From a virus, in IMG/VR virus record IMGVR_UViG_3300048588_000136, positions 25,358-89,357 of that record: a DNA stretch of 64,000 bases, one strand, 5' to 3'. Made by a program: the position numbers and the translations under genes. The notes under the pieces were generated by a model, which was not told where the DNA came from, made no database searches, and was given only the letters and a program-made list of their open reading frames with translations. Shown here one piece after another: positions 1-64,000 of this stretch (positions are counted from its first letter, which is position 1; the number at the start of each line of letters is the position of its first letter).

Positions 1-2
1 AG

Positions 3-677
3 AAAGCAAAGCAGGGCATCACCTGGACGAACGAACGGCGCAAGTTGTCCGACCTCATCCCGTGGGAACGCAACCCGCGCACCATCAAGAACGCACAAGC
101 CGAACGGCTTGTCGATAGCGTGGAGACGTTCGGTCAAGTGGAGACGTTGGCGATTGACTGCGATAACAATATCCTAAACGGTCATCAGCGCGTCTCCGTC
201 CTCGCCGGTCAATACGGCATGGATTACGAGGTTGACGTGCGGGTAGCAAGCCGGGAGCTTACCGAACGGGAACGGCAACAGTTGACGGTTTATTTGCATC
301 GTGGGGCGACGGGCGAATGGTCATTTGATGAACTTGCGAATTGGGGCATTGAGGACGACCTTGTAACTTGGGGCTTTGACGACATTGCTGCCATTGCCGA
401 AGCCGCGCAAACTACCGCGATCGGAGAAAGCAGCATTACCAGCACTGATCGGATATTGGGTGATAAGCGCAAGCAGATTAAGCCGGTATTGTACGCCGAC
501 GAAATAGGCGACTTTGAAAAGGCCATCATCGCTACTGGCCTACGCAACCGGGGCGAGGCTATCATGACCATTTGTCGATTCTATTTGGAGCAACATGACA
601 ACGGGGAAGAAGAAGGACAATTCAACATATCTTTTAAAAACTTCGCTACGCAGAAATCTGCTAAAGATGATCGATAA
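3..677 (+). CDS. ParB/Srx-like N-terminal domain protein (5' partial)
   Basis: LIPWERNPR...FGQVE...ILNGHQR is the ParB-N motif; the frame is open back to the window edge (KAKQGITWTNERRKLSD). Confidence 0.8.
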   Translation, partial: KAKQGITWTNERRKLSDLIPWERNPRTIKNAQAERLVDSVETFGQVETLAIDCDNNILNGHQRVSVLAGQYGMDYEVDVRVASRELTERERQQLTVYLHRGATGEWSFDELANWGIEDDLVTWGFDDIAAIAEAAQTTAIGESSITSTDRILGDKRKQIKPVLYADEIGDFEKAIIATGLRNRGEAIMTICRFYLEQHDNGEEEGQFNISFKNFATQKSAKDDR

Positions 678-1215
678 TCCGGTCGTCATGGAAACACATG
701 GCGGGTATGGTGCTATTTGGAATCAGTGCTACATGGACATTGCGCAGGGCGTTGTCTTTGAGAAGGATGCAGATAAGACAAAGGTTTTGGCTGTGCAGCG
801 TCCCACCTGGGCCGTTTACGAATGCGATTGCGAGATGGCATTGGCGGCTGGTATCGGATCTCATTTGCCTATCAACTTTCTGGATTGCGATCCCTATGGC
901 GAACCGTGGCCAGTGCTTGACTCCTTCTTCTTGAGTGACCGCCCGTTTCCGTCTGCACTGGCAATTGTGGTCAATGATGGACTACGGCAAAAGCTCAAGA
1001 TGAACGGCGGTTGGAATGTGGAGAGCTTGCGGGATGTAGTCAGCGCATACGGTAATAACACGCTGTATGCTAACTACCTGGAGATATGCAAAGAGATGTT
1101 GCAAGAAAAAGCGAGTCAGCGGGGGTATGCGCTGACTCGGTGGGCCGGATATTATTGTGGACATGCGCAGCAGATGACGCACTATGCAGGACTGTTTACC
1201 CGTGATGCTGGTTGA
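595..1215 (+). CDS. SAM-dependent methyltransferase-like protein (resembles three-Cys-motif partner, TcmP-like)
   Basis: VMETHGGYG (motif I-like), VFEKD and FLDCDPYG; abuts a radical SAM gene. Confidence 0.5.
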   Translation: MTTGKKKDNSTYLLKTSLRRNLLKMIDNPVVMETHGGYGAIWNQCYMDIAQGVVFEKDADKTKVLAVQRPTWAVYECDCEMALAAGIGSHLPINFLDCDPYGEPWPVLDSFFLSDRPFPSALAIVVNDGLRQKLKMNGGWNVESLRDVVSAYGNNTLYANYLEICKEMLQEKASQRGYALTRWAGYYCGHAQQMTHYAGLFTRDAG

Positions 1216-2023
1216 TGTAGCGGGGATTGTAGTAGCCCGCCGGCAGGTATTTCTGAAGGTCGTGTTTAATATAATGCTTGACACCGAGCCGGTTGACCAG
1301 TTCCAGAATGCGGTGTGTGTACGATTCCCAATCGGTCGTGTTGGTCATGGGCAGGTAGTTGGCCCGACCGATTTTGTAAAGGTCAACAAATTCATGGGTG
1401 CGCTCGATAATTTCAAGGCTGCTTTCGGTGTTCAAGGTCGGTTCAAGACTAACCCATGTAAAGATACCGGCGCCGTGAAACGCCTTCAGTGTCGCAATGC
1501 GGTCGCCTGGGAGTTGCGCTCCACGTTCCCATTTGCGGCTAAAGTCATCGTCAAGAGTGGTCAATGTGGAGGCGAAGGCATCACGGTCAGGGCGAAACAA
1601 ATCAATGTCGCGAAGTGCGCGACTGCCGCCCTTGGTCAGAGTGCAAGTGCCCAGCCCGTTGCTTTGCAACGTGGTCAGCACGTCACGGGTGAGGCTGTTG
1701 TCAAATGGGTGATAGGGGTCAGTAGTGAACGATAGCATGACCTGCTCAGTGATGCCAAGCGCTTGATACTTGCGGGCGTCTTTGCGCAGGGCATCAAGGA
1801 AGCCATTACGGGGAGATGCGCCAGCGTCAAAGCTTGGGCGGTCCATCTTGAGAACCTTGGGCACGTAGCAGTATGCGCAAGCATGGCCGCAGCCGCGATA
1901 GGGGTTGGTTGCAAGCTTGGCGTATTCGCCAGCTTGACCACGAGGGGCATACACAATGGAGCAACCTTTAACGCTCCAACCGTTGTCTTCAAGTTGATAA
2001 GTGTGAGTTTTTAACATGGTCAT
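1196..2023 (-). CDS. Radical SAM protein, spore photoproduct lyase-like/Rv2578c-like
   Basis: NPYRGCGHACAYCY (CxxxCxxC), TDPY, LTK and VSLEP. Confidence 0.85.
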   Translation of the reverse strand: MTMLKTHTYQLEDNGWSVKGCSIVYAPRGQAGEYAKLATNPYRGCGHACAYCYVPKVLKMDRPSFDAGASPRNGFLDALRKDARKYQALGITEQVMLSFTTDPYHPFDNSLTRDVLTTLQSNGLGTCTLTKGGSRALRDIDLFRPDRDAFASTLTTLDDDFSRKWERGAQLPGDRIATLKAFHGAGIFTWVSLEPTLNTESSLEIIERTHEFVDLYKIGRANYLPMTNTTDWESYTHRILELVNRLGVKHYIKHDLQKYLPAGYYNPRYINQHHG

Positions 2024-2208
2024 GATTGTTTGTCCTTTTCTTTTTGAATAAGATTTCTAAGATATGCTGAAATGTTACTTGACTGCTGTTGCAACCATTC
2101 TAGCTGTGACTTTGGTAGCCGAATGTTTACACGAACGGTTGGCTCCTGTGGGTCTACGGTTTTGCGCCCTGAGCCTGGACGCTTACCGCCTCGTTGCTGT
2201 TTCGTCAT
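2020..2208 (-). CDS. Ribbon-helix-helix DNA-binding protein
   Basis: RGGKRPGSGRK followed by VRVNIRLP...NISAYLRNLI. Confidence 0.75.
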   Translation of the reverse strand: MTKQQRGGKRPGSGRKTVDPQEPTVRVNIRLPKSQLEWLQQQSSNISAYLRNLIQKEKDKQS

Positions 2209-2214
2209 AGTTTG

Positions 2215-2243
2215 ATTGTAGCATACGTTTTCAATATTGTCTA
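2215..2243 (-). promoter_or_regulatory. Sigma70 promoter, likely giving a leaderless RHH-radical SAM transcript
   Basis: TAGACA-17 bp-TACAAT with extended -10 TG; the ATG at 2208 lies about 7 nt downstream. Confidence 0.65.
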
Positions 2244-2291
2244 TAGTTTTGGGTAAAACTCAGACGAAAGTACGATTTCTTTAAGGTTGAT

Positions 2292-2711
2292 ATGGCTAAA
2301 CGACAGCAAGAGCGTTACACGGCTGACAAAATGATAGAGGCGCTACGTAAAGCGCGTGGCATTGCCGCACGCGCCGCCGAGATGCTTGGCTGCGACCGTC
2401 AAACGGTGCTGAACTACTGCAAGAAATATCCGACGGTGCAAGCGGCGCGGGAAGAAGCCAAAGAAACGCTGAACGACTGGGTAGAGTCGCAGATGATTAA
2501 GCGCATTCAGGCGGGCGACACCACCATGATGATTTGGTGGTCAAAAACGCAGATGAAAGACCGAAATTTTGTCGAGAGGATAGACAACCGCAACTACGAC
2601 ATTGACCTATCCAAGCTGACCAATGATCAACTAGAACGTGTGGCAGCCGGTGAAGACCCGTTGCAGGTGGTGCTAGATGGCTACGTCGCTACAAATAAGA
2701 GCAGCGGCTGA
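2292..2711 (+). CDS. terS: Terminase small subunit
   Basis: N-terminal HTH, GDTTMMIWWSK and DLSKLTNDQL tail; overlaps terL. Confidence 0.75.
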   Translation: MAKRQQERYTADKMIEALRKARGIAARAAEMLGCDRQTVLNYCKKYPTVQAAREEAKETLNDWVESQMIKRIQAGDTTMMIWWSKTQMKDRNFVERIDNRNYDIDLSKLTNDQLERVAAGEDPLQVVLDGYVATNKSSG

Positions 2712-4359
2712 ACTAGAGCGGCGCAAGCGGGGCAACGTTGGGGAAAGCCCATTTGCCCAGTATCGCTTTGAGCCAATCCGCTACATCATCGAAAAACTCG
2801 GCTGGCATCCGTGGGCCGGTGACGTTGACCATCCGGGCCAAGTGGAAGTGCTGCAAGCCTACGAACTGGCATTGCGCCAATTGCATGAGCGATACGACTA
2901 CGAGCAAGGCGTCCTGACCGCTGACCAATTGCAATACTGGACACCTGGTCAGGTGATAAAAAATAGAATACGCATTGAAGCAGGGCATACTGTAGGTAAG
3001 ACAAAACTTGTGTCTGGTATCCTGTCTCATTTCTTTGACACATGCACGCCGTCCATCATTTACAGCTTTGCGCCTACATCCGAGCAGATTAACGATCTGC
3101 TGTGGAAGGAAATCAGAACCGACCGGCGCAAAAATAAATTGCCTGGACGTGTGGCTAAAATTCCTTACCTGTCGTTCAAGGGGGATGAAAACCCAGATCA
3201 TTTTGCCAAGGGACGAGCTACGCAAAACAGCGAAACAGAGAGCATTCAGGGACAACATGGTCGCTATTTAATGTTCGTGATTGACGAGGCCGAAGGTGTG
3301 GCTGACTATGTGTATGACGCTGTCGAGTCGATGACTAGTGGCGGCATTGCGCTGGTGTTGATGTTAGCGAATCCGCGTACACGCACGAGTAAGTTTTATA
3401 AGCAGAAAACACGTAATGACGTAGCGAACTTTCGCATGTCCTGCGTGTGGCACCCCAACGTATTGGCGGATCGAGAAGTGGTTCCCGGCGCTGTCCGCCG
3501 TGACTATGTGGAGGGCATGGTGCGTGATCATTGTGAGGTTGTTAGCAATCACAACCATGACCAAAATACGTTTGAATTGCCGTGGCACCAAGGTGTGATT
3601 TATAAGCCAGATGCTGAATGCATGTTTCGTGTCCTTGGTGTGCCACCAGCGAATTTGACGGATAACACGTTTGTAACCGTAGGAGGATATGAGGCGGCTA
3701 CAAAGCGCAAGCCCGTCAGTCACGAACCAACTAAAGCACGTATCGGGGTAGATGTTGCACGGTATGGTACGGATGCTGGCACCATTTATTGTCGTCACAA
3801 TGGCGTAGTGTGGCGGGAAGCAGCGATACAAGGACAGGACACGAATGCATACCTGGATAAGTTGCGTCCGCTGTTTGACCGATTGAAAAATGACGGTGTA
3901 ACCGACATAGAAATTAGAGTTGATGGCGGTGGCGGCTACGCATCTGGCATTATTGACCCGCTCAAAATCGATATGCGATTTCGTAAAATGTTCACCACTA
4001 TCGCGCTACATGAGGTGCACAATAACGGTACGGCGTATGACACGAATAGTTACTATGATAAAGTGACTGAGATGTACGCTCAAGCAGGCGAAACGCTGAA
4101 GGGCATTTATATTCGCAATGCGCCGCCGCTGTTAGAAACGGATTTGACCGAGCGTCCATATAAGTACGTCAATGACAGCGGGCGCAGCGTGAAAAAATTG
4201 ACTGACAAAGAGCAGTTCAAAAGTAAGTACCTGCGTTCACCGGATGATGGTGACGGATTTGTTCTAGCGGTGGCGCCCGATTACATATTTGCACATAACG
4301 AGTTGCCTACCGGCATGGATCTGAGCGGATTTACACAAACTAGTAAGTGGAGAACATAA
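2677..4359 (+). CDS. terL: Terminase large subunit
   Basis: Walker A GHTVGKT, Walker B FVIDEAE, LANP, nuclease GVDVARYGTD and SPDDGD. Confidence 0.95.
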   Translation: MATSLQIRAAAELERRKRGNVGESPFAQYRFEPIRYIIEKLGWHPWAGDVDHPGQVEVLQAYELALRQLHERYDYEQGVLTADQLQYWTPGQVIKNRIRIEAGHTVGKTKLVSGILSHFFDTCTPSIIYSFAPTSEQINDLLWKEIRTDRRKNKLPGRVAKIPYLSFKGDENPDHFAKGRATQNSETESIQGQHGRYLMFVIDEAEGVADYVYDAVESMTSGGIALVLMLANPRTRTSKFYKQKTRNDVANFRMSCVWHPNVLADREVVPGAVRRDYVEGMVRDHCEVVSNHNHDQNTFELPWHQGVIYKPDAECMFRVLGVPPANLTDNTFVTVGGYEAATKRKPVSHEPTKARIGVDVARYGTDAGTIYCRHNGVVWREAAIQGQDTNAYLDKLRPLFDRLKNDGVTDIEIRVDGGGGYASGIIDPLKIDMRFRKMFTTIALHEVHNNGTAYDTNSYYDKVTEMYAQAGETLKGIYIRNAPPLLETDLTERPYKYVNDSGRSVKKLTDKEQFKSKYLRSPDDGDGFVLAVAPDYIFAHNELPTGMDLSGFTQTSKWRT

Positions 4360-4360
4360 A

Positions 4361-5794
4361 ATGGCTCGTGTTGATTTGATGGAACTTGGTGAAACCGGTT
4401 TGCAAAAATCGGGTGGCCAGGTATATGAAGAGTTTTTACGCGAGCTACGCGGCGACCGCTGGCTAAAGGTTGTACGCGAAATGTCGGAACAGGATAGCGT
4501 CGTGGTGGCCATTCTGTTTGCTGTGGAAATGCTATTGCGCCAAGCCGACTGGGAGATTGAGCCGACCGACGGTGATACGGATACCGCTGAGTTTGTTGAA
4601 TCCTGCTTTGATGACATGTCGCTATCGTGGGAAGACACCATGACAGAAATTCTCACGATGTTACCATATGGGTACAGCTACATGGAAACCGTTTACAAGA
4701 AGCGAGGCGGTGATGTTGATGATCCGACGAAGCGCAGCAAGTACAATGATGGGCGTATCGGTTGGCGCAAGTGGGCGATTCGTAGTCAACACACTCGCTA
4801 CATGTGGGAGTTTGACCGGGGCGGTGGAATCCGGGGCATGTGGCAGACATTAGAGCAGGGCGCGCCCGTGTTTATCCCCATCGAAAAAGCATTGTTGTTT
4901 CGTACTACCACACATCTGGGCAATCCTGAGGGGCGCAGTATCTTGCGGGGTTGCTACCGCTCGTGGTACTTCAAAAAGCATCTAGAGAACATCGAAGGTA
5001 TTGGCGTAGAGCGTGACCTTGCCGGCTTGCCCGTGGCCCATGTGCCGCCTGAACTGCTGTCATCTGCGGCCAGTCCAGAGAATCAGCAGCTATATTCAGC
5101 CATCAAAGAGATTGTGACCAGCATCCGGCGTGATGAACAAGAAGGCGTTGTGTGGCCGCTCGCCTACGACGAAAATGGACGAGAGCGATTCAAGCTAGAA
5201 TTGCTGAGCACGGCCGGATCGCGGCAGTTTGACATTGGCGGCATTATCAACCGTAAGAACAATGAAATTGCAATGGCGGTTTTGGCTGACTTTATTTTGC
5301 TGGGGCATGAAAAAGTGGGTAGCTATGCATTGTCTGCTACCAAGTCGAGCATGTTCAAAACCGCACTAAAAGCCTGGCTCGATAGTATCGCCGATGTCGT
5401 CAACACCTACGCCATTCCTCGCCTGTTGAGTGTGAACGGGATACAAGTCACAGCGCCGCCGCGGTTGGTTTTTGGCGGCGTGGGAGAAATCGACCTAGAT
5501 GTGCTAATGACTTTCGTTAAGGAGGCGAGCGCCGCCGGCATGACGCTATTCCCGTCGGTCGAAATCGAAAACGATTTGCGATCTAAAATGCGGCTGCCGT
5601 TATTATCTGATGAAGACATAGCGCAACGAGATGCGCAGGGTATGCAATCTAAACAGATACCACAGCCACAAGACCAGACATCACAGGATAGCACTAGGAC
5701 GCAATTTAATGAGGCCATTCTTGCGCAAATCCGTGAAGCACAGGCGCAGGTTGGCGCTGCGTTGATGGAGTTACGCGGGGCCGGCAATGCCTAA
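4361..5794 (+). CDS. Portal protein (DUF935/Mu gp29-like)
   Basis: Follows terL; YGYSYMETVY, GNPEGRSILR, GVERDLAGLP and GSYALS. Confidence 0.9.
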   Translation: MARVDLMELGETGLQKSGGQVYEEFLRELRGDRWLKVVREMSEQDSVVVAILFAVEMLLRQADWEIEPTDGDTDTAEFVESCFDDMSLSWEDTMTEILTMLPYGYSYMETVYKKRGGDVDDPTKRSKYNDGRIGWRKWAIRSQHTRYMWEFDRGGGIRGMWQTLEQGAPVFIPIEKALLFRTTTHLGNPEGRSILRGCYRSWYFKKHLENIEGIGVERDLAGLPVAHVPPELLSSAASPENQQLYSAIKEIVTSIRRDEQEGVVWPLAYDENGRERFKLELLSTAGSRQFDIGGIINRKNNEIAMAVLADFILLGHEKVGSYALSATKSSMFKTALKAWLDSIADVVNTYAIPRLLSVNGIQVTAPPRLVFGGVGEIDLDVLMTFVKEASAAGMTLFPSVEIENDLRSKMRLPLLSDEDIAQRDAQGMQSKQIPQPQDQTSQDSTRTQFNEAILAQIREAQAQVGAALMELRGAGNA

Positions 5795-6659
5795 TGATTG
5801 GCTGATATACAAAAACCTGCGTAATCTGCAAGATGGCTACGACGCGTTGGCATCCAAAGACTTGACGACGCGTCAAAAGTACTTAGCGCGACGATCCGCT
5901 CTAGATACGCAATGGCAATCTGACTTACTGCCAGTCATGAGCGATTTGTATTGGTACCCATTTCGGAATGGAACTGACGGGATACCGAAGAGTCAAAAGA
6001 AACTGAGGAGTTGGTTAAGGCGCCAATACGATGACCAGGCGGCTATTGCGGCGCTTCTCTTTTTGATGATTAGGTATGGAAAAGTTGCTTACGAACTTGG
6101 CGGACAGAGCGCGCTTGACGATTTGGGGATTGACGCTAATTTTAAGCTAACCAATCTTGATATACTAAAGGCCATTGACGAGCGTTATCGTTTAATGGTT
6201 GCACAAGATACAGAATACAGCCTAATTGATACCACCGTTGATGATTTAGCTAAATCAATACCGGAAGCGCAAGACAGCGGAAAGACGTTTTTGGTAGCAC
6301 TGGCGGCTATTATAGCAGCGTTATCCGCAAATCGTACCGTAAAAATCGAACGGTACGAACGACCGTTTCAGGTTGGCCAGGCGCTGGAAAACGCATACGA
6401 GCAGAATGGTGTTCGGTATATCATGTACGATGTTTACGGGGTGGGCTGTCCACGCATTTGTGCTCCTTGGCACGGGCAAGTGTTTAATGTTGGAACGGTT
6501 AGACCGGTGCGTATACCTCAGCATTCCGGCTGTGATTGTAGATGGACGGCGGTTAGTCGAAACGGTCAGCGCGCCGGCTTTCCAGAGGTCATTGTTGCAT
6601 TACTAGGCAATCAGGGGGACACTTTGCAACCTCCTGCAAATGTATGGACGGGGGCTTAA
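5787..6659 (+). CDS. Head morphogenesis protein (Mu gpF/SPP1 gp7-like)
   Basis: CPRICAPWHG...IPQHSGCDCRW; follows the portal. Confidence 0.8.
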   Translation: MPNDWLIYKNLRNLQDGYDALASKDLTTRQKYLARRSALDTQWQSDLLPVMSDLYWYPFRNGTDGIPKSQKKLRSWLRRQYDDQAAIAALLFLMIRYGKVAYELGGQSALDDLGIDANFKLTNLDILKAIDERYRLMVAQDTEYSLIDTTVDDLAKSIPEAQDSGKTFLVALAAIIAALSANRTVKIERYERPFQVGQALENAYEQNGVRYIMYDVYGVGCPRICAPWHGQVFNVGTVRPVRIPQHSGCDCRWTAVSRNGQRAGFPEVIVALLGNQGDTLQPPANVWTGA

Positions 6660-6850
6660 TGCAGGTAGTCAATGGCGCCGCTGATGACACCATGACAGTC
6701 AAGGATATACTTAAGCGTATACCCACGCGCATGATTCGTTTCATGCTACGTATCGCCAGTCTACAGCGTGGTCGCTACATGGTGTACTTGACAGTAGGAG
6801 AAGGCGACATTGAATGGTCAGTGTGCCAAGTTGAAAGGGTGGAACGATGA
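6644..6850 (+). CDS. Small hypothetical protein, possible regulator (weakly DUF2292/YezD-like)
   Basis: Coupled ORF; helix plus beta strands ending ERVER. Confidence 0.45.
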   Translation: MDGGLMQVVNGAADDTMTVKDILKRIPTRMIRFMLRIASLQRGRYMVYLTVGEGDIEWSVCQVERVER

Positions 6851-7191
6851 GTGCTAGACTGTTGTTGCGCTATAGAGATTTACGTATGCTGCCACCACAA
6901 TCCATTGCTGGTGATTTTGTCGAAATTGACGAGCATGTTTATGTGATTCGCCATCGATACATAGAATGGAACGGCTATGGACTTTATGAATCGTCATGGG
7001 TAGGTGATGCTCTTTTTATATACGATTGGCTGTTCTGGACAGGTGATTTGTGGTATCGCCGCACATTGTTATGGCTTGCCGGTGCGGGGTTAGCGGAGTA
7101 TCCACCGGAAGGTTGTTTCCCATCGTGGATCGACGTAATGACGAGATGGAATAAGTTTTTATCGTTGGCTAAGAATAAATTTAGGTACTAG
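6847..7191 (+). CDS. Hypothetical protein (Trp/Tyr-rich)
   Basis: ATGA overlap with the upstream ORF. Confidence 0.5.
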   Translation: MSARLLLRYRDLRMLPPQSIAGDFVEIDEHVYVIRHRYIEWNGYGLYESSWVGDALFIYDWLFWTGDLWYRRTLLWLAGAGLAEYPPEGCFPSWIDVMTRWNKFLSLAKNKFRY

Positions 7192-7217
7192 ACAAAAACG
7201 CAAAGTTGTGCTATAGT
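7189..7217 (+). promoter_or_regulatory. Late promoter 1
   Basis: TAGACA-17 bp-TATAGT with TG extension; closely similar to the promoter at 17292-17320. Confidence 0.75.
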
Positions 7218-7224
7218 TTTCACA

Positions 7225-7342
7225 GTGAATCATGCGGCATTGCGGATGGACGCAAGAAGAAGATGTTAGAGGTAGCGAGAGCAGGCCAAGCCCTCGATGA
7301 AACTGCTACCAGACGGTATCAATCCCGTCCCGCATGATTAAC
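7225..7342 (+). ncRNA. tRNA-like structured RNA (non-canonical)
   Basis: Outer stem AATCATGCGG/CCGCATGATT; D-like arm TTGCG-GATGGA-CGCAA; stem GGTAGC/GCTACC; T-like arm GACGG-TATCAATC-CCGTC. Confidence 0.55.
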
Positions 7343-7376
7343 TTAATATCTTAACGGCATGAAACGTTAGACACAT

Positions 7377-7418
7377 GGCGTCTGTGACAGGGTAACACCT
7401 GTTGCAGGCGCCTTTTTT
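7377..7418 (+). terminator. Intrinsic terminator/attenuator before the head protease gene
   Basis: GGCGTCTGTGACAGG-GTAACA-CCTGTTGCAGGCGCC followed by T6. Confidence 0.75.
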
Positions 7419-7424
7419 ATTTCT

Positions 7425-9413
7425 ATGCCCACATACACTTACAACGGGGTGACGGTTACAGCCACAGGGCGCAGACCATCAACTCGTGACGATAAAAAAT
7501 ATATGCGAACAGTCACCCGTGATGGCAAGGATTATCTTATCCATTACGGCGATCCCGATATGCCGATGCGTCGCAGTAACCCACAGGCACGGGCAAACTT
7601 TCTGTCACGGCACAGTTGCAGCACAAAGAAAGACCCATTGTCGCCGGGCTACTGGGCTTGTCTTGACTGGAGTCGCACCGACGAAGGAAAAAGCATGAGT
7701 GAGATTGCGGAGCTTCGCCAGCAATACGCTGAACTATTTCAGGTTGCACCAGATAGCAAATACAAGGGCGTAATGATTGCGCTCTATCCGTCCGCCGAGA
7801 CGGCAACGCAGATTGCGGCCATCCCCGGTGTGGCCACGCCGCCGGAGGATCTACACGTCACGCTGGCCTACTTGGGCGGCGTCGATGGGCTGACTGACGT
7901 GCAGGTTGCGGGTGCTATCCTGGCGGCACAAAAAACAGCCACCTACGGCAAACCTGTCACCGGCAACATTAATGGAGTAGGGCGCTTCAACGCCAGCGAG
8001 AGCAGCGACGGACAAGATGTGATTTACGCCGTGGTTGACCTGCCGGGACTTGACGAATTGCGTGATTGCCTGATGGACGAATTGGACGAATGCGATTGTG
8101 AACCGTCCACGAGTCACGGCTACACACCCCATATGACGCTGGTATACATTCCTGCCGGCACTGACTCGCCGGTTGGACTCGTGCCAACCATGCCGATCAG
8201 CTTTTCGTCAGTAAGCATCGCTGTCGGTGGAAAACGCGTTGACTTTCCCTTGCTCAGCATGGAAAAGGAAGACGACGAGGAAAGCAGCGGAGAAATGAAG
8301 TATTCGGACGTTGCTGACCTGTGTGCCGATGGGCGCGGCTGGCGACTGTTCAATGAACATGAATTTGCCGAGCCGCCCGCCTGGGTGCCGTGCCTACCCA
8401 AGCCTGGAACATTCACGCATCCAAGTTACGGACAAATCAGCGTAACGCCGGATCGCAATCAACGATTCGTGCAGAACTTCAAAACCGGCGTGTATCAATC
8501 GCGCATTCCGGTAGATGCCGAGCACCAACTAAAAACAAGCGGCGCTGTTGGTTGGATTACGGATATGCGCCTAAACGAAGACGGCAGCGCCGATGCTCAG
8601 GTTGAATGGACGGACCGTGGGCAGTCTCTCATCAGATCCGACCGCTACAAATATGTATCGCCTGAATGGTACGACAAATGGACGGCGCCCGACACCGGCA
8701 ACGAGCACAGCGATGTGCTAATCGGATTAGCGCTAACCACACGCCCATTCTTCAAAGAAAAATCACTGCGTCCGCTGGTGGCTTCTGAACGTGGGTTCTA
8801 CACCACGGATGAGCAGGTATCCAGCAACACAACTGTTGTTTATTTCAATGCATTTTCGGAGGTTTTAGACATGGCGGAAAAAGCCACAGAGCAACCAGTG
8901 ACTGCTGTGCAGTTCGGTGAGTTGCAACAGAAGTTTGATGAACTCAGCGGGAAGTTTGCCGCGGCAGAGGCGGCCCGTACTGAGGCAGAAGTGAAGGCGA
9001 AGCAATACGCAGAGGCGCTTGACGGCGCCAACGCCCGTGTGGCGGCCCTTGAGGCGACTGCCCAACGCAAGCGGTTTGGTGAATTGTCGGCCAACTGGTT
9101 TGGCAAGGCTGATGACAACGTGAACATGTTGACCAAGCTGGCGCAGGCGTTTGGTGAGGAATCGGCCGAGTTTGCCACCTATGTTACCCAGCAGCGCGCC
9201 ATTGCCGAGCAGATGAAGCAAAGTAAACTGTTTGAGGAAATCGGTAGCAACAAATCAGATCTTAACCCAAAGACGGCCACGCAAAAATTTAGTGATGCCG
9301 TGTTGACGGTGATGGGCGAACGCAAGGTTGACTACGCAACTGCCGCCACTGTGGTTGCCGGTACACAACCGCAATTGTACAGCGAATATGTCGCAGAACA
9401 GCGAGGCAAATAA
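7425..9413 (+). CDS. Multidomain head protein: small N-terminal phage domain + 2H phosphoesterase + Mu gpI-type prohead protease + scaffold
   Basis: IHYGDPDM...RANFLSRHSC...YWAC; DLHVTLAYLG and YTPHMTLVY (two HxT motifs); PVDAEH...AVGWI...VEWT...YKYVSPE...LALTTRPF; coiled-coil C-terminus. Confidence 0.85.
   Translation: MPTYTYNGVTVTATGRRPSTRDDKKYMRTVTRDGKDYLIHYGDPDMPMRRSNPQARANFLSRHSCSTKKDPLSPGYWACLDWSRTDEGKSMSEIAELRQQYAELFQVAPDSKYKGVMIALYPSAETATQIAAIPGVATPPEDLHVTLAYLGGVDGLTDVQVAGAILAAQKTATYGKPVTGNINGVGRFNASESSDGQDVIYAVVDLPGLDELRDCLMDELDECDCEPSTSHGYTPHMTLVYIPAGTDSPVGLVPTMPISFSSVSIAVGGKRVDFPLLSMEKEDDEESSGEMKYSDVADLCADGRGWRLFNEHEFAEPPAWVPCLPKPGTFTHPSYGQISVTPDRNQRFVQNFKTGVYQSRIPVDAEHQLKTSGAVGWITDMRLNEDGSADAQVEWTDRGQSLIRSDRYKYVSPEWYDKWTAPDTGNEHSDVLIGLALTTRPFFKEKSLRPLVASERGFYTTDEQVSSNTTVVYFNAFSEVLDMAEKATEQPVTAVQFGELQQKFDELSGKFAAAEAARTEAEVKAKQYAEALDGANARVAALEATAQRKRFGELSANWFGKADDNVNMLTKLAQAFGEESAEFATYVTQQRAIAEQMKQSKLFEEIGSNKSDLNPKTATQKFSDAVLTVMGERKVDYATAATVVAGTQPQLYSEYVAEQRGK
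8871..9413 (+). CDS. Nested in-frame scaffold protein (Mu gpZ-like internal start)
   Basis: GGAGG SD then in-frame ATG at 8871, at the start of the coiled-coil region. Confidence 0.6.
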   Translation: MAEKATEQPVTAVQFGELQQKFDELSGKFAAAEAARTEAEVKAKQYAEALDGANARVAALEATAQRKRFGELSANWFGKADDNVNMLTKLAQAFGEESAEFATYVTQQRAIAEQMKQSKLFEEIGSNKSDLNPKTATQKFSDAVLTVMGERKVDYATAATVVAGTQPQLYSEYVAEQRGK

Positions 9414-9805
9414 TGGCTTTTGAAGGCGCACAAATGAAGCTGACTGGTGTGACGGCCAGTGCAGACTTGAGCACTAAGCAATATTATTTCGTCAAAATGT
9501 CTGGTGAGCGAACTGTAACGGTTTGCGCCGGCGCTACTGACAAGCCGATTGGTGTGTTGCAGAACAACCCGACTAGTGGACAGGCCGCAGAGGTGTGTGT
9601 GGTTGGTCAAACCAAAGTCAGCGGTGATGGCGATCTCAACTACGGCGATTTAATTGGCACGAGCGGCGATGGGCAGGCCGATGCTAAGACAGCCGGAACT
9701 GATACCACGGAGTACATCTGTGGACAAGTCATTCAAGGCAATGGCGCAGCCGGCGGCTTGATTACGGCATTTATCAATTGCGCCAACATCGCGCGTGGTG
9801 CATAA
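9413..9805 (+). CDS. Capsid cement/decoration protein (DUF2190-like)
   Basis: ADLSTKQYYFVK...PIGVLQN...GQAAEV; lies before the MCP. Confidence 0.8.
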   Translation: MAFEGAQMKLTGVTASADLSTKQYYFVKMSGERTVTVCAGATDKPIGVLQNNPTSGQAAEVCVVGQTKVSGDGDLNYGDLIGTSGDGQADAKTAGTDTTEYICGQVIQGNGAAGGLITAFINCANIARGA

Positions 9806-9819
9806 GGAGAGTATAGACA

Positions 9820-10794
9820 ATGGCTCAGCCAACACAATCACAGGTTCATCTGGACGCGATCCTGACGAACATCTCCGTGGCCTACATTCAGAGTGAAGCG
9901 AACTTTATCGCTGGGCGGGTCTTCCCCACTGTCCCGGTTGATAAGCAATCAGATAAATTTTTTACGTACACGAAGAATGATTGGTTTCGTGATGAGATGC
10001 AAGTCCGACCGGACGGCACCGAAAGCGCCGGCAGCGGGTACGGTCTCAGCACGGCCAGCTACAGCGCCGACGTGTGGGGTCTCCACAAAGACATCGGTGA
10101 CCAGACCCGCAAGAACGCCGACAACCCGCTGAACATGGATCGGGATGCGGTGCAATTCTTGACCCAGCGCGGATTGCTCCGCCGGGAAATCCAGTGGGTG
10201 ACCGACTATTTCACTACGTCCGTCTGGGGCACTGACAAGACCGGTGGCGCTAACGGCGGCGGCGGCGATTTCACCTACTGGAGCGACTACACCAACTCCG
10301 ATCCGATTGAGGATATCGAGCTTGGCAAAGAGACTGTGTTAGGCCGCACAGGGTTTCTCCCTAACACGCTCGTTTTAGGGTATCAGGCGTTCCGTAAGCT
10401 GAAATTCCATCCTGACATTAAAGATAATTTCAAATACACATCGGCTGACAACATCACCGCCCCGATGATGGCCGCCTTCTTTGAAGTGCAAAATGTTTAC
10501 GTTGCTAAGGCGATCAAGGCCACGAACAACGAAGGCGAAACCGCAGCTTATTCGTTTACGCATGGCAAACACGCTTGGTTGGGGTATGTCAATCCGACGC
10601 CCGGTCTGTTGGCACCGTCTGCCGGCTACGTGTTTAGTTGGACCGGTGTAAGTGGCAACATGGGCGCCGAGGCTGGCATTAGCCGCTTCCGCATGGATCA
10701 CCTGAAGGCCGACCGTATCGAAATCGAAATGGCTTGGGACAATAAGGTGGTTGCCACTGATCTCGGCTACTTCTTCAGTGGGTGTGTCGCATGA
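9820..10794 (+). CDS. Major capsid protein
   Basis: LTNISVAY...FIAGRVFPTVPV...PNTLVLG; position and size fit. Confidence 0.9.
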   Translation: MAQPTQSQVHLDAILTNISVAYIQSEANFIAGRVFPTVPVDKQSDKFFTYTKNDWFRDEMQVRPDGTESAGSGYGLSTASYSADVWGLHKDIGDQTRKNADNPLNMDRDAVQFLTQRGLLRREIQWVTDYFTTSVWGTDKTGGANGGGGDFTYWSDYTNSDPIEDIELGKETVLGRTGFLPNTLVLGYQAFRKLKFHPDIKDNFKYTSADNITAPMMAAFFEVQNVYVAKAIKATNNEGETAAYSFTHGKHAWLGYVNPTPGLLAPSAGYVFSWTGVSGNMGAEAGISRFRMDHLKADRIEIEMAWDNKVVATDLGYFFSGCVA

Positions 10795-11144
10795 TGAATA
10801 GCTATCAGGTAGTACGCGCTTTTAGTGGTCAACCAACTGTGGGCGCCATCCTGACTGATGCTGATTTCCGTTCGCCTGAGCGCGCTAAACGGCTAGTGGA
10901 TCAACGCTACATTAAGCCGCTTGTGCGTGACGATGTTGGTATGCAGCCGACAGTTAAAACGCTACTGGGCGCTACCATCCGCCAGATGGACAAGATGCTT
11001 GCACAAGTGCAGGACAAGTGCGTGATTGAGTCCGCACTTGTGCAAGATCAGCGGGAATCAGCAAAGAAGCTCATGGAAAAGCGACTTGCGAACTGGGGGG
11101 GGATGAATGAACACATTGACGAAAGGCAATGCCAAGGTTGGTAA
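10782..11144 (+). CDS. Hypothetical virion-associated protein
   Basis: Directly after the MCP. Confidence 0.6.
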   Translation: MCRMMNSYQVVRAFSGQPTVGAILTDADFRSPERAKRLVDQRYIKPLVRDDVGMQPTVKTLLGATIRQMDKMLAQVQDKCVIESALVQDQRESAKKLMEKRLANWGGMNEHIDERQCQGW

Positions 11145-11532
11145 GCTGGTGGCCGAAAGCATTGCGGTAGAGAGTCTTAGTCTTGTCACCGCTACCTTTA
11201 CCATTGGCACTGAATCCGGCAACGCCATCAATGTTGCCATCCAACTTAAAGATGCCAGCGGCGCGGATCTAGCTCGGCGTTGTGCTTTGCCGTGGTATCT
11301 ATCAAGCGATGCTAACGGTGACGCTATTGCGTCGGCGCCAGGCAGTGGCATCGCTATCGGCACTGATGGCTTGCTTTTGGAATGGACGAACAATGTCAGC
11401 GGTTTGGTTGTCAGCGAAGCCGACGGCGACATTGACGTAACCCTGACCGAATCCAGTACCGGCACATGGTATCTGGTGCTCGTGTTGCCAGGCGGTAATC
11501 TTGCCGTATCCGGCGCCATCACCTTTGCCTAA
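11107..11532 (+). CDS. Structural protein (beta-rich head fibre/decoration)
   Basis: Gly/Ser/Thr-rich beta composition within the head operon. Confidence 0.6.
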   Translation: MNTLTKGNAKVGKLVAESIAVESLSLVTATFTIGTESGNAINVAIQLKDASGADLARRCALPWYLSSDANGDAIASAPGSGIAIGTDGLLLEWTNNVSGLVVSEADGDIDVTLTESSTGTWYLVLVLPGGNLAVSGAITFA

Positions 11533-11534
11533 TT

Positions 11535-11972
11535 ATGAGCATTGATCGTGTCCGCTTACTCGTTGGCGACAACGACAGCACTGACTACGTGCTGCAAGAT
11601 GTGGATGTCGTCTTTTTTCTTGAAGAGGCGAAAGACGACATCTATCTGGCCGCCACAATGGCAGCGGAAGCCATTGCTGCCAAATACGCACGCATGGTCA
11701 CAAATAGCCAATCTGACGTGCATGGCAATCATTCGCTGACTCGCAACTATAGCGATAGACACAAACACTATCTGGATTTGGCAAAGCGACTAGAGACGCG
11801 CCGCACTAAAAACCGGATGGAAACCATGTCGCTGGGCAGCGTGTACGCGGGTGGTATCAGCAAGACTGACAAAGAGACACGCCAGGAAAATACCGACAGA
11901 CCAGAAACGGCGTTCGCCCGCGATCTACACGAGAATACGAGAGGCACGCAGCGTGGCAGTATTCTGGAATGA
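11535..11972 (+). CDS. Head-tail adaptor
   Basis: DRVRLLVGD...YLAATMAAEAIAAKYAR. Confidence 0.75.
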   Translation: MSIDRVRLLVGDNDSTDYVLQDVDVVFFLEEAKDDIYLAATMAAEAIAAKYARMVTNSQSDVHGNHSLTRNYSDRHKHYLDLAKRLETRRTKNRMETMSLGSVYAGGISKTDKETRQENTDRPETAFARDLHENTRGTQRGSILE

Positions 11973-12474
11973 TCTAAACGACCGGCTGGTGTCAACGTTT
12001 TCGGGTGCGATGGGTGCGAGTAGTTCCTATAGCACCATGAAGGCGCAGACCATCAACGACCGGATTTATGCCGATGCGCACGAGTGGGTAACGTGGACAT
12101 TGCCTGCTATTTCGGTGGCGTGCTATCGAATACTGTACAACACACAGGCGCATGTCGGCTCAACCAATAAGCTTTATGAGCGCACCTACAAATGCATGGC
12201 GTTCGGGCTAATTTCCGGCAGTGTCAATTATCTCACAACGCCGGCCGTGGATACCGTGTCAGATGCGCTGCGTGAATTTTACGAGCGTATGGAGTCCGTG
12301 CTGTCAATTAATCAGTTTTCGTTTCTGTCGGCTGGCGTGCAGGCTCGCAGCGTGACCATAACTAGCGGCGACCTTGACGTAATTCGTTATCCGAATGATG
12401 ACATAGATAGTAAGCGCCGAATCGGCGTCGCCTATTTTATGTATGATGTCATAGCGAAAGTTAATCCATTATGA
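11953..12474 (+). CDS. Tail terminator-like protein
   Basis: GTG start after GAGG; LPAISV motif; lies before the tail tube gene. Confidence 0.55.
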   Translation: MAVFWNDLNDRLVSTFSGAMGASSSYSTMKAQTINDRIYADAHEWVTWTLPAISVACYRILYNTQAHVGSTNKLYERTYKCMAFGLISGSVNYLTTPAVDTVSDALREFYERMESVLSINQFSFLSAGVQARSVTITSGDLDVIRYPNDDIDSKRRIGVAYFMYDVIAKVNPL

Positions 12475-12680
12475 CCAGACAAGAAGTCTTAGACTATATC
12501 ATTGCCACACATGGCGACGATTTGCAGGAGGCGGGTGTGGAACTAACTGACACGCCGGAGAACCTATACTACGTGCTGTTTGACGCCATGATCTATGAGA
12601 ATGTCAGCGACGAACGCCAGCAGGAAGAGGCTGACGCCAAGGTGGCGCGCCTGATTGCCGATAAAACGGCGGGGAGTTAA
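12471..12680 (+). CDS. Small acidic hypothetical protein
   Basis: ATGA-coupled ORF. Confidence 0.55.
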   Translation: MTRQEVLDYIIATHGDDLQEAGVELTDTPENLYYVLFDAMIYENVSDERQQEEADAKVARLIADKTAGS

Positions 12681-12683
12681 TAC

Positions 12684-13715
12684 ATGTCGGCAACATCGGA
12701 AGCCAATTCATTAGGTTCATTTTTTGCCGTGGGGGTGCAAGGTGCTAAGGGTACAGCCGCAACCACGCTATATAAGCTAATCGCCACCGATAGCGGTTTG
12801 GCGCCTGAGTTTGAATACCGCGACACGCGACTGGAACATCCAAGCGCCGGTGGCACAACGTCATGGGCGCGGGCCAACGTCAATCAGATCACCGGCTACA
12901 TTGGCAAGGCTACTGTGACTTTTGCGATGCGTCCGAAGGGGATTGTGCCGGTGTTGCAGGGCGTTGGTTTTCAAGTTGTGACCACCAACAACACGACCAA
13001 CTATTCGCACGCTTTAACCCAAGGCACCGACGCCGCTCACAAATGGGTCACCGCCATCTGGAAAGTGGACGACAGCGACGCCGCCTACTACCAACGCGGT
13101 GTCGATGGCCGTTGTACGTCACTGACGATCACGGTCAACACTGACGAAATCATGTGTACGGCTGAAATCAGTTTCCTTTCTGTGGCGCCACTGTCGGGTA
13201 GCCCAACCTATGTTGCTGAACAGTCGGATGAAATCGTGCCCTGGGTTGGTGCCAGAACTGGCATCACGATTGGCGGGTACACGGTAGTCGAAGTATTGCG
13301 TGGTGCTGAGATTGGATTTGAGAATACCCTGCGTGACCAAGACAAAGCGTTGTGGACACAGACGCGTGTTAATATGCAACGCCAGTCTATCAACGGTACC
13401 TGCAACTTTACCGAAATCAATGTGTCCGATTCGATCTATGAGGCGCTGTACTATGGCGCTGATGCTGGTTCGACGGTGGCCACAGCCCCCGTTACTGGCG
13501 CGGTGGACGTTGAGTGGCGTAGCGCCGCCAATATCAGCGGCGCCGTAGTGCCGTACAAGTTTCAATATGCTGCGCCGTCGGTGCAGTGGGAAGCCGGCGG
13601 AATGCCGACAGCTAGCGGTGACAACCTTGTCACTATCGGCGCTAACGGTACCGTCGTTGGTAACGTGTCCACACCGATCACTGTGACGGTCGTCAACAAT
13701 GTAGCGAGTTACTAA
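12684..13715 (+). CDS. Major tail (tube) protein
   Basis: Beta-rich; ends ITVTVVNNVASY; precedes the tail chaperone. Confidence 0.85.
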   Translation: MSATSEANSLGSFFAVGVQGAKGTAATTLYKLIATDSGLAPEFEYRDTRLEHPSAGGTTSWARANVNQITGYIGKATVTFAMRPKGIVPVLQGVGFQVVTTNNTTNYSHALTQGTDAAHKWVTAIWKVDDSDAAYYQRGVDGRCTSLTITVNTDEIMCTAEISFLSVAPLSGSPTYVAEQSDEIVPWVGARTGITIGGYTVVEVLRGAEIGFENTLRDQDKALWTQTRVNMQRQSINGTCNFTEINVSDSIYEALYYGADAGSTVATAPVTGAVDVEWRSAANISGAVVPYKFQYAAPSVQWEAGGMPTASGDNLVTIGANGTVVGNVSTPITVTVVNNVASY

Positions 13716-13720
13716 AGTGT

Positions 13721-14254
13721 ATGGATGAACTAGAAAAGTCGATTGATGTTGCCGTAACTCTCTCGGAGGACGGCACCGAAACAGAATATCGTCTGACAAT
13801 TGGTGAGTGCAGTATCTATCGTAAGGCATTGTTTGACCGATACCGAGCGCGCATCTACGGCGCGGCTGCCGACGAATTCGCCAAGAATGTTGAACTGCCC
13901 GAAGCCGACAAATTGAGCAATGAATTTCTTCGATACTTTGCCGTCAGAAAACTGCTCAACCCGTTCGACGCTGAACTAATTGACACCATCGTCGCTGTCG
14001 CTATTGATCACGCCATCGTGTTGGCGTCTGTCCATGAGACGCGCAAGCGCGATGGCGAAACGTGGGTAATGGCGCAAATGCCGGCGTGGTGGTATGAACC
14101 AATGGAGGCCATTCAACTCATACCACCTGAAACGATTCGGGCGCTAGTTGGTGAGGTGCTGAAGGTGACGCCGGTTCGTGTGTTTGGCTTCATTCCCGCC
14201 GATGACGAGCAAAAAAAAAGGCTGAAAGTGATCGTCGCGCCATCAGCGAGTTAG
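13721..14254 (+). CDS. Tail assembly chaperone (G)
   Basis: Follows the tail tube gene; A9 slippery run near its end. Confidence 0.75.
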   Translation: MDELEKSIDVAVTLSEDGTETEYRLTIGECSIYRKALFDRYRARIYGAAADEFAKNVELPEADKLSNEFLRYFAVRKLLNPFDAELIDTIVAVAIDHAIVLASVHETRKRDGETWVMAQMPAWWYEPMEAIQLIPPETIRALVGEVLKVTPVRVFGFIPADDEQKKRLKVIVAPSAS

Positions 14255-14571
14255 CTAGGGCCATCATAGCGGCGGAAGAGTCGGCCAAAGAGGACAAGCA
14301 CGCACGGCCATTAACGCCGGCAGAGTTACGAGCAAAGGCTAAAGAGCTTGAAGCAGATGGGCTGTGTAATCCTGTATCGCTGGAAATATACAGGACATGG
14401 TATATGATGGGCGGATCACAGTATGGTCCGTCGCCTGTGGAAATACTCGAAATGCCAGCGTGGTTGCGCATGGATTTTGACACGATCAATCGGTACATCT
14501 CCGATGAGCGCGACAGGGTGAAACGCAACAAGCCGAAGAAGGCCACAGCCAAAACGAGGGGCAGACATTGA
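14209..14571 (+). CDS. Tail assembly chaperone -1 frameshift extension (G-T)
   Basis: GAG CAA AAA AAA AGG; the -1 frame is open (KAESDRRAISELARA...EMPAWLRMDF...RGRH*) to TGA at 14569-14571. Confidence 0.75.
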   Translation, partial: AKKKAESDRRAISELARAIIAAEESAKEDKHARPLTPAELRAKAKELEADGLCNPVSLEIYRTWYMMGGSQYGPSPVEILEMPAWLRMDFDTINRYISDERDRVKRNKPKKATAKTRGRH

Positions 14572-14574
14572 ACC

Positions 14575-14618
14575 AAAGGCACTTACCGCAGCAGCAAGCC
14601 CCGGCGAGTGCCTTTTTT
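14575..14618 (+). terminator. Intrinsic terminator
   Basis: AAAGGCACTT...GAGTGCCTTT followed by a T-run. Confidence 0.65.
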
Positions 14619-14628
14619 GTTGTTGAGA

Positions 14629-14883
14629 TCATGCTGAAATGCAAGGTTTCGAGACATATAGATCTGCGTGAATTCCATTGCGTTCTACATGAACAGTAGA
14701 GCCATGTAGTTCTTTTACTATTTTTAAATATGTGCTTTCCAGGATATTGCCGCTATGCACAATGTTGCCGCCCTCATCCTTTTGTAGCCCTGAATCATTT
14801 GGATTCGGCAAAAAACAAAGCGCTTCATAGACAGAATCGGGCATGTGTATGGTTATATTTATTTTGTCTCTGTTCATAGTCAC
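14629..14883 (-). CDS. Hypothetical moron-like protein
   Basis: AT-richer, opposite strand, AGGAGG SD. Confidence 0.55.
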   Translation of the reverse strand: MTMNRDKINITIHMPDSVYEALCFLPNPNDSGLQKDEGGNIVHSGNILESTYLKIVKELHGSTVHVERNGIHADLYVSKPCISA

Positions 14884-14907
14884 CTCCTACTGAGGATTAT
14901 ACCACAG

Positions 14908-15384
14908 ATGTTCACGTTAAGAACAGATAGCCGATTCGATGATTTAGAACGCTTGGTTGACCGCATCGCCCGGCCCGGCAATGGCCAAACCCGCATGATT
15001 GCCGACGGCATACGCCAGCAATTCGCAGCCAATTTTACGCGCCAGGGTAGCGGTGATGGACGTTGGGCACCACTAGCGCTGTCCACGCAATTGCAGCGGC
15101 GGCAACAAGGCTTTGCAGGCAATAGTCCGATCCTAGTGCGACGTGGCGATTACCGCAAGTCATTCACCGAGCGCAGCGGCGACAATTACGAAAGTATTCA
15201 GTCAACTGGCTTCGGGCTAGTAATCGACGTTGGCAGCAATGATCGTAGAGCGCCTTGGCTGGAACGTGGCACAAGCCGAATACCGGCACGGCCAGTCACG
15301 CTGCTAGGTGACGAGCAGGTTGATAATTTGGTGCGAATTGTTGATTTCGTTGTCGGAGAAATCGAGCGCAACATATGGCGCTAA
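14908..15384 (+). CDS. Virion morphogenesis / tail completion protein (Mu gpG-like)
   Basis: NFTRQGSG.GRWAPL...GTSRIPARP. Confidence 0.85.
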   Translation: MFTLRTDSRFDDLERLVDRIARPGNGQTRMIADGIRQQFAANFTRQGSGDGRWAPLALSTQLQRRQQGFAGNSPILVRRGDYRKSFTERSGDNYESIQSTGFGLVIDVGSNDRRAPWLERGTSRIPARPVTLLGDEQVDNLVRIVDFVVGEIERNIWR

Positions 15385-15566
15385 CTAAGGCTGAACCAAC
15401 CTACAAGGCACCCAAACCACGCTTTGTACCGGTGGTCGTCAATGGTAAGTTGGTGTTTAAGTTCGACCCTGAACGCGGGCTCATTGAATGGCAAAGCAGA
15501 GGCGAAAAACATATTATCGACCTAGCGGAATACGCTGAGAAACAAAATAGCGGTACAGACAATTGA
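15375..15566 (+). CDS. Small protein, possibly a Cys-less Com-like regulator
   Basis: GKLVFKFDPERGLIEWQSRG resembles the Com core GKLLFK...IEIKC without zinc ligands. Confidence 0.4.
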   Translation: MALTKAEPTYKAPKPRFVPVVVNGKLVFKFDPERGLIEWQSRGEKHIIDLAEYAEKQNSGTDN

Positions 15567-15591
15567 TGCTGTACCGCTGTTCTGTTCCTCG

Positions 15592-15741
15592 TCATACCTC
15601 TTCTGACCAACAATCCTTCACATCAGGCAAGCTCAACATACGATCAATCTCTGCCTGAATTTCGTCATCATTGCCCGTGAATGGGTGTTCATGCTCTCGA
15701 TTCCAGATGTCTGTATAGACAATGCGGACAGTACGCCTCAT
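15592..15741 (-). CDS. Small hypothetical protein (49 aa, MRRTVRIVYTDIW...)
   Basis: ATGA-coupled to the upstream minus-strand ORF; read by hand. Confidence 0.45.
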   Translation of the reverse strand: MRRTVRIVYTDIWNREHEHPFTGNDDEIQAEIDRMLSLPDVKDCWSEEV

Positions 15742-16283
15742 AGTGCGATTCTCCCGTACTGACTTAACACAGGTGGCAGATCGTTAGTATAGATATTCGT
15801 TGTCGGCTCACACTTACCGTGGTACATCAGCACATGACCACCATTAACGCCGGCGCTAGCAATGATGTGTCCATTTCGCTTAGCATGTGACTCAATCGGA
15901 CGCACTTCATGGTCTAGCACCAGCATATGTGCTGCGAAGCGTTGGTAGGGCTTGGGGAACTGTTGAGACAGGAAGACAACCAGCCCTGTCTCATGCTGCT
16001 CTACACCGTCAGTCACCCAGGGTTCGGGCATCGTAGCTTCTACGGTGGGGAACATACCAAACGCATTGTGTTGCTCCAGCCGACAAAGCCAGTTGCACGC
16101 TTTCTGATACTCGAATTTCTTGCCGTCCCACACAATACGCACACCGGCAGCATATGCCTTTGCCCAAAACGCAATCGCCGGGCGAATATACCACTGCTCA
16201 ACTGACGTGTGCTTAATTGCCATTGTCGGTTCTAGATTTAGCATGGTTGCCTCTATTTCTGATACACATGTGGATTTGCCCAC
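15738..16283 (-). CDS. Hypothetical protein
   Basis: Long ORF; likely start at an internal ATG near 16244. Confidence 0.55.
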   Translation of the reverse strand: MGKSTCVSEIEATMLNLEPTMAIKHTSVEQWYIRPAIAFWAKAYAAGVRIVWDGKKFEYQKACNWLCRLEQHNAFGMFPTVEATMPEPWVTDGVEQHETGLVVFLSQQFPKPYQRFAAHMLVLDHEVRPIESHAKRNGHIIASAGVNGGHVLMYHGKCEPTTNIYTNDLPPVLSQYGRIAL

Positions 16284-16487
16284 AGTTTAACATTGGTCTA
16301 GTGAGATAAGCAAGCACGGTGCCGATGCCAGTTCCCTCACTCCACACCCGTGTAGAGTTAACTCTATTTCGTAATTCAGTTGTTAACTCTATACGTATAT
16401 AGATTCCTGGTTCGTCGGCGCACTTCTGTGCTATCCTCCCCAGGCGTTTTAAGTGTCCATCTGAGTAATCCGGCCACTACGTAAACT

Positions 16488-16901
16488 CTACCACATTGCT
16501 CGCAGACTATCGACCTGTTCGGCATCGTTCATAGCGTCGAAGGCGGCCATGCGCTTCGCCATCCGTTTCGTTGGCAACTTTGCGTCCTTGACCGGCTCAG
16601 GTTCAGGCGAAACATAAGCTTGCAGCCGGGCCAGCAATTCATCCTGATACTGGCGCCGTTCGTCGTCGGACATGGCGTACACATCACGCAGGTTCGACCG
16701 ACAGTTCCGTAACTCGGTAATGTATTGCTTTCGCTCATCGGCCGTCATTGTTCGCAGGTCGGGTTGATCCTCGCCGCGCTCTGCTAATATTTTAGTGATG
16801 CGGGCACTCAGTTCGTCATTGTACGCGAGGAGTTCGGCGTAGGTCATGCTATCGATGTCTTTGCGCGAATCGTCGCGCTGAGGTAAAATCTTCTTAGCCA
16901 T
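16488..16901 (-). CDS. Hypothetical protein with M[TS]xDERxxY repeats
   Basis: MTYAELLAY / MTADERKQY / MSDDERRQY. Confidence 0.6.
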   Translation of the reverse strand: MAKKILPQRDDSRKDIDSMTYAELLAYNDELSARITKILAERGEDQPDLRTMTADERKQYITELRNCRSNLRDVYAMSDDERRQYQDELLARLQAYVSPEPEPVKDAKLPTKRMAKRMAAFDAMNDAEQVDSLRAMW

Positions 16902-16964
16902 AGGAAAGCTTCGACCTTTCTTGTGGTGATTAGCCGGCTAGGTGGTGAAGACACCTAACCGGCT

Positions 16965-17165
16965 TTACTTTTTACTATTTTTCCTGCGCTGGTTATGCCA
17001 TTCCGCTATGCGATCTACATCCTCTCGTTTCCATACCCATGAATTGCCTATTTTACATGGGGCGAGATCTGGATGACGACGTAGGATAACACGCATGTAT
17101 GACGGAGCAAGACCCAGCATATTCGCTACTTCGGCAGAACTGTAAATAGATTTCTCTCCATCCAA
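16965..17165 (-). CDS. MerR/Xis-like HTH protein (paralog of 59300-59494)
   Basis: IYSSAEVANMLGL...KIGNSWVW; TTG start after GAGGAGG. Confidence 0.8.
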   Translation of the reverse strand: MDGEKSIYSSAEVANMLGLAPSYMRVILRRHPDLAPCKIGNSWVWKREDVDRIAEWHNQRRKNSKK

Positions 17166-17183
17166 AGTCACCTCCTCAGCAAT

Positions 17184-17237
17184 TGACACTGTATCGTTTC
17201 CATGCATTATTCTAGCACAGAAACCATAGCGTGTCAA
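17184..17237 (-). promoter_or_regulatory. Promoter TTGACA-17-TAGAAT with two TGACAC-N6-GTNTCA-like operators
   Basis: Read directly; same design as 59231-59286. Confidence 0.75.
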
Positions 17238-17291
17238 TGGGCAATCCGTGACATATTATACGTCTTTGCGGTATGGACAGGAATAACCCAC

Positions 17292-17400
17292 TATACAAAA
17301 ATGTAATTTTGTGCTATACTTTCCGTAGCGAATTTAATACTTAAGCGCCTAGAGCGCCCACACCGAACGCCAGGAGCGTCCAGTGATGGGCGCTTTTTTA
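17292..17400 (+). promoter_or_regulatory. Late promoter 2 with leader and terminator/attenuator
   Basis: TATACA-17-TATACT; TTAATACTTAA motif; GAGCGTCCA-GTGA-TGGGCGCTT followed by Ts. Confidence 0.65.
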
Positions 17401-17649
17401 TTTCCCGGTCAATGGGTTACGTGGTGGGGATGGGAGCGTTTGCGTCATCTGCTGTTGTTCTGCGAGTCGTCGTGCGGCGTCTTGGTTGGCGATGACCTGC
17501 TGGAGTTCAATCTGTTTTCTGAGCAGGTCAATAATTTCGTTGATACGAAAATACCAGAGTATTACCTCTCTGATTAAGTAGAAGACGAGTCCAATCGCTA
17601 CCGAGCCGACTACCAGGATGACTAATATACCCGACCAATCTGGAGACAT
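17398..17649 (-). CDS. Single-pass membrane protein (moron)
   Basis: N-terminal TM, IREVILWYFRINEIIDLL, coiled coil. Confidence 0.65.
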   Translation of the reverse strand: MSPDWSGILVILVVGSVAIGLVFYLIREVILWYFRINEIIDLLRKQIELQQVIANQDAARRLAEQQQMTQTLPSPPRNPLTGK

Positions 17650-17720
17650 GTGTTTTCCTTTCTAAGATGTAGGATACGCCAGTTTAACAGCATTTACTTT
17701 TTGTTAATTGAGTGTAACGA

Positions 17721-20700
17721 ATGCCTGACAAGAATTTAACGTACAAGATAATTATAGACACAAGCCAAGCGAAAACGCAAGCGCAATCCATACGCTCTGT
17801 GTTTGAGGCTGAATTGAAGCAGATCAGTGTCGGTAAGCTCGACACAACCGGCGTAAAAACAGCGGTCGATCAGGTCAAGGCGCTTTCTGCCGAGTTTGAA
17901 AAAGCTGTCAAATCCGGTGACATGGGACAGATTGACACGTCGGGCATTACCAGGGCCATAACCGAGGCGAGTCAGTTGCAGCTTGCTTTTGAAAAAGCAG
18001 CAGGCGCCGCCAACAACATCAAGATGCCAAGTGGCGGCGGTCCTGGTAGCGGCAATATATCTGCTATCATCGGTCAGGTGGTGCCAGGTGGATTAGGGAC
18101 ATTGGGCGGCGCCTTTGCCGGTGGATTTACTGCAACAGCGGTTATCGCAGGACTAAAGGAACTAGGGCAAGAATTAGACGCTGTTGCGCGGCGCGGCGCA
18201 GTTATGACACAGTTACGAGATGTGTTAGAGAGTTACACCAAATCTGTCGGCACAAATACCGATGCTATGATTGGTGCCGCCAAAAAAGCGTCTGCCGGAA
18301 CTATTGCTGAATATGAATTAATCCTCAACGCGAACCGGGCGCTGCAATTCGAGGTCGCCAAAACCCCACAGCAATTTGCTCAGTTGGTTGAATTATCCAC
18401 AGCGTTAGGGCGCGCCCAAGGCATTAGCGATACGCAAGCGCTAGAGTATCTGACCACTGGCCTAGCACGCGAGTCTCGATTAATTTTGGACAACTTGGGC
18501 TTGATCATCAATGTCTCCAAAGCAAACGAAGATTATGCTAAGTCAATAGGTAAGACGGCGGATCAACTTACCACGGCTGAGCGCAAGCAAGCGTTGTTAG
18601 CGGAAGCATACAACCAAGGCGCTGTCGCGATTGAGGCGAATCGGCAAGCTTTTGATAGTGCAGCGACACAATATGAACGATTTGATGCAAATGCGCAAAA
18701 CCTGAAAGATTCACTTGGAGAATTGGCATCACGTATTCTCTCCATGCCTGTCGCAAAAGCTGCTGGAGCACTTCAGGAGTATAACGAAAAATATTTCAAA
18801 GGCGGGGTATCTGACGATACACTTTTGCGCCGTCGTGCTGAACTACAAGCAGAAATAGCCAAGATAGAAGCAAATGGCGGTCAATCCAATGTGCTAGGTA
18901 TGCAGTTCGATGACGACCTAATTGGGCGCGCCGAACGGTACAGGGATGCCATTGCTGAGATTGACATTTTATTACGTGCAATGAAATCTGACGAGCCGAA
19001 TCCCATTACTGGGCCAAGCCTCGAAGATTTTACGCAAGGACAATCAACTAAAAAATTAACTTTCAGTCCATCGGAATTATCGGCAACTGATCTTATTGCC
19101 GCAGAAAGCGAAAAGATAGAAGCCGCGCTACTCGCTCGCGCTAAGCAAGCCGTAGCAACAATGGGTGCTGACAGTATTGCATCCGTGACAGCGCAAATGG
19201 AATCTGTACGATCTCAAATGAACGCTGCCATCGATGACATGATAGAACGGGGATTGAGTGATCCACAACAAATTTCCTTCGAGAGTACGGCTCTCCAGGA
19301 ATCACTACTTGCCGCCTTCGATGTCGTCAATCAAGTCGATTTCAGTGCGTTTAGTGGCGCATTCGCAGGGCTTAACCAAAGCTTTGGTGATTTTCTCCCC
19401 GCTGTTGCATCGGCTCGTGAAGAGTTAGCGGCGCTATCAGAAGAGATTGCATTCACCGGCAGCATGACGGCAGAGCAGGCCGCGCAGTTTGATTACCTGG
19501 CTTCTATTGCCTACAGTGTTGGCGACGCAGGGTCGCAGCTAAATGGCGTTGTCAACGAGCTTGGCGGCGCCTTCTTGGAGTCAAACAGCTACGCCGCCGC
19601 ATTGGTCGAACAATTATTCCTCGCTGAAGCCGCCTTCCGTAATGGGCAGATTTCAGCCGGCACCTATGCTGGCATGACGGCGGCGCTAACCGGCAACTTG
19701 TTAACGCTTGCCCAAGGTGCCGGCATTGCCACAAGCGCTATATGGCAACTTAATCAAGCACAGGCGGACATGAGCAACCTGCCGGGGTACGCTGCGGGGC
19801 AGCAGGTCGGTGGCAGCATTTCGCAGCGCATAGCCACACAGCAAGCGGCCAGTGGTCGTGAGCAGAACCGGCGCGAAATGGAGCGTTACAATGCAGCGGT
19901 TGCGCGGCAGCAGGAATCGTCGGCGCGGCGTGCGGGCAAGGCGTTGGAGGACGGCGCAAAAAAGGCCAGCCAGGAACTAAAATCGGCTCTTGACAAAGTG
20001 CCGGGTCTGTTCGGTACAACGCAGGTCACTGAACAGGACATGAAAGACGCTGAACTTGGTGTCTACCAGGAAAAGGCTGACGAATACCTGCGGCGCCTAC
20101 GTGACGAGGTGGTCAACGGCAAACAGTGGGAGGATGTGTCAATCGAGGAGGCGCGTGCGGGGCTGGAACGAGCCGGGCTAGAGGTTGGCAACACGGCAGA
20201 GCAAACATTGTCGCTTCTCGAAAAAGCCATGAACGACAGTTCGCTGTACTCTGCCGCCGAGAACATCCCCATTTTCATCAATGAGGAAGCGGTTAAGTAT
20301 GCGCAAGATTTGCAAGCCAAAAGCGAGCAAGGCCGCAAGAATATCTATGAATATTTCGGCGTGGTTGTTGATGATGCCACGAGCGCTGCGACCGGTGGTG
20401 GTGGTGCGGCTCCCGCGCCCGTGGCGCCGCCGAAGCTTGTCGATATCGACCCGCTAACCGAGGGCTTGCAAACCGGGCTTGACGAGTATGTGAACGCCAA
20501 CGGGCAAGTCATCAAGGAGCAAGTGGCTAACGCAAAAGCGCTGTTCTTTGACCCGGCCCAACTGTTTGGCACAGGCGGTAAAACAAACGGCATGGGGCCG
20601 ATGACCAATCCGGCTGTTACTGTCACCGCTGATCCCACGGCGCAAGCGCTGGTGCCGTACATTACCGGCCAGCAGCAGGCGACTATCCAGATGCAGGCGA

Positions 20701-21743
20701 CCAGCACCGCATTTGGCCCGCAGCCACAGGATACAGCGCCGACATCGGGGGCTGTGGCCCTAGCGCCGACCATTGACGGCGAGGCGTTGCAAACCGAGCT
20801 TGACAAACTGACGCCGACAGTAGGCGTGCAGCTACATGTTACCGTCGAAGAGATCGCGCTGTTCAAGCAAACGATTACCGGTATTATCACGCCGACGGTT
20901 GGCGTCAAGTTGGAAACACCAACGGAGACATTGACCACCTGGGCGACAGGCATAGAGACAAATACACCGTCACCGGCAATTGAGGCACGTATCAACACGA
21001 CGGTTGGCACGCTGTCGGACTGGGTACTGTGGGTAGAAACGAACGCTCCAAAGCCCAATGTTGGTGTCTTGTTGCATACCACCGTCGAGGAAATCGGATT
21101 ATACAAGGACACCATCGGCAGCATCGTGAAGCCGACTGTCGAGGTGGGGCTGACGCTGGGCCAGTCTGAGCAAAGTGTTAGCGCTCAGTTGGCGACAGCC
21201 ATCACCGCCGACGTTGCCACCAACGCCAACATGTTCACTACACCTGGCATTGTAGTAGCGCAGCTTATCATGGCGGCTATCCTGGACAACATGCAAGGCC
21301 AACAACAGCAGGGACAGGGGGGTGGTGAAGGCGGCGGCGGGCCGGTGGCTATGGCACTAGCAACCAATCTCATGACGCAGTTTGCTACAGCGGCCCCGAT
21401 GTTTACCGCGGCTGGAATTGTGCCAGCGCAGATTGTGGAAGCGGGCTTTAAGGGTCACACCTACACCGGCATGGCCGATAATCTACAGGCGAGTGTCATG
21501 CAGTCAATCTCATCTAAGGCGGGCGATTTCGTGGCGGCGGGTGGCTATATCGGTGGCTGGATTCAGCAGGGGATCAACCAGTCGTTTAACGCCGAAATCA
21601 ACCTGACGTTTGCCACCAACGCCGGGGCAAGCTGGGGAACAGCGTTCATGAAAGGCGCACTCACTGCTATCGGCGGCGGGGCGCTGGTGCAATCCATCAG
21701 TGACAAGGTGATCACGGATTTGGCGACGGAGTTGGAAAAATAA
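17721..21743 (+). CDS. Tape measure protein
   Basis: 1340 aa, Ala-rich; GLARESRLILDNLGL motif; C-terminal ~26-aa PTVGV repeats. Confidence 0.92.
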   Translation: MPDKNLTYKIIIDTSQAKTQAQSIRSVFEAELKQISVGKLDTTGVKTAVDQVKALSAEFEKAVKSGDMGQIDTSGITRAITEASQLQLAFEKAAGAANNIKMPSGGGPGSGNISAIIGQVVPGGLGTLGGAFAGGFTATAVIAGLKELGQELDAVARRGAVMTQLRDVLESYTKSVGTNTDAMIGAAKKASAGTIAEYELILNANRALQFEVAKTPQQFAQLVELSTALGRAQGISDTQALEYLTTGLARESRLILDNLGLIINVSKANEDYAKSIGKTADQLTTAERKQALLAEAYNQGAVAIEANRQAFDSAATQYERFDANAQNLKDSLGELASRILSMPVAKAAGALQEYNEKYFKGGVSDDTLLRRRAELQAEIAKIEANGGQSNVLGMQFDDDLIGRAERYRDAIAEIDILLRAMKSDEPNPITGPSLEDFTQGQSTKKLTFSPSELSATDLIAAESEKIEAALLARAKQAVATMGADSIASVTAQMESVRSQMNAAIDDMIERGLSDPQQISFESTALQESLLAAFDVVNQVDFSAFSGAFAGLNQSFGDFLPAVASAREELAALSEEIAFTGSMTAEQAAQFDYLASIAYSVGDAGSQLNGVVNELGGAFLESNSYAAALVEQLFLAEAAFRNGQISAGTYAGMTAALTGNLLTLAQGAGIATSAIWQLNQAQADMSNLPGYAAGQQVGGSISQRIATQQAASGREQNRREMERYNAAVARQQESSARRAGKALEDGAKKASQELKSALDKVPGLFGTTQVTEQDMKDAELGVYQEKADEYLRRLRDEVVNGKQWEDVSIEEARAGLERAGLEVGNTAEQTLSLLEKAMNDSSLYSAAENIPIFINEEAVKYAQDLQAKSEQGRKNIYEYFGVVVDDATSAATGGGGAAPAPVAPPKLVDIDPLTEGLQTGLDEYVNANGQVIKEQVANAKALFFDPAQLFGTGGKTNGMGPMTNPAVTVTADPTAQALVPYITGQQQATIQMQATSTAFGPQPQDTAPTSGAVALAPTIDGEALQTELDKLTPTVGVQLHVTVEEIALFKQTITGIITPTVGVKLETPTETLTTWATGIETNTPSPAIEARINTTVGTLSDWVLWVETNAPKPNVGVLLHTTVEEIGLYKDTIGSIVKPTVEVGLTLGQSEQSVSAQLATAITADVATNANMFTTPGIVVAQLIMAAILDNMQGQQQQGQGGGEGGGGPVAMALATNLMTQFATAAPMFTAAGIVPAQIVEAGFKGHTYTGMADNLQASVMQSISSKAGDFVAAGGYIGGWIQQGINQSFNAEINLTFATNAGASWGTAFMKGALTAIGGGALVQSISDKVITDLATELEK

Positions 21744-21746
21744 CAC

Positions 21747-22097
21747 ATGGCAATGAGTTTAGGCGGTACAACCATATCAAGCACTATCGAAAATGGTGGC
21801 GGCAAATACGCATTCAAGCGCGAACGCCTGCGCACGAATGGCGACGGCGAAGCAGTGATGGCCAACTACTACACGCTGACGTGGACATTTGAGCAGATGT
21901 CACTGACGGATTTTACCTGGATACGATCCACACTGATGAGCGGAGCGGGCAGCGTGAAGTATAGCAGCGCATCACTGTATAACGATTTGGGCGTATTGAC
22001 GAGTTACACCAACGCTGTGGCGTATGAGCCGGTCTGGGACACGGCTAGCGGGGGACAGGTGTTCGGCGTGACTTGGATCATAGATAGGATTCGGTAA
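21747..22097 (+). CDS. Distal tail protein (putative)
   Basis: Directly after the TMP; small and beta-rich. Confidence 0.55.
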   Translation: MAMSLGGTTISSTIENGGGKYAFKRERLRTNGDGEAVMANYYTLTWTFEQMSLTDFTWIRSTLMSGAGSVKYSSASLYNDLGVLTSYTNAVAYEPVWDTASGGQVFGVTWIIDRIR

Positions 22098-24784
22098 TGT
22101 CAGCCATAACCTTACCTGATGTCAATTTCCGTGTCTACATCGGTCCCTACCATCTCCATTACGATTGGAGCGATCTTGACTTTGGCGCGTCCTTCTCGCT
22201 TGGTTCTGCCACAACCACAAGTGGGCAGATTAGCGGCGCAACGTCGCTAGCCATTGCTAGCGCCACCGGCTATGGCACAGCGGGTGGCGTGTGGGTTGGT
22301 CCAAACGGCAGCGGGCAGGCGTGGGAGTACGAGCAGTTTACCGCACGCTCTAGCACGACCTTGACCGTGGTGCGTGAGTCCACGACCGACCGCGAGCATA
22401 ACGGCATCCACAGCAACGGCGCATCGGTGTATCAATTTTATCCGGTTACGACCAACGACGGCCAACTAACCATCACCGAAGAAGCTGATGACAACGTATC
22501 GACCATCACCTGGCGTGCCACCATTAGCGGTGTGCGGGCGCCGCAACACGTCCTGCGCAACGGGCATATTGTGGTGGTCACCACGTCAAGCAATGGCGGT
22601 AGCTACACCATCGCCCTGGTGGGCTTTGTCGATTCACCGACCATCAGTGACGACTACAGAAACAATGCGGAGTGGACGCTGAACATTGTGTCATCGGCAC
22701 AGATCGTCGGTGAGGTCGAAGCGCGCGGTGTGCGGGTTGGTGATGCAGACCTGGCAGACGCTGGCACGGCTAGCGCTGTGCAGGAATTGGTGTTGCCGTA
22801 CGATGAGCGCTACAGCGGCGACTTTACACAGGCGAGTCCTGACCTGTCGGCATCATCAGCTATTGACAACAACCTGAACACGCTGTGGATTGCCGAACAC
22901 TTTACCGGCACCGACTATTGGACCAATGCGGGATTTGCTATCAACAGCGATCCCGAAAACGGCGACGATCTAGCCTTTGCTCACCTCTATGTAAATCCGC
23001 CGCCGGCGGCCGGTGCTGGCGCTCGCTTTATTGAATTGCGAGTGCGTACCAGCACCTACGTGCGTGGCTATGCCCTGTATGCAGCCAACGGCGGCAGCGG
23101 CGCCGAGTCGTGGTTATTTAACGGACCCGGTGACGTGGAAGATGGGGGCAGCATTTTTCTGGTAGAAGATGAAGAGGTGTTCGCCCGGCTCAACCCGTTG
23201 GCGCAGTCTGCAGCTATCTACGAAAACAGAACATTTTTCACCAATGCCATCACTGCCGCCGGCGGTGAATTGTGGCTGCGGATTGGCGAACTTAACTCAT
23301 GGCGCAATCGCGTGCGATGGGGAACCGGCAACGGCTACATCAACCACGAGGACGCGCCAAGTCGGTCATGGTCAGGGGCAACGGTCACGGCGCCGAGTGT
23401 CGGCCAAACCATGCGCTACATCTGGACCAACACCAGCACTACGGCAGCGAATCACTGGCTGACTGACTACGTGCGCCATGCTGGCTATAACATCGACAAC
23501 GATGACCCGATGTGGATTATGACCACATTGCCGGGGCTGGGGCTAAAACTGGCGATGGACATGACCAGCAGCTACCCTGGCAACGGGCAGATTTTATTTA
23601 TCAATGGACCAGACGACAAATATAGCACGGATGGACTGCCAAGTAGCGGCACACTGTTCGTCGGGGATGAAAAAATCAGCTACAGTAGCAAGACCGACCA
23701 ATATATCGTTGTGTCTGCCCGCGGCGCTAGTAGTACCACAGCAAGCGCTCACAGCGAGGACGATGAGGTTTACATCATGGATGGCAGCGTGCCAACCGAC
23801 GCCTACCTGATTAGCGGCGTTGGTTGGACTCGTGGTGGCACCATTTACCCAAAGTCATTCAAATTGTACACGACAAACATCGTGGACAATGTTCGCACGC
23901 CTGACAATGATGACTACCTGAATGATTGGACGTTGCGTGATACGGTGACCGCCAACCTAGCAAACAACTATTTCAAGGTGCTAAGCAGCACGCGTGTCAA
24001 GCATGTACTGTTTGAAATTTTCTTTATGACGACGGACCCGGCGCGCCCACGGCTTAACGAAATCAGCGCCATCGTGGACCCGACTTACCACAACCCCAAT
24101 CTGTGGTTAGCGGCTGACACGAGCACTGGCACGTTGATTGCGCAGATACTCACCAACGCAGGCATCTGGGCAGGTGCCATCAGTCACAGTGGTACGGCTA
24201 CCGTCGCCGAGGCCACCACAGCCGATGATAACGCATGGACAGTTGTGGCAGATCTGGCGGAGTATACCGGCGTGCGGGTGACGGTGCAGCGTGATAGCAA
24301 ATTCCTGATTGCCAACGATACATTCTGGACTGGCACGCCATCGATTGCAACAACATGGAACCGCACCAGCGCCGCCAGTGTGCAAAAATCGTTCCGCAAG
24401 GTGTCACCTATCTCGCAGATCATTTTGTCGTGGAAGACACCGGACGGCACCGACAGTGGGAAGATTTATTACCCAACCACGGCAGGACGTGGCACGAAGC
24501 TAGAGAAACAGGAGACGCTGTACGCCAACAGCACAGCGGCCACAGCAGCAGCACGACGGCTCTACTATATGCGCCTGTATCCCTTTGAGGTGAGTGTGGA
24601 GGCGTCCGACGTGTCGTCGGACAAACGAGCCGGAGAAGCGCACCAGGTCTACTGGCAATTTACCGACGATATGCAGGCTATGGACCGGCTGTATGTGGTC
24701 ATGAGTGCCGAGCACACCCTGAGTAAAGGCAATTGGTCGTCAACATTTCGGCTAGTTCAATACGGACATGAGAGCAATTTCTAA
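22097..24784 (+). CDS. Tail/baseplate hub protein
   Basis: Position; GTLFVGDEKISY...RG..STTASAH repeat-type domains. Confidence 0.65.
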   Translation: MSAITLPDVNFRVYIGPYHLHYDWSDLDFGASFSLGSATTTSGQISGATSLAIASATGYGTAGGVWVGPNGSGQAWEYEQFTARSSTTLTVVRESTTDREHNGIHSNGASVYQFYPVTTNDGQLTITEEADDNVSTITWRATISGVRAPQHVLRNGHIVVVTTSSNGGSYTIALVGFVDSPTISDDYRNNAEWTLNIVSSAQIVGEVEARGVRVGDADLADAGTASAVQELVLPYDERYSGDFTQASPDLSASSAIDNNLNTLWIAEHFTGTDYWTNAGFAINSDPENGDDLAFAHLYVNPPPAAGAGARFIELRVRTSTYVRGYALYAANGGSGAESWLFNGPGDVEDGGSIFLVEDEEVFARLNPLAQSAAIYENRTFFTNAITAAGGELWLRIGELNSWRNRVRWGTGNGYINHEDAPSRSWSGATVTAPSVGQTMRYIWTNTSTTAANHWLTDYVRHAGYNIDNDDPMWIMTTLPGLGLKLAMDMTSSYPGNGQILFINGPDDKYSTDGLPSSGTLFVGDEKISYSSKTDQYIVVSARGASSTTASAHSEDDEVYIMDGSVPTDAYLISGVGWTRGGTIYPKSFKLYTTNIVDNVRTPDNDDYLNDWTLRDTVTANLANNYFKVLSSTRVKHVLFEIFFMTTDPARPRLNEISAIVDPTYHNPNLWLAADTSTGTLIAQILTNAGIWAGAISHSGTATVAEATTADDNAWTVVADLAEYTGVRVTVQRDSKFLIANDTFWTGTPSIATTWNRTSAASVQKSFRKVSPISQIILSWKTPDGTDSGKIYYPTTAGRGTKLEKQETLYANSTAATAAARRLYYMRLYPFEVSVEASDVSSDKRAGEAHQVYWQFTDDMQAMDRLYVVMSAEHTLSKGNWSSTFRLVQYGHESNF

Positions 24785-27700
24785 TGCCATCAGCTAAATT
24801 TAAGGACGCGGCACGCCGCATTAAAGCTAAACTGAACACTGACTATGAACAGTCCGTGACCGCGCCCACAGCCGGGCCGGTTGGCAGTGGTAAGCTATTC
24901 ATCGGCGGGCAAGTGTTTGACGGTGACATTTCCGGCGTCACGCAAGTCGTCAACGTTGGGCGCCCAGCAGCGGCGCAGTATGCGGCCAAGGTCGGCGGCG
25001 GCACAACGGTCATTAGTAGTGGCGGCAGCACAGCCACAACGGGCGGAACGTCTGCGGATCTGACGACGCTGTATAATGCGTCATACATCACGGTCGAGGA
25101 GGAAGCGCCGTTCCCCAATGCGCGCCAAATCTCCAGCACTAACGCCATCACGATTACGGACAACGGTCCAAGTGGCTTTCTAATTATCGGCATGGCCACA
25201 CCGCCAACACTGTCGGCCACATCCACCAATGATGCCACGACCGGATCGCACGCCATCACAGCCAGCGCTGCGCCTGGGGCTGCGGAGTCATTGCTGAAAT
25301 CGACCAGCGCGGGGCTGCTGACGCTGCCGTTATACACGGCAACCACGAAGGTGACCACGCCATTGATTGACACAGCGAGTGGTAACCTATCCATTGCACC
25401 GGCGAGCAGTATAACCGCCATCACCGGAGCGCTGACTGTTAGCACAAGCGTGCAATCGCCACTGATTACCACTGCCACCGATGTCGATTTGGTCATCAAT
25501 CCTGCCGGCACGGGGGCTGTTCAATTCCCGAATGATCAAACATTACGCACATCATCATTTGATAGCTCGTTTCCGATTACCGGCTGGCAGATTAACGAGG
25601 TTGCTGGCATCAGTGGATATAGTGCGCTGACTATCGGTAAAATCCAAGCCGATGAACTTGCCGTGCGTGTTTTCGTGGCTGACGAAGTGCGCGTGGACCG
25701 CGGTGATGAGTACTGGACGAAGAGCTACGGCATTGTAGCGGAAACATTCACCACGCCATCGGCCATCGGTAGCACAGTGTCCGTTATGTTTGAGGACAGC
25801 CCAGCGTTAGCGGGCGCTATCTTCACTAACAACGACTGGGTACTGATTCGCAAACTCGACATTGACACCGGCATTTCATTGAGCAATATATGGGGCCAGG
25901 TTGCCACATACGTCAACAATAGTGATGGTACGCAAAACTGGACATTTACGCTTCGCAGTGGGCCAACCAGTGAAAGTATTACAAAGGGTAGTCTCGCCAT
26001 CGACTTCGGTGCAACTGGGGCGGCGCTCATCCATCTATCAGTTATCGATGCAGCGGGCGCTCCTTATATCAAAATGCGCAAGTGGAGCGGCGCAAACCCG
26101 TACACGCCGAGCAACTTTACCACCTACGTCCAACTTGGCGAGCTTGGCAGCACCGGCAACAGTTATTACACGCCAAGCGGCTATGGTCTGTATATTCGCT
26201 CCACAGCAAATGAAGACCAGTTCATTGTTGCCGACGATAACGGTTTGCAGATCCGTGGCGCTGACCTGGCACTCTACAACAGCACGACACAAACCATTTT
26301 GATGAACAACGCCGCTGGCGTTAACATTTTGGAGGATGTGTGGGGTAGCTGGGATAATCGACGTGCAATGCAGTGGTGGCCCAACCTCGCCAGCATGACG
26401 GGCGATCCGTCGCTGAGTATGTACACCGGCAAGCATAGCGGCGGCTCATTCCCGAACCAAAACTGGGCCTACATTGACAGCAACCCAACCGGTGGCGTGC
26501 TTGCCAACCTGTCTATCACGGCCCACGGGCAAGGCACAGCAGATGACGCCGGTATTTACATTGAAGGCGGGAGTCAATCACTAGCTTCGCCTGCGACCGT
26601 TGTCATTACCGCTGAAAATATCGACTTGGCCGGCAATGTGGACACAGCGTCATTGTCGGTCGGCGGCATTGCGGTTAGCCTCAGCGGACACACGCACAGC
26701 TACCTGCCGCTATCCGGTGGCATTCTTGGTGGATCGCTAACCGCACAGAACATTACATTTTCGACAGACAGCACCTACGATATTGGCGCTGCTGACAAGC
26801 GTGTGCAAAATTTGTATGCGGTCAATTTGCACGTCAACACTATCGTCGGTACACCTTCGTACAGCCACAACCATGCGGCGAGCGACATCAATAGCGGCAC
26901 GTTGGACGAAGCGCGGATAAACCATACATGGACAGGTGCGCTTACCCTGGACGCCGATGCGTCCGCCGGCAGTAGCAACTATCTGCGCCTGGCGACGCAG
27001 ACCGGATCAAAGTTCTGGGATCTCATCGGGCGTGCTCATGACTATGGTACGTCTGCACAACAAAACGACCTGCTATTGACGTACTATGATGGCTCGTCAA
27101 CCTACATTGTACTTCAGGCGGATAACGCTACCCGTATTGTTGACTTCCTCAATACTCCAACTGTTGGTGGTACGGCCGTCAGCCTCAGTGGACATACGCA
27201 TACAGTATCAGCGCGAGATCTAACGAGTAGCAATAGGTATTATCCAGAAAATTATAGCAACAACGTCCAGTCTGCCATCGACGCGGCGGCGTCAACCGGC
27301 GGCACGGTTGTACTGTCGGGGTTCTACTCAATATCCGCAGCGCTGTCGATGAAGAGTAACGTGACAATTGAGGGGATTGGGTGGGACAAATCTGGCATTA
27401 ACACGACTGGGAATATTGACGCCATCGTTTTTGATGGGCCTGCCTACAAACGCAGTATGACGCTGCGTAATTTTAAAATCAATCTGGGAAGTTCCACCGG
27501 TCATCATATCCACTTTACAGCCTATGAACCGTGGGCTGTTACTGTCGAGGACATGCAGCTAACCGGCGGCACAAATTCGTTTATCAAGGTTGACACTGAT
27601 GTAAATCCGTTCGAGGTGACGATCCAACGGGTTCGATTGGATAGCTCGACGCTGACAAATCCTGCAATTGATTGGCTGGGTGGTGGGTCCGGTTGTACGA

Positions 27701-30700
27701 TGGATCGCCTTTACATTGAACCCGGATCGGGAGCGTATTGCGAAGGCTTGCACCTCTACAACGGTAATTTCACTATCGGGACCATTATCACAGGAAACGG
27801 TGTTCATCGCGCCGTTCGTGTAGAGTACGCGCGCGCTAACATTGAGCTTATTCATTACGAGCCTGTTACCGCTCTTTCATCACATGCCACTGATATTGTG
27901 CGAACCGGCACAGGCATTACCATAGGCTGGGTTCGCGTTGGCGGTGTCGTAGTCGCCAGCGGATTAGCGGGTAACAGTAAACCATACTATGTTTACTATG
28001 TTGGTCACGAAACGCCAGCCAGCGAATTTGGGCCGGTGCAATTATACTCATCGCTAGAAACCGGCGGATCTATCGTATACTGCCCCGACGACAAATCGCA
28101 ATCTGAGGTGCAATTGTACCACGGTCCACAAAGCGACATTGACAACAATAGTCAGGGACTCGTGGTCAGCACCGGCGAACTAACACGGGCTTCGCTGTTG
28201 TCCTATATGCAAACGCAGCTAGACACTCGTTATGTAAACACGTCCGGCGATACAATGACCGGCACGCTCTATGGCACCGGAATCAAACAAGGCACGGCGC
28301 CTGGTGGTGGGCTGCTCGGATACTCAACTGAGTTTTACCACAACATTGGCATGATTCAGAATGCCGCCAATCCTACGCTATCCACGGTTGCCTACTCCTA
28401 CAGCACCCCTGCGTCACCATACGATGCGTTTACGCTGGATGTGCGTGGGAACAGCGCCGGTGGGGTACAACGGCAGATGGCTTCAATGGTCGCTCGCGTT
28501 GATACCACTACGAACAATTCCGAAATCGCATCCTGGTCTATTCGAACTCGAAAAAGCGGCACGCTCACAGAACGAATTAATATCGGGGAAACCATTGCCG
28601 TTACCGGCGCATTAACCGGCAGTAGCACCGGCGTGTTCGCCTCCACGCTGACGGCCGCCAGCGACACGGATGCTAACAATACATTCGGACGGGCCATTAT
28701 CGGCTATGCACAGGCGAGTGACACAGCGACATTTAGTCACTTCGATCATAATTCGTCTACCAATTTCGCCCTGGCGCAGAGCGCTGCCGGTGCGACCGTC
28801 GTCAATGCCGCCAGTGGGCAGACAATCAGCCTTGGCAACGCCGGTACGGCTGTGGCCACGATTAGCGCTAGCGGCATTGACATGCAAAGTGGCGAGTATA
28901 TCGGATCATTTGATTACGCTAGCCGTTCAACCGGTTGGCGCGTCGATGCCCTTGGCGGCGCTGACGTTCGCTATCTGTACGCCGACCAAATGCACGTAAA
29001 AACGTTTATCGCCGATTTGGAGCAAGCGCTAGCCGGCAGTCAGGTAATTAGTAAATCCGTGGCTGTGTTGGCACAGGATTTCATTGCCCCCTACGCCGGT
29101 GGGTCACAGGTTCTAGTGGTCGAAGATTTGCCCAGCGCGTCTAACATGGCGGTGTTTGAGGCCAACGATATTGTCACATTGCGCCAGATAAGCCGGTCTA
29201 GCGGTAGTTTGTCCGTCGGCTACTGTTTCGGCGTTGTGACCAACTACGCCGATGGATCTGGCACGCAAAGCTGGACATTCACACGTAGTGGGACAACGAC
29301 CTACAACGCCATCACGCAGCGAGGCACAGCAACCAGCAACAGCACGTCAGCGGGTACTAGTATCACCGTCACCAAGCCCACGGGGGTTGTCTCCGGTGAT
29401 GTCATGCTGGCAATTGTCACACACGACGGCGCCGCCGATACCATCACCGCAACGGGCTGGACAATTATCGGCACCTATACTAGTGGCACCGATATCAATC
29501 TCGCCATGTACTATCGTGTTGCCGGTGGCGCTGAAGGTGCAAACTACTCATTTAGTACAGCATCAAGTCACGCTCTAGCCGCCTCAATCGTCGCTTACTA
29601 CAATGTTGATTCGCTGATTATTGATGATTACAGTATCAGCACCAACAGCGCATCGACTAGCATGACCGGCACAACCGTTTTCGGCACGGCGACCGCCAAC
29701 ATGCTGGTGTTTCTTGGTGGCATCACCAACAATAGCGCGGTTACCCCGGCGTCCGGTATGACCGAGCTTGTTGACGCTGGCTCGACAGGGATTCGTGTCT
29801 ATGTCGCTCATCAAACGCTATCGGCGTCAGGCGAGACAGGATCGAAGGTCGCCACCATTGCGGCCAGTCATGCCAGCATTGTCGGCATGGTGGCGCTGCG
29901 TCCAACCTACAGTGCTATGACGACGCCCGCCGGTACTGTCACACCAGGAACTGTCATCGAAGCCGATGGGCTTGTACTTGACTACGGCGTGAGCGGTAAC
30001 GGCATTTATGAGGTATCGGCTATCGACGGCACGTATGGTCAATATTCGCCATATGCACGCGTGGCCACGTTTACGACACATCCGTTAACTGATGGCGTTG
30101 TGCGCACGCAGATGGGCAACCTGTCAGGACTAAGCGGTGCAAGCGCCAACGAGTACGGTTTATATGCTGGCAGTGGCACCATTGCCACAACAGCGCAGTA
30201 TCTGCGCATCAGCACTGCAGGCGTACAACTTAACAATATCCCGATCAAACTATACAACGCCGGCACGCAGACGGTTAATATCGATTCGGCTGGTACTGAC
30301 ATCTGGGTAGGTCCATCGTCGGCTGACAAGCGGCTACACTGGAATGGTACATCTCTCAACGTCAACGGGGCTATTACCGTTAGCGCGGCGTCCGGTTTCA
30401 GTGGATCGGGCTATTTGCAGGTTGGAACAGGTACAAAAGATAGTACTCTAAATGGATTCAATATTAACTCGTCAGAGTTCGTTGGACAGGCTAGCGGTGT
30501 AGATCAGGTTGTGCTTGGCACCGATGGCAAAATCAAAGCCGGCGCGGGTAATGTAGTTCTGGACAGCGCCGGTATCAGCGTGATTGGTGGCAGTTCGTTC
30601 ATCATTAAACAGGATGGAACCACAACAAAGGGCTATATTTATAGTAGTAATCCGCTTGATAGTTTGCTTGTCAATAACACAGGTGTGGGCATAAAAACTG

Positions 30701-31584
30701 CCGCAACAGCCACAACCGAAAGCGTGTCATTGCGCGCAAATGCCAGCGGGGGGCGAACATCAGAAATCGCCATTGAGGCAGGTTCCAGTACCGGCACCAA
30801 TCGTATTAGGATGTTGGCATACAGCGGGAGTACCAGTACGTCTGGGCAAGTAACATTAACGGAAACATCTTTCGCATTAGCGCTCAACGGCACAGGCAGT
30901 GATGATTTCATCATCGACGGAACAAGCGCCAGATTCGGCACGGATGTTGACCTAAACGGCAATGACATCATCGACACCGCCACGATTACGTTGGCGCCGA
31001 CAGCAGGTAACAGCGCTGTATCCATCACCACACCGACCAACCAAACGGCGGCGGGCGTGGCGCTTGGTAACGCCAACTGTGGTAGCAGTTACGGCCCGTT
31101 TATCTCCATCGGCTACAACAACAACGGTAGCACGCCATCAGCGGCATGGCTGCGCATGTACCGGCGCGATGGGTCAACCGGCGATCTGTGGGTCGACGCG
31201 TCGGGCAACCTGCGCATTGGCGTGGCGTCTGCGGTCACAAATGCCACTGATACAGGGGGCGTAGTTTGTGGCACGCAGACCAGTTCGCTTGACACCAAGA
31301 ACATCATCGAACCATTTACCGACTACAGTAGCGCGCTGAACGCCATCATTGACGCTCCCCTGTACGATTTTACCTATAAGAGCGGCGCATTTAATGGCGA
31401 ACGTTTTACCGGCATCGTAACAGACTACGCGCCCACATTCGGCATGGATAGAGATGAGACCCACCCGGCCGGCAAGTCACTAAACACTATCAGCGCCCAC
31501 GGCTACACGTTCGCCGCCATCAAAGCATTGCACGCACGAATTGAACAATTAGAGAATCAGGTTAGAGAGTTGCAACATGTTTAG
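24784..31584 (+). CDS. Giant tail fibre/spike with beta-helix domain and C-terminal intramolecular chaperone (S74)
   Basis: VQSAIDAAASTGGTVVL...KSNVTIEG (pectin-lyase-like start); SSLDTKNII...AIKALHARIEQLE; HTH (His-Thr-His) motifs. Confidence 0.85.
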   Translation: MPSAKFKDAARRIKAKLNTDYEQSVTAPTAGPVGSGKLFIGGQVFDGDISGVTQVVNVGRPAAAQYAAKVGGGTTVISSGGSTATTGGTSADLTTLYNASYITVEEEAPFPNARQISSTNAITITDNGPSGFLIIGMATPPTLSATSTNDATTGSHAITASAAPGAAESLLKSTSAGLLTLPLYTATTKVTTPLIDTASGNLSIAPASSITAITGALTVSTSVQSPLITTATDVDLVINPAGTGAVQFPNDQTLRTSSFDSSFPITGWQINEVAGISGYSALTIGKIQADELAVRVFVADEVRVDRGDEYWTKSYGIVAETFTTPSAIGSTVSVMFEDSPALAGAIFTNNDWVLIRKLDIDTGISLSNIWGQVATYVNNSDGTQNWTFTLRSGPTSESITKGSLAIDFGATGAALIHLSVIDAAGAPYIKMRKWSGANPYTPSNFTTYVQLGELGSTGNSYYTPSGYGLYIRSTANEDQFIVADDNGLQIRGADLALYNSTTQTILMNNAAGVNILEDVWGSWDNRRAMQWWPNLASMTGDPSLSMYTGKHSGGSFPNQNWAYIDSNPTGGVLANLSITAHGQGTADDAGIYIEGGSQSLASPATVVITAENIDLAGNVDTASLSVGGIAVSLSGHTHSYLPLSGGILGGSLTAQNITFSTDSTYDIGAADKRVQNLYAVNLHVNTIVGTPSYSHNHAASDINSGTLDEARINHTWTGALTLDADASAGSSNYLRLATQTGSKFWDLIGRAHDYGTSAQQNDLLLTYYDGSSTYIVLQADNATRIVDFLNTPTVGGTAVSLSGHTHTVSARDLTSSNRYYPENYSNNVQSAIDAAASTGGTVVLSGFYSISAALSMKSNVTIEGIGWDKSGINTTGNIDAIVFDGPAYKRSMTLRNFKINLGSSTGHHIHFTAYEPWAVTVEDMQLTGGTNSFIKVDTDVNPFEVTIQRVRLDSSTLTNPAIDWLGGGSGCTMDRLYIEPGSGAYCEGLHLYNGNFTIGTIITGNGVHRAVRVEYARANIELIHYEPVTALSSHATDIVRTGTGITIGWVRVGGVVVASGLAGNSKPYYVYYVGHETPASEFGPVQLYSSLETGGSIVYCPDDKSQSEVQLYHGPQSDIDNNSQGLVVSTGELTRASLLSYMQTQLDTRYVNTSGDTMTGTLYGTGIKQGTAPGGGLLGYSTEFYHNIGMIQNAANPTLSTVAYSYSTPASPYDAFTLDVRGNSAGGVQRQMASMVARVDTTTNNSEIASWSIRTRKSGTLTERINIGETIAVTGALTGSSTGVFASTLTAASDTDANNTFGRAIIGYAQASDTATFSHFDHNSSTNFALAQSAAGATVVNAASGQTISLGNAGTAVATISASGIDMQSGEYIGSFDYASRSTGWRVDALGGADVRYLYADQMHVKTFIADLEQALAGSQVISKSVAVLAQDFIAPYAGGSQVLVVEDLPSASNMAVFEANDIVTLRQISRSSGSLSVGYCFGVVTNYADGSGTQSWTFTRSGTTTYNAITQRGTATSNSTSAGTSITVTKPTGVVSGDVMLAIVTHDGAADTITATGWTIIGTYTSGTDINLAMYYRVAGGAEGANYSFSTASSHALAASIVAYYNVDSLIIDDYSISTNSASTSMTGTTVFGTATANMLVFLGGITNNSAVTPASGMTELVDAGSTGIRVYVAHQTLSASGETGSKVATIAASHASIVGMVALRPTYSAMTTPAGTVTPGTVIEADGLVLDYGVSGNGIYEVSAIDGTYGQYSPYARVATFTTHPLTDGVVRTQMGNLSGLSGASANEYGLYAGSGTIATTAQYLRISTAGVQLNNIPIKLYNAGTQTVNIDSAGTDIWVGPSSADKRLHWNGTSLNVNGAITVSAASGFSGSGYLQVGTGTKDSTLNGFNINSSEFVGQASGVDQVVLGTDGKIKAGAGNVVLDSAGISVIGGSSFIIKQDGTTTKGYIYSSNPLDSLLVNNTGVGIKTAATATTESVSLRANASGGRTSEIAIEAGSSTGTNRIRMLAYSGSTSTSGQVTLTETSFALALNGTGSDDFIIDGTSARFGTDVDLNGNDIIDTATITLAPTAGNSAVSITTPTNQTAAGVALGNANCGSSYGPFISIGYNNNGSTPSAAWLRMYRRDGSTGDLWVDASGNLRIGVASAVTNATDTGGVVCGTQTSSLDTKNIIEPFTDYSSALNAIIDAPLYDFTYKSGAFNGERFTGIVTDYAPTFGMDRDETHPAGKSLNTISAHGYTFAAIKALHARIEQLENQVRELQHV

Positions 31585-32278
31585 ATCTATAGTTATTACG
31601 GCACTATTTACTATCAGCACCTACCTGCCTATCATCGCCAATGGCGAACAGCCCATCGTCGGCACTTTGCCCGCAACGGTACCGCCAGCCGTGGACATCG
31701 CTTTTGTGGGCAACAGTCTCACAGCCGCCGGCCCGATCTATAGTTGGGCCGGGCAATGGGGTATGGCGGCAAGCCAGCCCGATAAAGATTACGTGCATCG
31801 TGTTCAGTTACGCCTAGCAGCGTACACAGGCGTAATACCAGAGATTGCCGTCTATTCTGCCGACCTCCACAAGCCAGAAAACATTGTGCAAGCGGCGCAA
31901 AAGGTAGCGACCGCGCGACCACGTATCCTAGTAGTGCAGATGGGCGATAACGCCGATCCGAACAGTGACTATCAATCATTTCGTGACGCCTACACGCTAC
32001 TACGCAATGCAGCGCCGGCGGCAAAGCTTATCTATGTCGGCGTGTGGCAGTATGACGACGTGCGTAACCAGCACATCAGACGGATAGCGCAAGAGGACAA
32101 CGCCACTTACGTACATATCAATGATCTCTACCTGGACCCGTCCAACCAAGCCACGGCGCAGGGTTGCACTGACACACACGGCGTATGCTGGCACCCGTCA
32201 GATGCCGGCATGGCGTTGATTGCTGGGCGCGTCTATTCGGCAATATTAGGGCCGGTACGAAACGACTATGGACAATGA
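31577..32278 (+). CDS. SGNH/GDSL hydrolase
   Basis: FVGNSLT, QMGDN and WHPSDAGM. Confidence 0.85.
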   Translation: MFRSIVITALFTISTYLPIIANGEQPIVGTLPATVPPAVDIAFVGNSLTAAGPIYSWAGQWGMAASQPDKDYVHRVQLRLAAYTGVIPEIAVYSADLHKPENIVQAAQKVATARPRILVVQMGDNADPNSDYQSFRDAYTLLRNAAPAAKLIYVGVWQYDDVRNQHIRRIAQEDNATYVHINDLYLDPSNQATAQGCTDTHGVCWHPSDAGMALIAGRVYSAILGPVRNDYGQ

Positions 32279-32399
32279 CAAAACACCGCGAGAGTTGATC
32301 ATGCAAGCGCCTGTGGTGCCAACTTCGTAATTGGCGTGTAAGTGTGGTAAAATATCGATAGGTATGAATAAGTTCAGAATAAAGCGAGGAACAAACAGT

Positions 32400-32603
32400 A
32401 TGACGATTTCAGATTTACGCAAGAAGTACAATGACGATTTGCGCGCTATGAAGGATCGCAAAGAACAAATTGAAGCCGAGTTAGAGAGCATCGGCACCAA
32501 CATTGAACGCCTGGCCGGTGCCATTTTCGCATTGAATCAGGTTGAGCAGGAGCAGCAGAAAGCTACAGCGGCCACACCGGCGGCGCCCGTTGCCGAGTCA
32601 TAG
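32400..32603 (+). CDS. Small coiled-coil protein
   Basis: GAGGA SD; IERLAGAIFAL. Confidence 0.6.
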   Translation: MTISDLRKKYNDDLRAMKDRKEQIEAELESIGTNIERLAGAIFALNQVEQEQQKATAATPAAPVAES

Positions 32604-32609
32604 CGCAAA

Positions 32610-33401
32610 ATGACCACCATCGCCCTAGCCCCTGGCCCAACCTACCCCGGCGCCCGCGGCAATGTGTGGTTGCCCATTGTGGCCGTTGCGCCGATTGACA
32701 CTGTGGCTGTGTTCTACGACCTGCTACTGCACGATACACGACAGCAACGGCCACGGCTGGAGGTGTGCAAGGCGTTGGAGGTGGCAGCGGCATGGAAGGC
32801 GGCGGACATTGCAGCCTATGACTATTGGGATCATCGGGCACATAATGGCGAGTATGCCAACGAAACAGCACGGCGATTCTGTGCAAGTCTATCACCTGAT
32901 TATGGCCCTGGGTGGAACGGTTGTGAAAGCCTAGTAGCCGGCAGTGTTGACGCAGCGATTATGTTCAACGCCCTGGCCGAATCACCATCGCATCGAATTC
33001 ATCTATTCGGCATGAATGACTTTTACCGCCGACAGGCACACGTCGGAATTGCGTGTGCTGTCGGCGGTCGATGGGGCTGGGTGTGGGCGGTGTATATTGC
33101 GGAGTGTATTCTAATGTCAATCATTCATTGCACTCCTTGTTTAATCTGCCCACTCATCCGCCTTCGCAACGTCCGTTTCCCCGCGTTGACGGTCATGTAC
33201 ACACCCTTCACCGTCATGCCTAGTGCCTTGCCCGCTACCGGCGGCTTGACGCCTTCGATGCACACCAGCCACACGGCATCGCGCTGCAATTCCGATAGTT
33301 CGCTGATGGCGGCGTACAGGCAACGCGTGTCGTCCTGGCGCAACACGGTATCTGCAGGATCGTCGCCGCCAGGTAGCCACCACATGGCGTCAATGTCATA
33401 G
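32610..33401 (+). CDS. CAP/SCP domain protein (C-terminal ~90 codons overlap the sigma gene antisense)
   Basis: LEVAAAWKAAD...YWDH...CESL...SPSHRIHL...HVGIA. Confidence 0.75.
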   Translation: MTTIALAPGPTYPGARGNVWLPIVAVAPIDTVAVFYDLLLHDTRQQRPRLEVCKALEVAAAWKAADIAAYDYWDHRAHNGEYANETARRFCASLSPDYGPGWNGCESLVAGSVDAAIMFNALAESPSHRIHLFGMNDFYRRQAHVGIACAVGGRWGWVWAVYIAECILMSIIHCTPCLICPLIRLRNVRFPALTVMYTPFTVMPSALPATGGLTPSMHTSHTASRCNSDSSLMAAYRQRVSSWRNTVSAGSSPPGSHHMASMS

Positions 33402-33676
33402 TGTTGCCGGCGCCATGTTGGACTACGCCGGATGTCGCGGCTGGTATTGGTGGCGATGGTGGCTACCCAGTTAGTCACACTGTCTGATTGATAGCGGTGC
33501 AGGTTGCGCCAGATTTTGATTAGCGACTCCTGTACTGCATCGTCAATATAGTCGCTGTGTTCGCCAAGTACTCGTCCACACATGGCACGAACGAGCGGTG
33601 ATGCTGCGGACAGAAACTCATTAATGGCTGCCGGGTCGCCGGACTGAGCGGCGGTGATGTGGGATTCAGTTAGCAA
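33125..33676 (-). CDS. ECF-type sigma-70 factor
   Basis: AQSGDPAA...DDAVQESLIKIWR...WVATIATN...LSELQRDAV...EG. Confidence 0.85.
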   Translation of the reverse strand: MLTESHITAAQSGDPAAINEFLSAASPLVRAMCGRVLGEHSDYIDDAVQESLIKIWRNLHRYQSDSVTNWVATIATNTSRDIRRSPTWRRQHYDIDAMWWLPGGDDPADTVLRQDDTRCLYAAISELSELQRDAVWLVCIEGVKPPVAGKALGMTVKGVYMTVNAGKRTLRRRMSGQIKQGVQ

Positions 33677-33993
33677 GTATCATCCCCTGCTATATAGCAC
33701 AGTGCGCCTGGATCTGGCGGTACGTCCACCGTCCATCGTCTGTAGTTTCTCAATCAGTTCTTTGACTGTCATATCGCATTCCTTTCATGGTGGCAACCGC
33801 GCCGCCTTTCTAATTCCGCTATACGGGCGCGTGCCTTACGTAGTTCGTCTGCCGTCTCCAGGTACAAAATAGTGATATTTTCCAACTCTTCGACCAGCCT
33901 GTCTGTATCGTGCCTATACTGTGGATAGCTAACGGGTTCCATCATCCTGCATCACCTTTCCTACAACCACGGCGGCACCCATCACGCCACCGG

Positions 33994-34176
33994 TCAGGCA
34001 TACCACTTGCCTACTTTGTTCCACTCATCAACCACGGCGCTGAATCCAAGTTTATTCAGCAATTCACACAGGATGTCATCAGCTTCGCTGTGTGCTGATT
34101 CATAGTCCATGTTTTCCACTTGCACTTTCAGCTTTTCGATAGCTTCTGCCATCAACTGCTGTTCTTTCTTCGTCAT
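33994..34176 (-). CDS. Hypothetical protein
   Basis: DYESAHSEADDILCELL...KWYA, a recurrent small phage protein type. Confidence 0.6.
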   Translation of the reverse strand: MTKKEQQLMAEAIEKLKVQVENMDYESAHSEADDILCELLNKLGFSAVVDEWNKVGKWYA

Positions 34177-34186
34177 ACATCTACTC

Positions 34187-34546
34187 CTAGATTTTAGTCC
34201 AATCAACACGTTCAGAGTAATAACCGTTCGATGTACCGTACCATCGAATATCAACATACCCCTTGATGGTGGCGAGCTTGTAAAATGTCCATGTAAGCGA
34301 ATCATCATATTCGCCAAGCTTTTCGCCACCGTCGTTGCTTGCTTCATCGGCCATCAGGATGGGCGTGCCAACCAAGTCGCCCAGATCGCCAACGATGGAC
34401 TCAATGTAGACATTTTCGCAGCATTCCTGTGAATGATAGAGCTTGTATTTTTCGCCATTTTCTAGCGTGAAAATCAATTTCTCATCACGAACCTGCTCGA
34501 CACCGGAAAGCGTTTTGCCTTTTAGGTCTTCAAATTTTTCCAGCAC
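34187..34546 (-). CDS. Conserved phage hypothetical protein
   Basis: HSQECCENV...[27 protein letters not shown]. Confidence 0.75.
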
Positions 34547-34547
34547 C

Positions 34548-35036
34548 TTACATCACCTTTCCCGATAAAATTGCGCCACCCACGACGGCGGTAGCCACCA
34601 ACGCCTTGCCTGCAAACGCCAGCACTAAGGGCATCACGACGATTGCGCCAAGAAAACACGCCACTACTACGGCGGCGAAGCAAAGACCTTTCGCAGCCAG
34701 GGTAATGCCCGCACGATGTACCCACAGTGCCACCAGCGCCCGCCACAGCACGGGCACGACTACCGGCATCAGGCGACACAGCGCAACGAGCACAGCCGCA
34801 CGCACTAACATGGCCAGGGCGAACAATGCGGCGTGGATGATGGCGGCGGCTACAATGGACACAGCGTGGGCGATGATGGCGAGAGCGGCGGTGATGGCGC
34901 CGATGATCAGCGGCGTGATGGTGGTGACGGCGTAGTAGGTCAACACGAACACGATTACGATGATGGCGGTCAACAGCGTTGTCTTAATGATAGCACGGAC
35001 GGCTGTTGTGTCGAGACTATTCACGATTGCATACAT
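34548..35036 (-). CDS. Highly hydrophobic multi-pass membrane protein
   Basis: Almost entirely A/V/I/L. Confidence 0.6.
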
Positions 35037-35096
35037 TTTACACCTTTTCTTTCGGTTGGTGCCACCTCCTTTTCTGCGATGTTTGCTGCTCAGTGG

Positions 35097-35291
35097 CTAT
35101 TGTTTTGGTCGGTAAATTTTTACTTCTTCAAATCCGATAGCGTTTAGAATTTTCTTACTTGGGTCACGCCGCCCCAACAAAATATCGTTGAGATAGGGCG
35201 TCGATATTTTAAGCCGTGCTGCCAACTCCTTTTGACTACCGGCTTCGTTCACGAGTTGTTGTAAATACTCAACAAATTCAGCTTTGCTCAT
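35097..35291 (-). CDS. XRE-family HTH protein
   Basis: SQKELAARLKISTPYLNDILLGRRDP. Confidence 0.85.
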   Translation of the reverse strand: MSKAEFVEYLQQLVNEAGSQKELAARLKISTPYLNDILLGRRDPSKKILNAIGFEEVKIYRPKQ

Positions 35292-35438
35292 CCTTGATAA
35301 CTCCGATCCATAGTCCTAGAACAATTACCCCAAATGCTGTCGGCGCAACCTCTACGCCGATAATCGCAATGTTTGGTCTGTACCAACCAAGTCCATGATA
35401 GAACTTGGTTGGCCGGTAGCCGATGTAGGCGATGGGGG

Positions 35439-35720
35439 TCACAAGATTTCACGCTCCAGCAATGTGGCCAGTGTTGCGATGATGCTGCGGTCCACAACCT
35501 TGCCGGCGATTTTCTCGGCTTCAATGACCGAAAGAATACGGCGTACCGATTCATCGACCACGCCTTCGACTGTAACAGTTTTGCCGTTGAACAGAATTTC
35601 GCCTTCCGGCAAAACAGCAAAGTGCGGTGAAGCTGCCAAGAATCTAGGATCGCTATCTGACTCAGCGTATGGGTAAACATCCGCAACTACATGACTATTC
35701 TCGAAATGTCTGATATACAT
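35439..35720 (-). CDS. Hypothetical protein
   Basis: Likely start MYIRHF after AAAGGG. Confidence 0.5.
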   Translation of the reverse strand: MYIRHFENSHVVADVYPYAESDSDPRFLAASPHFAVLPEGEILFNGKTVTVEGVVDESVRRILSVIEAEKIAGKVVDRSIIATLATLLEREIL

Positions 35721-35808
35721 GATTGCCCTTTCTCTGCTACCTTGTCCGGCACTTGGGACATCCGGCAATGGTCGGTTTAGTGGCGCCGGGGCTACCGGCT
35801 GCGGTGTA

Positions 35809-36006
35809 CTAGGCGAAAATCTCTGACGGATCAATTCCTTGCGCTAAGAAGATGGCGTTTTCCTCAGCCTGCCGTAGTTCTTCTACTCGTTGGCGACGGG
35901 CTAGTTCCCGCTGCATATCTCGTTGCGTCGCCGTTTCGGTTTCCAACAGCAGGGCGAAGCACCCGTCCTGTTCACGTTTACGCTGCACTAGTTGTCGTCT
36001 GTTCAT
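35809..36006 (-). CDS. Hypothetical coiled-coil protein
   Basis: AGGAG SD. Confidence 0.55.
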   Translation of the reverse strand: MNRRQLVQRKREQDGCFALLLETETATQRDMQRELARRQRVEELRQAEENAIFLAQGIDPSEIFA

Positions 36007-36110
36007 GATTGTCTCCTATTATCGCTGGTTAATCGCCTTGATTCTGCATCCGCCACCGGGATTATCACCGGCTATCTGCATTAAGGCGGGGCAGCAATGC
36101 CCCGCCTTAA

Positions 36111-36383
36111 TTAAAATTCGATGGCGATTGTCATCACTTTGTAGTCAGCGACGTTATGTCCGTTCGCCACACACCAATCGGCCAACTTGCGGTCGGCGGC
36201 TGGGAATTTGTACGCCTTGCTGCTAGTCTTCAGTGTGAAGCTATCGACATGCTTGCCGATGAGTGTGCCGCTCACTTCTTTCGGGAAGATACCAAAAGTG
36301 CGGGTCGCCTTGATTGCCTTATCGCTAAATGGGCCATATTCACCAAGTTCGCCGACCGTGTTAGCTAAGTTACCTTTAAACAT
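36111..36383 (-). CDS. Hypothetical early protein
   Basis: AAGGAG SD before MFKGNL. Confidence 0.55.
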   Translation of the reverse strand: MFKGNLANTVGELGEYGPFSDKAIKATRTFGIFPKEVSGTLIGKHVDSFTLKTSSKAYKFPAADRKLADWCVANGHNVADYKVMTIAIEF

Positions 36384-36430
36384 TTTCTGTCTCCTTATTC
36401 CTGTTGCCGTTTGTTCTTGCCTATGTATCC

Positions 36431-36477
36431 ATTGTACCACCGATTCGCTAATTTGTCAATACGCAAATTCGCTAATT
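36431..36477 (-). promoter_or_regulatory. Consensus promoter TTGACA-17-TACAAT with repeated AATTAGCGAAT sites
   Basis: ATTCGCTAATT occurs twice flanking the -35. Confidence 0.75.
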
Positions 36478-36574
36478 ATCGTACGATCACCCTGCGCAAT
36501 TCATACGATTTACTGCATTTTTGCGTATATTTTCAACTTTTTCTACTGTCCGCTTTCCTGCCCGCCATCGCCAA

Positions 36575-36608
36575 CAAAAAACGCCCCAACCATGACGGCG
36601 GGGCGCTC
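36575..36608 (-). terminator. Intrinsic terminator after dnaN copy 1
   Basis: GCGCCCCGCC-loop-GGTTGGGGCGT followed by a T-run on the minus strand. Confidence 0.7.
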
Positions 36609-36620
36609 TGTGTGTGTGCC

Positions 36621-37787
36621 TTACTTCGGCGGATGTAGCGGCATCACACAATGAATGTATCCATCAGCGCCGACCAGCCTAAACAGCCCCGGTCGAGTCG
36701 GCGTGGTCGTCTCCATGACAACCTGAGGCGTGTCCACTTGCGATAGGTAGTCAATTAAGTACTTGGCATTGTACAGAATTTCAACCGGCGGGCCATCAGC
36801 GGCGCATTCAATATCGCTAGCGTTGTCGCCCATTTCGGCACCGGTGGCGGCAAGGTGCAATTTTTGTTCAGTCGGATCGACGCTGAACGCTACGATGTTG
36901 GCGTTGTCACGCGCGAACAGCAGCGCTACGCGGACGGCCTTAAGCAATGCTGCTGTATCCACCGTGGTGCGGGTGTTGTAGCTTTTTGGCACCGTCGCCA
37001 TGTAATCGGGAAACCGAGCATCAATCAACTCGCTGACCAGTTCCACACGACTGATGATACCGTTGCCGGTTAGCACGAACATCACCTGATTACGTTGCGG
37101 CGTAATCAGGCATTGCACTGGCTCACCAGCAGCAGCATCGGCGCTGATACGTGCCAACTCGCCAAGCGATTTTGCCGGCACAATGACGGTAGTCTTCTCC
37201 GGGCCGCCTTCAATCGGTATCGTCCGCACACTGAGCCGATACCCGTCTGTGGCCGCCATCTTTACGCAGTCAGGTGATAGCGTGACTTCCACACCGGTTA
37301 ATGTCGGACGGTTCTCATCGGCGCTTGCTGCGAATGTCGTCTGGTCAATCATCTTGCGCATCTGGGTAACCGGCAACATCGCCTGCGTGATGGTGTCGCC
37401 GGACGTCTCGATTATCTGTTCTGCTGGCACAATCAGCGGAAACTCAAACGCATCAATCCCCTTCATGTTCGCTTCAAAGCGTGCGCAACTGAGGTGCAGC
37501 GTCTGTGTGCGCACTGTCAGTTCCATGTCGATACGATCCGGTGGCAGGCTGTTGACGAACTCGGACAGCAGGCGGGCCGACACTGTAATCGCCCCTCCAT
37601 CTTCCACCTTGGCGCCAATCCAACAGTTGATGGCGATCTCGCGATTGGTGGCCGCCAAACGTAACTGGTTGCCCTTAGCCTCTAGCAGAATGTTGCTCAG
37701 CACGGGCATTGTCGAGCGACTGGACACGGCGCGCACGGTGATTGACAGCGCTTTGGCTAACGTTTGCTGTGTGGTTGATACTCGCAT
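36621..37787 (-). CDS. dnaN: DNA polymerase III beta sliding clamp, copy 1
   Basis: RAVSSRSTMPVLSNILL, ATDGYRLS, ARFPDY and VMP. Confidence 0.95.
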   Translation of the reverse strand: MRVSTTQQTLAKALSITVRAVSSRSTMPVLSNILLEAKGNQLRLAATNREIAINCWIGAKVEDGGAITVSARLLSEFVNSLPPDRIDMELTVRTQTLHLSCARFEANMKGIDAFEFPLIVPAEQIIETSGDTITQAMLPVTQMRKMIDQTTFAASADENRPTLTGVEVTLSPDCVKMAATDGYRLSVRTIPIEGGPEKTTVIVPAKSLGELARISADAAAGEPVQCLITPQRNQVMFVLTGNGIISRVELVSELIDARFPDYMATVPKSYNTRTTVDTAALLKAVRVALLFARDNANIVAFSVDPTEQKLHLAATGAEMGDNASDIECAADGPPVEILYNAKYLIDYLSQVDTPQVVMETTTPTRPGLFRLVGADGYIHCVMPLHPPK

Positions 37788-38093
37788 AAATTCCTTTCAT
37801 TGTGGTGGCCGTGCAGTGGCTTTTCTGTTTCTGTCCCCCACCCGCCCGGCGGCTTTGTCATCGGCTGACCGTCCTGCACATGTTCCACTAGCCACGACCA
37901 TAGGACGCCGGTAGCTAGGTTGGCAACTATAGTCATTTCATCAGGTCGTAGAGCGATGCAGTACTCCACCTCGCCTGGGCGCTCGAAGCGAATATACATG
38001 GTGTCAACAGGATGCTCTTCTACGAAGCCAGCAGAGAATACTGCTCCATTACCAGCGTACTCCTGACGTAGTAACTCAAACAGCTTTGCCATT
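37757..38093 (-). CDS. Hypothetical protein
   Basis: Likely start MAKLFELL. Confidence 0.5.
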
Positions 38094-38510
38094 TTGGGCC
38101 TTTCCTGCTGTTTCAGCGCGGTCGCAAGCTTCTTGCCAAAGCTTGAGAAAGTCGGCGTACTCCATGCGCTTCTTGAGCATGTTGACAAACTGAAAGTACG
38201 GACTAGCGGCCATATCCATACGTTCCCGATGCAACCTGTCCGTCTTCTCTCGGTTGCGGCGCTTTCTCTCGCTCTCCAGGGCAACGACGGCTGTGCGGCG
38301 GGCTTTCAGTGCAACCTCGGCCTTGCGCAGCCAACCACTGTTTTTTATGCCAGAATCACGGTAGGTGTCGTACTCTAGCCTAATTTTGTCGTCAATCTCC
38401 CTCTCTTCATTGCATAGCACCGTGATCCAGTGCTGCAACTTTTCGTCGTCCAGTTCTGAAACATCTACTACTAATTCCTGGCTAATGCGTGCTTTGACGC
38501 CCATTGTCAC
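38076..38510 (-). CDS. Hypothetical coiled-coil protein
   Basis: GAGGAG SD; WLRKAEVALK. Confidence 0.6.
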   Translation of the reverse strand: MTMGVKARISQELVVDVSELDDEKLQHWITVLCNEEREIDDKIRLEYDTYRDSGIKNSGWLRKAEVALKARRTAVVALESERKRRNREKTDRLHRERMDMAASPYFQFVNMLKKRMEYADFLKLWQEACDRAETAGKAQNGKAV

Positions 38511-38520
38511 TCCTCATTCC

Positions 38521-38943
38521 TCACTTTATCATTTTAGTGATTCTAATTAATGCCGGATTAGAACCTTCCGGTTTTTTCGGCTGCTTCTTTGCCCGCACTG
38601 GCTGCAATCGGCACTCGGCCAGTGCGTCGTTCCAAGTGTCAAAAACAACGATTTCCAGCAGTGACCACGACGGCAACAGTAGGCTACGGCGCGCGCTATA
38701 CTCCTGATTCGTTGGCGTGCGACCTAACTGGTTCGCCACCCGGATAATGTCGCCAACAGCTGCCATTTTTAACACTTGGCAGCCCTCACGATGTGTGTTT
38801 AAATCTTTCGACATTTGCGCCATGTGTCCACAGACACAGCGCCTTGTAGCGTCGGCGTGCCGCTGTAAGTACTCGGTTAGTTGCTGTAGTTGATTCGCTA
38901 GTTGCTGCAATGTTGGCTGCGATGTGGTCACTTCACGTCCCAT
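38521..38943 (-). CDS. Zn-finger + homing-endonuclease-associated repeat protein
   Basis: RCVCG...H...C; LGRTPT..EY...PS...FDTWNDAL. Confidence 0.7.
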   Translation of the reverse strand: MGREVTTSQPTLQQLANQLQQLTEYLQRHADATRRCVCGHMAQMSKDLNTHREGCQVLKMAAVGDIIRVANQLGRTPTNQEYSARRSLLLPSWSLLEIVVFDTWNDALAECRLQPVRAKKQPKKPEGSNPALIRITKMIK

Positions 38944-39396
38944 CTATTTCACCCTCCACAACTTGTCCCACTTGCGCCCATCAGGAACCACGACGAACAG
39001 TACACGATTCGCGCTCATTGACGATTTAACCTGGCGTCTCGTTAGCCCGGCGCTCTCTGCGATTTGCTTGTGCGTCAACGCATTGCGTCCCAGGCAGCGC
39101 AGAATACGTCCAAGGTGTGTATCGCCGACGCGGGCGGTTTCCGCCTCAGGCTGTGGTTGCATCTGTTCTGGTTCATCGGGATCTACTTCGCTAGTATTGT
39201 CCGCTGACAACTCGGGCATTGTCAGTAAGTTGATTCGTCCAGCCTCATGTAATGCCAGTAGACGAAAGAACTCGTCAGCGCTACACTCTAGCCAACCAAG
39301 TGGCTTGCGCTGTGGATAAACAGTGCGCACATGAGCATGTGCTATTTTGGTAGCGCCGCGGTAGACGTGGCGGCCATTGTGCGCGGATACGGTCAT
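38944..39396 (-). CDS. Winged-helix DNA-binding protein (MTVSAHN family, copy 1)
   Basis: LTHKQIAESAGLTRRQV. Confidence 0.6.
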   Translation of the reverse strand: MTVSAHNGRHVYRGATKIAHAHVRTVYPQRKPLGWLECSADEFFRLLALHEAGRINLLTMPELSADNTSEVDPDEPEQMQPQPEAETARVGDTHLGRILRCLGRNALTHKQIAESAGLTRRQVKSSMSANRVLFVVVPDGRKWDKLWRVK

Positions 39397-39398
39397 GA

Positions 39399-39941
39399 TT
39401 ACCCCCTGTGTGGCGTTGCGCCGGTTTGCCCATTATAGTGGCCGACAAAATGATACGAGAGCAGTGGTTGTTCTATCATCTGCTCAAGCTTCAACTGCAC
39501 AAGAGCATCGCCCACGTAGAGGCGCATATCCCACGGGCCTTCATTGGTAAATTCAAAGGTCGCTTGCCCGTGGAAATCAGGCTCAAAAAAGCCCGCATGT
39601 AAATGCTCAAACAGTCGTCGCCCAGTCCCTGACCGGCTCATCAATGTGCCACTGGCATCTGATGGCATCTTGATATATTCCAATGAGCAGCAGAGAGCCA
39701 CACCATGCGCTGGAACAATAATGCCGTCTTCACCGATAGTGATTTCTTCATCCCACAAGTCAGTGGCCGGGGTCTTCATGGTAATCGGCGGGCAACTGTG
39801 CGTAAGCCACCTTCGACGGGGAAAGCGAATTTTATTGCCTAGTCGAATATCAATACTGGCAGGGCGAATCAAGGATTTATCACAGGGCGTAATGCCGCCT
39901 GTGATTGCCCACTCATAAAGTTTTCTGTCATTCCAAATCAC
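39399..39941 (-). CDS. dcd: dCTP deaminase
   Basis: PASIDIRLG, SRSGTGR, AGFFEPDFHG and YNGQ. Confidence 0.85.
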   Translation of the reverse strand: MIWNDRKLYEWAITGGITPCDKSLIRPASIDIRLGNKIRFPRRRWLTHSCPPITMKTPATDLWDEEITIGEDGIIVPAHGVALCCSLEYIKMPSDASGTLMSRSGTGRRLFEHLHAGFFEPDFHGQATFEFTNEGPWDMRLYVGDALVQLKLEQMIEQPLLSYHFVGHYNGQTGATPHRG

Positions 39942-40090
39942 AGCATCTCTACCTTTCTGATTGCCAAGCCGGGAGCAACCTGGCGAATATAGCTAATCAC
40001 AGCCACGATGTCACTGTATCCACGGTACATCTGTGGCATCATCTCAGCAGGGACAAATAACACATGCCGAACGCCGTGGCTATTCCATAC
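39938..40090 (-). pseudogene. 5'-truncated paralog of 44181-44401
   Basis: GVRHVLFVPAE...YIRQVAPGLAIRKVEML*; in-frame stop just upstream. Confidence 0.55.
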
Positions 40091-40379
40091 CCAACGCTAC
40101 CATTTCCTGCCTCATGGCGTTCCAGTGGGCGCCACTGACTGTTCCAGTTGATTCCATATTCATTTCGGCGCGGTCGCAAACACGATTGTAAAACTGTTCA
40201 ACAATGGTGTTGCGCTCTGTTTCCAGTTCGACGATGCGGGTGGCCATCTCTTCAAATTCTTCGATGTAGGCCAGCAACGCAACGGGCGACAGTTTGACCG
40301 GTTCGTGTTCCTCGTATGCGGCTTCTGCCTGCCGCCGTATTAACTCGACAAATTTTTGCGTTGTGTGTTTGTATTCCAT
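40080..40379 (-). CDS. Hypothetical protein
   Basis: GAGGTG SD before MEYKHT. Confidence 0.5.
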   Translation of the reverse strand: MEYKHTTQKFVELIRRQAEAAYEEHEPVKLSPVALLAYIEEFEEMATRIVELETERNTIVEQFYNRVCDRAEMNMESTGTVSGAHWNAMRQEMVALGME

Positions 40380-40395
40380 GCTATCCACCTCTCTT

Positions 40396-40426
40396 TGTTG
40401 CGTCTCTACCCGCTCCACGAGGCGCT
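40396..40426. repeat. 31-bp dispersed repeat, copy 1
   Basis: TGTTGCGTCTCTACCCGCTCCACGAGGCGCT; one mismatch to 44845-44875. Confidence 0.9.
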
Positions 40427-41095
40427 GTTTAGTTTTTGCCACGCTGCCATGATGTTCTGACAGCTACGTTCAAAGGCGATATAAGGCATATCTTCATTGA
40501 TAGAGTTGCCTGCTTCGCTCAATTTTGGCCAGTATCGATTATTGGCGTAGCGGGCATTGCCCGGTGTCCAGAACTGACCATACTGAATCGCCATTTTTTG
40601 GGCATAGTTGCCGTCTGCACTGACAACATTCAGATAATTACACATTTCCATCTGACGCTGCGGACTACCACCCAGCAGATGCACCGGCCAGCCTGCAAAT
40701 TCCCATACTGGCACCTCTGTACCGCCAAACTTGGTCGGCACACTGTAGCCAAGCCTGACCGTTTTTCCGGCGATAACACGGGGTAACAGTTCGATGGCGC
40801 CGAAAAACTTTGGTATGATCATCACCACGTCTACCCATTGCGCTGCATCCTCTGACCATTCTAATACCTCGTCAAGTTGGTCAGGTCGTTCCAAGTCCAG
40901 CACGCTTGCCATGTATGGTCGGTGTTGCGCCAAGCACGCCATGTATTTTGTCCGGTCGGGTTTCTTCCAATCTTGATCACAAAACATCGGCGGGAAATAA
41001 ACCGTACCGGGCATCTGCGCGCCATACAGAAAACCGTGACTGATGGCTATTTCGGCAAATCGCCGGTTGCCGTTGGCGCAATAGATAATTTCCAT
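40406..41095 (-). CDS. TGT/DpdA-like TIM-barrel protein (DUF6610-like)
   Basis: LGYSVPTKFG, VHLLGGSP and SADGN resemble the HLLG...S.D signature of transglycosylase-like folds. Confidence 0.55.
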   Translation of the reverse strand: MEIIYCANGNRRFAEIAISHGFLYGAQMPGTVYFPPMFCDQDWKKPDRTKYMACLAQHRPYMASVLDLERPDQLDEVLEWSEDAAQWVDVVMIIPKFFGAIELLPRVIAGKTVRLGYSVPTKFGGTEVPVWEFAGWPVHLLGGSPQRQMEMCNYLNVVSADGNYAQKMAIQYGQFWTPGNARYANNRYWPKLSEAGNSINEDMPYIAFERSCQNIMAAWQKLNSASWSG

Positions 41096-41385
41096 ACGTT
41101 GATAATCCTGCCTGACTTGGCTTGCTCAGTGAGCGACAGTTCAAAGCCGCGCCGAACATACCATTCGTTTGACGCTAAATCGACAGGGCATTTGGCGACA
41201 ATGCAGACTGCGTTCGGTGTGCGTCTCAGCGTTTCCAGCATGGCAGATCCGGCGCCCGGTTTCTGGCTAATGATTTCGCGGATGGTCAGTTGACCATCTC
41301 TGCGTAGATGCCAGTGGCACATCGCACCGTCTACCAACAGCAGTTCACCGCGTTCGCTTGATTCGTAAAGATTTTCAAAGCACAT
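41047..41385 (-). CDS. GNAT acetyltransferase-like protein
   Basis: PGAGSAML, CPVDLASNEWYVRRGF. Confidence 0.7.
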   Translation of the reverse strand: MCFENLYESSERGELLLVDGAMCHWHLRRDGQLTIREIISQKPGAGSAMLETLRRTPNAVCIVAKCPVDLASNEWYVRRGFELSLTEQAKSGRIINVWKLSIAPTATGDLPK

Positions 41386-41600
41386 TAATACCCTCTTTCT
41401 CTCTTCGCTCTCACTACTTTCCGTGTCCGACTCGCCGTATGCCCATGATGGAATTGCCCACAGAACGGGCAGCGGTAGGCTGTGGTACGGGCGCCCGTAC
41501 GTCTACGCAAGCTCAGACTGGCGCCGATAGCATCTTCAAGCGTTGGGTAGCTGCGTTTCCATTCGCAAGCCTTTTTACGCTGATGGCGTTTGCTTGCCAT
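41385..41600 (-). CDS. Small basic Zn-binding phage protein
   Basis: C..KRSY...AYRCPFCGQFH. Confidence 0.65.
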   Translation of the reverse strand: MASKRHQRKKACEWKRSYPTLEDAIGASLSLRRRTGARTTAYRCPFCGQFHHGHTASRTRKVVRAKRERGY

Positions 41601-41608
41601 GTGGCCTC

Positions 41609-42787
41609 CTATTTCATCGGGTTCATCGGCATGATCACCATCAGATAATCGCTATCACCAACCGGCCTAATTGCGCCTGGTCGTGTCGGCTGCGTCGTCT
41701 CAATCGTGGCCTGGGCCGTAGGAACATGCGATAATGCATCTGACAACAGCCGGCCATCGAATGCAATGTTGATTTCAGCGCCTTCTACGCTGCATTCAAT
41801 TTCGCTGGTGTTGTCACCCATTTCCGCACTGGTGGCAGAGACTTGAAACACGCCTCGGTTGGGCGAATCATCGGGGCGCAATGCACAGCGGATAATGTTA
41901 GCGTTGTCACGAGCAAACAGCATGGCAACCCTGACCGCTTTCAGCAAAGCAGCGGCATCAACTGTGCAACGGGTGTTCTGGCTTTTGGGGATAGTGGCAC
42001 GGTAATCGGGAAACCGAGCGTCAATGAGTTCTGAAATAATGTCTACCCGTTTCCATTCCTTCGCACTGGTAGCGCTGAATAGCACTTGATTACGGTTGGC
42101 GCTGACAATAGCGGTGATCTCGCCGGTTGCATCGCTACAGATGCGTGACACCTCGGACAGGTTGCGACCGGGGATGATGATAGTCGCCTTTTCGCCAGCG
42201 CTTGCCTCTACGCTGCGCATACTGAGCCGGTAGCCATCGGTGGCGGCCATCGTCAATCTGCCATCCTCAAAGGTCGTTTCTACGCCGGTTAGCGTTGGCC
42301 GGTTTTCATCGGCAGAAGCGGCAAAGGTTACGCTATCAATCAGCGATGCCAACGCATTTGACGCCACGGTGTACACGTCGCCTGTAACCGTTGGCGCATC
42401 GGTTGGTTCCGGCTGATAGGTGGGAATCAGCGGAAACTCGAAAGCGTTAATACCTTTGATGTTGGCTGAATGCTTGGCACAGGTCAGGCGCAACGTCTCT
42501 GTAAGCTGTTGCAATGCCATAGTGACACGTTCATTGGGCAGGCTGTTGATAAATTCGCTTAACAGACGAGCGGGGATTGTGGTAGAGCCGGATTCCTCCA
42601 CATCGGCGGCAATCCAACAGTTAATACCAATTTCGCGGTTGGTTGCGGCGAGTCGTAAGCCGTCTCCGGTGGCATCCAGTAGAACATTGCCCAACACCGG
42701 CATTGTTGTTCGACTGGATACGGCACGGTTGACGATAGACAGCGCTTTGGCTAACGCTGATTGGTTAACGGATAATCGCATATTCAC
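41609..42787 (-). CDS. dnaN: DNA polymerase III beta sliding clamp, copy 2
   Basis: RAVSSRTTMPVLGNVLL, ATDGYRLS, ARFPDY and IMPM. Confidence 0.95.
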   Translation of the reverse strand: MNMRLSVNQSALAKALSIVNRAVSSRTTMPVLGNVLLDATGDGLRLAATNREIGINCWIAADVEESGSTTIPARLLSEFINSLPNERVTMALQQLTETLRLTCAKHSANIKGINAFEFPLIPTYQPEPTDAPTVTGDVYTVASNALASLIDSVTFAASADENRPTLTGVETTFEDGRLTMAATDGYRLSMRSVEASAGEKATIIIPGRNLSEVSRICSDATGEITAIVSANRNQVLFSATSAKEWKRVDIISELIDARFPDYRATIPKSQNTRCTVDAAALLKAVRVAMLFARDNANIIRCALRPDDSPNRGVFQVSATSAEMGDNTSEIECSVEGAEINIAFDGRLLSDALSHVPTAQATIETTQPTRPGAIRPVGDSDYLMVIMPMNPMK

Positions 42788-43073
42788 TCCCTATGGTTTT
42801 TCGAGTTGGTTTCAGTCCCGTCTCGATAATGGCATCGTTCCACGTCAAAAAAATGGTGTCGCCACAGTTTGACCAACCTGGCAACAATTTACAACGATGG
42901 CTGCTGTATTCCTGCTGTGTCGGCGTGCGACCTATCATGTTGGCGACACGCCGAATATCGCCAAGATAGGCACAGCGCATGAGTTGGCAATCTTGGCGGT
43001 GAACAATGAGCGCTTGCCGATCTCTAGCCACATATCCACACATACAGCGGTGTTCTGGATTACTCATCCTCAT
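42765..43073 (-). CDS. Zn-finger + HNH-associated repeat protein (paralog of 38521)
   Basis: RCMCG...IGRTPTQQEY...TWNDAI. Confidence 0.7.
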   Translation of the reverse strand: MRMSNPEHRCMCGYVARDRQALIVHRQDCQLMRCAYLGDIRRVANMIGRTPTQQEYSSHRCKLLPGWSNCGDTIFLTWNDAIIETGLKPTRKTIGSEYAIIR

Positions 43074-43410
43074 CCTCTATCTCATACACGATAAAATACC
43101 GATTACCTACGAGCCGCTTTCCGGTTGCTACTGCGCCCCGCACATTCCCTTTGCGAATCTGGTGATTGACCTGGCTAGGCTCGGCAATGCCTAGTCCCTC
43201 GGCAATCTCTCTGGCTGTGGCCGGGCCATGTTCCATCAGCCACGGGCGAATCTGGTCTAGCACCTGGAAGGCGCTCGGTTTGCGCAACTTTTTTAGATGG
43301 GGATTCAGTTCGTAAAACATGCTGGTGCGCGGTTCTAGGCCAGGGCTAACATTTTTAGCGAGACTGGCGCCACGCCAGACACGGCGGCTGTTGTGGGCGG
43401 ATACGGTCAT
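43060..43410 (-). CDS. Winged-helix protein (MTVSAHN family, copy 2)
   Basis: HGPATAREIAEGLG. Confidence 0.6.
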   Translation of the reverse strand: MTVSAHNSRRVWRGASLAKNVSPGLEPRTSMFYELNPHLKKLRKPSAFQVLDQIRPWLMEHGPATAREIAEGLGIAEPSQVNHQIRKGNVRGAVATGKRLVGNRYFIVYEIEDEDE

Positions 43411-43411
43411 A

Positions 43412-43756
43412 CTAAAACGCCTTTCCGCCATGCTTGTATGGACGCTCCACATTTACCTTGTGCTTGGCAAGAATGGCCTCGGCTAACGGCCAGCCGCGGG
43501 CATGGCATGTGTCCATAATGCGGATGATCGTATCGGCAAATTCAACCACAGCGCCATTGAACTCTGGACATTTGTCATCGGGAGGGTTGCCGTGACGGAT
43601 AGCCTCTAGCGCCTCGCTGAGTTCGCTGTGCATCAATGCAATCATTTCGCCATCGTTGCGGTCGGTTTCCCACCAGCCGTGATTGCGTGCATTGTGATGG
43701 ATAGCACTTGCCATCATATTAAAGCCAGTTACAAAGTCATCAGGAAAAGTTATCAC
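43412..43756 (-). CDS. MazG-like NTP pyrophosphohydrolase
   Basis: HSELSEALEA...EFADTIIR. Confidence 0.8.
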   Translation of the reverse strand: MITFPDDFVTGFNMMASAIHHNARNHGWWETDRNDGEMIALMHSELSEALEAIRHGNPPDDKCPEFNGAVVEFADTIIRIMDTCHARGWPLAEAILAKHKVNVERPYKHGGKAF

Positions 43757-44184
43757 TACTCACCTACTTTCAATTGTTCAATCTGAATTCTTGCCCATTT
43801 GAAAAACTCATCACCGCGCCCGTTGGCATAGTCATGAAGATACACCACACGCCAAACACCGACGTTGATCAACATCTTGGCGCACAGGATACAGGGAAAA
43901 TGCGTCACGTAGGCGGTTGCGCCTTTGACAGCGATGCCATGCATAGCCGCCTGGACAATGGCGTTCTGCTCGGCGTGGAGCGTGCGAACACAATGCCCAT
44001 TTACCATCAGATGCCCAACGTCATCGCAGTGGTCAAGACCGCTTACACTGCCATTGTATCCTGTGGTCAAAACACGATTATCACGTACCAACACGCAGCC
44101 GATCTGCGCTCGGTCACAGGTTGAACGTTGCGCTACCATGTGCGCAATGCCGATAAAGTAATCATCCCAACTAGGGCGACTCAC
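43756..44184 (-). CDS. dCMP deaminase
   Basis: RPSWDDYF, TGYNG, HAEQNA and PCILC. Confidence 0.92.
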   Translation of the reverse strand: MSRPSWDDYFIGIAHMVAQRSTCDRAQIGCVLVRDNRVLTTGYNGSVSGLDHCDDVGHLMVNGHCVRTLHAEQNAIVQAAMHGIAVKGATAYVTHFPCILCAKMLINVGVWRVVYLHDYANGRGDEFFKWARIQIEQLKVGE

Positions 44185-44401
44185 AGCATTTCTACCTTTC
44201 TCATTGTCAAGCCGGGGGCCTGACTGCGGATGTATTCAACGGCCTTGACTAAATCGCCGTGGCTACGATGCAAGCCGACAAATTCAGCAGGCACGAAACA
44301 CACATGCCGCAAGCCGCTGAACTCTATCACCAACACACGCTGATAGCCTGGGCGCGCCAGGGGCAGCGCTTCGCCTTCGTCTACTCGGATGATGAGCATG
44401 T
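44181..44401 (-). CDS. Hypothetical protein
   Basis: MLIIRVDEG...RHVCFVPAE; has a truncated paralog. Confidence 0.55.
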
Positions 44402-44830
44402 GGATGTTTCCTTTTTGTGATTCGCAGCATTGGGGCAAACTGACCATCCGCCTTCGCCATCACAGACACTACATACCTCTTCGTCATCTTCATCGTAGAA
44501 CAGGGGATCTTCGTCGTATAGGCTCAAGTAACCATCATCACAGCCATTCCAGCACTCTTCCCATTCCATTGATGCGCCGCAAATTTCGCACCTTCCGTCG
44601 TCATCCTGTGGGTAGCTGCATCCAAGAGCGTCATAGCACTCATTGCAAAGGTGATGCCAGTAGTTCCCGTTGGCGTCATGTACGCCATAGGGGTGTGCCT
44701 CTTGGTCTTCATCTTGGCAATGGTCACAGATTCGGACAGGAATGATGCTTTTAATCTCACCTGTACCACCAAGCGCTTTACCAAGCGTCTGCAACGTTTC
44801 TATTGTTTCTGCTTTTATTTCCTTGTGCAT
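44381..44830 (-). CDS. Cys-rich zinc-finger protein
   Basis: Multiple CxxC and CxxCxGxG motifs. Confidence 0.65.
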   Translation of the reverse strand: MHKEIKAETIETLQTLGKALGGTGEIKSIIPVRICDHCQDEDQEAHPYGVHDANGNYWHHLCNECYDALGCSYPQDDDGRCEICGASMEWEECWNGCDDGYLSLYDEDPLFYDEDDEEVCSVCDGEGGWSVCPNAANHKKETSTCSSSE

Positions 44831-44844
44831 GATTTCCTTCTTTA

Positions 44845-44875
44845 TGTTGCGCCTCTACCCGCTCCACGAGGCGCT
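44845..44875. repeat. 31-bp dispersed repeat, copy 2 (hairpin GCGCCTC/GAGGCGC upstream of an RBS)
   Basis: Direct match to 40396-40426. Confidence 0.9.
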
Positions 44876-44965
44876 ATAGGGTCGTAGCTGCGATTTGGTA
44901 CGATGGTTCGATGATGGCAATGATGTTATGAACACAGTGAGCAGCGGCGGCGACCTGGGACAACA

Positions 44966-45355
44966 TTACTTAGCTACTACTGGCAAATATAAGAAGTGCA
45001 GCGGCCGGATCACAATCGGCATCGCTGTCGGTGGCACTTGCACCGGCGTCGCTGTTGGTGTGGCCTGTGCAGTCACGGCCGGGGCAAGGCAGCGCTCGGA
45101 GCCGTCCGGCTCTACCCAACACGCTGACGGCGTTTCAGTGGGCGTTGGCGCCTGTGCCTCTGCGCTTGGGACCGGCAACAGGAACAGGAACGCCAGCACA
45201 ATCAAGGCAAATACCCAGGTGGCAATGTCGTAGCGACGGCTACACTGTGGACACGGGCCGTTGGTTGTCGTTGGGTCGTAGTAGGTGCCGCAGGCGGGGC
45301 ATTTGGCAAGCCCCATTCGCTTGCTTAAATCTGAATTGTTGAGTAACATACTCAC
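44966..45355 (-). CDS. Zn-ribbon + TM + PT-linker protein ending in a Chloroflexi-type YLPVV motif
   Basis: CPAC/CPQC; hydrophobic segment; TPTATP; FLYLPVVAK*. Confidence 0.65.
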   Translation of the reverse strand: MSMLLNNSDLSKRMGLAKCPACGTYYDPTTTNGPCPQCSRRYDIATWVFALIVLAFLFLLPVPSAEAQAPTPTETPSACWVEPDGSERCLAPAVTAQATPTATPVQVPPTAMPIVIRPLHFLYLPVVAK

Positions 45356-45427
45356 GGATCCTTTCGGCTAAACTCTGGTAAGGGTCTACGTGGCCTGGGT
45401 GTGTCAGCACTCAGGCCACAACATTTA

Positions 45428-46204
45428 CTATCTCCCTATCTCACGGCTCAACGTATGCCATGCTGTTGCAACCACAACAGGCACCTGTCCATTGCCAAGG
45501 GCTTTAATCCTGTGGCCCCTATCGGTATCCCCATCAGCCATTCGTAAAATATCGTCATGACCGGCTCGCCATACCTCACTAGATATTCGTATGGAATCCG
45601 TCGTTGCACGACGTGGCCTGATGCTCTGCGTTCCTTGTTTACTGCTCTTTGCGCCTCGATGAGATTGTTGAATCCCACTTTGTGATCTGCCGCTGTCGGG
45701 GTAGGCCAGTATGAACAGTCTTTCCCGTGTGTGTGGCGCTCCAGTGGCGCAAGCCGAAAACACACCCCAGATTGCATCCATCCCCATTTCGGCCAAGTCT
45801 CCAAGTATTCGCTCGAAATACCCGCTATTAATGAGGGCTGGAACGTTTTCCAACAGCGCATACTGTGGTCGTATGATGCGCAAACATTCAGCGGTCGCTG
45901 GCCACATGTTTCGGGGATCGTCGGCTCTGAGCATGGGGCCGGCGGCACTGAATGGCTGGCAGGGGAAACCGCCTGTAACCACGTCGATAAATCCTCGGCA
46001 CTGTTCAGCGGCACCGGACTGGATGAAGTGACGAATGTCGCCAAAGATGGGCGCTCGGCTAAACAAGCCGTCGTCAATTCTTGCCCGGAGAACTCGCTGA
46101 CAATATTTATTCCATTCGACATAACCTAAGCACTCCCAGCCTAACAGATAATGTGTTGCCCATACGCCTAGTCCAGCGCCGGCGAATAGTGCAAGCTCTT
46201 TCAT
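45428..46204 (-). CDS. C5 cytosine DNA methyltransferase (alpha chain)
   Basis: LFAGAG, GGFPCQ, ENV, HTRER and LGN; motif IX not seen. Confidence 0.92.
   Translation of the reverse strand: MKELALFAGAGLGVWATHYLLGWECLGYVEWNKYCQRVLRARIDDGLFSRAPIFGDIRHFIQSGAAEQCRGFIDVVTGGFPCQPFSAAGPMLRADDPRNMWPATAECLRIIRPQYALLENVPALINSGYFERILGDLAEMGMDAIWGVFSACATGAPHTRERLFILAYPDSGRSQSGIQQSHRGAKSSKQGTQSIRPRRATTDSIRISSEVWRAGHDDILRMADGDTDRGHRIKALGNGQVPVVVATAWHTLSREIGR
45448..46122 (-). CDS. Nested alternative-frame MTase beta chain (EcoHK31I-type)
   Basis: 224-codon same-strand ORF; WPTPTA.D...EWLMGIPIG is motif IX-like. Confidence 0.7.
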   Translation of the reverse strand: MSNGINIVSEFSGQELTTACLAERPSLATFVTSSSPVPLNSAEDLSTWLQAVSPASHSVPPAPCSEPTIPETCGQRPLNVCASYDHSMRCWKTFQPSLIAGISSEYLETWPKWGWMQSGVCFRLAPLERHTHGKDCSYWPTPTAADHKVGFNNLIEAQRAVNKERRASGHVVQRRIPYEYLVRYGEPVMTIFYEWLMGIPIGATGLKPLAMDRCLLWLQQHGIR

Positions 46205-46803
46205 CCGAACAACCCTACCTGAACCGGAACCGGCTCAATCTCAACGGCCGGCGCTTCACCGAAACGGGGGTCGTAATAGTCGCTGCGCTGTGGCGGTAAT
46301 ACGTAATCCATGCCCCACAGCGCGAAGATGTCCTGCTCTTCTGGCGTCTCTATCAGCTTCGCGCCTGCCCAGACACGGGCGTCGCGCACCTGATAGCCGT
46401 CTGGCATAAAGCCATGCTGTGACCGCTTCGTCACCATCTTGCGGCTGAACTCTGCCGTGCCGGTTCTGAGCAGCATATTGACACCCCACGTTGCTGGGTC
46501 AGGCTGCAAGAACAGATCAACCTGCACATACTCATCTAGCACCTTGACCGGAAAGCGAAAGCTGCGCAGCTTATTGCCCCAGCGCTTGGGCGTCGTGTGC
46601 AGGATGGCGCCGATACGTACCAGAAGATCAAGCTCTTCGTACAGTTCCACGGTGGGAATGCAAACCAACTCAATGTCGCCTATTTCCGGCTTGCAGCGAC
46701 GAATGCTACCAGCAATTTCGATACGCCTAGCGTGAGTCTGCAAGCTACTAATAAGCTGGTCGGCGACGGTTCTGGCGACGGCCAGCGGGATTTTTGTTTT
46801 CAT
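46201..46803 (-). CDS. Minimal family X DNA polymerase
   Basis: IAGSIRR...GDIELV...VDLF...RTG...EEQDIF...PPQR. Confidence 0.88.
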   Translation of the reverse strand: MKTKIPLAVARTVADQLISSLQTHARRIEIAGSIRRCKPEIGDIELVCIPTVELYEELDLLVRIGAILHTTPKRWGNKLRSFRFPVKVLDEYVQVDLFLQPDPATWGVNMLLRTGTAEFSRKMVTKRSQHGFMPDGYQVRDARVWAGAKLIETPEEQDIFALWGMDYVLPPQRSDYYDPRFGEAPAVEIEPVPVQVGLFG

Positions 46804-47882
46804 GCGGCTACCTCCAAATCAAACAGTGACAGATTCGTATAGGTCGCCGGCTTGAGGCAATGCGGACTAAACCAAATACGCTCCTTGGTAGCATTGTCAC
46901 GACCGCGACCATTGCCCTGCATACCGTAACCGCCGTGTGCTTTCCAGGCGAGACAGTCCCAGCCGGGAAGATCGTACTCGCCATCGTAGCCGCAAAGGGC
47001 TATCCTCAACAGCGGATTATCACCGTTGGCCTTGCACCAATCTGCGACCGCATGGCCTACTTCCAGACAATCTACCTCGTACAAATCGGCCTCGCGTCCA
47101 GCCTTGGCGGTGTAAGGCGGGTCAAGGAAAACAGCGGTCAGTCCATTTTTGAATGTCGGTGTCGGCCCACAGACGCGCGACCAATCACCGCAGCAGACAC
47201 GCACGCGGGTCAGGCGTTCGGATAGCGCTTGCATCCAGGCGTATAGCCCCTGTTCGCCTGCGCCGGCGTTGCCACCGGCGGCAAGCGCAACTTTCGCCTG
47301 ATTCACTCCCTGTCCCTGGTGCATGAGGTGGACACGCTGCCGGTTGACGCCCTGCCCGCTGTTGCCCAGGTGGACAAGCTGCCGGTTGACGCCCTGCCCG
47401 CTGTTGCCCAGGTGGACAAGCTGCCACCCGTCCGGTGTTTCTACCTGTTGCCACGGTCCTCTCCCGCTGCACCAGCCGCCGCCAATCCAACACGCCGCAC
47501 CCCAGCACCACCATCCCGCGATTTTCGGATCGTAGTAATCGGGATCGCCTTCCAACTTGGCGGCTAGCCCGTCCGCCTGACGTACCAGCCAACCGTGGCG
47601 GGCGTGGAGGTCGTTTTCGTTCACCGGCCAGTCGGCGTAGTGCGCTACGGCGTCGGGGTCAGCCTGAACCGCACGCCAGAAGTTCGCAATGAACCCGCTG
47701 GCGTCGTTCACGGTTTCCAGCATGGTTTTATCAGTCCGCCAATGCGGTCGGTTGAGTAGCACGGCGCCGCTGCCAAAAAACGGCTCGACATAGTTGGGGG
47801 TGTCACCAAGTCGTGACCACACGGCGTCGGCTATTTCGGATTTTCCGCCAAAATAAGGAAATGGTGCTTTCACGGCTGACAT
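46800..47882 (-). CDS. D12-class (Dam-like) N6-adenine DNA methyltransferase
   Basis: PYFGGKS, YVEPFFGSGAV and FLDPPY. Confidence 0.92.
   Translation of the reverse strand: MSAVKAPFPYFGGKSEIADAVWSRLGDTPNYVEPFFGSGAVLLNRPHWRTDKTMLETVNDASGFIANFWRAVQADPDAVAHYADWPVNENDLHARHGWLVRQADGLAAKLEGDPDYYDPKIAGWWCWGAACWIGGGWCSGRGPWQQVETPDGWQLVHLGNSGQGVNRQLVHLGNSGQGVNRQRVHLMHQGQGVNQAKVALAAGGNAGAGEQGLYAWMQALSERLTRVRVCCGDWSRVCGPTPTFKNGLTAVFLDPPYTAKAGREADLYEVDCLEVGHAVADWCKANGDNPLLRIALCGYDGEYDLPGWDCLAWKAHGGYGMQGNGRGRDNATKERIWFSPHCLKPATYTNLSLFDLEVAA
47326..47425. repeat. 42-bp in-frame tandem repeat (~2.4 copies) in the MTase
   Basis: AGGTGGACA(C/A)GCTGCCGGTTGACGCCCTGCCCGCTGTTGCCC; encodes QLVHLGNSGQGVNR. Confidence 0.9.
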
Positions 47883-47895
47883 CCTTTAGTTGTCT

Positions 47896-48708
47896 CTAGA
47901 ACAAAAATGCTTGACCGGGGTTCAACTTTTCCGCTAGAGTTCTAGAAAACCCGTTTGCTTTGATCTCACTGCGCACCGCTTCATTATGCGCGATCCAAGC
48001 GCTAGCCTGTGCGAAAAAGTCCTTTTTGATTTCAAACCCATAGCCACGGCGCCCCAGGTTGTACGCCGCAATCAGCGTTGAACCGCTACCGGCGCAGGGA
48101 TCAATCACCACGTCGCCAGGATCGGTGAAGATGCTAATCAGCCGCTCCAATAAGGCGACAGGCTTTTGTGTCGGATGAATCTTCTGATAGAGATCATCTT
48201 TGTCATCTTCCCAATCCATGACATTGAAGATCATCTTGCCGCCGTTGTTGAACTTTGGTAGCTTTTCCCGGTAGAGCAACAGCGCGTATTCAGCGTTACC
48301 GACAACCCGCATGTTAGCTTTTAACACCTGAGCGCTGTATTTCTTGCGAAATACCAAATTAATGTAATTGTTGATACCATATTGCCGTGCAAGCTCAATC
48401 AAACTGAACTGCTGTTCAAAGCTGCAAAACACAATCATGCATGGAGCCTTGCCGCGCTCTTTCGGCTCCTTAACCATCAACTTCGAGCAGAAATGCATAA
48501 ACTCAGCGGGCTTGAAATTTTCGTCAGTGTCAAAGAATGACTTGCCGGCTAACTCACTTTCGCCGTTGGCGTTGTCACCGTCCACATACCATTGCGGATT
48601 GGATGCATAAGCTTTATCGGAGAGATTGTAGGGGATATCTGCTATGACTAATTGCGCGCGCGGTATGTTGTAACTTTTGAAGTTTTGGAAATGATCATTG
48701 AATAGCAT
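47896..48708 (-). CDS. N4/N6 (beta-class) DNA methyltransferase
   Basis: ADIPYN, HPTQKP and DPCAGSGST. Confidence 0.92.
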   Translation of the reverse strand: MLFNDHFQNFKSYNIPRAQLVIADIPYNLSDKAYASNPQWYVDGDNANGESELAGKSFFDTDENFKPAEFMHFCSKLMVKEPKERGKAPCMIVFCSFEQQFSLIELARQYGINNYINLVFRKKYSAQVLKANMRVVGNAEYALLLYREKLPKFNNGGKMIFNVMDWEDDKDDLYQKIHPTQKPVALLERLISIFTDPGDVVIDPCAGSGSTLIAAYNLGRRGYGFEIKKDFFAQASAWIAHNEAVRSEIKANGFSRTLAEKLNPGQAFLF

Positions 48709-49017
48709 GCTTCCGCACCTTCTCCGACAATTCCCGATTAGCCTCTAGCAGCGTGGCTATGCGCTTATCCTTCGTGGCAATCTCAGCGCGCAACGCTGCA
48801 ATCAGTTCGCTCTTCTTTTCCAGTTCGTCTAGCAGTCTGTTTATTTTGTTTCTTTCGTCTTCCATGTCTTACCTCTTTTTGAAGTGTGGCCACTGCACTG
48901 GAGGATGCAGTGGCCCCGTTTGGGAGTGTGCCAGCCTGCCGCCGAGACGCTGCTCCCCAGTAGCGTCGTAACATCCGCAGAGGTGCAGACGTGACGCAAA
49001 CAGGTCAGCACACATTG

Positions 49018-49527
49018 TCACTTCTGAAACCAGTACACCATTTCCCGGTTAGCGCCGTGACACTCTCTTTCTAACTCACCGCCAACCACCTGGACAGTGG
49101 CGTACACATCAGCCTGTGGAATCCAGGGCGCATTGTCGAAGCGTTGCCAGGCGTCGCCGTCAACGGGGCGCCAAGCAACGGGGCGCCACATCGGGTAGTT
49201 GTCCTCTAATTCAATGTCGAAACGGATGTGGATACGGCCAGCAGCGCTCTCCATCACCTTGCGCAACTGAATAGCGCCAACGGCAATGTTATATGCGGCG
49301 GCTGCGGCCTCTTTACTGTTGTGTGTTGACCAAATGCGACTGACACAAGTACCATCATGCGTAGCGACGTGCCATTGATTGCCACTACCGTACACAATCA
49401 GCTTCGGTTGAATCTTGTTGGTGAACCGGTAATAATCGGCATGGGTGAACATGCGGCGCATACCTTCCGCTACCATATTCATGTGTTCATCGGCCACCGT
49501 GACCGGCGTTGCGATTGTCATGGTCAT
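49018..49527 (-). CDS. Hypothetical protein
   Basis: AAGGAG SD; long ORF. Confidence 0.6.
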   Translation of the reverse strand: MTMTIATPVTVADEHMNMVAEGMRRMFTHADYYRFTNKIQPKLIVYGSGNQWHVATHDGTCVSRIWSTHNSKEAAAAAYNIAVGAIQLRKVMESAAGRIHIRFDIELEDNYPMWRPVAWRPVDGDAWQRFDNAPWIPQADVYATVQVVGGELERECHGANREMVYWFQK

Positions 49528-49596
49528 GTGCTATACTCCTTTTTGAGATTGTTTCTCTTTAGCGCCGTTTCTCTATGCCAGTAGAGAGCGGCGCTT

Positions 49597-49818
49597 TTAT
49601 TTTGGCTTCATCACTACTGCGTAAGCGGCGATAATCACGGCGCCTAGCAACAGCTTGCCCACAACCGGCGCTGCATAAGCACAGCAGCCGATAACCGTCG
49701 GCATCACGGCAACCATCACGGGAAAAACAACCACCACTGCGGTAACAGCCAACAGCGCATACAGCCACGTTCGCACTACGTCGCTGTTCCACGAAACGTA
49801 ATAGGTTGCTGCGATCAT
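49597..49818 (-). CDS. Small membrane protein
   Basis: Two hydrophobic segments; GAGGAG SD; resembles 34548-35036. Confidence 0.55.
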   Translation of the reverse strand: MIAATYYVSWNSDVVRTWLYALLAVTAVVVVFPVMVAVMPTVIGCCAYAAPVVGKLLLGAVIIAAYAVVMKPK

Positions 49819-49877
49819 GATTAAACTCCTCTCAAATTGAAAAAACTCAACAAAATGCCGGTACTCTCACCGGCGAG

Positions 49878-50171
49878 TCACGACTGTTTCTGTCGCGCCT
49901 CCCTGCACGCATCCCAGATCCAGCCAGTAAAGTCTTTGCTATCAATTTTTGGCCTGCGGCTAGACATATCTAGCGCAATGAACCATCGCCCATACAACGT
50001 GGTAATAATGCCCTGAATCTCTTTGTCCGTATACGGTGCCAATCCTGCGCCGTAACACCTGCACACATAGCGCCAAACGGCGATTGGGTCATCTGTGTAT
50101 GCCGGATAATTGCGTGGGTGGTTCTGACGGAGCGCACTGGTGATGCGCTCCGTGTACTCCTGAATCGTCAC
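49878..50171 (-). CDS. Hypothetical protein
   Basis: Likely GTG start (VTIQEY). Confidence 0.45.
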   Translation of the reverse strand: MTIQEYTERITSALRQNHPRNYPAYTDDPIAVWRYVCRCYGAGLAPYTDKEIQGIITTLYGRWFIALDMSSRRPKIDSKDFTGWIWDACREARQKQS

Positions 50172-50327
50172 CCGATTTCTTTCTCCTGGCGGCGCTCCAT
50201 CCAGCGCACTTTCACGTCCACGCCGTGGCGCTCGATAATGGCCCACATTGCCGATGTCGCATCTTTGGCATAAATGGTGCGCACGGTGGTGTCCTTGGCG
50301 ATTGCGTATTCAAAATAGGTTTTCATG
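50168..50327 (-). CDS. Small hypothetical protein
   Basis: AAGGA SD before MKTYFEY. Confidence 0.45.
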
Positions 50328-50571
50328 ACTATCATCCTTTCCGTCATTCTTTTTTGTCCTGTTGCCAGTCTCACAGAGTACGTCAGGGTCGGGCCGTTCC
50401 TCTCATGCCGGCCATTTTGCGGATTTTCCCTCATGGACTGGTATGTCCCTGTCACTGCGCACTCTGTCGGGCGATTCGCTCCGTGACCTCGGCCTAACCG
50501 GTGGCTAATATTCCCGATGCGCTTTGCAGTTGGTAAGGTGCTGATTGCAATGTTTTATTGCTTATATAGAA

Positions 50572-50623
50572 ATTTTAACCTATTATAGAAACTTTGTCAA
50601 CTACCAAATTTCTAAAATAGAAA
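50572..50623 (-). promoter_or_regulatory. Early promoter TTGACA-17-TAAAAT with upstream TTTCTA-N3-TAGAAA operator
   Basis: Operator lies 8 bp upstream of the -35. Confidence 0.8.
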
Positions 50624-50673
50624 TAAATTTAGGCACAATAATCCATAAGTGGAAATTTTTCATGCTTTCTACT

Positions 50674-53229
50674 TTACGGATTGACTAAACTGTTTGCGGA
50701 ATTGATAGCGTCTTGTGTGTTGGTGATGATACCTTTGCGGATCGCCTTGTTGCCGGCGCCCTTGGCGGCCACATAGCCTAAACCATCAAGCGCCTGACCA
50801 AACTCCCGGCCGCTGACCGTGTTTTCGCCGTGATCCTCGCACCATTGCAAATAGTCTTGATAGAGATTTTTGAAGAGGTCAGATTTTTTAACATCAATAG
50901 TACAGTTTGATTCAACCCACATGGCAAGAGAATCCATTTCGGTTTTGTACGCTGTGGTTGCTTGTGCAACGCTAGCCGGCTCAGAAAGTCCGATACGATT
51001 CCATTCCATGCACCCAGCCACAGCCCACGCCAGAATGCCGGGTAGCTCTGCAATTAGCTTATTGATCAGGTCTTTGTCTTGTTCTGCTTTGGGTACCTGG
51101 ATCATAAATGGGATCAATCTAATACGATTCCAAATTGCTTCGTCGCGACCCTTGATCACTGGCTTATGATTGCCGTAGATCCAAAGCTTATGTGTAGGCT
51201 GGAAACTGAAATACTCTTGACGCATAAAGCGCGCCGTAATGGTATCCATGCCGGTTAAATCCTTGACCATTGTTTCATTGAGCTTGCGTCCCTGTTCGGT
51301 TTCGGACGTAACTACAAAGCGGCGGCCTGGTAGCTGCGCAATGTCGTTTGGAATGCCGGGATTACCATATCTGGCCATCAGCATTTCGATTGGTGATTTA
51401 ATAGAGTACTCGCCAAGCAGAGCAAGCAACACTTCCACAAAGGTACTTTTGCCGTTGTTACCTTTTGGGCCATACATGAAAAATAGGCACTTTTCGGACA
51501 CATTGCCCGTCAATGTGTAACCGACGGCGCGCTGAATGAAACCGATAATGTCAGCATCGCCAGCCATAATTTTGTTTAGAAATGCTTTCCAGATCGGGCA
51601 ATCCACATCAGTACGATATTCGACATCCACATACTTGGTCAGCAGAGCGTCTTTTTCATGGGGATGCAATTTGCCAGTCCGCAAATCCACAATGCCGTTT
51701 TTGACGTTGAGAAACCAGACGCCGCGGTCAAGGTGAGCGTGTGTGATAGTGATCCCCGGCTCTGACTGTGCAGATCGACACATAGCCTCTATGCGTGCCT
51801 GGCTTTCACTGGCCATTGCCCACTTAGCCAAGGCGCGGCGCTTGTCCGGATCTGGTTCCAATGATGCCTCGGTATAGATACCGGCAACAACTTGTTTTGC
51901 TAAAAATTCAATGCGCCGGGTTTTATCCTCCTGCCAATATCGGCCATTCCAAATAAACCACTTGCCCCATTCGGTGATATAGCGAATGTCATCGCCGTAC
52001 AATTTGACCATACGTCGTGCATTGCCTGTGTCGGTCAAGTTGATAGCAGTGCCTGACATTTGCGGCGACGGGCTTTGCGCCGCTGAGCCTGGGGATGGTG
52101 GCGGCGGCGGGGGCTGTTGTGGTGGCACACTGCCATTCGTGGGCGCATGGTTGCCATTAGCATGTCCATTACCATTGAAGGTAATCACATTGCCCAGTAC
52201 GCCGATAGGATCACCGGGGAGCTTTACCGGGTCTGACGTGCCACCGCTATAGGTGTTTGTGCAGCTTTGGATAGCCTTGTCAATGGTTCGGTTGCGGTAA
52301 TCATCACGCAGCCACTTCGGGCGAAATAGAGCGCTGCCACGAAACACACGATCGATGCGCAGAGGATCACGTCCAAACCAAAACGCCAGTTTGCTACATA
52401 GCGCTAGGTCAGCATTGCTGTGGTCGTCATTGTAGGCGCTCATATCGCCATCCCACAGTGCGGCGGCGGCGGCGTCTTTTTCCCGCATTTTGTCAAGGAC
52501 TGTGTTATCGTCCATTTCGACGGGTACAACATCGACAGATGCAACAGCGGACCGTTTGGCATTTGTGGCCGCCACAATCCCCTCGACCTCTTTGGCAAGG
52601 TCAGACAATTCGTACTGAGTATCCATCTCGAATTTAACGATCTGCGCCTGGGGATAGTTGGGTGCAAATTCCGGCTTGCGGTTGTAAGTGCCGGGGATAC
52701 GCAATACCCGCGCCAAGTCTTTCACATGGTTATCACCCGTCACAAATTCATCCCATGCATACTGAATATCAATGATCCGTTGCCGGGCCTCTGGGCTGTC
52801 AACGTGGTAGGTTTGCGCCAACAGCCAGTAACAATGATAGCCGCCGCCGCTGAATACAATCACAGACGGGGCAATGTCCAGGGTCATAATCGAATCGAGC
52901 AAATGCGCCGGCTGCTGACCAGGCGCAAGGTCAAACTCTGCAAAGAGACAGTTGACAGCGATAATGTCCTCAATCAGCGCTCGTTGCTGCATAGTCTTGG
53001 CGACGCCGCTTGGATGGATGCCAAAGTAAACATTGACCGTTGTCCATAGATCGCTGACTTCACGCTGCTGTTGCACCGGAAACCAGAACGTCAATTTCCC
53101 GCCATCGCTGTCAGGTATCCAGTAATAAGCAAATTGCCCACCTTGCCAAAGGTGAGCAGTCAATTCGTAAAATCTTTGATCAACCACCACACACCACCTT
53201 TTCAACAGGTTGATATACTGTTTGGTCAT
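50674..53229 (-). CDS. Primase-polymerase (RepB-primase-like) fused to D5/SF3 helicase
   Basis: FAEFD, SGGGYHCYW, RVLRIPG, DHSNADLALC, TDTGNA, GNNGKST and VKDLTG.D. Confidence 0.92.
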   Translation of the reverse strand: MTKQYINLLKRWCVVVDQRFYELTAHLWQGGQFAYYWIPDSDGGKLTFWFPVQQQREVSDLWTTVNVYFGIHPSGVAKTMQQRALIEDIIAVNCLFAEFDLAPGQQPAHLLDSIMTLDIAPSVIVFSGGGYHCYWLLAQTYHVDSPEARQRIIDIQYAWDEFVTGDNHVKDLARVLRIPGTYNRKPEFAPNYPQAQIVKFEMDTQYELSDLAKEVEGIVAATNAKRSAVASVDVVPVEMDDNTVLDKMREKDAAAAALWDGDMSAYNDDHSNADLALCSKLAFWFGRDPLRIDRVFRGSALFRPKWLRDDYRNRTIDKAIQSCTNTYSGGTSDPVKLPGDPIGVLGNVITFNGNGHANGNHAPTNGSVPPQQPPPPPPSPGSAAQSPSPQMSGTAINLTDTGNARRMVKLYGDDIRYITEWGKWFIWNGRYWQEDKTRRIEFLAKQVVAGIYTEASLEPDPDKRRALAKWAMASESQARIEAMCRSAQSEPGITITHAHLDRGVWFLNVKNGIVDLRTGKLHPHEKDALLTKYVDVEYRTDVDCPIWKAFLNKIMAGDADIIGFIQRAVGYTLTGNVSEKCLFFMYGPKGNNGKSTFVEVLLALLGEYSIKSPIEMLMARYGNPGIPNDIAQLPGRRFVVTSETEQGRKLNETMVKDLTGMDTITARFMRQEYFSFQPTHKLWIYGNHKPVIKGRDEAIWNRIRLIPFMIQVPKAEQDKDLINKLIAELPGILAWAVAGCMEWNRIGLSEPASVAQATTAYKTEMDSLAMWVESNCTIDVKKSDLFKNLYQDYLQWCEDHGENTVSGREFGQALDGLGYVAAKGAGNKAIRKGIITNTQDAINSANSLVNP

Positions 53230-53686
53230 TTACTCTTTTGCTGTGAACATAGGCCATCACACGAGGTGCAAACAAAATTGACGATAACTCTATTGCGGAT
53301 AAATCAATAGGCTGATCTGCTCTTCCCAGTGTGATGTGTGGTTTAAATGGAAGAGCAGAAGGCCCAATAATATTACTAACTAAATTTTCAATATCCCGAT
53401 TTAACTGAAACAGAGGATTCAAATTACCAGACAAGCCAGCCCAAATGACGATATTTTGATTATAAAAAACTCCTAGATGATCGATTTCAAAAACCATCTG
53501 AGGAAATGTCAATCTATTGAATTCCTGTCGAATTTTTTCATCCTGATGAAATGTGACTTCACCAATGAATCGCATTGTTAAATGCAGCTTGTCGTGAGAA
53601 ACTTTGTCAATATTAAAACGAGATTGAAGGTTTACCAGAGTGTCTTTAGTATCATCCGGCAAATCTAGCATGATGAATGATTTCAT
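53180..53686 (-). CDS. 2H phosphoesterase (ThpR/LigT-like)
   Basis: LHLTMRFIG and FKPHITLGR; AT-rich. Confidence 0.88.
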   Translation of the reverse strand: MKSFIMLDLPDDTKDTLVNLQSRFNIDKVSHDKLHLTMRFIGEVTFHQDEKIRQEFNRLTFPQMVFEIDHLGVFYNQNIVIWAGLSGNLNPLFQLNRDIENLVSNIIGPSALPFKPHITLGRADQPIDLSAIELSSILFAPRVMAYVHSKRVNDQTVYQPVEKVVCGG

Positions 53687-53754
53687 GACTTATTCCCCAA
53701 AAAAGAGTGTCACCGGCAGGGGGCAATGTGGGAGCGGAGCCGGTGACATTGATG

Positions 53755-54339
53755 CTATGCAGCGAGTAGATATTGTACTTTGCTTGACAGCAACGCAACC
53801 CGGTCAGCAGTCACAGACTGCCCACCTTTGGCACTGGCAAGTTTGGCGAGGAATGCCCGGCCACGTTGATCATTTTCTGGACCTACAAAAATTGTATCAA
53901 TGCGGTTTTGATAACCGGCAGCTACCTTAAGCGCTTCACGTTCGCTGTCAGGCTGACCGTCGCTGATAACCACAAAACGCATATCCGGCACGTCTGCGAC
54001 CTTGGCAAACTCCAAAGCACCGGCAAGCCCTGTGCCGCCTTGTAGATTGAACGGCTGACCATTAGGACAAAACATAACTGATCCCGTTGATGCAAAGCTA
54101 ATCACTGCCACCTTGCCGGGGATCGTAGCTTGCAGGTTGGCAAGTTCTTTGCAGGCAGCTTCGTAGCGGCTCAGTTCGCCTGGGGCATCGCACGCTTCCA
54201 TCGATGAAGATGTATCAACGAGTACGATCACATCGGCAGAAAGGAAGGTTTCAGCGAGGCTGGCGCCGGTTTGTTTGGCGATATCAGATAAAGAGCCTTT
54301 AACGACTTGCGTTTGTGTGCGTTCGATTTGGTATCTCAT
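53755..54339 (-). CDS. vWA domain protein
   Basis: MIDAS DTSSSM, GGT and ISDGQP. Confidence 0.88.
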   Translation of the reverse strand: MRYQIERTQTQVVKGSLSDIAKQTGASLAETFLSADVIVLVDTSSSMEACDAPGELSRYEAACKELANLQATIPGKVAVISFASTGSVMFCPNGQPFNLQGGTGLAGALEFAKVADVPDMRFVVISDGQPDSEREALKVAAGYQNRIDTIFVGPENDQRGRAFLAKLASAKGGQSVTADRVALLSSKVQYLLAA

Positions 54340-54932
54340 ATTACCCATTCCTCTCTTGGAGCATCTTCTCCATACACCCAAGATGCAACTAACGTTTGTC
54401 CAAACTCGTTGACAATATCCTGCCATTGTAGGATCTCTGTCATGGTGAACTTGCCCCGACGACTTTCACCTTTGCCAAGTATCAATCCACAGCGCAGCGG
54501 GGAACGATAGCCAAACTTATCATCGGCATTGGCGCCGTTGAAAAGTTCGACATTGTTTTTCAATGATGCTTGCAACGCCAACCCTGCATCATACTTGGCG
54601 CGCTTCGTGGACAATACATCATAAGCGTGCTTGATGGCGTCAAACTGCTTGCGTGCGTCCGGCTCCTTGCAGCGGTCGGGGTGCCACTGCATCGCCATGC
54701 GCTTATAGGCTTTCTTGATTTCGTCGGTTGTGGATGTCTGCGCAATGCCAAGGGTGCCGTACAATGTCGGTTCCTCGCCTGGGCGCATAGGTACACCGAA
54801 ATACTCACACAAAGCTTGCTTGGTCACTGCCACAGCCCATGTGCCGCCAACGAAGCAGTAGGCGGTTTCTGCGCCATCGGGGCGGGCTTTGCACCGGCCC
54901 ACATAGCGGGCTTCAATGAGTTTGATTTCCAT
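54336..54932 (-). CDS. J-domain (DnaJ-like) protein
   Basis: LYGTLGI...EIKKAYKRMAMQWHPD...AYDVLS. Confidence 0.88.
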   Translation of the reverse strand: MEIKLIEARYVGRCKARPDGAETAYCFVGGTWAVAVTKQALCEYFGVPMRPGEEPTLYGTLGIAQTSTTDEIKKAYKRMAMQWHPDRCKEPDARKQFDAIKHAYDVLSTKRAKYDAGLALQASLKNNVELFNGANADDKFGYRSPLRCGLILGKGESRRGKFTMTEILQWQDIVNEFGQTLVASWVYGEDAPREEWVI

Positions 54933-54942
54933 GATCAACTCC

Positions 54943-55305
54943 TTAAATTGTAATACCTTTACCAGCCAGGTTGGCGACACATTCAGCGAAGTAAGCGGCA
55001 TTGTGTTCGGGGTAGCGCTCCATCGTACCGTGCCAAGTGAACTCGGTATTATCGTAGCCGACAATCTGGCCACGGTAGCCACGGGCACGCCATGACGCTT
55101 CGTGCTTGTAACTACGGCGCCGCATTTCTCGCATGACTTCCATGCGGTAGTGGAACAGCCAACTATACGGGTGCTCAAACACGTAGTTAACGACGCTGTG
55201 CTTTTTGCCCCAACCGGCTCCTCTGAGTGCGCAACATTCTCTATGCTGGCCCAATAGCTGCTGACGTGGCAGCTTTGGTAATAAGTCAACGTGCCATAGT
55301 CTCAT
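54943..55305 (-). CDS. Pyrimidine-dimer DNA glycosylase-like protein (TIGR02328-type)
   Basis: MRLWH..L...LPRQQLLGQHRECCALRG.GWGKKH. Confidence 0.85.
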   Translation of the reverse strand: MRLWHVDLLPKLPRQQLLGQHRECCALRGAGWGKKHSVVNYVFEHPYSWLFHYRMEVMREMRRRSYKHEASWRARGYRGQIVGYDNTEFTWHGTMERYPEHNAAYFAECVANLAGKGITI

Positions 55306-55318
55306 AATCACATCCTTT

Positions 55319-56095
55319 TTATGGCTGTACTGTCGCAGCACCATCAACCGTAATCGAATTGAGTTGTTGATTCAATCTTGCGGTAAGTTCATGCACTTCT
55401 GCTTCTGTGGTTGGCATCTTGCTACCGCAAGCCTTCAGCACAACATCAGCGCCGAACGCTTCAATAAGTTGCTGGATCTTTGTAGGTATCATGGAGTTAG
55501 CAACAGGTGTTTGCGCTGGTGGCGTCTGTGTAGGCTGCACTGTCCAAGTCGTTGCAATCACATCTCCTTCGGGCGAAATAGCGGCGCCGAACTCATCCGC
55601 TCGTTTCATGCCGCCAATTATGTCAGGAAAAACTACATCAGCGGCGTAACCAATAGCGCGCCATTTGAGCATGGACGCCGGATATTTTGTCCAACCACTT
55701 CCTGCTTTAACCAAGTCGGCGCGTGCGGCATCTTGCATTGTAAAAATGGTCGTGTATTCAATGCCGCCTTTGCGTTTCATCGTAACTTTGCACGAAAGTG
55801 GATTGCCTTTATCGTCATTCTGTTCTTCAATTCTAAGATTCTCACATTGACCAGATTGCATAATCAAAGCCAGCGCACCGCGCGGGGAAAGTGTCGGCTT
55901 GTCAGAAATGATGTGGATATATTCAAAGCTTGTGGTCAGTGGTAGTCCCAACTCGTGACCTTTCGCCATTACCATGATGGCTTGGGGTGCCGTGGCAACA
56001 CCAAACAGCCGACTATCTTTAGCGAAAGGAGCGATCTCTTGAATCATGCTCCAAATGGTCGGTGTCAATTCGTGTCTTACAAGTGCTGTAGTCAT
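55319..56095 (-). CDS. RecT-like single-strand annealing protein
   Basis: KGHELGL...KPTL...DAARADL...WTKYPASMLKWRA...FPD. Confidence 0.75.
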   Translation of the reverse strand: MTTALVRHELTPTIWSMIQEIAPFAKDSRLFGVATAPQAIMVMAKGHELGLPLTTSFEYIHIISDKPTLSPRGALALIMQSGQCENLRIEEQNDDKGNPLSCKVTMKRKGGIEYTTIFTMQDAARADLVKAGSGWTKYPASMLKWRAIGYAADVVFPDIIGGMKRADEFGAAISPEGDVIATTWTVQPTQTPPAQTPVANSMIPTKIQQLIEAFGADVVLKACGSKMPTTEAEVHELTARLNQQLNSITVDGAATVQP

Positions 56096-56101
56096 ATTCC
56101 C

Positions 56102-56731
56102 TCACTCTACATGTTTCCAAGTAATTCGACGCACAATAAGCCGAACGGTAGGATCAGACACGCTATAGCGTTCGGCAATTTGTTTCATAGTATATTGACC
56201 AGTTGCATACAAACTTCGGATAGATCGAACATCATTTTCGCTCAGGATTGCACTACCATTGTTTTCACCTTTGCTTGGCAAGGTTGGACCTTTTTTTGAT
56301 GCTCTGCCTTTTCGAGACATGTCTTTGCTATTTTCCTGCAAAGTGCCTAATGACAAATGATCAGGATGTACACACAAAGGATTGTCACAAGAATGTAACA
56401 CTTGCATACCTTTTGGGATCTCCATACCATTTGCAAGTATCCATGACATACAATGTGCACCAACTTGCCGACCATTGTAACGAATCGCGCCATAGCCATT
56501 ACCAGTTTTTGCGCCAGTCCAAAACCAACAACCATCAGTTTTGTTAACTCTTTCCCAGAACCTTTCATTAATAGATCGGTGTTGACGTTTGACTTTGATA
56601 TTGTTGAGTTTGATGTAATGACCACGCCGAAAACGTCTTGGTTGATCTTTGACATACCCAAGCCTAGTATCATTCCGTGGCGATATGGGGGCAGGTAAGC
56701 CGTAACCACATTCACACAAAGTGATGGTCAT
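56102..56731 (-). CDS. HNH homing endonuclease
   Basis: CWFWTG...GYG...LHSCDNPLCVHPDHL...EN; C-terminal HTH. Confidence 0.9.
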   Translation of the reverse strand: MTITLCECGYGLPAPISPRNDTRLGYVKDQPRRFRRGHYIKLNNIKVKRQHRSINERFWERVNKTDGCWFWTGAKTGNGYGAIRYNGRQVGAHCMSWILANGMEIPKGMQVLHSCDNPLCVHPDHLSLGTLQENSKDMSRKGRASKKGPTLPSKGENNGSAILSENDVRSIRSLYATGQYTMKQIAERYSVSDPTVRLIVRRITWKHVE

Positions 56732-56734
56732 ATA

Positions 56735-57460
56735 TCAATTCTCCTGTGGTGCCTTTTCATCTGGGCAAACATCCAAAACCATATGATCCTCTAAGTTGAG
56801 GGCCTTACGCACACCGGCTTTGATACCGGGGCCGATACCTGCGACAGGGTATTCCTCATTCCAGCGGTGCCAAGTAAGCCAAGCCAGAGCATCACATGGG
56901 CGGTTATCAAATTCTCGTAATAGTAGCTGTGCTCGCTCCAAGCCGATGCCGGGAAGAGCGGTTAACATGATTTCCCCTGGTGACATAATGCGGGGCTGTG
57001 CGGCCGGTTCGATAACAAACTCTGGTTTGCGTTCACGACTACAAATTCGACATACTGTAGCCTCGTAATCGTCATCAGATTGGCAGTAGACTACACGCAC
57101 ACCCATCTCTTGCACAGTCACCAAGGCACCTTGCACGCTGTCCCAGTTCCAGCCACTCACCCGTTCCTCTGCAATGACTTTGCCCTGCACTGTGGCTGCA
57201 AGTACGCCGGTAATCACCAAGTAAGCCCACGGTGTTTTGGCCCGAATCCCAGCGGCTTGATTAAATAGCCGGCTGTCTTTGATGCTACCAAGCAAGTCGT
57301 TTGGCGCCTTGCGCTCGATGCAAATCATGTCACCATTGCTGGCTGTCACCCACGCATCTCCATAATCCAACGCTGTGACCATTTTCATGGCGCCGCCGAA
57401 CTTTAGATCGTGTACCCATTTTGGTTCTCTGGAATCAACCATAATCATTTGTACGGTCAT
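56735..57460 (-). CDS. ERCC4/XPF-like nuclease
   Basis: VDSRE...GD...IERKAPNDL; HhH LPGIG. Confidence 0.88.
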   Translation of the reverse strand: MTVQMIMVDSREPKWVHDLKFGGAMKMVTALDYGDAWVTASNGDMICIERKAPNDLLGSIKDSRLFNQAAGIRAKTPWAYLVITGVLAATVQGKVIAEERVSGWNWDSVQGALVTVQEMGVRVVYCQSDDDYEATVCRICSRERKPEFVIEPAAQPRIMSPGEIMLTALPGIGLERAQLLLREFDNRPCDALAWLTWHRWNEEYPVAGIGPGIKAGVRKALNLEDHMVLDVCPDEKAPQEN

Positions 57461-57505
57461 AGATAAATGATGCCCGTATATAGCGACGGGCGGCGCTTCT
57501 ATGAT

Positions 57506-57760
57506 TTAGGTGATGCTCTTGATCAATTCCTCGACATCCCCAAGAAATTCGCTACTATTCAATTCTCCAGAATTGACAAGTGCTTTCAGTAGTTCAAGCA
57601 TTGCAGGGGCAGCGGCGATAAGTTTTGCATTTGCCAACGCTTCATCGTAGTCCATTTGATTTGTTTCCGGTGTGCCGAAATCAGCATGGCAAATGAACGT
57701 TTCGCCGGAAAATACACCACGGCCAACAGCTTGCCAAAGACCATTTGTAAATTTGCTCAT
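57506..57760 (-). CDS. Hypothetical phage protein
   Basis: ANAKLIAAAPAMLELL. Confidence 0.7.
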   Translation of the reverse strand: MSKFTNGLWQAVGRGVFSGETFICHADFGTPETNQMDYDEALANAKLIAAAPAMLELLKALVNSGELNSSEFLGDVEELIKSIT

Positions 57761-57761
57761 A

Positions 57762-58469
57762 CTATGCCGCCTTCGCCTTCCATAGCGCTTGCACTTCTGC
57801 GCTATCAACCGTGAAATACTTGTTCAGCGGCGCCATACTGGCCAACATCCCTTTGAGTTCGGTTAAATCCTTAGCGCCCTGCACCAGCATCGGCAAAAAC
57901 TGCTTGCTGGTTTCCCGTTCAGGGTTGTTCGCATTAGCCGTCATGTCAATAGACATTGGGTCGCCAGCGCCGTTGGTAGGTTGCGCAACGTTCAACGTGC
58001 TTTTTGGGGTGCCGCCGTCTGCGGAAAAAGCACTAACGCATCCAGCCTTGTCGGCGTACAGACCGAGAAACTTGAAGGTGGTGTTTTCGACTTCCTCACC
58101 GTTTTTGTTGGTGTACTTGCGTCCGGTTTTCACGACTTCAACCTTGACAAACTTTTTGTCAGCGGCGCGCAATTCCTTAATGCCGCACACATCCCGCAAG
58201 CTGGGCCAAATAATGTCGGCCCACTCACCGCGATTGCCGCAGATTGTGGAGCGGGTAAATAGTTGCGTCAAGCCAGTTTCTTCGATGGGATTGATCACCA
58301 TAGTGACCTCGGTGCGGCGCTCCTTGGGATCATCGTGCTCAGTCCAGACTGTTTTCTTTTTGTTGACAAACTGAATGAATGCGGCGCTCACTTCAAGCTG
58401 CCCATAGATATAATTCGGGCGCTCGGCTTCCTCAACTGCGGTGTTCATGGGGTCCAAATATGCAGACAT
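57762..58469 (-). CDS. Hypothetical protein, possibly SSB-like
   Basis: First gene of the recombination operon; beta-rich. Confidence 0.5.
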   Translation of the reverse strand: MSAYLDPMNTAVEEAERPNYIYGQLEVSAAFIQFVNKKKTVWTEHDDPKERRTEVTMVINPIEETGLTQLFTRSTICGNRGEWADIIWPSLRDVCGIKELRAADKKFVKVEVVKTGRKYTNKNGEEVENTTFKFLGLYADKAGCVSAFSADGGTPKSTLNVAQPTNGAGDPMSIDMTANANNPERETSKQFLPMLVQGAKDLTELKGMLASMAPLNKYFTVDSAEVQALWKAKAA

Positions 58470-58557
58470 GATCAAATACCTTTCTTTGAAGAACTAAATA
58501 AGATGGTGTCTATGTAGCGATGGCGACTTTGGGTGCTGGTCAATTGCTACAATAGAA

Positions 58558-58609
58558 ATATTAACACAACATAAATCCCTTGTCAAGCACTAAATTTCTA
58601 TTTTAGAAA
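58558..58609 (-). promoter_or_regulatory. Promoter TTGACA-17-TAATAT with TTTCTA-AAA-TAGAAA operator
   Basis: Same 8-bp spacing as at 50600 and 63031. Confidence 0.8.
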
Positions 58610-58619
58610 TCAATTTGCG

Positions 58620-59100
58620 AGGATAGCGGCGAAGTAACCATCATTGTAGCGCTAAATCCCTATTTTAGCAATTAACAATGCAGTAAGCTGGCGAAGGTTG
58701 CGAATAAGGATAACTTGGGTAACTGGCGAGGATGTCAAAAATCATGCAACAAAAATTGCAGAAATTTGCAATATTTTGTGCGATAAAGTTTTTTGTTTCC
58801 GCAATTAATAGTGCTATTTCAAAACCTCAGTTATCCGAACAAAAGTTCGATAACTGGCATTTTTGAGGCATTTTACTCTGAGAAAGTTATCCATGTTATT
58901 TATTTTATCTTTATTGCTACAAAAGCATAGAAAATAAAAAATTAACTACTATATATATATAGAAATTAAATATATATAGTAAAAAAAATACATCTCTAGA
59001 GTTCTTTAAGGGTTTGGGGGGGTGGTGGATAACTCCCAGAGTAATCAGAACAAAAGTTCGATAACTTTATGCATGATTTATTTGAAAAACGGGCGATGAT
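58620..59100. other. Putative replication origin
   Basis: ORF-free and AT-rich, with (TA)n tracts, multiple GATAAC/GTTATC hexamers and two GAACAAAAGTTCGATAACT copies. Confidence 0.6.
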
Positions 59101-59230
59101 TTCATGTGATTGACTGCGATTGGGGTGCGTGGCTGTCTGCTAGCAATCAATGTTGAAATGTCATAAAAGTTGCAGCATTGTGCCCGTTGAAAGGTGCGAA
59201 AATTTAAGGGTTGAATATGATGAAAAATTA

Positions 59231-59286
59231 TTGACACACAAGCGTATCAATGCTAGAATGAATCATGACACACAAGCGTATCAATG
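59231..59286 (+). promoter_or_regulatory. Promoter TTGACA-17-TAGAAT with 21-bp direct repeat operators
   Basis: TGACACACAAGCGTATCAATG occurs twice. Confidence 0.8.
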
Positions 59287-59299
59287 AAAGGAAATAGTC

Positions 59300-59494
59300 T
59301 TGGATGAAAAAATATATAGTTCGGTGGAAGTAGCTCAGGAGTTAGGTATTGCGTCGGCGTACATCCGTGTATTGTTGCGCCGCCATCCGCAACTAGAGCC
59401 ACATAGGGTTGGTAATATGCGGGTGTGGAAGCAGTCTGATGTAGATCGTATTAAAGAATGGTATAACCAACACAAACGAGTTAACCAAAAGTAA
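59300..59494 (+). CDS. MerR/Xis-like HTH protein
   Basis: IYSSVEVAQELGI...RVGNMRVW. Confidence 0.8.
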   Translation: MDEKIYSSVEVAQELGIASAYIRVLLRRHPQLEPHRVGNMRVWKQSDVDRIKEWYNQHKRVNQK

Positions 59495-59554
59495 AGCCGG
59501 CAAAGTGTCGTGAGCACCTCACCGGCTAATCACCCACGAAAGGGAATATCTTTC

Positions 59555-59788
59555 ATGAGTAACATCACCATTGTATCATCCTCTATTGACATTGTGAAAG
59601 TCTTGTTTGAAGCATTGTTACCCACGTTACCAGATCACACCGATGATGCTTGCGCAGTCCTCAGTGACATTGATGATCAAATTAGCTATGAACAGCATGA
59701 GCGGTTGTACTCTGCTATGTTAGCGGCTGTGGAAGAGGCTCAGGCTGCCGCATTCCGGGCCGGTTGGGAAATGAGAGGATCACTGTAA
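59555..59788 (+). CDS. Hypothetical protein
   Basis: AAFRAGWE C-terminal motif. Confidence 0.55.
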   Translation: MSNITIVSSSIDIVKVLFEALLPTLPDHTDDACAVLSDIDDQISYEQHERLYSAMLAAVEEAQAAAFRAGWEMRGSL

Positions 59789-60000
59789 TGAGCAAAAAGA
59801 TAAGATACGGACATAAGTATGCTTTGACGGGTGAAGAATTGATGAAACTTCAAGAGCTTTCCCGTCAGTTGAATTTGAATAAGGGTCAGGTTGTCGGTCT
59901 GCTTATTAAAAAGGCGCAAATTGTTATCGATCATGATGGGACGCATCAACTTGCAGATGATTCCTTGGTTATCAAGAAAGGTCAATCCGATGGCAACTGA
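59788..60000 (+). CDS. RHH-like small protein
   Basis: KYALTGEELMKLQELS...NKGQVVGLLI. Confidence 0.55.
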   Translation: MSKKIRYGHKYALTGEELMKLQELSRQLNLNKGQVVGLLIKKAQIVIDHDGTHQLADDSLVIKKGQSDGN

Positions 60001-60367
60001 CAAGCTAGCTGTGTGTTTATATCTATCTGCCACCACCAACGGGCAGATTGATCAACTTGCTGACAGCATGAGCCTTTCCAGAAGCAACGTTGTAGCCATC
60101 GCTGTCGCTAACATGCTTAATGATCAAGATGCTCTGTCCGCCGCCGTCCAAGAGATTGTTGACACACTCTCAAAGCAGGAAAAAGAACTTCCAGAGGACA
60201 AAAAGGAACTATACAACATTCTTCTTCACATCAAAGACGCTATGGAGATCCAGTTGCATCTTGTCACCAACGTGTATAGTGCTCCGCAAACTGAGCACGA
60301 AATCAAGTTATATAATATGCTGATAGATCGTGCCAAGCATGGAATGGCAATGATCAAGAAAAAGTAG
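59990..60367 (+). CDS. CopG/RHH-like protein
   Basis: VCLYLS...IDQLADSMSLSRSNVVAIAV. Confidence 0.65.
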   Translation: MATDKLAVCLYLSATTNGQIDQLADSMSLSRSNVVAIAVANMLNDQDALSAAVQEIVDTLSKQEKELPEDKKELYNILLHIKDAMEIQLHLVTNVYSAPQTEHEIKLYNMLIDRAKHGMAMIKKK

Positions 60368-60390
60368 CTTCGGCAGATTTGACGGACACT

Positions 60391-60423
60391 AAAAAAGCGC
60401 TGACCACCCGGCCGGCGCTTTTT
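60391..60423. terminator. Bidirectional terminator
   Basis: A6-GCGC...GCGC-T5. Confidence 0.7.
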
Positions 60424-60428
60424 CTTTA

Positions 60429-60513
60429 CTGGAACTTTTCGTAAGACCGGATATTCCGGCTATCCCTGTCTGAATCCAGAATCCCCTGCCTTTAGGCAGG
60501 GGGAGTATGTCAA
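60429..60513 (+). mobile_element. Orphan IS200/IS605 right end / TnpB omegaRNA-like remnant
   Basis: GTAAGACC-hairpin...TGAA...GAATCCCCTGCC-TTTA-GGCAGGGG-GAGTATGTCAA. Confidence 0.75.
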
Positions 60514-60552
60514 TGCTGAGTATTGCTGATTTTTCAGACTACGCACCGGACA

Positions 60553-60607
60553 GAAGGACATATATAGCGACTGTATTAATTTCTGTACCTATACAGTAAT
60601 CCTTCGT
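60553..60607. other. Candidate attP
   Basis: Imperfect IR GAAGGA...ACTGTAT / ATACAGT...TCCTTC just 3' of the integrase. Confidence 0.35.
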
Positions 60608-60632
60608 ATCAATCTACTCGCCAAGTATAGAA

Positions 60633-62117
60633 TTAGATCGCTTCAGCGTGCTTGACCTCATTGTCCAGAATCCACACACGCCAGTGCCGACGAAACCATG
60701 CGTTTGCTTTGGTTATATCCGGCTCGACCAACATGAAATGGCCAAAGGCTACGATCTCCTCTAGGCGTTCTAGCCGATTACCGGCGCGCATCTCCTCGGA
60801 GAGCGTGTTGGCCACATCGTTGCGTTGGGCCTGCACAATGGCCATTTGTTTTTCGATTCGCTCTACTTGGCGTTGGTAGCGGTCAGCCGTCATGGTGCCG
60901 GTTGTGTATGCGTCGTCGGCGCGCTCCAGTTGCGCACGTAGTTCGACAATACGTTCGTCATGCTTGGTGAGTTGGGATTGCAGCGCTGTGGTGCGGTCTT
61001 CAGTTTCCGGCATGTAGTCGGCAAGGTTGTCAAGCGCCGACAGAACGTCAGTACCCTTGCGTATCCAGTGTTCTACCTTCCACGCCATCACCGACCGGCC
61101 GGGGTGTTTGTTGGAGCAGTAATACATCTCATAGGTATATGTCTTGCTCTTCACTGTGGTTGAAATGAACTTTGCATCCATGCGCTGATTACAGACACTG
61201 CACCAAACAATCTGGCTAAAGCGGTGCGTGCTGTGGACGCTGCCGCGGGCAAACCAACGGCGATGGCGTTCGGCGCTGACAGCCTCTGCGGTTGCGTCGT
61301 CAATGATAGCCGGCCATTTTGATTTCGCCTTGATGTACTCGAATCCAGCGGTGCTGTGTTTGTTGTATTCCACATAGCCGGCATAGCGCCATATGTTGCG
61401 GATGATCCATACCACGTTGCCGGATGCCCACGGTCCGCCGCGGGGCGACGTATGGCCAGCCGCATTCAGTCGTCCGGCAACATCGTTGAGACTGGCGCCA
61501 TGCAACAGGTAGAGGTCACAGATTGACAGCAGCGCCATGCGCCCAGTTGTGTCTACCTCAACGTAGCGGGTGCCGTCATCGGTAAATCGTTCAACCCACG
61601 GCCAGGGTATCTCACCGGGGAAATCGCCACGGCGCACCCGTCCGGCCATACCAGACACCCGGCGTTGTTGGAACTTGCGTAACTCCTGCTGAGCGCCAAC
61701 TGATTTGATGGCGCCAAGCAATAAGTCATCATGATCAAACTTTTCAAACTCTATCGATGCCGGTGGACTATCCATCTCATAGAGGAGGATACCGGCCCTG
61801 TTGCATAGTTCGGCCACGGCCATCGACAGCGCCGCCGTGCGACCTAAACGGCTGCGATCTAGGTAAATCAGTACGTCGATAGAACGATTGTTGATCAGAC
61901 CTTGCAACTGTTCGTAAGCCGCAATGCGTCTGCAAGCTTCTTCAAACAGTACAATATCCCGGCTTTCACCCGGCACAATTAGTTCTGCAACCACACTGGC
62001 GCCATGCCGTTCCGCATGGCTGCGACCGCTGGCGAGCTGATCATTCAATGATACTTTCTTTGCTTGTGGCAGTGATGACACTGCCGCCCAAATTGCGACT
62101 CGCTTCATTACAATCAC
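60633..62117 (-). CDS. Large serine recombinase (integrase)
   Basis: AIWAAVSS..Q...SL..Q, DRSRLGR, recombinase domain, CSVC zinc ribbon, coiled coil. Confidence 0.9.
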   Translation of the reverse strand: MIVMKRVAIWAAVSSLPQAKKVSLNDQLASGRSHAERHGASVVAELIVPGESRDIVLFEEACRRIAAYEQLQGLINNRSIDVLIYLDRSRLGRTAALSMAVAELCNRAGILLYEMDSPPASIEFEKFDHDDLLLGAIKSVGAQQELRKFQQRRVSGMAGRVRRGDFPGEIPWPWVERFTDDGTRYVEVDTTGRMALLSICDLYLLHGASLNDVAGRLNAAGHTSPRGGPWASGNVVWIIRNIWRYAGYVEYNKHSTAGFEYIKAKSKWPAIIDDATAEAVSAERHRRWFARGSVHSTHRFSQIVWCSVCNQRMDAKFISTTVKSKTYTYEMYYCSNKHPGRSVMAWKVEHWIRKGTDVLSALDNLADYMPETEDRTTALQSQLTKHDERIVELRAQLERADDAYTTGTMTADRYQRQVERIEKQMAIVQAQRNDVANTLSEEMRAGNRLERLEEIVAFGHFMLVEPDITKANAWFRRHWRVWILDNEVKHAEAI

Positions 62118-62260
62118 CTAACGCTAATCGGTTAATATACATAACCTTACAATGATACACAGTTAATTTGTGAACAGTGGTCAAAGGATTTGCATGTTAA
62201 TTTACGATTAATGTAGCATTAAGACCTGCAACCCCATTCGCCCACGAGGAGAAAACGCAC

Positions 62261-62455
62261 ATGTCAACGGATGACGCAATTGATATTGCTAGACTCACTG
62301 ACGAGGAACGCATTGCCTATCAATCTGGGCTGATCGAACGAATCATGGCGCGGATTGACCGTTTGAGTAACCGCGGTGATTGCCGCCGTTGCCAGCATCG
62401 AGATTGCGCAGGATGTCAGCGATTTCAGAGCGCTGGTTCTCCGTCAGGTACGTAA
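62261..62455 (+). CDS. Small protein sharing a motif with 16488-16901
   Basis: GAGGAG SD; DIARLTDEERIAYQ. Confidence 0.55.
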   Translation: MSTDDAIDIARLTDEERIAYQSGLIERIMARIDRLSNRGDCRRCQHRDCAGCQRFQSAGSPSGT

Positions 62456-62918
62456 GAGATTGATCTAGCGATTGAAGAAAGCGGGTAATTTCTATATCCC
62501 TACGTCGATCCTTTTTATCCGCTTCCACCAAATTTTTAGCCAGAACCAACATAGATAATCTAGACCGTGGCAGCATGGCGTCAATCATGGCGCCCACCTC
62601 ATTGGCCTCATCAGTGTTGAATTTGTCTGGAATTTTTTCCGGTTCCAGCACATTGCCGCGCAGTATCCATTCGGTGTCTGTGTTAAACATGTCGCAGATT
62701 GCAAATAGCACTTCATGTGATGGTTTTATCTTGTCAGTCAAAATTCGATTCACAGTGCTTTTGTTGGTACTGATGCTGTAGTATTTTCCATCTGGCCCTG
62801 GTCGTTCCCCCGTCAACATTTCTGTCAACTCAACCTGTGTATATGGTGCAGCGCCTTCATGCCTGGCCCGGCCAAAATCCCGCAATAGTTGTTCTATCCT
62901 GTCGCCAATCGTTTTCAT
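62343..62918 (-). CDS. CI-like XRE repressor (no S24 peptidase seen)
   Basis: TIGDRIEQL...TQVEL...STVNRIL...PSHEVLFAICDMFNTDTEWILRG. Confidence 0.75.
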   Translation of the reverse strand: MKTIGDRIEQLLRDFGRARHEGAAPYTQVELTEMLTGERPGPDGKYYSISTNKSTVNRILTDKIKPSHEVLFAICDMFNTDTEWILRGNVLEPEKIPDKFNTDEANEVGAMIDAMLPRSRLSMLVLAKNLVEADKKDRRRDIEITRFLQSLDQSLTYLTENQRSEIADILRNLDAGNGGNHRGYSNGQSAP

Positions 62919-63007
62919 GCAATAATCCTCAGTTTGATTGATACCATTTTTGCAATGACTGATCAGTGTAACATCGATTTTCATAGCATTCCTTTTTTTG
63001 GTATATA

Positions 63008-63059
63008 TTTCTAAAATAGAAAATTAATTGTTGACAAGCGCATAAAAACCTGCTATTAT
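63008..63059 (+). promoter_or_regulatory. PR-like promoter TTGACA-17-TATTAT with TTTCTA-AAA-TAGAAA operator
   Basis: Lies between the divergent XRE genes. Confidence 0.8.
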
Positions 63060-63112
63060 TGCCATTAATGAAATTTGTTCCATTTTTAGCAATGACATGG
63101 AGGGTCCTTGGA

Positions 63113-63409
63113 ATGACAATTGATTCGGCGTTTCAAAAGGTTGTGGAAGTTCAGCGGACGTTGGCGAACCCACGTAACCGGCGCATTGTGGGCGCTCGGA
63201 TTCGATTATTACGTACCATGCGTGACATGGGGCAAAACGAATTGGCGCAAGCAATTGCCGCACCAAATAGCAAGATGTGTAAGTTGGAAAATGGATCGCA
63301 GATACTGACGCCAGAGGATGCGGCAGCACTAAGCGGAGCGCTGGCCGTGTCGCTCGATGAACTGTTGGCAGTGCCAGGAGACTCGGAACATGCTGCGTTG
63401 TCATGGTGA
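63113..63409 (+). CDS. Cro-like XRE HTH protein
   Basis: VGARIRLLR...GQNELA...KLENG...LSGALAVSLDELL. Confidence 0.85.
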   Translation: MTIDSAFQKVVEVQRTLANPRNRRIVGARIRLLRTMRDMGQNELAQAIAAPNSKMCKLENGSQILTPEDAAALSGALAVSLDELLAVPGDSEHAALSW

Positions 63410-63628
63410 TGGCTCCGAAGTTCATACAATTGTTTTGCGTGATGCGGTGTTGCCGTCGATCACGTTCAGCTATTCGCTCAAGGCGGCCGCTGCGTTGTTC
63501 GCAGATGCGGCGGCGATTCTAAGCTTACCACAAAACGTTACTACGATTCAACCCACTGTACCGGCGCAGCAACCTACGCGGCGCTTACAAAATAAGGTCA
63601 CGGCTTAAATCACATTCAGGAGACGACA

Positions 63629-63877
63629 ATGGCGGACTGGGGAGCAGCCAGAATCCGCATCGTTGACCACATCGCAGAATTACGGACATGGCTAACTGAT
63701 GGCTTTACCGACAATGATGATGTGCGCCTGGTGGTGTGTATGATGAGCCAGGCGCAACGGCAACTGCGCACGATGGACGCATTGCTTGCTGTGCGAACAG
63801 CGCCGGCGGCAACATGTAGGGTGGCGCACGAACGGGGCGCTGAAATATTGCGCTGGGGGTGGGTATGGCAGGCATAA
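63629..63877 (+). CDS. Hypothetical protein
   Basis: AGGAG SD. Confidence 0.5.
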   Translation: MADWGAARIRIVDHIAELRTWLTDGFTDNDDVRLVVCMMSQAQRQLRTMDALLAVRTAPAATCRVAHERGAEILRWGWVWQA

Positions 63878-64000
63878 AAACCTATGGCGATTTATTTACC
63901 GGCGGCGGTGGCGCTACGTTGGGCGCACTGACTGCCGGACTAACGCCACTGTGGGGCAATGAGCTAGATCCGGCCATTGCTGAGGTTGGCAATTACAATC
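63865..64000 (+). CDS. C5 cytosine methyltransferase (3' partial)
   Basis: YGDLFTGGGG...AGLTPLWGNELD corresponds to motifs I-II. Confidence 0.75.
   Translation, partial: MAGIKTYGDLFTGGGGATLGALTAGLTPLWGNELDPAIAEVGNYN

Follow-up and report, generated by a model that had tools for sequence, protein, structure and literature searches.

Why should a temperate phage carry two beta sliding clamps of its own, and why should the DNA-modifying enzymes encoded beside them end in a Leu-Phe motif? The window, a stretch of 64,000 nucleotides analysed here, is the arm for replication and DNA modification of a temperate phage whose complete genome measures 89 kb (89,357 bp, with DTR); the host most likely belongs to the Caldilineaceae (filamentous Chloroflexota). 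Since the phage combines two clamps of host type with clamp-type tails on three methyltransferases and on a mini X-family polymerase-like protein (mini-PolX), we presume that it probably modifies its DNA while that DNA is being copied.

Both clamp genes lie on the minus strand, clamp 1 (DnaN-1, the host-like copy, 388 aa) at 36621..37787 and clamp 2 (DnaN-2, 392 aa as listed) at 41609..42787. The three Pfam beta-clamp domains PF00712, PF02767 and PF02768 (N-terminal, central and C-terminal) were found above the cut-offs in each, the two proteins were 55% identical over 394 columns, and they matched PDB clamps at E 6e-42 and 7e-44. The first-pass annotation had described two full-length, diverged dnaN genes sharing the motifs TDGYRL, FPDY and a C-terminal MP, and this description held for both clamps. 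A Shine-Dalgarno-like AAGGA precedes the ATG of clamp 1 at 4 nt spacing, and another such site, GGGAG, stands in front of the ATG at 42781, which appears a more likely start of clamp 2 than the listed one. Moreover, the absence of DnaE and of a clamp loader, noted at first for the window, extends to the complete 89,357-bp genome, in which the profiles for DnaE, clamp loader and other polymerases (PF07733, PF13177, PF00476, PF00136) gave 0 matches each. Therefore, with neither polymerase nor loader of phage origin, the phage clamps must use the host loader and host Pol III.

Judged by the tree, both clamps are DnaN copies derived from the host lineage: they fall inside the Caldilineales DnaN clade (support 99/99), within Caldilineaceae DnaN, and phage contig L007 encodes the sister of clamp 2 (support 100/100). 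Identity to the DnaN of Caldilinea MAG L093 amounts to 69.6% for clamp 1 and 58.4% for clamp 2. We compared the peptide pocket over the 18 positions of subsites I and II listed in PMC11139829 (E. coli numbering), and the host (Caldilinea DnaN) residue was present at 16/18 positions in clamp 1 and at 15/18 in clamp 2, where all three changes (N320D, Y323L, H365N) lie in subsite II and subsite I agrees with the host at all 12 positions; the L007 clamp likewise has D320, plus F323. R152, L155, T172, G174, R176, L177, P242, M362 and P363 are the same in both phage clamps and E. coli, and the pocket is thus retained in both, as had been claimed.

Small genes accompany the clamps on the same strand. 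Ahead of clamp 2 stand a wHTH-like gene (43060-43452) and an HNH_repeat gene (42765-43073), a pair (42765..43452) with a PF18780 match of 24.5 bits and weak HTH matches, and the same order precedes the clamp in L007. A paralogous pair (wHTH-like 38944-39396, HNH_repeat 38521-38943) precedes clamp 1; the HNH_repeat proteins of the two pairs are 47% identical, and the wHTH-like proteins have only 16 N-terminal residues in common. Directly 3' of clamp 2, a small Cys/His protein (41385..41600) matched no Pfam family, and the L007 clamp is also followed by a protein (11241-11585) with a similar ending.

Upstream on the minus strand lies a block of four genes, for an N6_N4 methyltransferase, a D12-type methyltransferase, mini-PolX and a C5 methyltransferase, with 4-nt overlaps linking three of the four. 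The N6_N4 enzyme (47896..48708, 270 aa, PF01555 98.8 bits, full-length over profile positions 2-219 of 221) ends in QAFLF (codons 47899-47913), and a second copy outside the window, at genome positions 2286-3224, ends in PGQAFLFQ. The D12-type (Dam-like) enzyme (46800..47882, 360 aa) matched PF02086 at 36.5 bits against a cut-off of 22, a match limited to the N-terminal residues 10-82; it has the DPPY catalytic motif (LDPPYT) and the tail NLSLFDLEVAA (NLSLF codons 46821-46835), with Asn where Gln is expected at motif position 1. Mini-PolX (46201..46803, 200 aa, DNA_pol_B_thumb 30.2 bits) ends in QVGLFG (QVGLF codons 46207-46221), and its stop is overlapped by 4 nt by the start of the final gene, the C5 methyltransferase (45428..46204, 258 aa, PF00145 102.2 bits). 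The block copy of the C5 enzyme ends in SREIGR, and a clamp-type tail is absent from both C5 methyltransferases of the phage. The tails of the three adjacent enzymes are as first described.

The pattern [QN]xx[LM]F in the last 15 residues was present in 4/119 phage ORFs, all four being DNA enzymes (4/6 vs 0/113 others; hypergeometric p = 1.9e-6, or 3.7e-5 with paralogues counted once). Sections of the 2024 clamp review PMC11139829 give the canonical clamp-binding motif as Q-phi-x-[L/M]-[F/L], which docks in the subsite I/II pocket and frequently lies on a flexible C-terminal end, and report that Gln-to-Asn has modest effects only and that the LF moiety is able to bind alone. QVGLF and QAFLF (twice) fit this motif, and NLSLF fits save for the Asn at its first position. 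In addition, RQLSLW[DE] stands at the usual site in the DinB homologues of 5/5 Caldilineaceae genomes. Together with the conservation among homologues given below, these observations support the tails as short linear motifs that are conserved and of the beta-clamp-binding type, rather than chance endings.

Among homologues of the 270-aa methyltransferase, Q..[LM]F fell within the last 12 residues in 94/120 and within the last 15 in 105/120, the latter against 12/787 neighbouring ORFs, and [LM][FW] within the last 6 residues occurred in 74/78 full-length viral copies vs 35/787 neighbouring ORFs. Over 28 aligned homologues Q266 is kept in at least 90% and L269 in all, with a variable linker. Many viral copies end in ..[TIS]LF only, without Gln (59/80 loci), a weaker match to the motif; Trp-ending variants are present among homologues of the phage enzymes; and distant PF01555 relatives have LF within the last 10 residues in 4/10 full-length 50%-cluster representatives, most being without the tail. 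The model of the 270-aa enzyme is mediocre (mean pLDDT 69.5, last block 69), so only the coil state of its last eight residues can be drawn from it. For the D12-type enzyme, an SPxC anchor is followed by a tail with [LM]F in 15/15 nearest homologues, and 27/120 homologues have the strict form Q..[LM]F within their last 15 residues. A C-terminal Q..[LM]F is present in 30/120 mini-PolX homologues, the clade of about 200 aa keeps Q.[GS]LF throughout, and three distant members carry QMSLF, QLSLF and QLSMF. Conservation in homologues was thus borne out for all three enzymes.

Does the tail go with a phage clamp? Of the viral records with homologues of the 270-aa methyltransferase, 1/49 had a DnaN match, as did 0/17 of those at least 90% complete, and 16 of these 17 methyltransferases end in an [LMI][FW] tail (the remaining one was not readable); near mini-PolX, the 1621 ORFs lying up to 10 kb from 80 viral loci included no DnaN. 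Therefore, the tails are independent of a phage clamp, and since they are kept in phages without any clamp, they must fit ordinary host clamps. The first-pass annotation had proposed a phage-built clamp platform, of homo- or heterodimers, on which such enzymes would be tethered for fast anti-restriction methylation, or else a titration of the host clamp; its clamp-type tails and intact pockets stood, but its tie between tails and phage clamps did not, as related near-complete phages do not carry dnaN along with the tailed methyltransferases. Nor is the two-clamp state conserved: in the closest relative, G049 (96% complete), the only clamp is of the clamp-2 type, and a methyltransferase there ends in DLPLFA.

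From the genes, the conserved motifs, the residues of the pocket and the descent of the clamps, we infer binding, coupling to the fork and a role for the extra clamps, and we give a probability of about 0.6 to the following reading: the tails would be clamp ligands that couple methylation and gap filling to replication, with the extra clamps enlarging or replacing the clamp pool. The Leu-Phe pair of a tail would enter subsite I and its Gln or Asn subsite II of the pocket of a beta clamp left behind on newly made DNA, which would concentrate the enzymes on freshly replicated, still unmethylated phage DNA, so that methylation and the filling of short gaps may be coupled to replication as for DNMT1 on PCNA. 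The tails would accept any beta clamp with a kept pocket, that is, the host clamp in most phages carrying these enzymes; in the present phage its two host-derived clamps may also serve, presumably with the host loader placing them on DNA and host Pol III using them, and their most likely role would be to enlarge or replace the pool in phage replication.

The structure of mini-PolX bears on another explanation of the tails. According to its AlphaFold2 model (pLDDT 94) and Foldseek, which returned T. thermophilus PolX and Pol lambda with probability 1.0, TMq 0.63-0.70 and E 2.8e-10, the protein has a palm and thumb fold of the Pol beta type. GSxRR, GD43xE45 and D96 are invariant across 39 sequences, and the acidic motif is D-x-E, not D-x-D, the middle of the predicted catalytic carboxylates (D43, E45, D96) being Glu. 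The fold, GSxRR and, apart from this Glu, the acidic residues match those of T. thermophilus PolX, Pol lambda and Pol beta, whereas mini-PolX differs from them in the missing 8-kDa, fingers and PHP domains, in D-x-E and in the clamp-type tail. The minimal known X-family form is the 174-aa ASFV Pol X. The part of a bacterial PolX survey consulted here (PMC12926913) describes only the PolX1, PolX2 and PolX-like groups.

Within this family, of 107 anchored homologues 58 had only an internal [DN]L[FL]G loop, 31 only the tail and 0 both, and such exclusion also fits a structural element packing on the enzyme itself. It is conceivable on this ground that the tails are not clamp ligands, and bind another partner or act as a structural plug, an autoinhibitory or a dimerisation element ending in Leu-Phe by chance; most of the mini-PolX extension is modelled confidently (pLDDT 89 for residues 181-190, 68 for the last ten residues), and Gln is missing from many methyltransferase tails. 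However, one motif class is found on three unrelated folds within one operon, the motif remains terminal on linkers of differing length and sequence, independent tails arrive at the exact consensus QLSLF, and the change of Phe to Trp mirrors the host DinB motif, and we regard this explanation as unlikely.

A division of labour between the clamps, with clamp 1 serving host Pol III and the loader and clamp 2, of an older phage-resident lineage, a private docking ring for the tailed phage enzymes, or with both clamps in a heterodimer whose two faces differ in kind, is quite unlikely in our judgement. Clamp 2 is changed only in subsite II, keeping subsite I as in the host, its L007 sister shares D320 and has F323, identity to the host clamp is 70% for clamp 1 vs 58% for clamp 2, and both genes have Shine-Dalgarno-like sites; yet G049, with the clamp-2 type alone, still has a methyltransferase ending in DLPLFA, and the same tails are kept in clamp-less phages, so that ordinary host clamps must fit. 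Stated more specifically, clamp 1 might feed host Pol III, and clamp 2, with its remodelled Gln subsite and phage-resident lineage, might be a viral "modification clamp", a private ring or half-heterodimer carrying the methyltransferases and mini-PolX behind the fork and not competing with the replisome, a version we consider improbable. Finally, it is very improbable that the clamps are takeover tools, forming inactive mixed rings with the host clamp (conceivable since they derive from the host lineage) or acting as a sponge for its repair or regulatory clients to the benefit of phage replication, in a phage that encodes no polymerase or loader, as both keep the pocket and all three domains like working clamps; the tails would then be relevant to the host clamp only.

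Under the preferred reading, in which the tails are clamp ligands, bacterial viruses would couple DNA methylation to replication by the logic of DNMT1 on PCNA, protection of phage DNA from restriction at the moment of synthesis would be explained, and methyltransferases and a minimal X-family enzyme would join the beta-clamp clients. With a motif this simple and kept across whole families, the claim is directly testable with peptides and purified clamps. Further, whether clamp clients can be partitioned by a virus might be learned from the pair of host-derived clamps, which form a natural experiment and are also relevant to drug or peptide targeting of the clamp pocket.

Phage beta clamps as such are known from GenBank, where clamp 2 as query matched 156 records, 139 of them over at least 80% of its length, including Arthrobacter, Ralstonia, Mycobacterium, Nodularia, Rhizobium 16-3 and Salinibacter phages. 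These are full-length DnaN likewise, and among the matches listed all were <30% identical to clamp 2 and none was a case of two dnaN copies in one phage; we found no functional study of these annotated clamps in the literature searched. The T4 gp45 clamp, as outlined in part of PMC9690074, is a hub for the clients gp43, gp33 and gp55, and the present phage resembles T4 in encoding a clamp and several client proteins (here candidate clients); gp45, in contrast, is trimeric with its own loader and polymerase, whereas the phage clamps are dimer-type DnaN and need the host loader and polymerase. In phage Mu, MuC and Mor bind the host clamp via Qx[D/E][L/M]F (PMC12867686; bioRxiv 10.1101/2025.01.04.631326), so a phage process is tied to replication through the bacterial clamp there too and was likewise argued from family-wide motif conservation, but both of these proteins are transcription factors whose motifs are N-terminal, and Mu is without a clamp of its own. 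The bacterial clamp clients with the motif named in the sections of PMC11139829 used here (Pol II, Pol III alpha, Pol IV, Pol V, delta, Hda, MutL) share the same type of penta-peptide, and both phage clamps retain the residues of the matching pocket; the putative phage clients differ in being DNA methyltransferases and a 200-aa X-family enzyme, one of them with Asn in its tail. The word "methyltransferase" occurs 0 times in the main text of that review, and a published report of clamp-docking tails on phage methyltransferases was not found in the literature searched. A further parallel is DNMT1, which has a clamp-binding peptide and, according to the portion of PMC9690074 drawn on here, acts preferentially on PCNA-bearing, newly made DNA. 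In both systems a DNA methyltransferase has a clamp-binding peptide, a predicted one in the phage, but the clamp, the motif (PIP-type in DNMT1) and the enzyme are all unrelated, which makes the likeness one of logic and not of homology.

Three consecutive minus-strand enzymes of the window, the 270-aa N6_N4 methyltransferase (MTase, 47896-48708), the D12-type MTase (46800-47882) and a mini-PolX (46201-46803), end in QAFLF, NLSLFDLEVAA and QVGLFG, respectively, just as the first-pass annotation had described, and together with a C5 MTase (45428-46204) they form a contiguous block whose junctions are a 13-nt gap and then two 4-nt overlaps. By scanning 119 ORFs of the genome, we found a fourth tail, PGQAFLFQ, outside the window on a second N6_N4 MTase (L005:2286-3224; genome 2286-3224, plus strand), which is 87% identical to the window copy and whose listed ORF start is probably too far upstream. 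Only 4/119 ORFs had [QN]xx[LM]F at most 15 residues from the end, and all four were among the 6 DNA enzymes (p = 1.9e-6; 3.7e-5 if paralogues were counted once), while a clamp-type tail was absent from both C5 MTases of the phage. The tail observation stands, far beyond chance. An N-terminal QVALF (residues 17-21) in a 232-aa ORF without a Pfam family (L006:5450-6148; genome 23449-24147, minus strand) was left as possible chance; its N-terminal position is like that of the motifs of Hda or MuC. The D12-type MTase gene contains an in-frame 42-bp tandem repeat (window 47326-47425; 2.4 copies, 98% matches) that adds repeats of a 14-residue unit to the protein, which is 31 aa longer than its nearest homologue, P0241. 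Much of the C5 MTase gene, for most of its length, is also covered by a second open frame (224 aa; window 45448-46122, minus strand) in a different reading frame; what we took to be a motif resemblance had suggested the target-recognition part of the C5 MTase, a candidate that we rejected, as this open frame matched no Pfam family and did not resemble the phage's other C5 MTase.

The canonical clamp-binding forms in the motif passages of PMC11139829 are Q-phi-x-[L/M][F/L] and Q-phi-x-[L/M]-x-[F/L], of which QVGLF and QAFLF are examples, and NLSLF fits save for its Asn. In the same passages, the effects of a Gln-to-Asn change are only modest, position 2 tolerates substitution, and the LF moiety alone can bind subsite I of the beta-clamp peptide pocket (PMC11139829). 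The likely host lineage uses canonical motifs: in 5/5 Caldilineaceae genomes (L104-L108), DinB homologues carried RQLSLW[DE] some 40 residues before the C-terminus. The final motif residues listed in that part of PMC11139829 do not include Trp, unlike those of DinB; Trp-ending variants also occurred in homologues of the tailed enzymes: the mini-PolX family has QVGLW and QAGLW, and eight MTase loci have ..TLW. Structure models were of limited help on the tails: the mini-PolX model had a pLDDT of 94, falling to 68 in the last ten residues, and the N6_N4 MTase model, of mediocre quality (69.5), showed its final eight residues as coil.

The motifs are conserved in homologues. Among the best 120 homologues of the 270-aa MTase (74-100% identity), Q..[LM]F was present in the last 12 residues of 94/120 (looser match in 21, none in 5) and in the last 15 residues of 105/120, and an alignment of 28 sequences had Q266 at least 90% conserved and L269 invariant, with a variable linker and variable following residues. 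The Gln was often lost among 80 IMG/VR MTase loci of 64-75% identity (17 strict, 3 loose, 59 without Q..LF, 1 truncated). Nevertheless, [LM][FW] occurred in the last six residues of 74/78 full-length viral MTase copies versus 35/787 in a background of neighbouring ORFs with a length of 100 aa or more; Q..[LM]F was found in the last 15 residues of 12/787, and several of these 12 look like other methyltransferases by N- or C-terminal sequence. Among more distant PF01555 relatives, the representatives of 50%-identity clusters were mostly fragments, and 4 of the 10 full-length rows that could be read end in LF within their last 10 residues. For the D12-type MTase, the last 30 residues of the best 120 homologues contained Q..[LM]F in 30, xLxLF in 9, a looser match in 10 and none in 71, and the nearest homologues (66-86% identity) had [LM]F behind an SPxC anchor in 15/15, the tails being NLSLF, TLSLF, QMSLF, QAGLF, QASLF and QVGLF.

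A C-terminal Q..[LM]F was present in 30/120 mini-PolX homologues, including nearly all of a clade of about 200 aa and three distant members with different extensions (QMSLF, QLSLF, QLSMF). The common core-only mini-PolX (about 180 aa) has no tail; directly behind its catalytic strand it instead has an internal loop, [DN]L[FL]G, that might serve as a clamp motif within the protein or have a structural role. Loop forms [DN]L[FL]G and GLF..G were observed in core-only proteins among the homologues (P0121-P0240) and viral loci (L117-L196) examined. Among the 107 homologues that could be anchored (13 could not and were left out of the count), the loop alone was present in 58 and the tail alone in 31, whereas 18 had neither and 0 had the two together; this pattern is clade-structured and therefore represents few evolutionary events. 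Pfam matched only the thumb of the mini-PolX, and its model matched T. thermophilus PolX, Pol lambda and Pol beta (probability 1.0, TMq 0.63-0.70, 17-23% identity). Because of these matches and because GSxRR, G42-D43-x-E45 and D96 were invariant in 39 sequences, we regard it as a predicted palm-and-thumb X-family protein, polymerase-like in the model. The excerpts of the bacterial polymerase survey PMC12926913 distinguish the groups PolX1, PolX2 and PolX-like and mention no clamp motif for family X.

The virus record is complete (89,357 bp with direct terminal repeats), and the window spans its bases 25358-89357. Structural genes lie on the plus strand and end at about 33.4 kb, and a long minus-strand block (about 58.5 to 34.2 kb) contains the replication, recombination and nucleotide-metabolism genes. 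Pfam and PHROG scans identified an 851-aa primase-helicase, RecT, an ERCC4 nuclease, HNH nucleases, dCTP deaminase, dCMP deaminase, DUF6610, five DNA methyltransferases in all, and a serine recombinase, whose presence indicates that the phage is temperate. Six-frame searches of the whole genome gave 0 matches each for DnaE/PolC-type, A-family and B-family polymerases and 0 for the clamp-loader module, with control genomes positive, so the earlier statement that DnaE and a clamp loader were missing from the window extends to the entire genome. Megablast found no match to the region among GenBank phages. The dCTP deaminase, DUF6610 and dCMP deaminase genes lie between and beside the two clamps (window 39399-41385 and 43412-44184) together with a protein without a Pfam family that we take to be MazG-like, a gene set that may serve to remodel the pyrimidine nucleotide pool.

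Contigs of three wastewater RNA libraries (X18, X19 and X20, from two studies) and one probable DNA library matched 41622-45113 and about 47284-47717 with 90-99% likeness (habitats of runs with small shares were left out). Those of the RNA libraries covered the clamp-2 module and part of the MTase block and none lay on clamp 1; since they come from relatives and the libraries may hold DNA, they show presence and not transcription, and the gap at clamp 1 is no evidence. They do show that close relatives of the phage are present in wastewater. The promoter scan (21 versus 14.0 ± 3.9 in shuffles) and the terminator scan (15 versus 18.2) were not above shuffles and gave nothing firm on separate expression of the clamps.

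Across viral genomes, the tail was not linked to the presence of a phage clamp. Among 49 viral records with a homologue of the 270-aa MTase, only one had a DnaN match, and that clamp was very distant (24.5% identity to clamp 2); among the 17 records at least 90% complete DnaN was found in 0/17 and the MTase tail [LMI][FW] in 16/17 (one unreadable). The closest relative phage, G049 (96% complete), has one clamp and a 477-aa MTase ending in DLPLFA, and no DnaN was present among 1621 ORFs at most 10 kb from 80 viral mini-PolX loci. Since the tails are kept in phages without a clamp, the motif belongs to the enzyme families themselves and has to be compatible with ordinary host clamps, and the two clamps encoded here are an extra feature specific to the lineage of this phage.

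Both dnaN genes, clamp 1 (window 36621-37787, minus strand) and clamp 2 (41609-42787, minus strand), proved to be full length and diverged, as first annotated, with three Pfam clamp domains in each and 55% identity to each other. AAGGA precedes the ATG of clamp 1, and in clamp 2 GGGAG lies ahead of an ATG (42781) that is six bases downstream of the listed GTG; translated from this ATG, clamp 2 begins MRLSV..., resembling MRVST... of clamp 1. The nearest cellular relatives of clamp 2 were DnaN on large Caldilineaceae/Caldilineales MAG contigs (51-57% identity). A maximum likelihood tree (19 rows, E. coli as root) placed the two phage clamps inside the Caldilineaceae/Caldilineales DnaN clade (support 99/99) and paired clamp 2 with the clamp of phage contig L007 as its sister (100/100); clamp 1 may or may not join this pair (66/98). 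The clamp 2 locus and L007 have in common the gene order wHTH-like, HNH_repeat, dnaN and small Cys/His protein, and clamp 1 is preceded by a diverged copy of the wHTH-like and HNH_repeat pair (HNH_repeat proteins 47% identical; similarity of the wHTH-like pair limited to 16 N-terminal residues). Two adjacent dnaN genes were also seen on each of the Chloroflexota MAG contigs L096 and L101, so doubled clamps occur in the host phylum as well; the ORF after the pair on L101 has an N-terminus that we take to be RecF-like. GenBank has 156 phage records with an annotated beta clamp and, among the matches listed, all were <30% identical to clamp 2.

Clamp 1 is 69.6% and clamp 2 58.4% identical to Caldilinea DnaN. 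Using the pocket residues listed in PMC11139829 and an alignment to E. coli DnaN from the K-12 record, we found R152, L155, T172, G174, R176, L177, P242, M362 and P363 kept in both phage clamps. Among 18 pocket positions, clamp 1 differed from Caldilinea DnaN by V360C and M364L, and clamp 2 by N320D, Y323L and H365N, all in subsite II; the L007 clamp has D320, as clamp 2 does, and F323. The first-pass proposal of the two phage clamps as a dedicated platform for the tailed enzymes is not supported by the distribution data, tailed enzymes being found in phages without dnaN, and it is kept here as a minority reading based on this altered subsite II of clamp 2.

We favour, at a probability of roughly 0.6, the reading of the tails as putative beta-clamp-binding motifs that would link replication with DNA modification and perhaps also with the filling of gaps. 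A literature search on functional work on phage beta clamps gave one unrelated paper, and in the portions of the literature that were searched no paper was found on a methyltransferase, from bacteria or phages, that carries a clamp-binding motif. Known systems include the phage Mu proteins MuC and Mor, which, in the available text of PMC12867686 and bioRxiv 10.1101/2025.01.04.631326, bind the host clamp via Qx[D/E][L/M]F, and DNMT1-PCNA and T4 gp45, which are treated in sections of PMC9690074.
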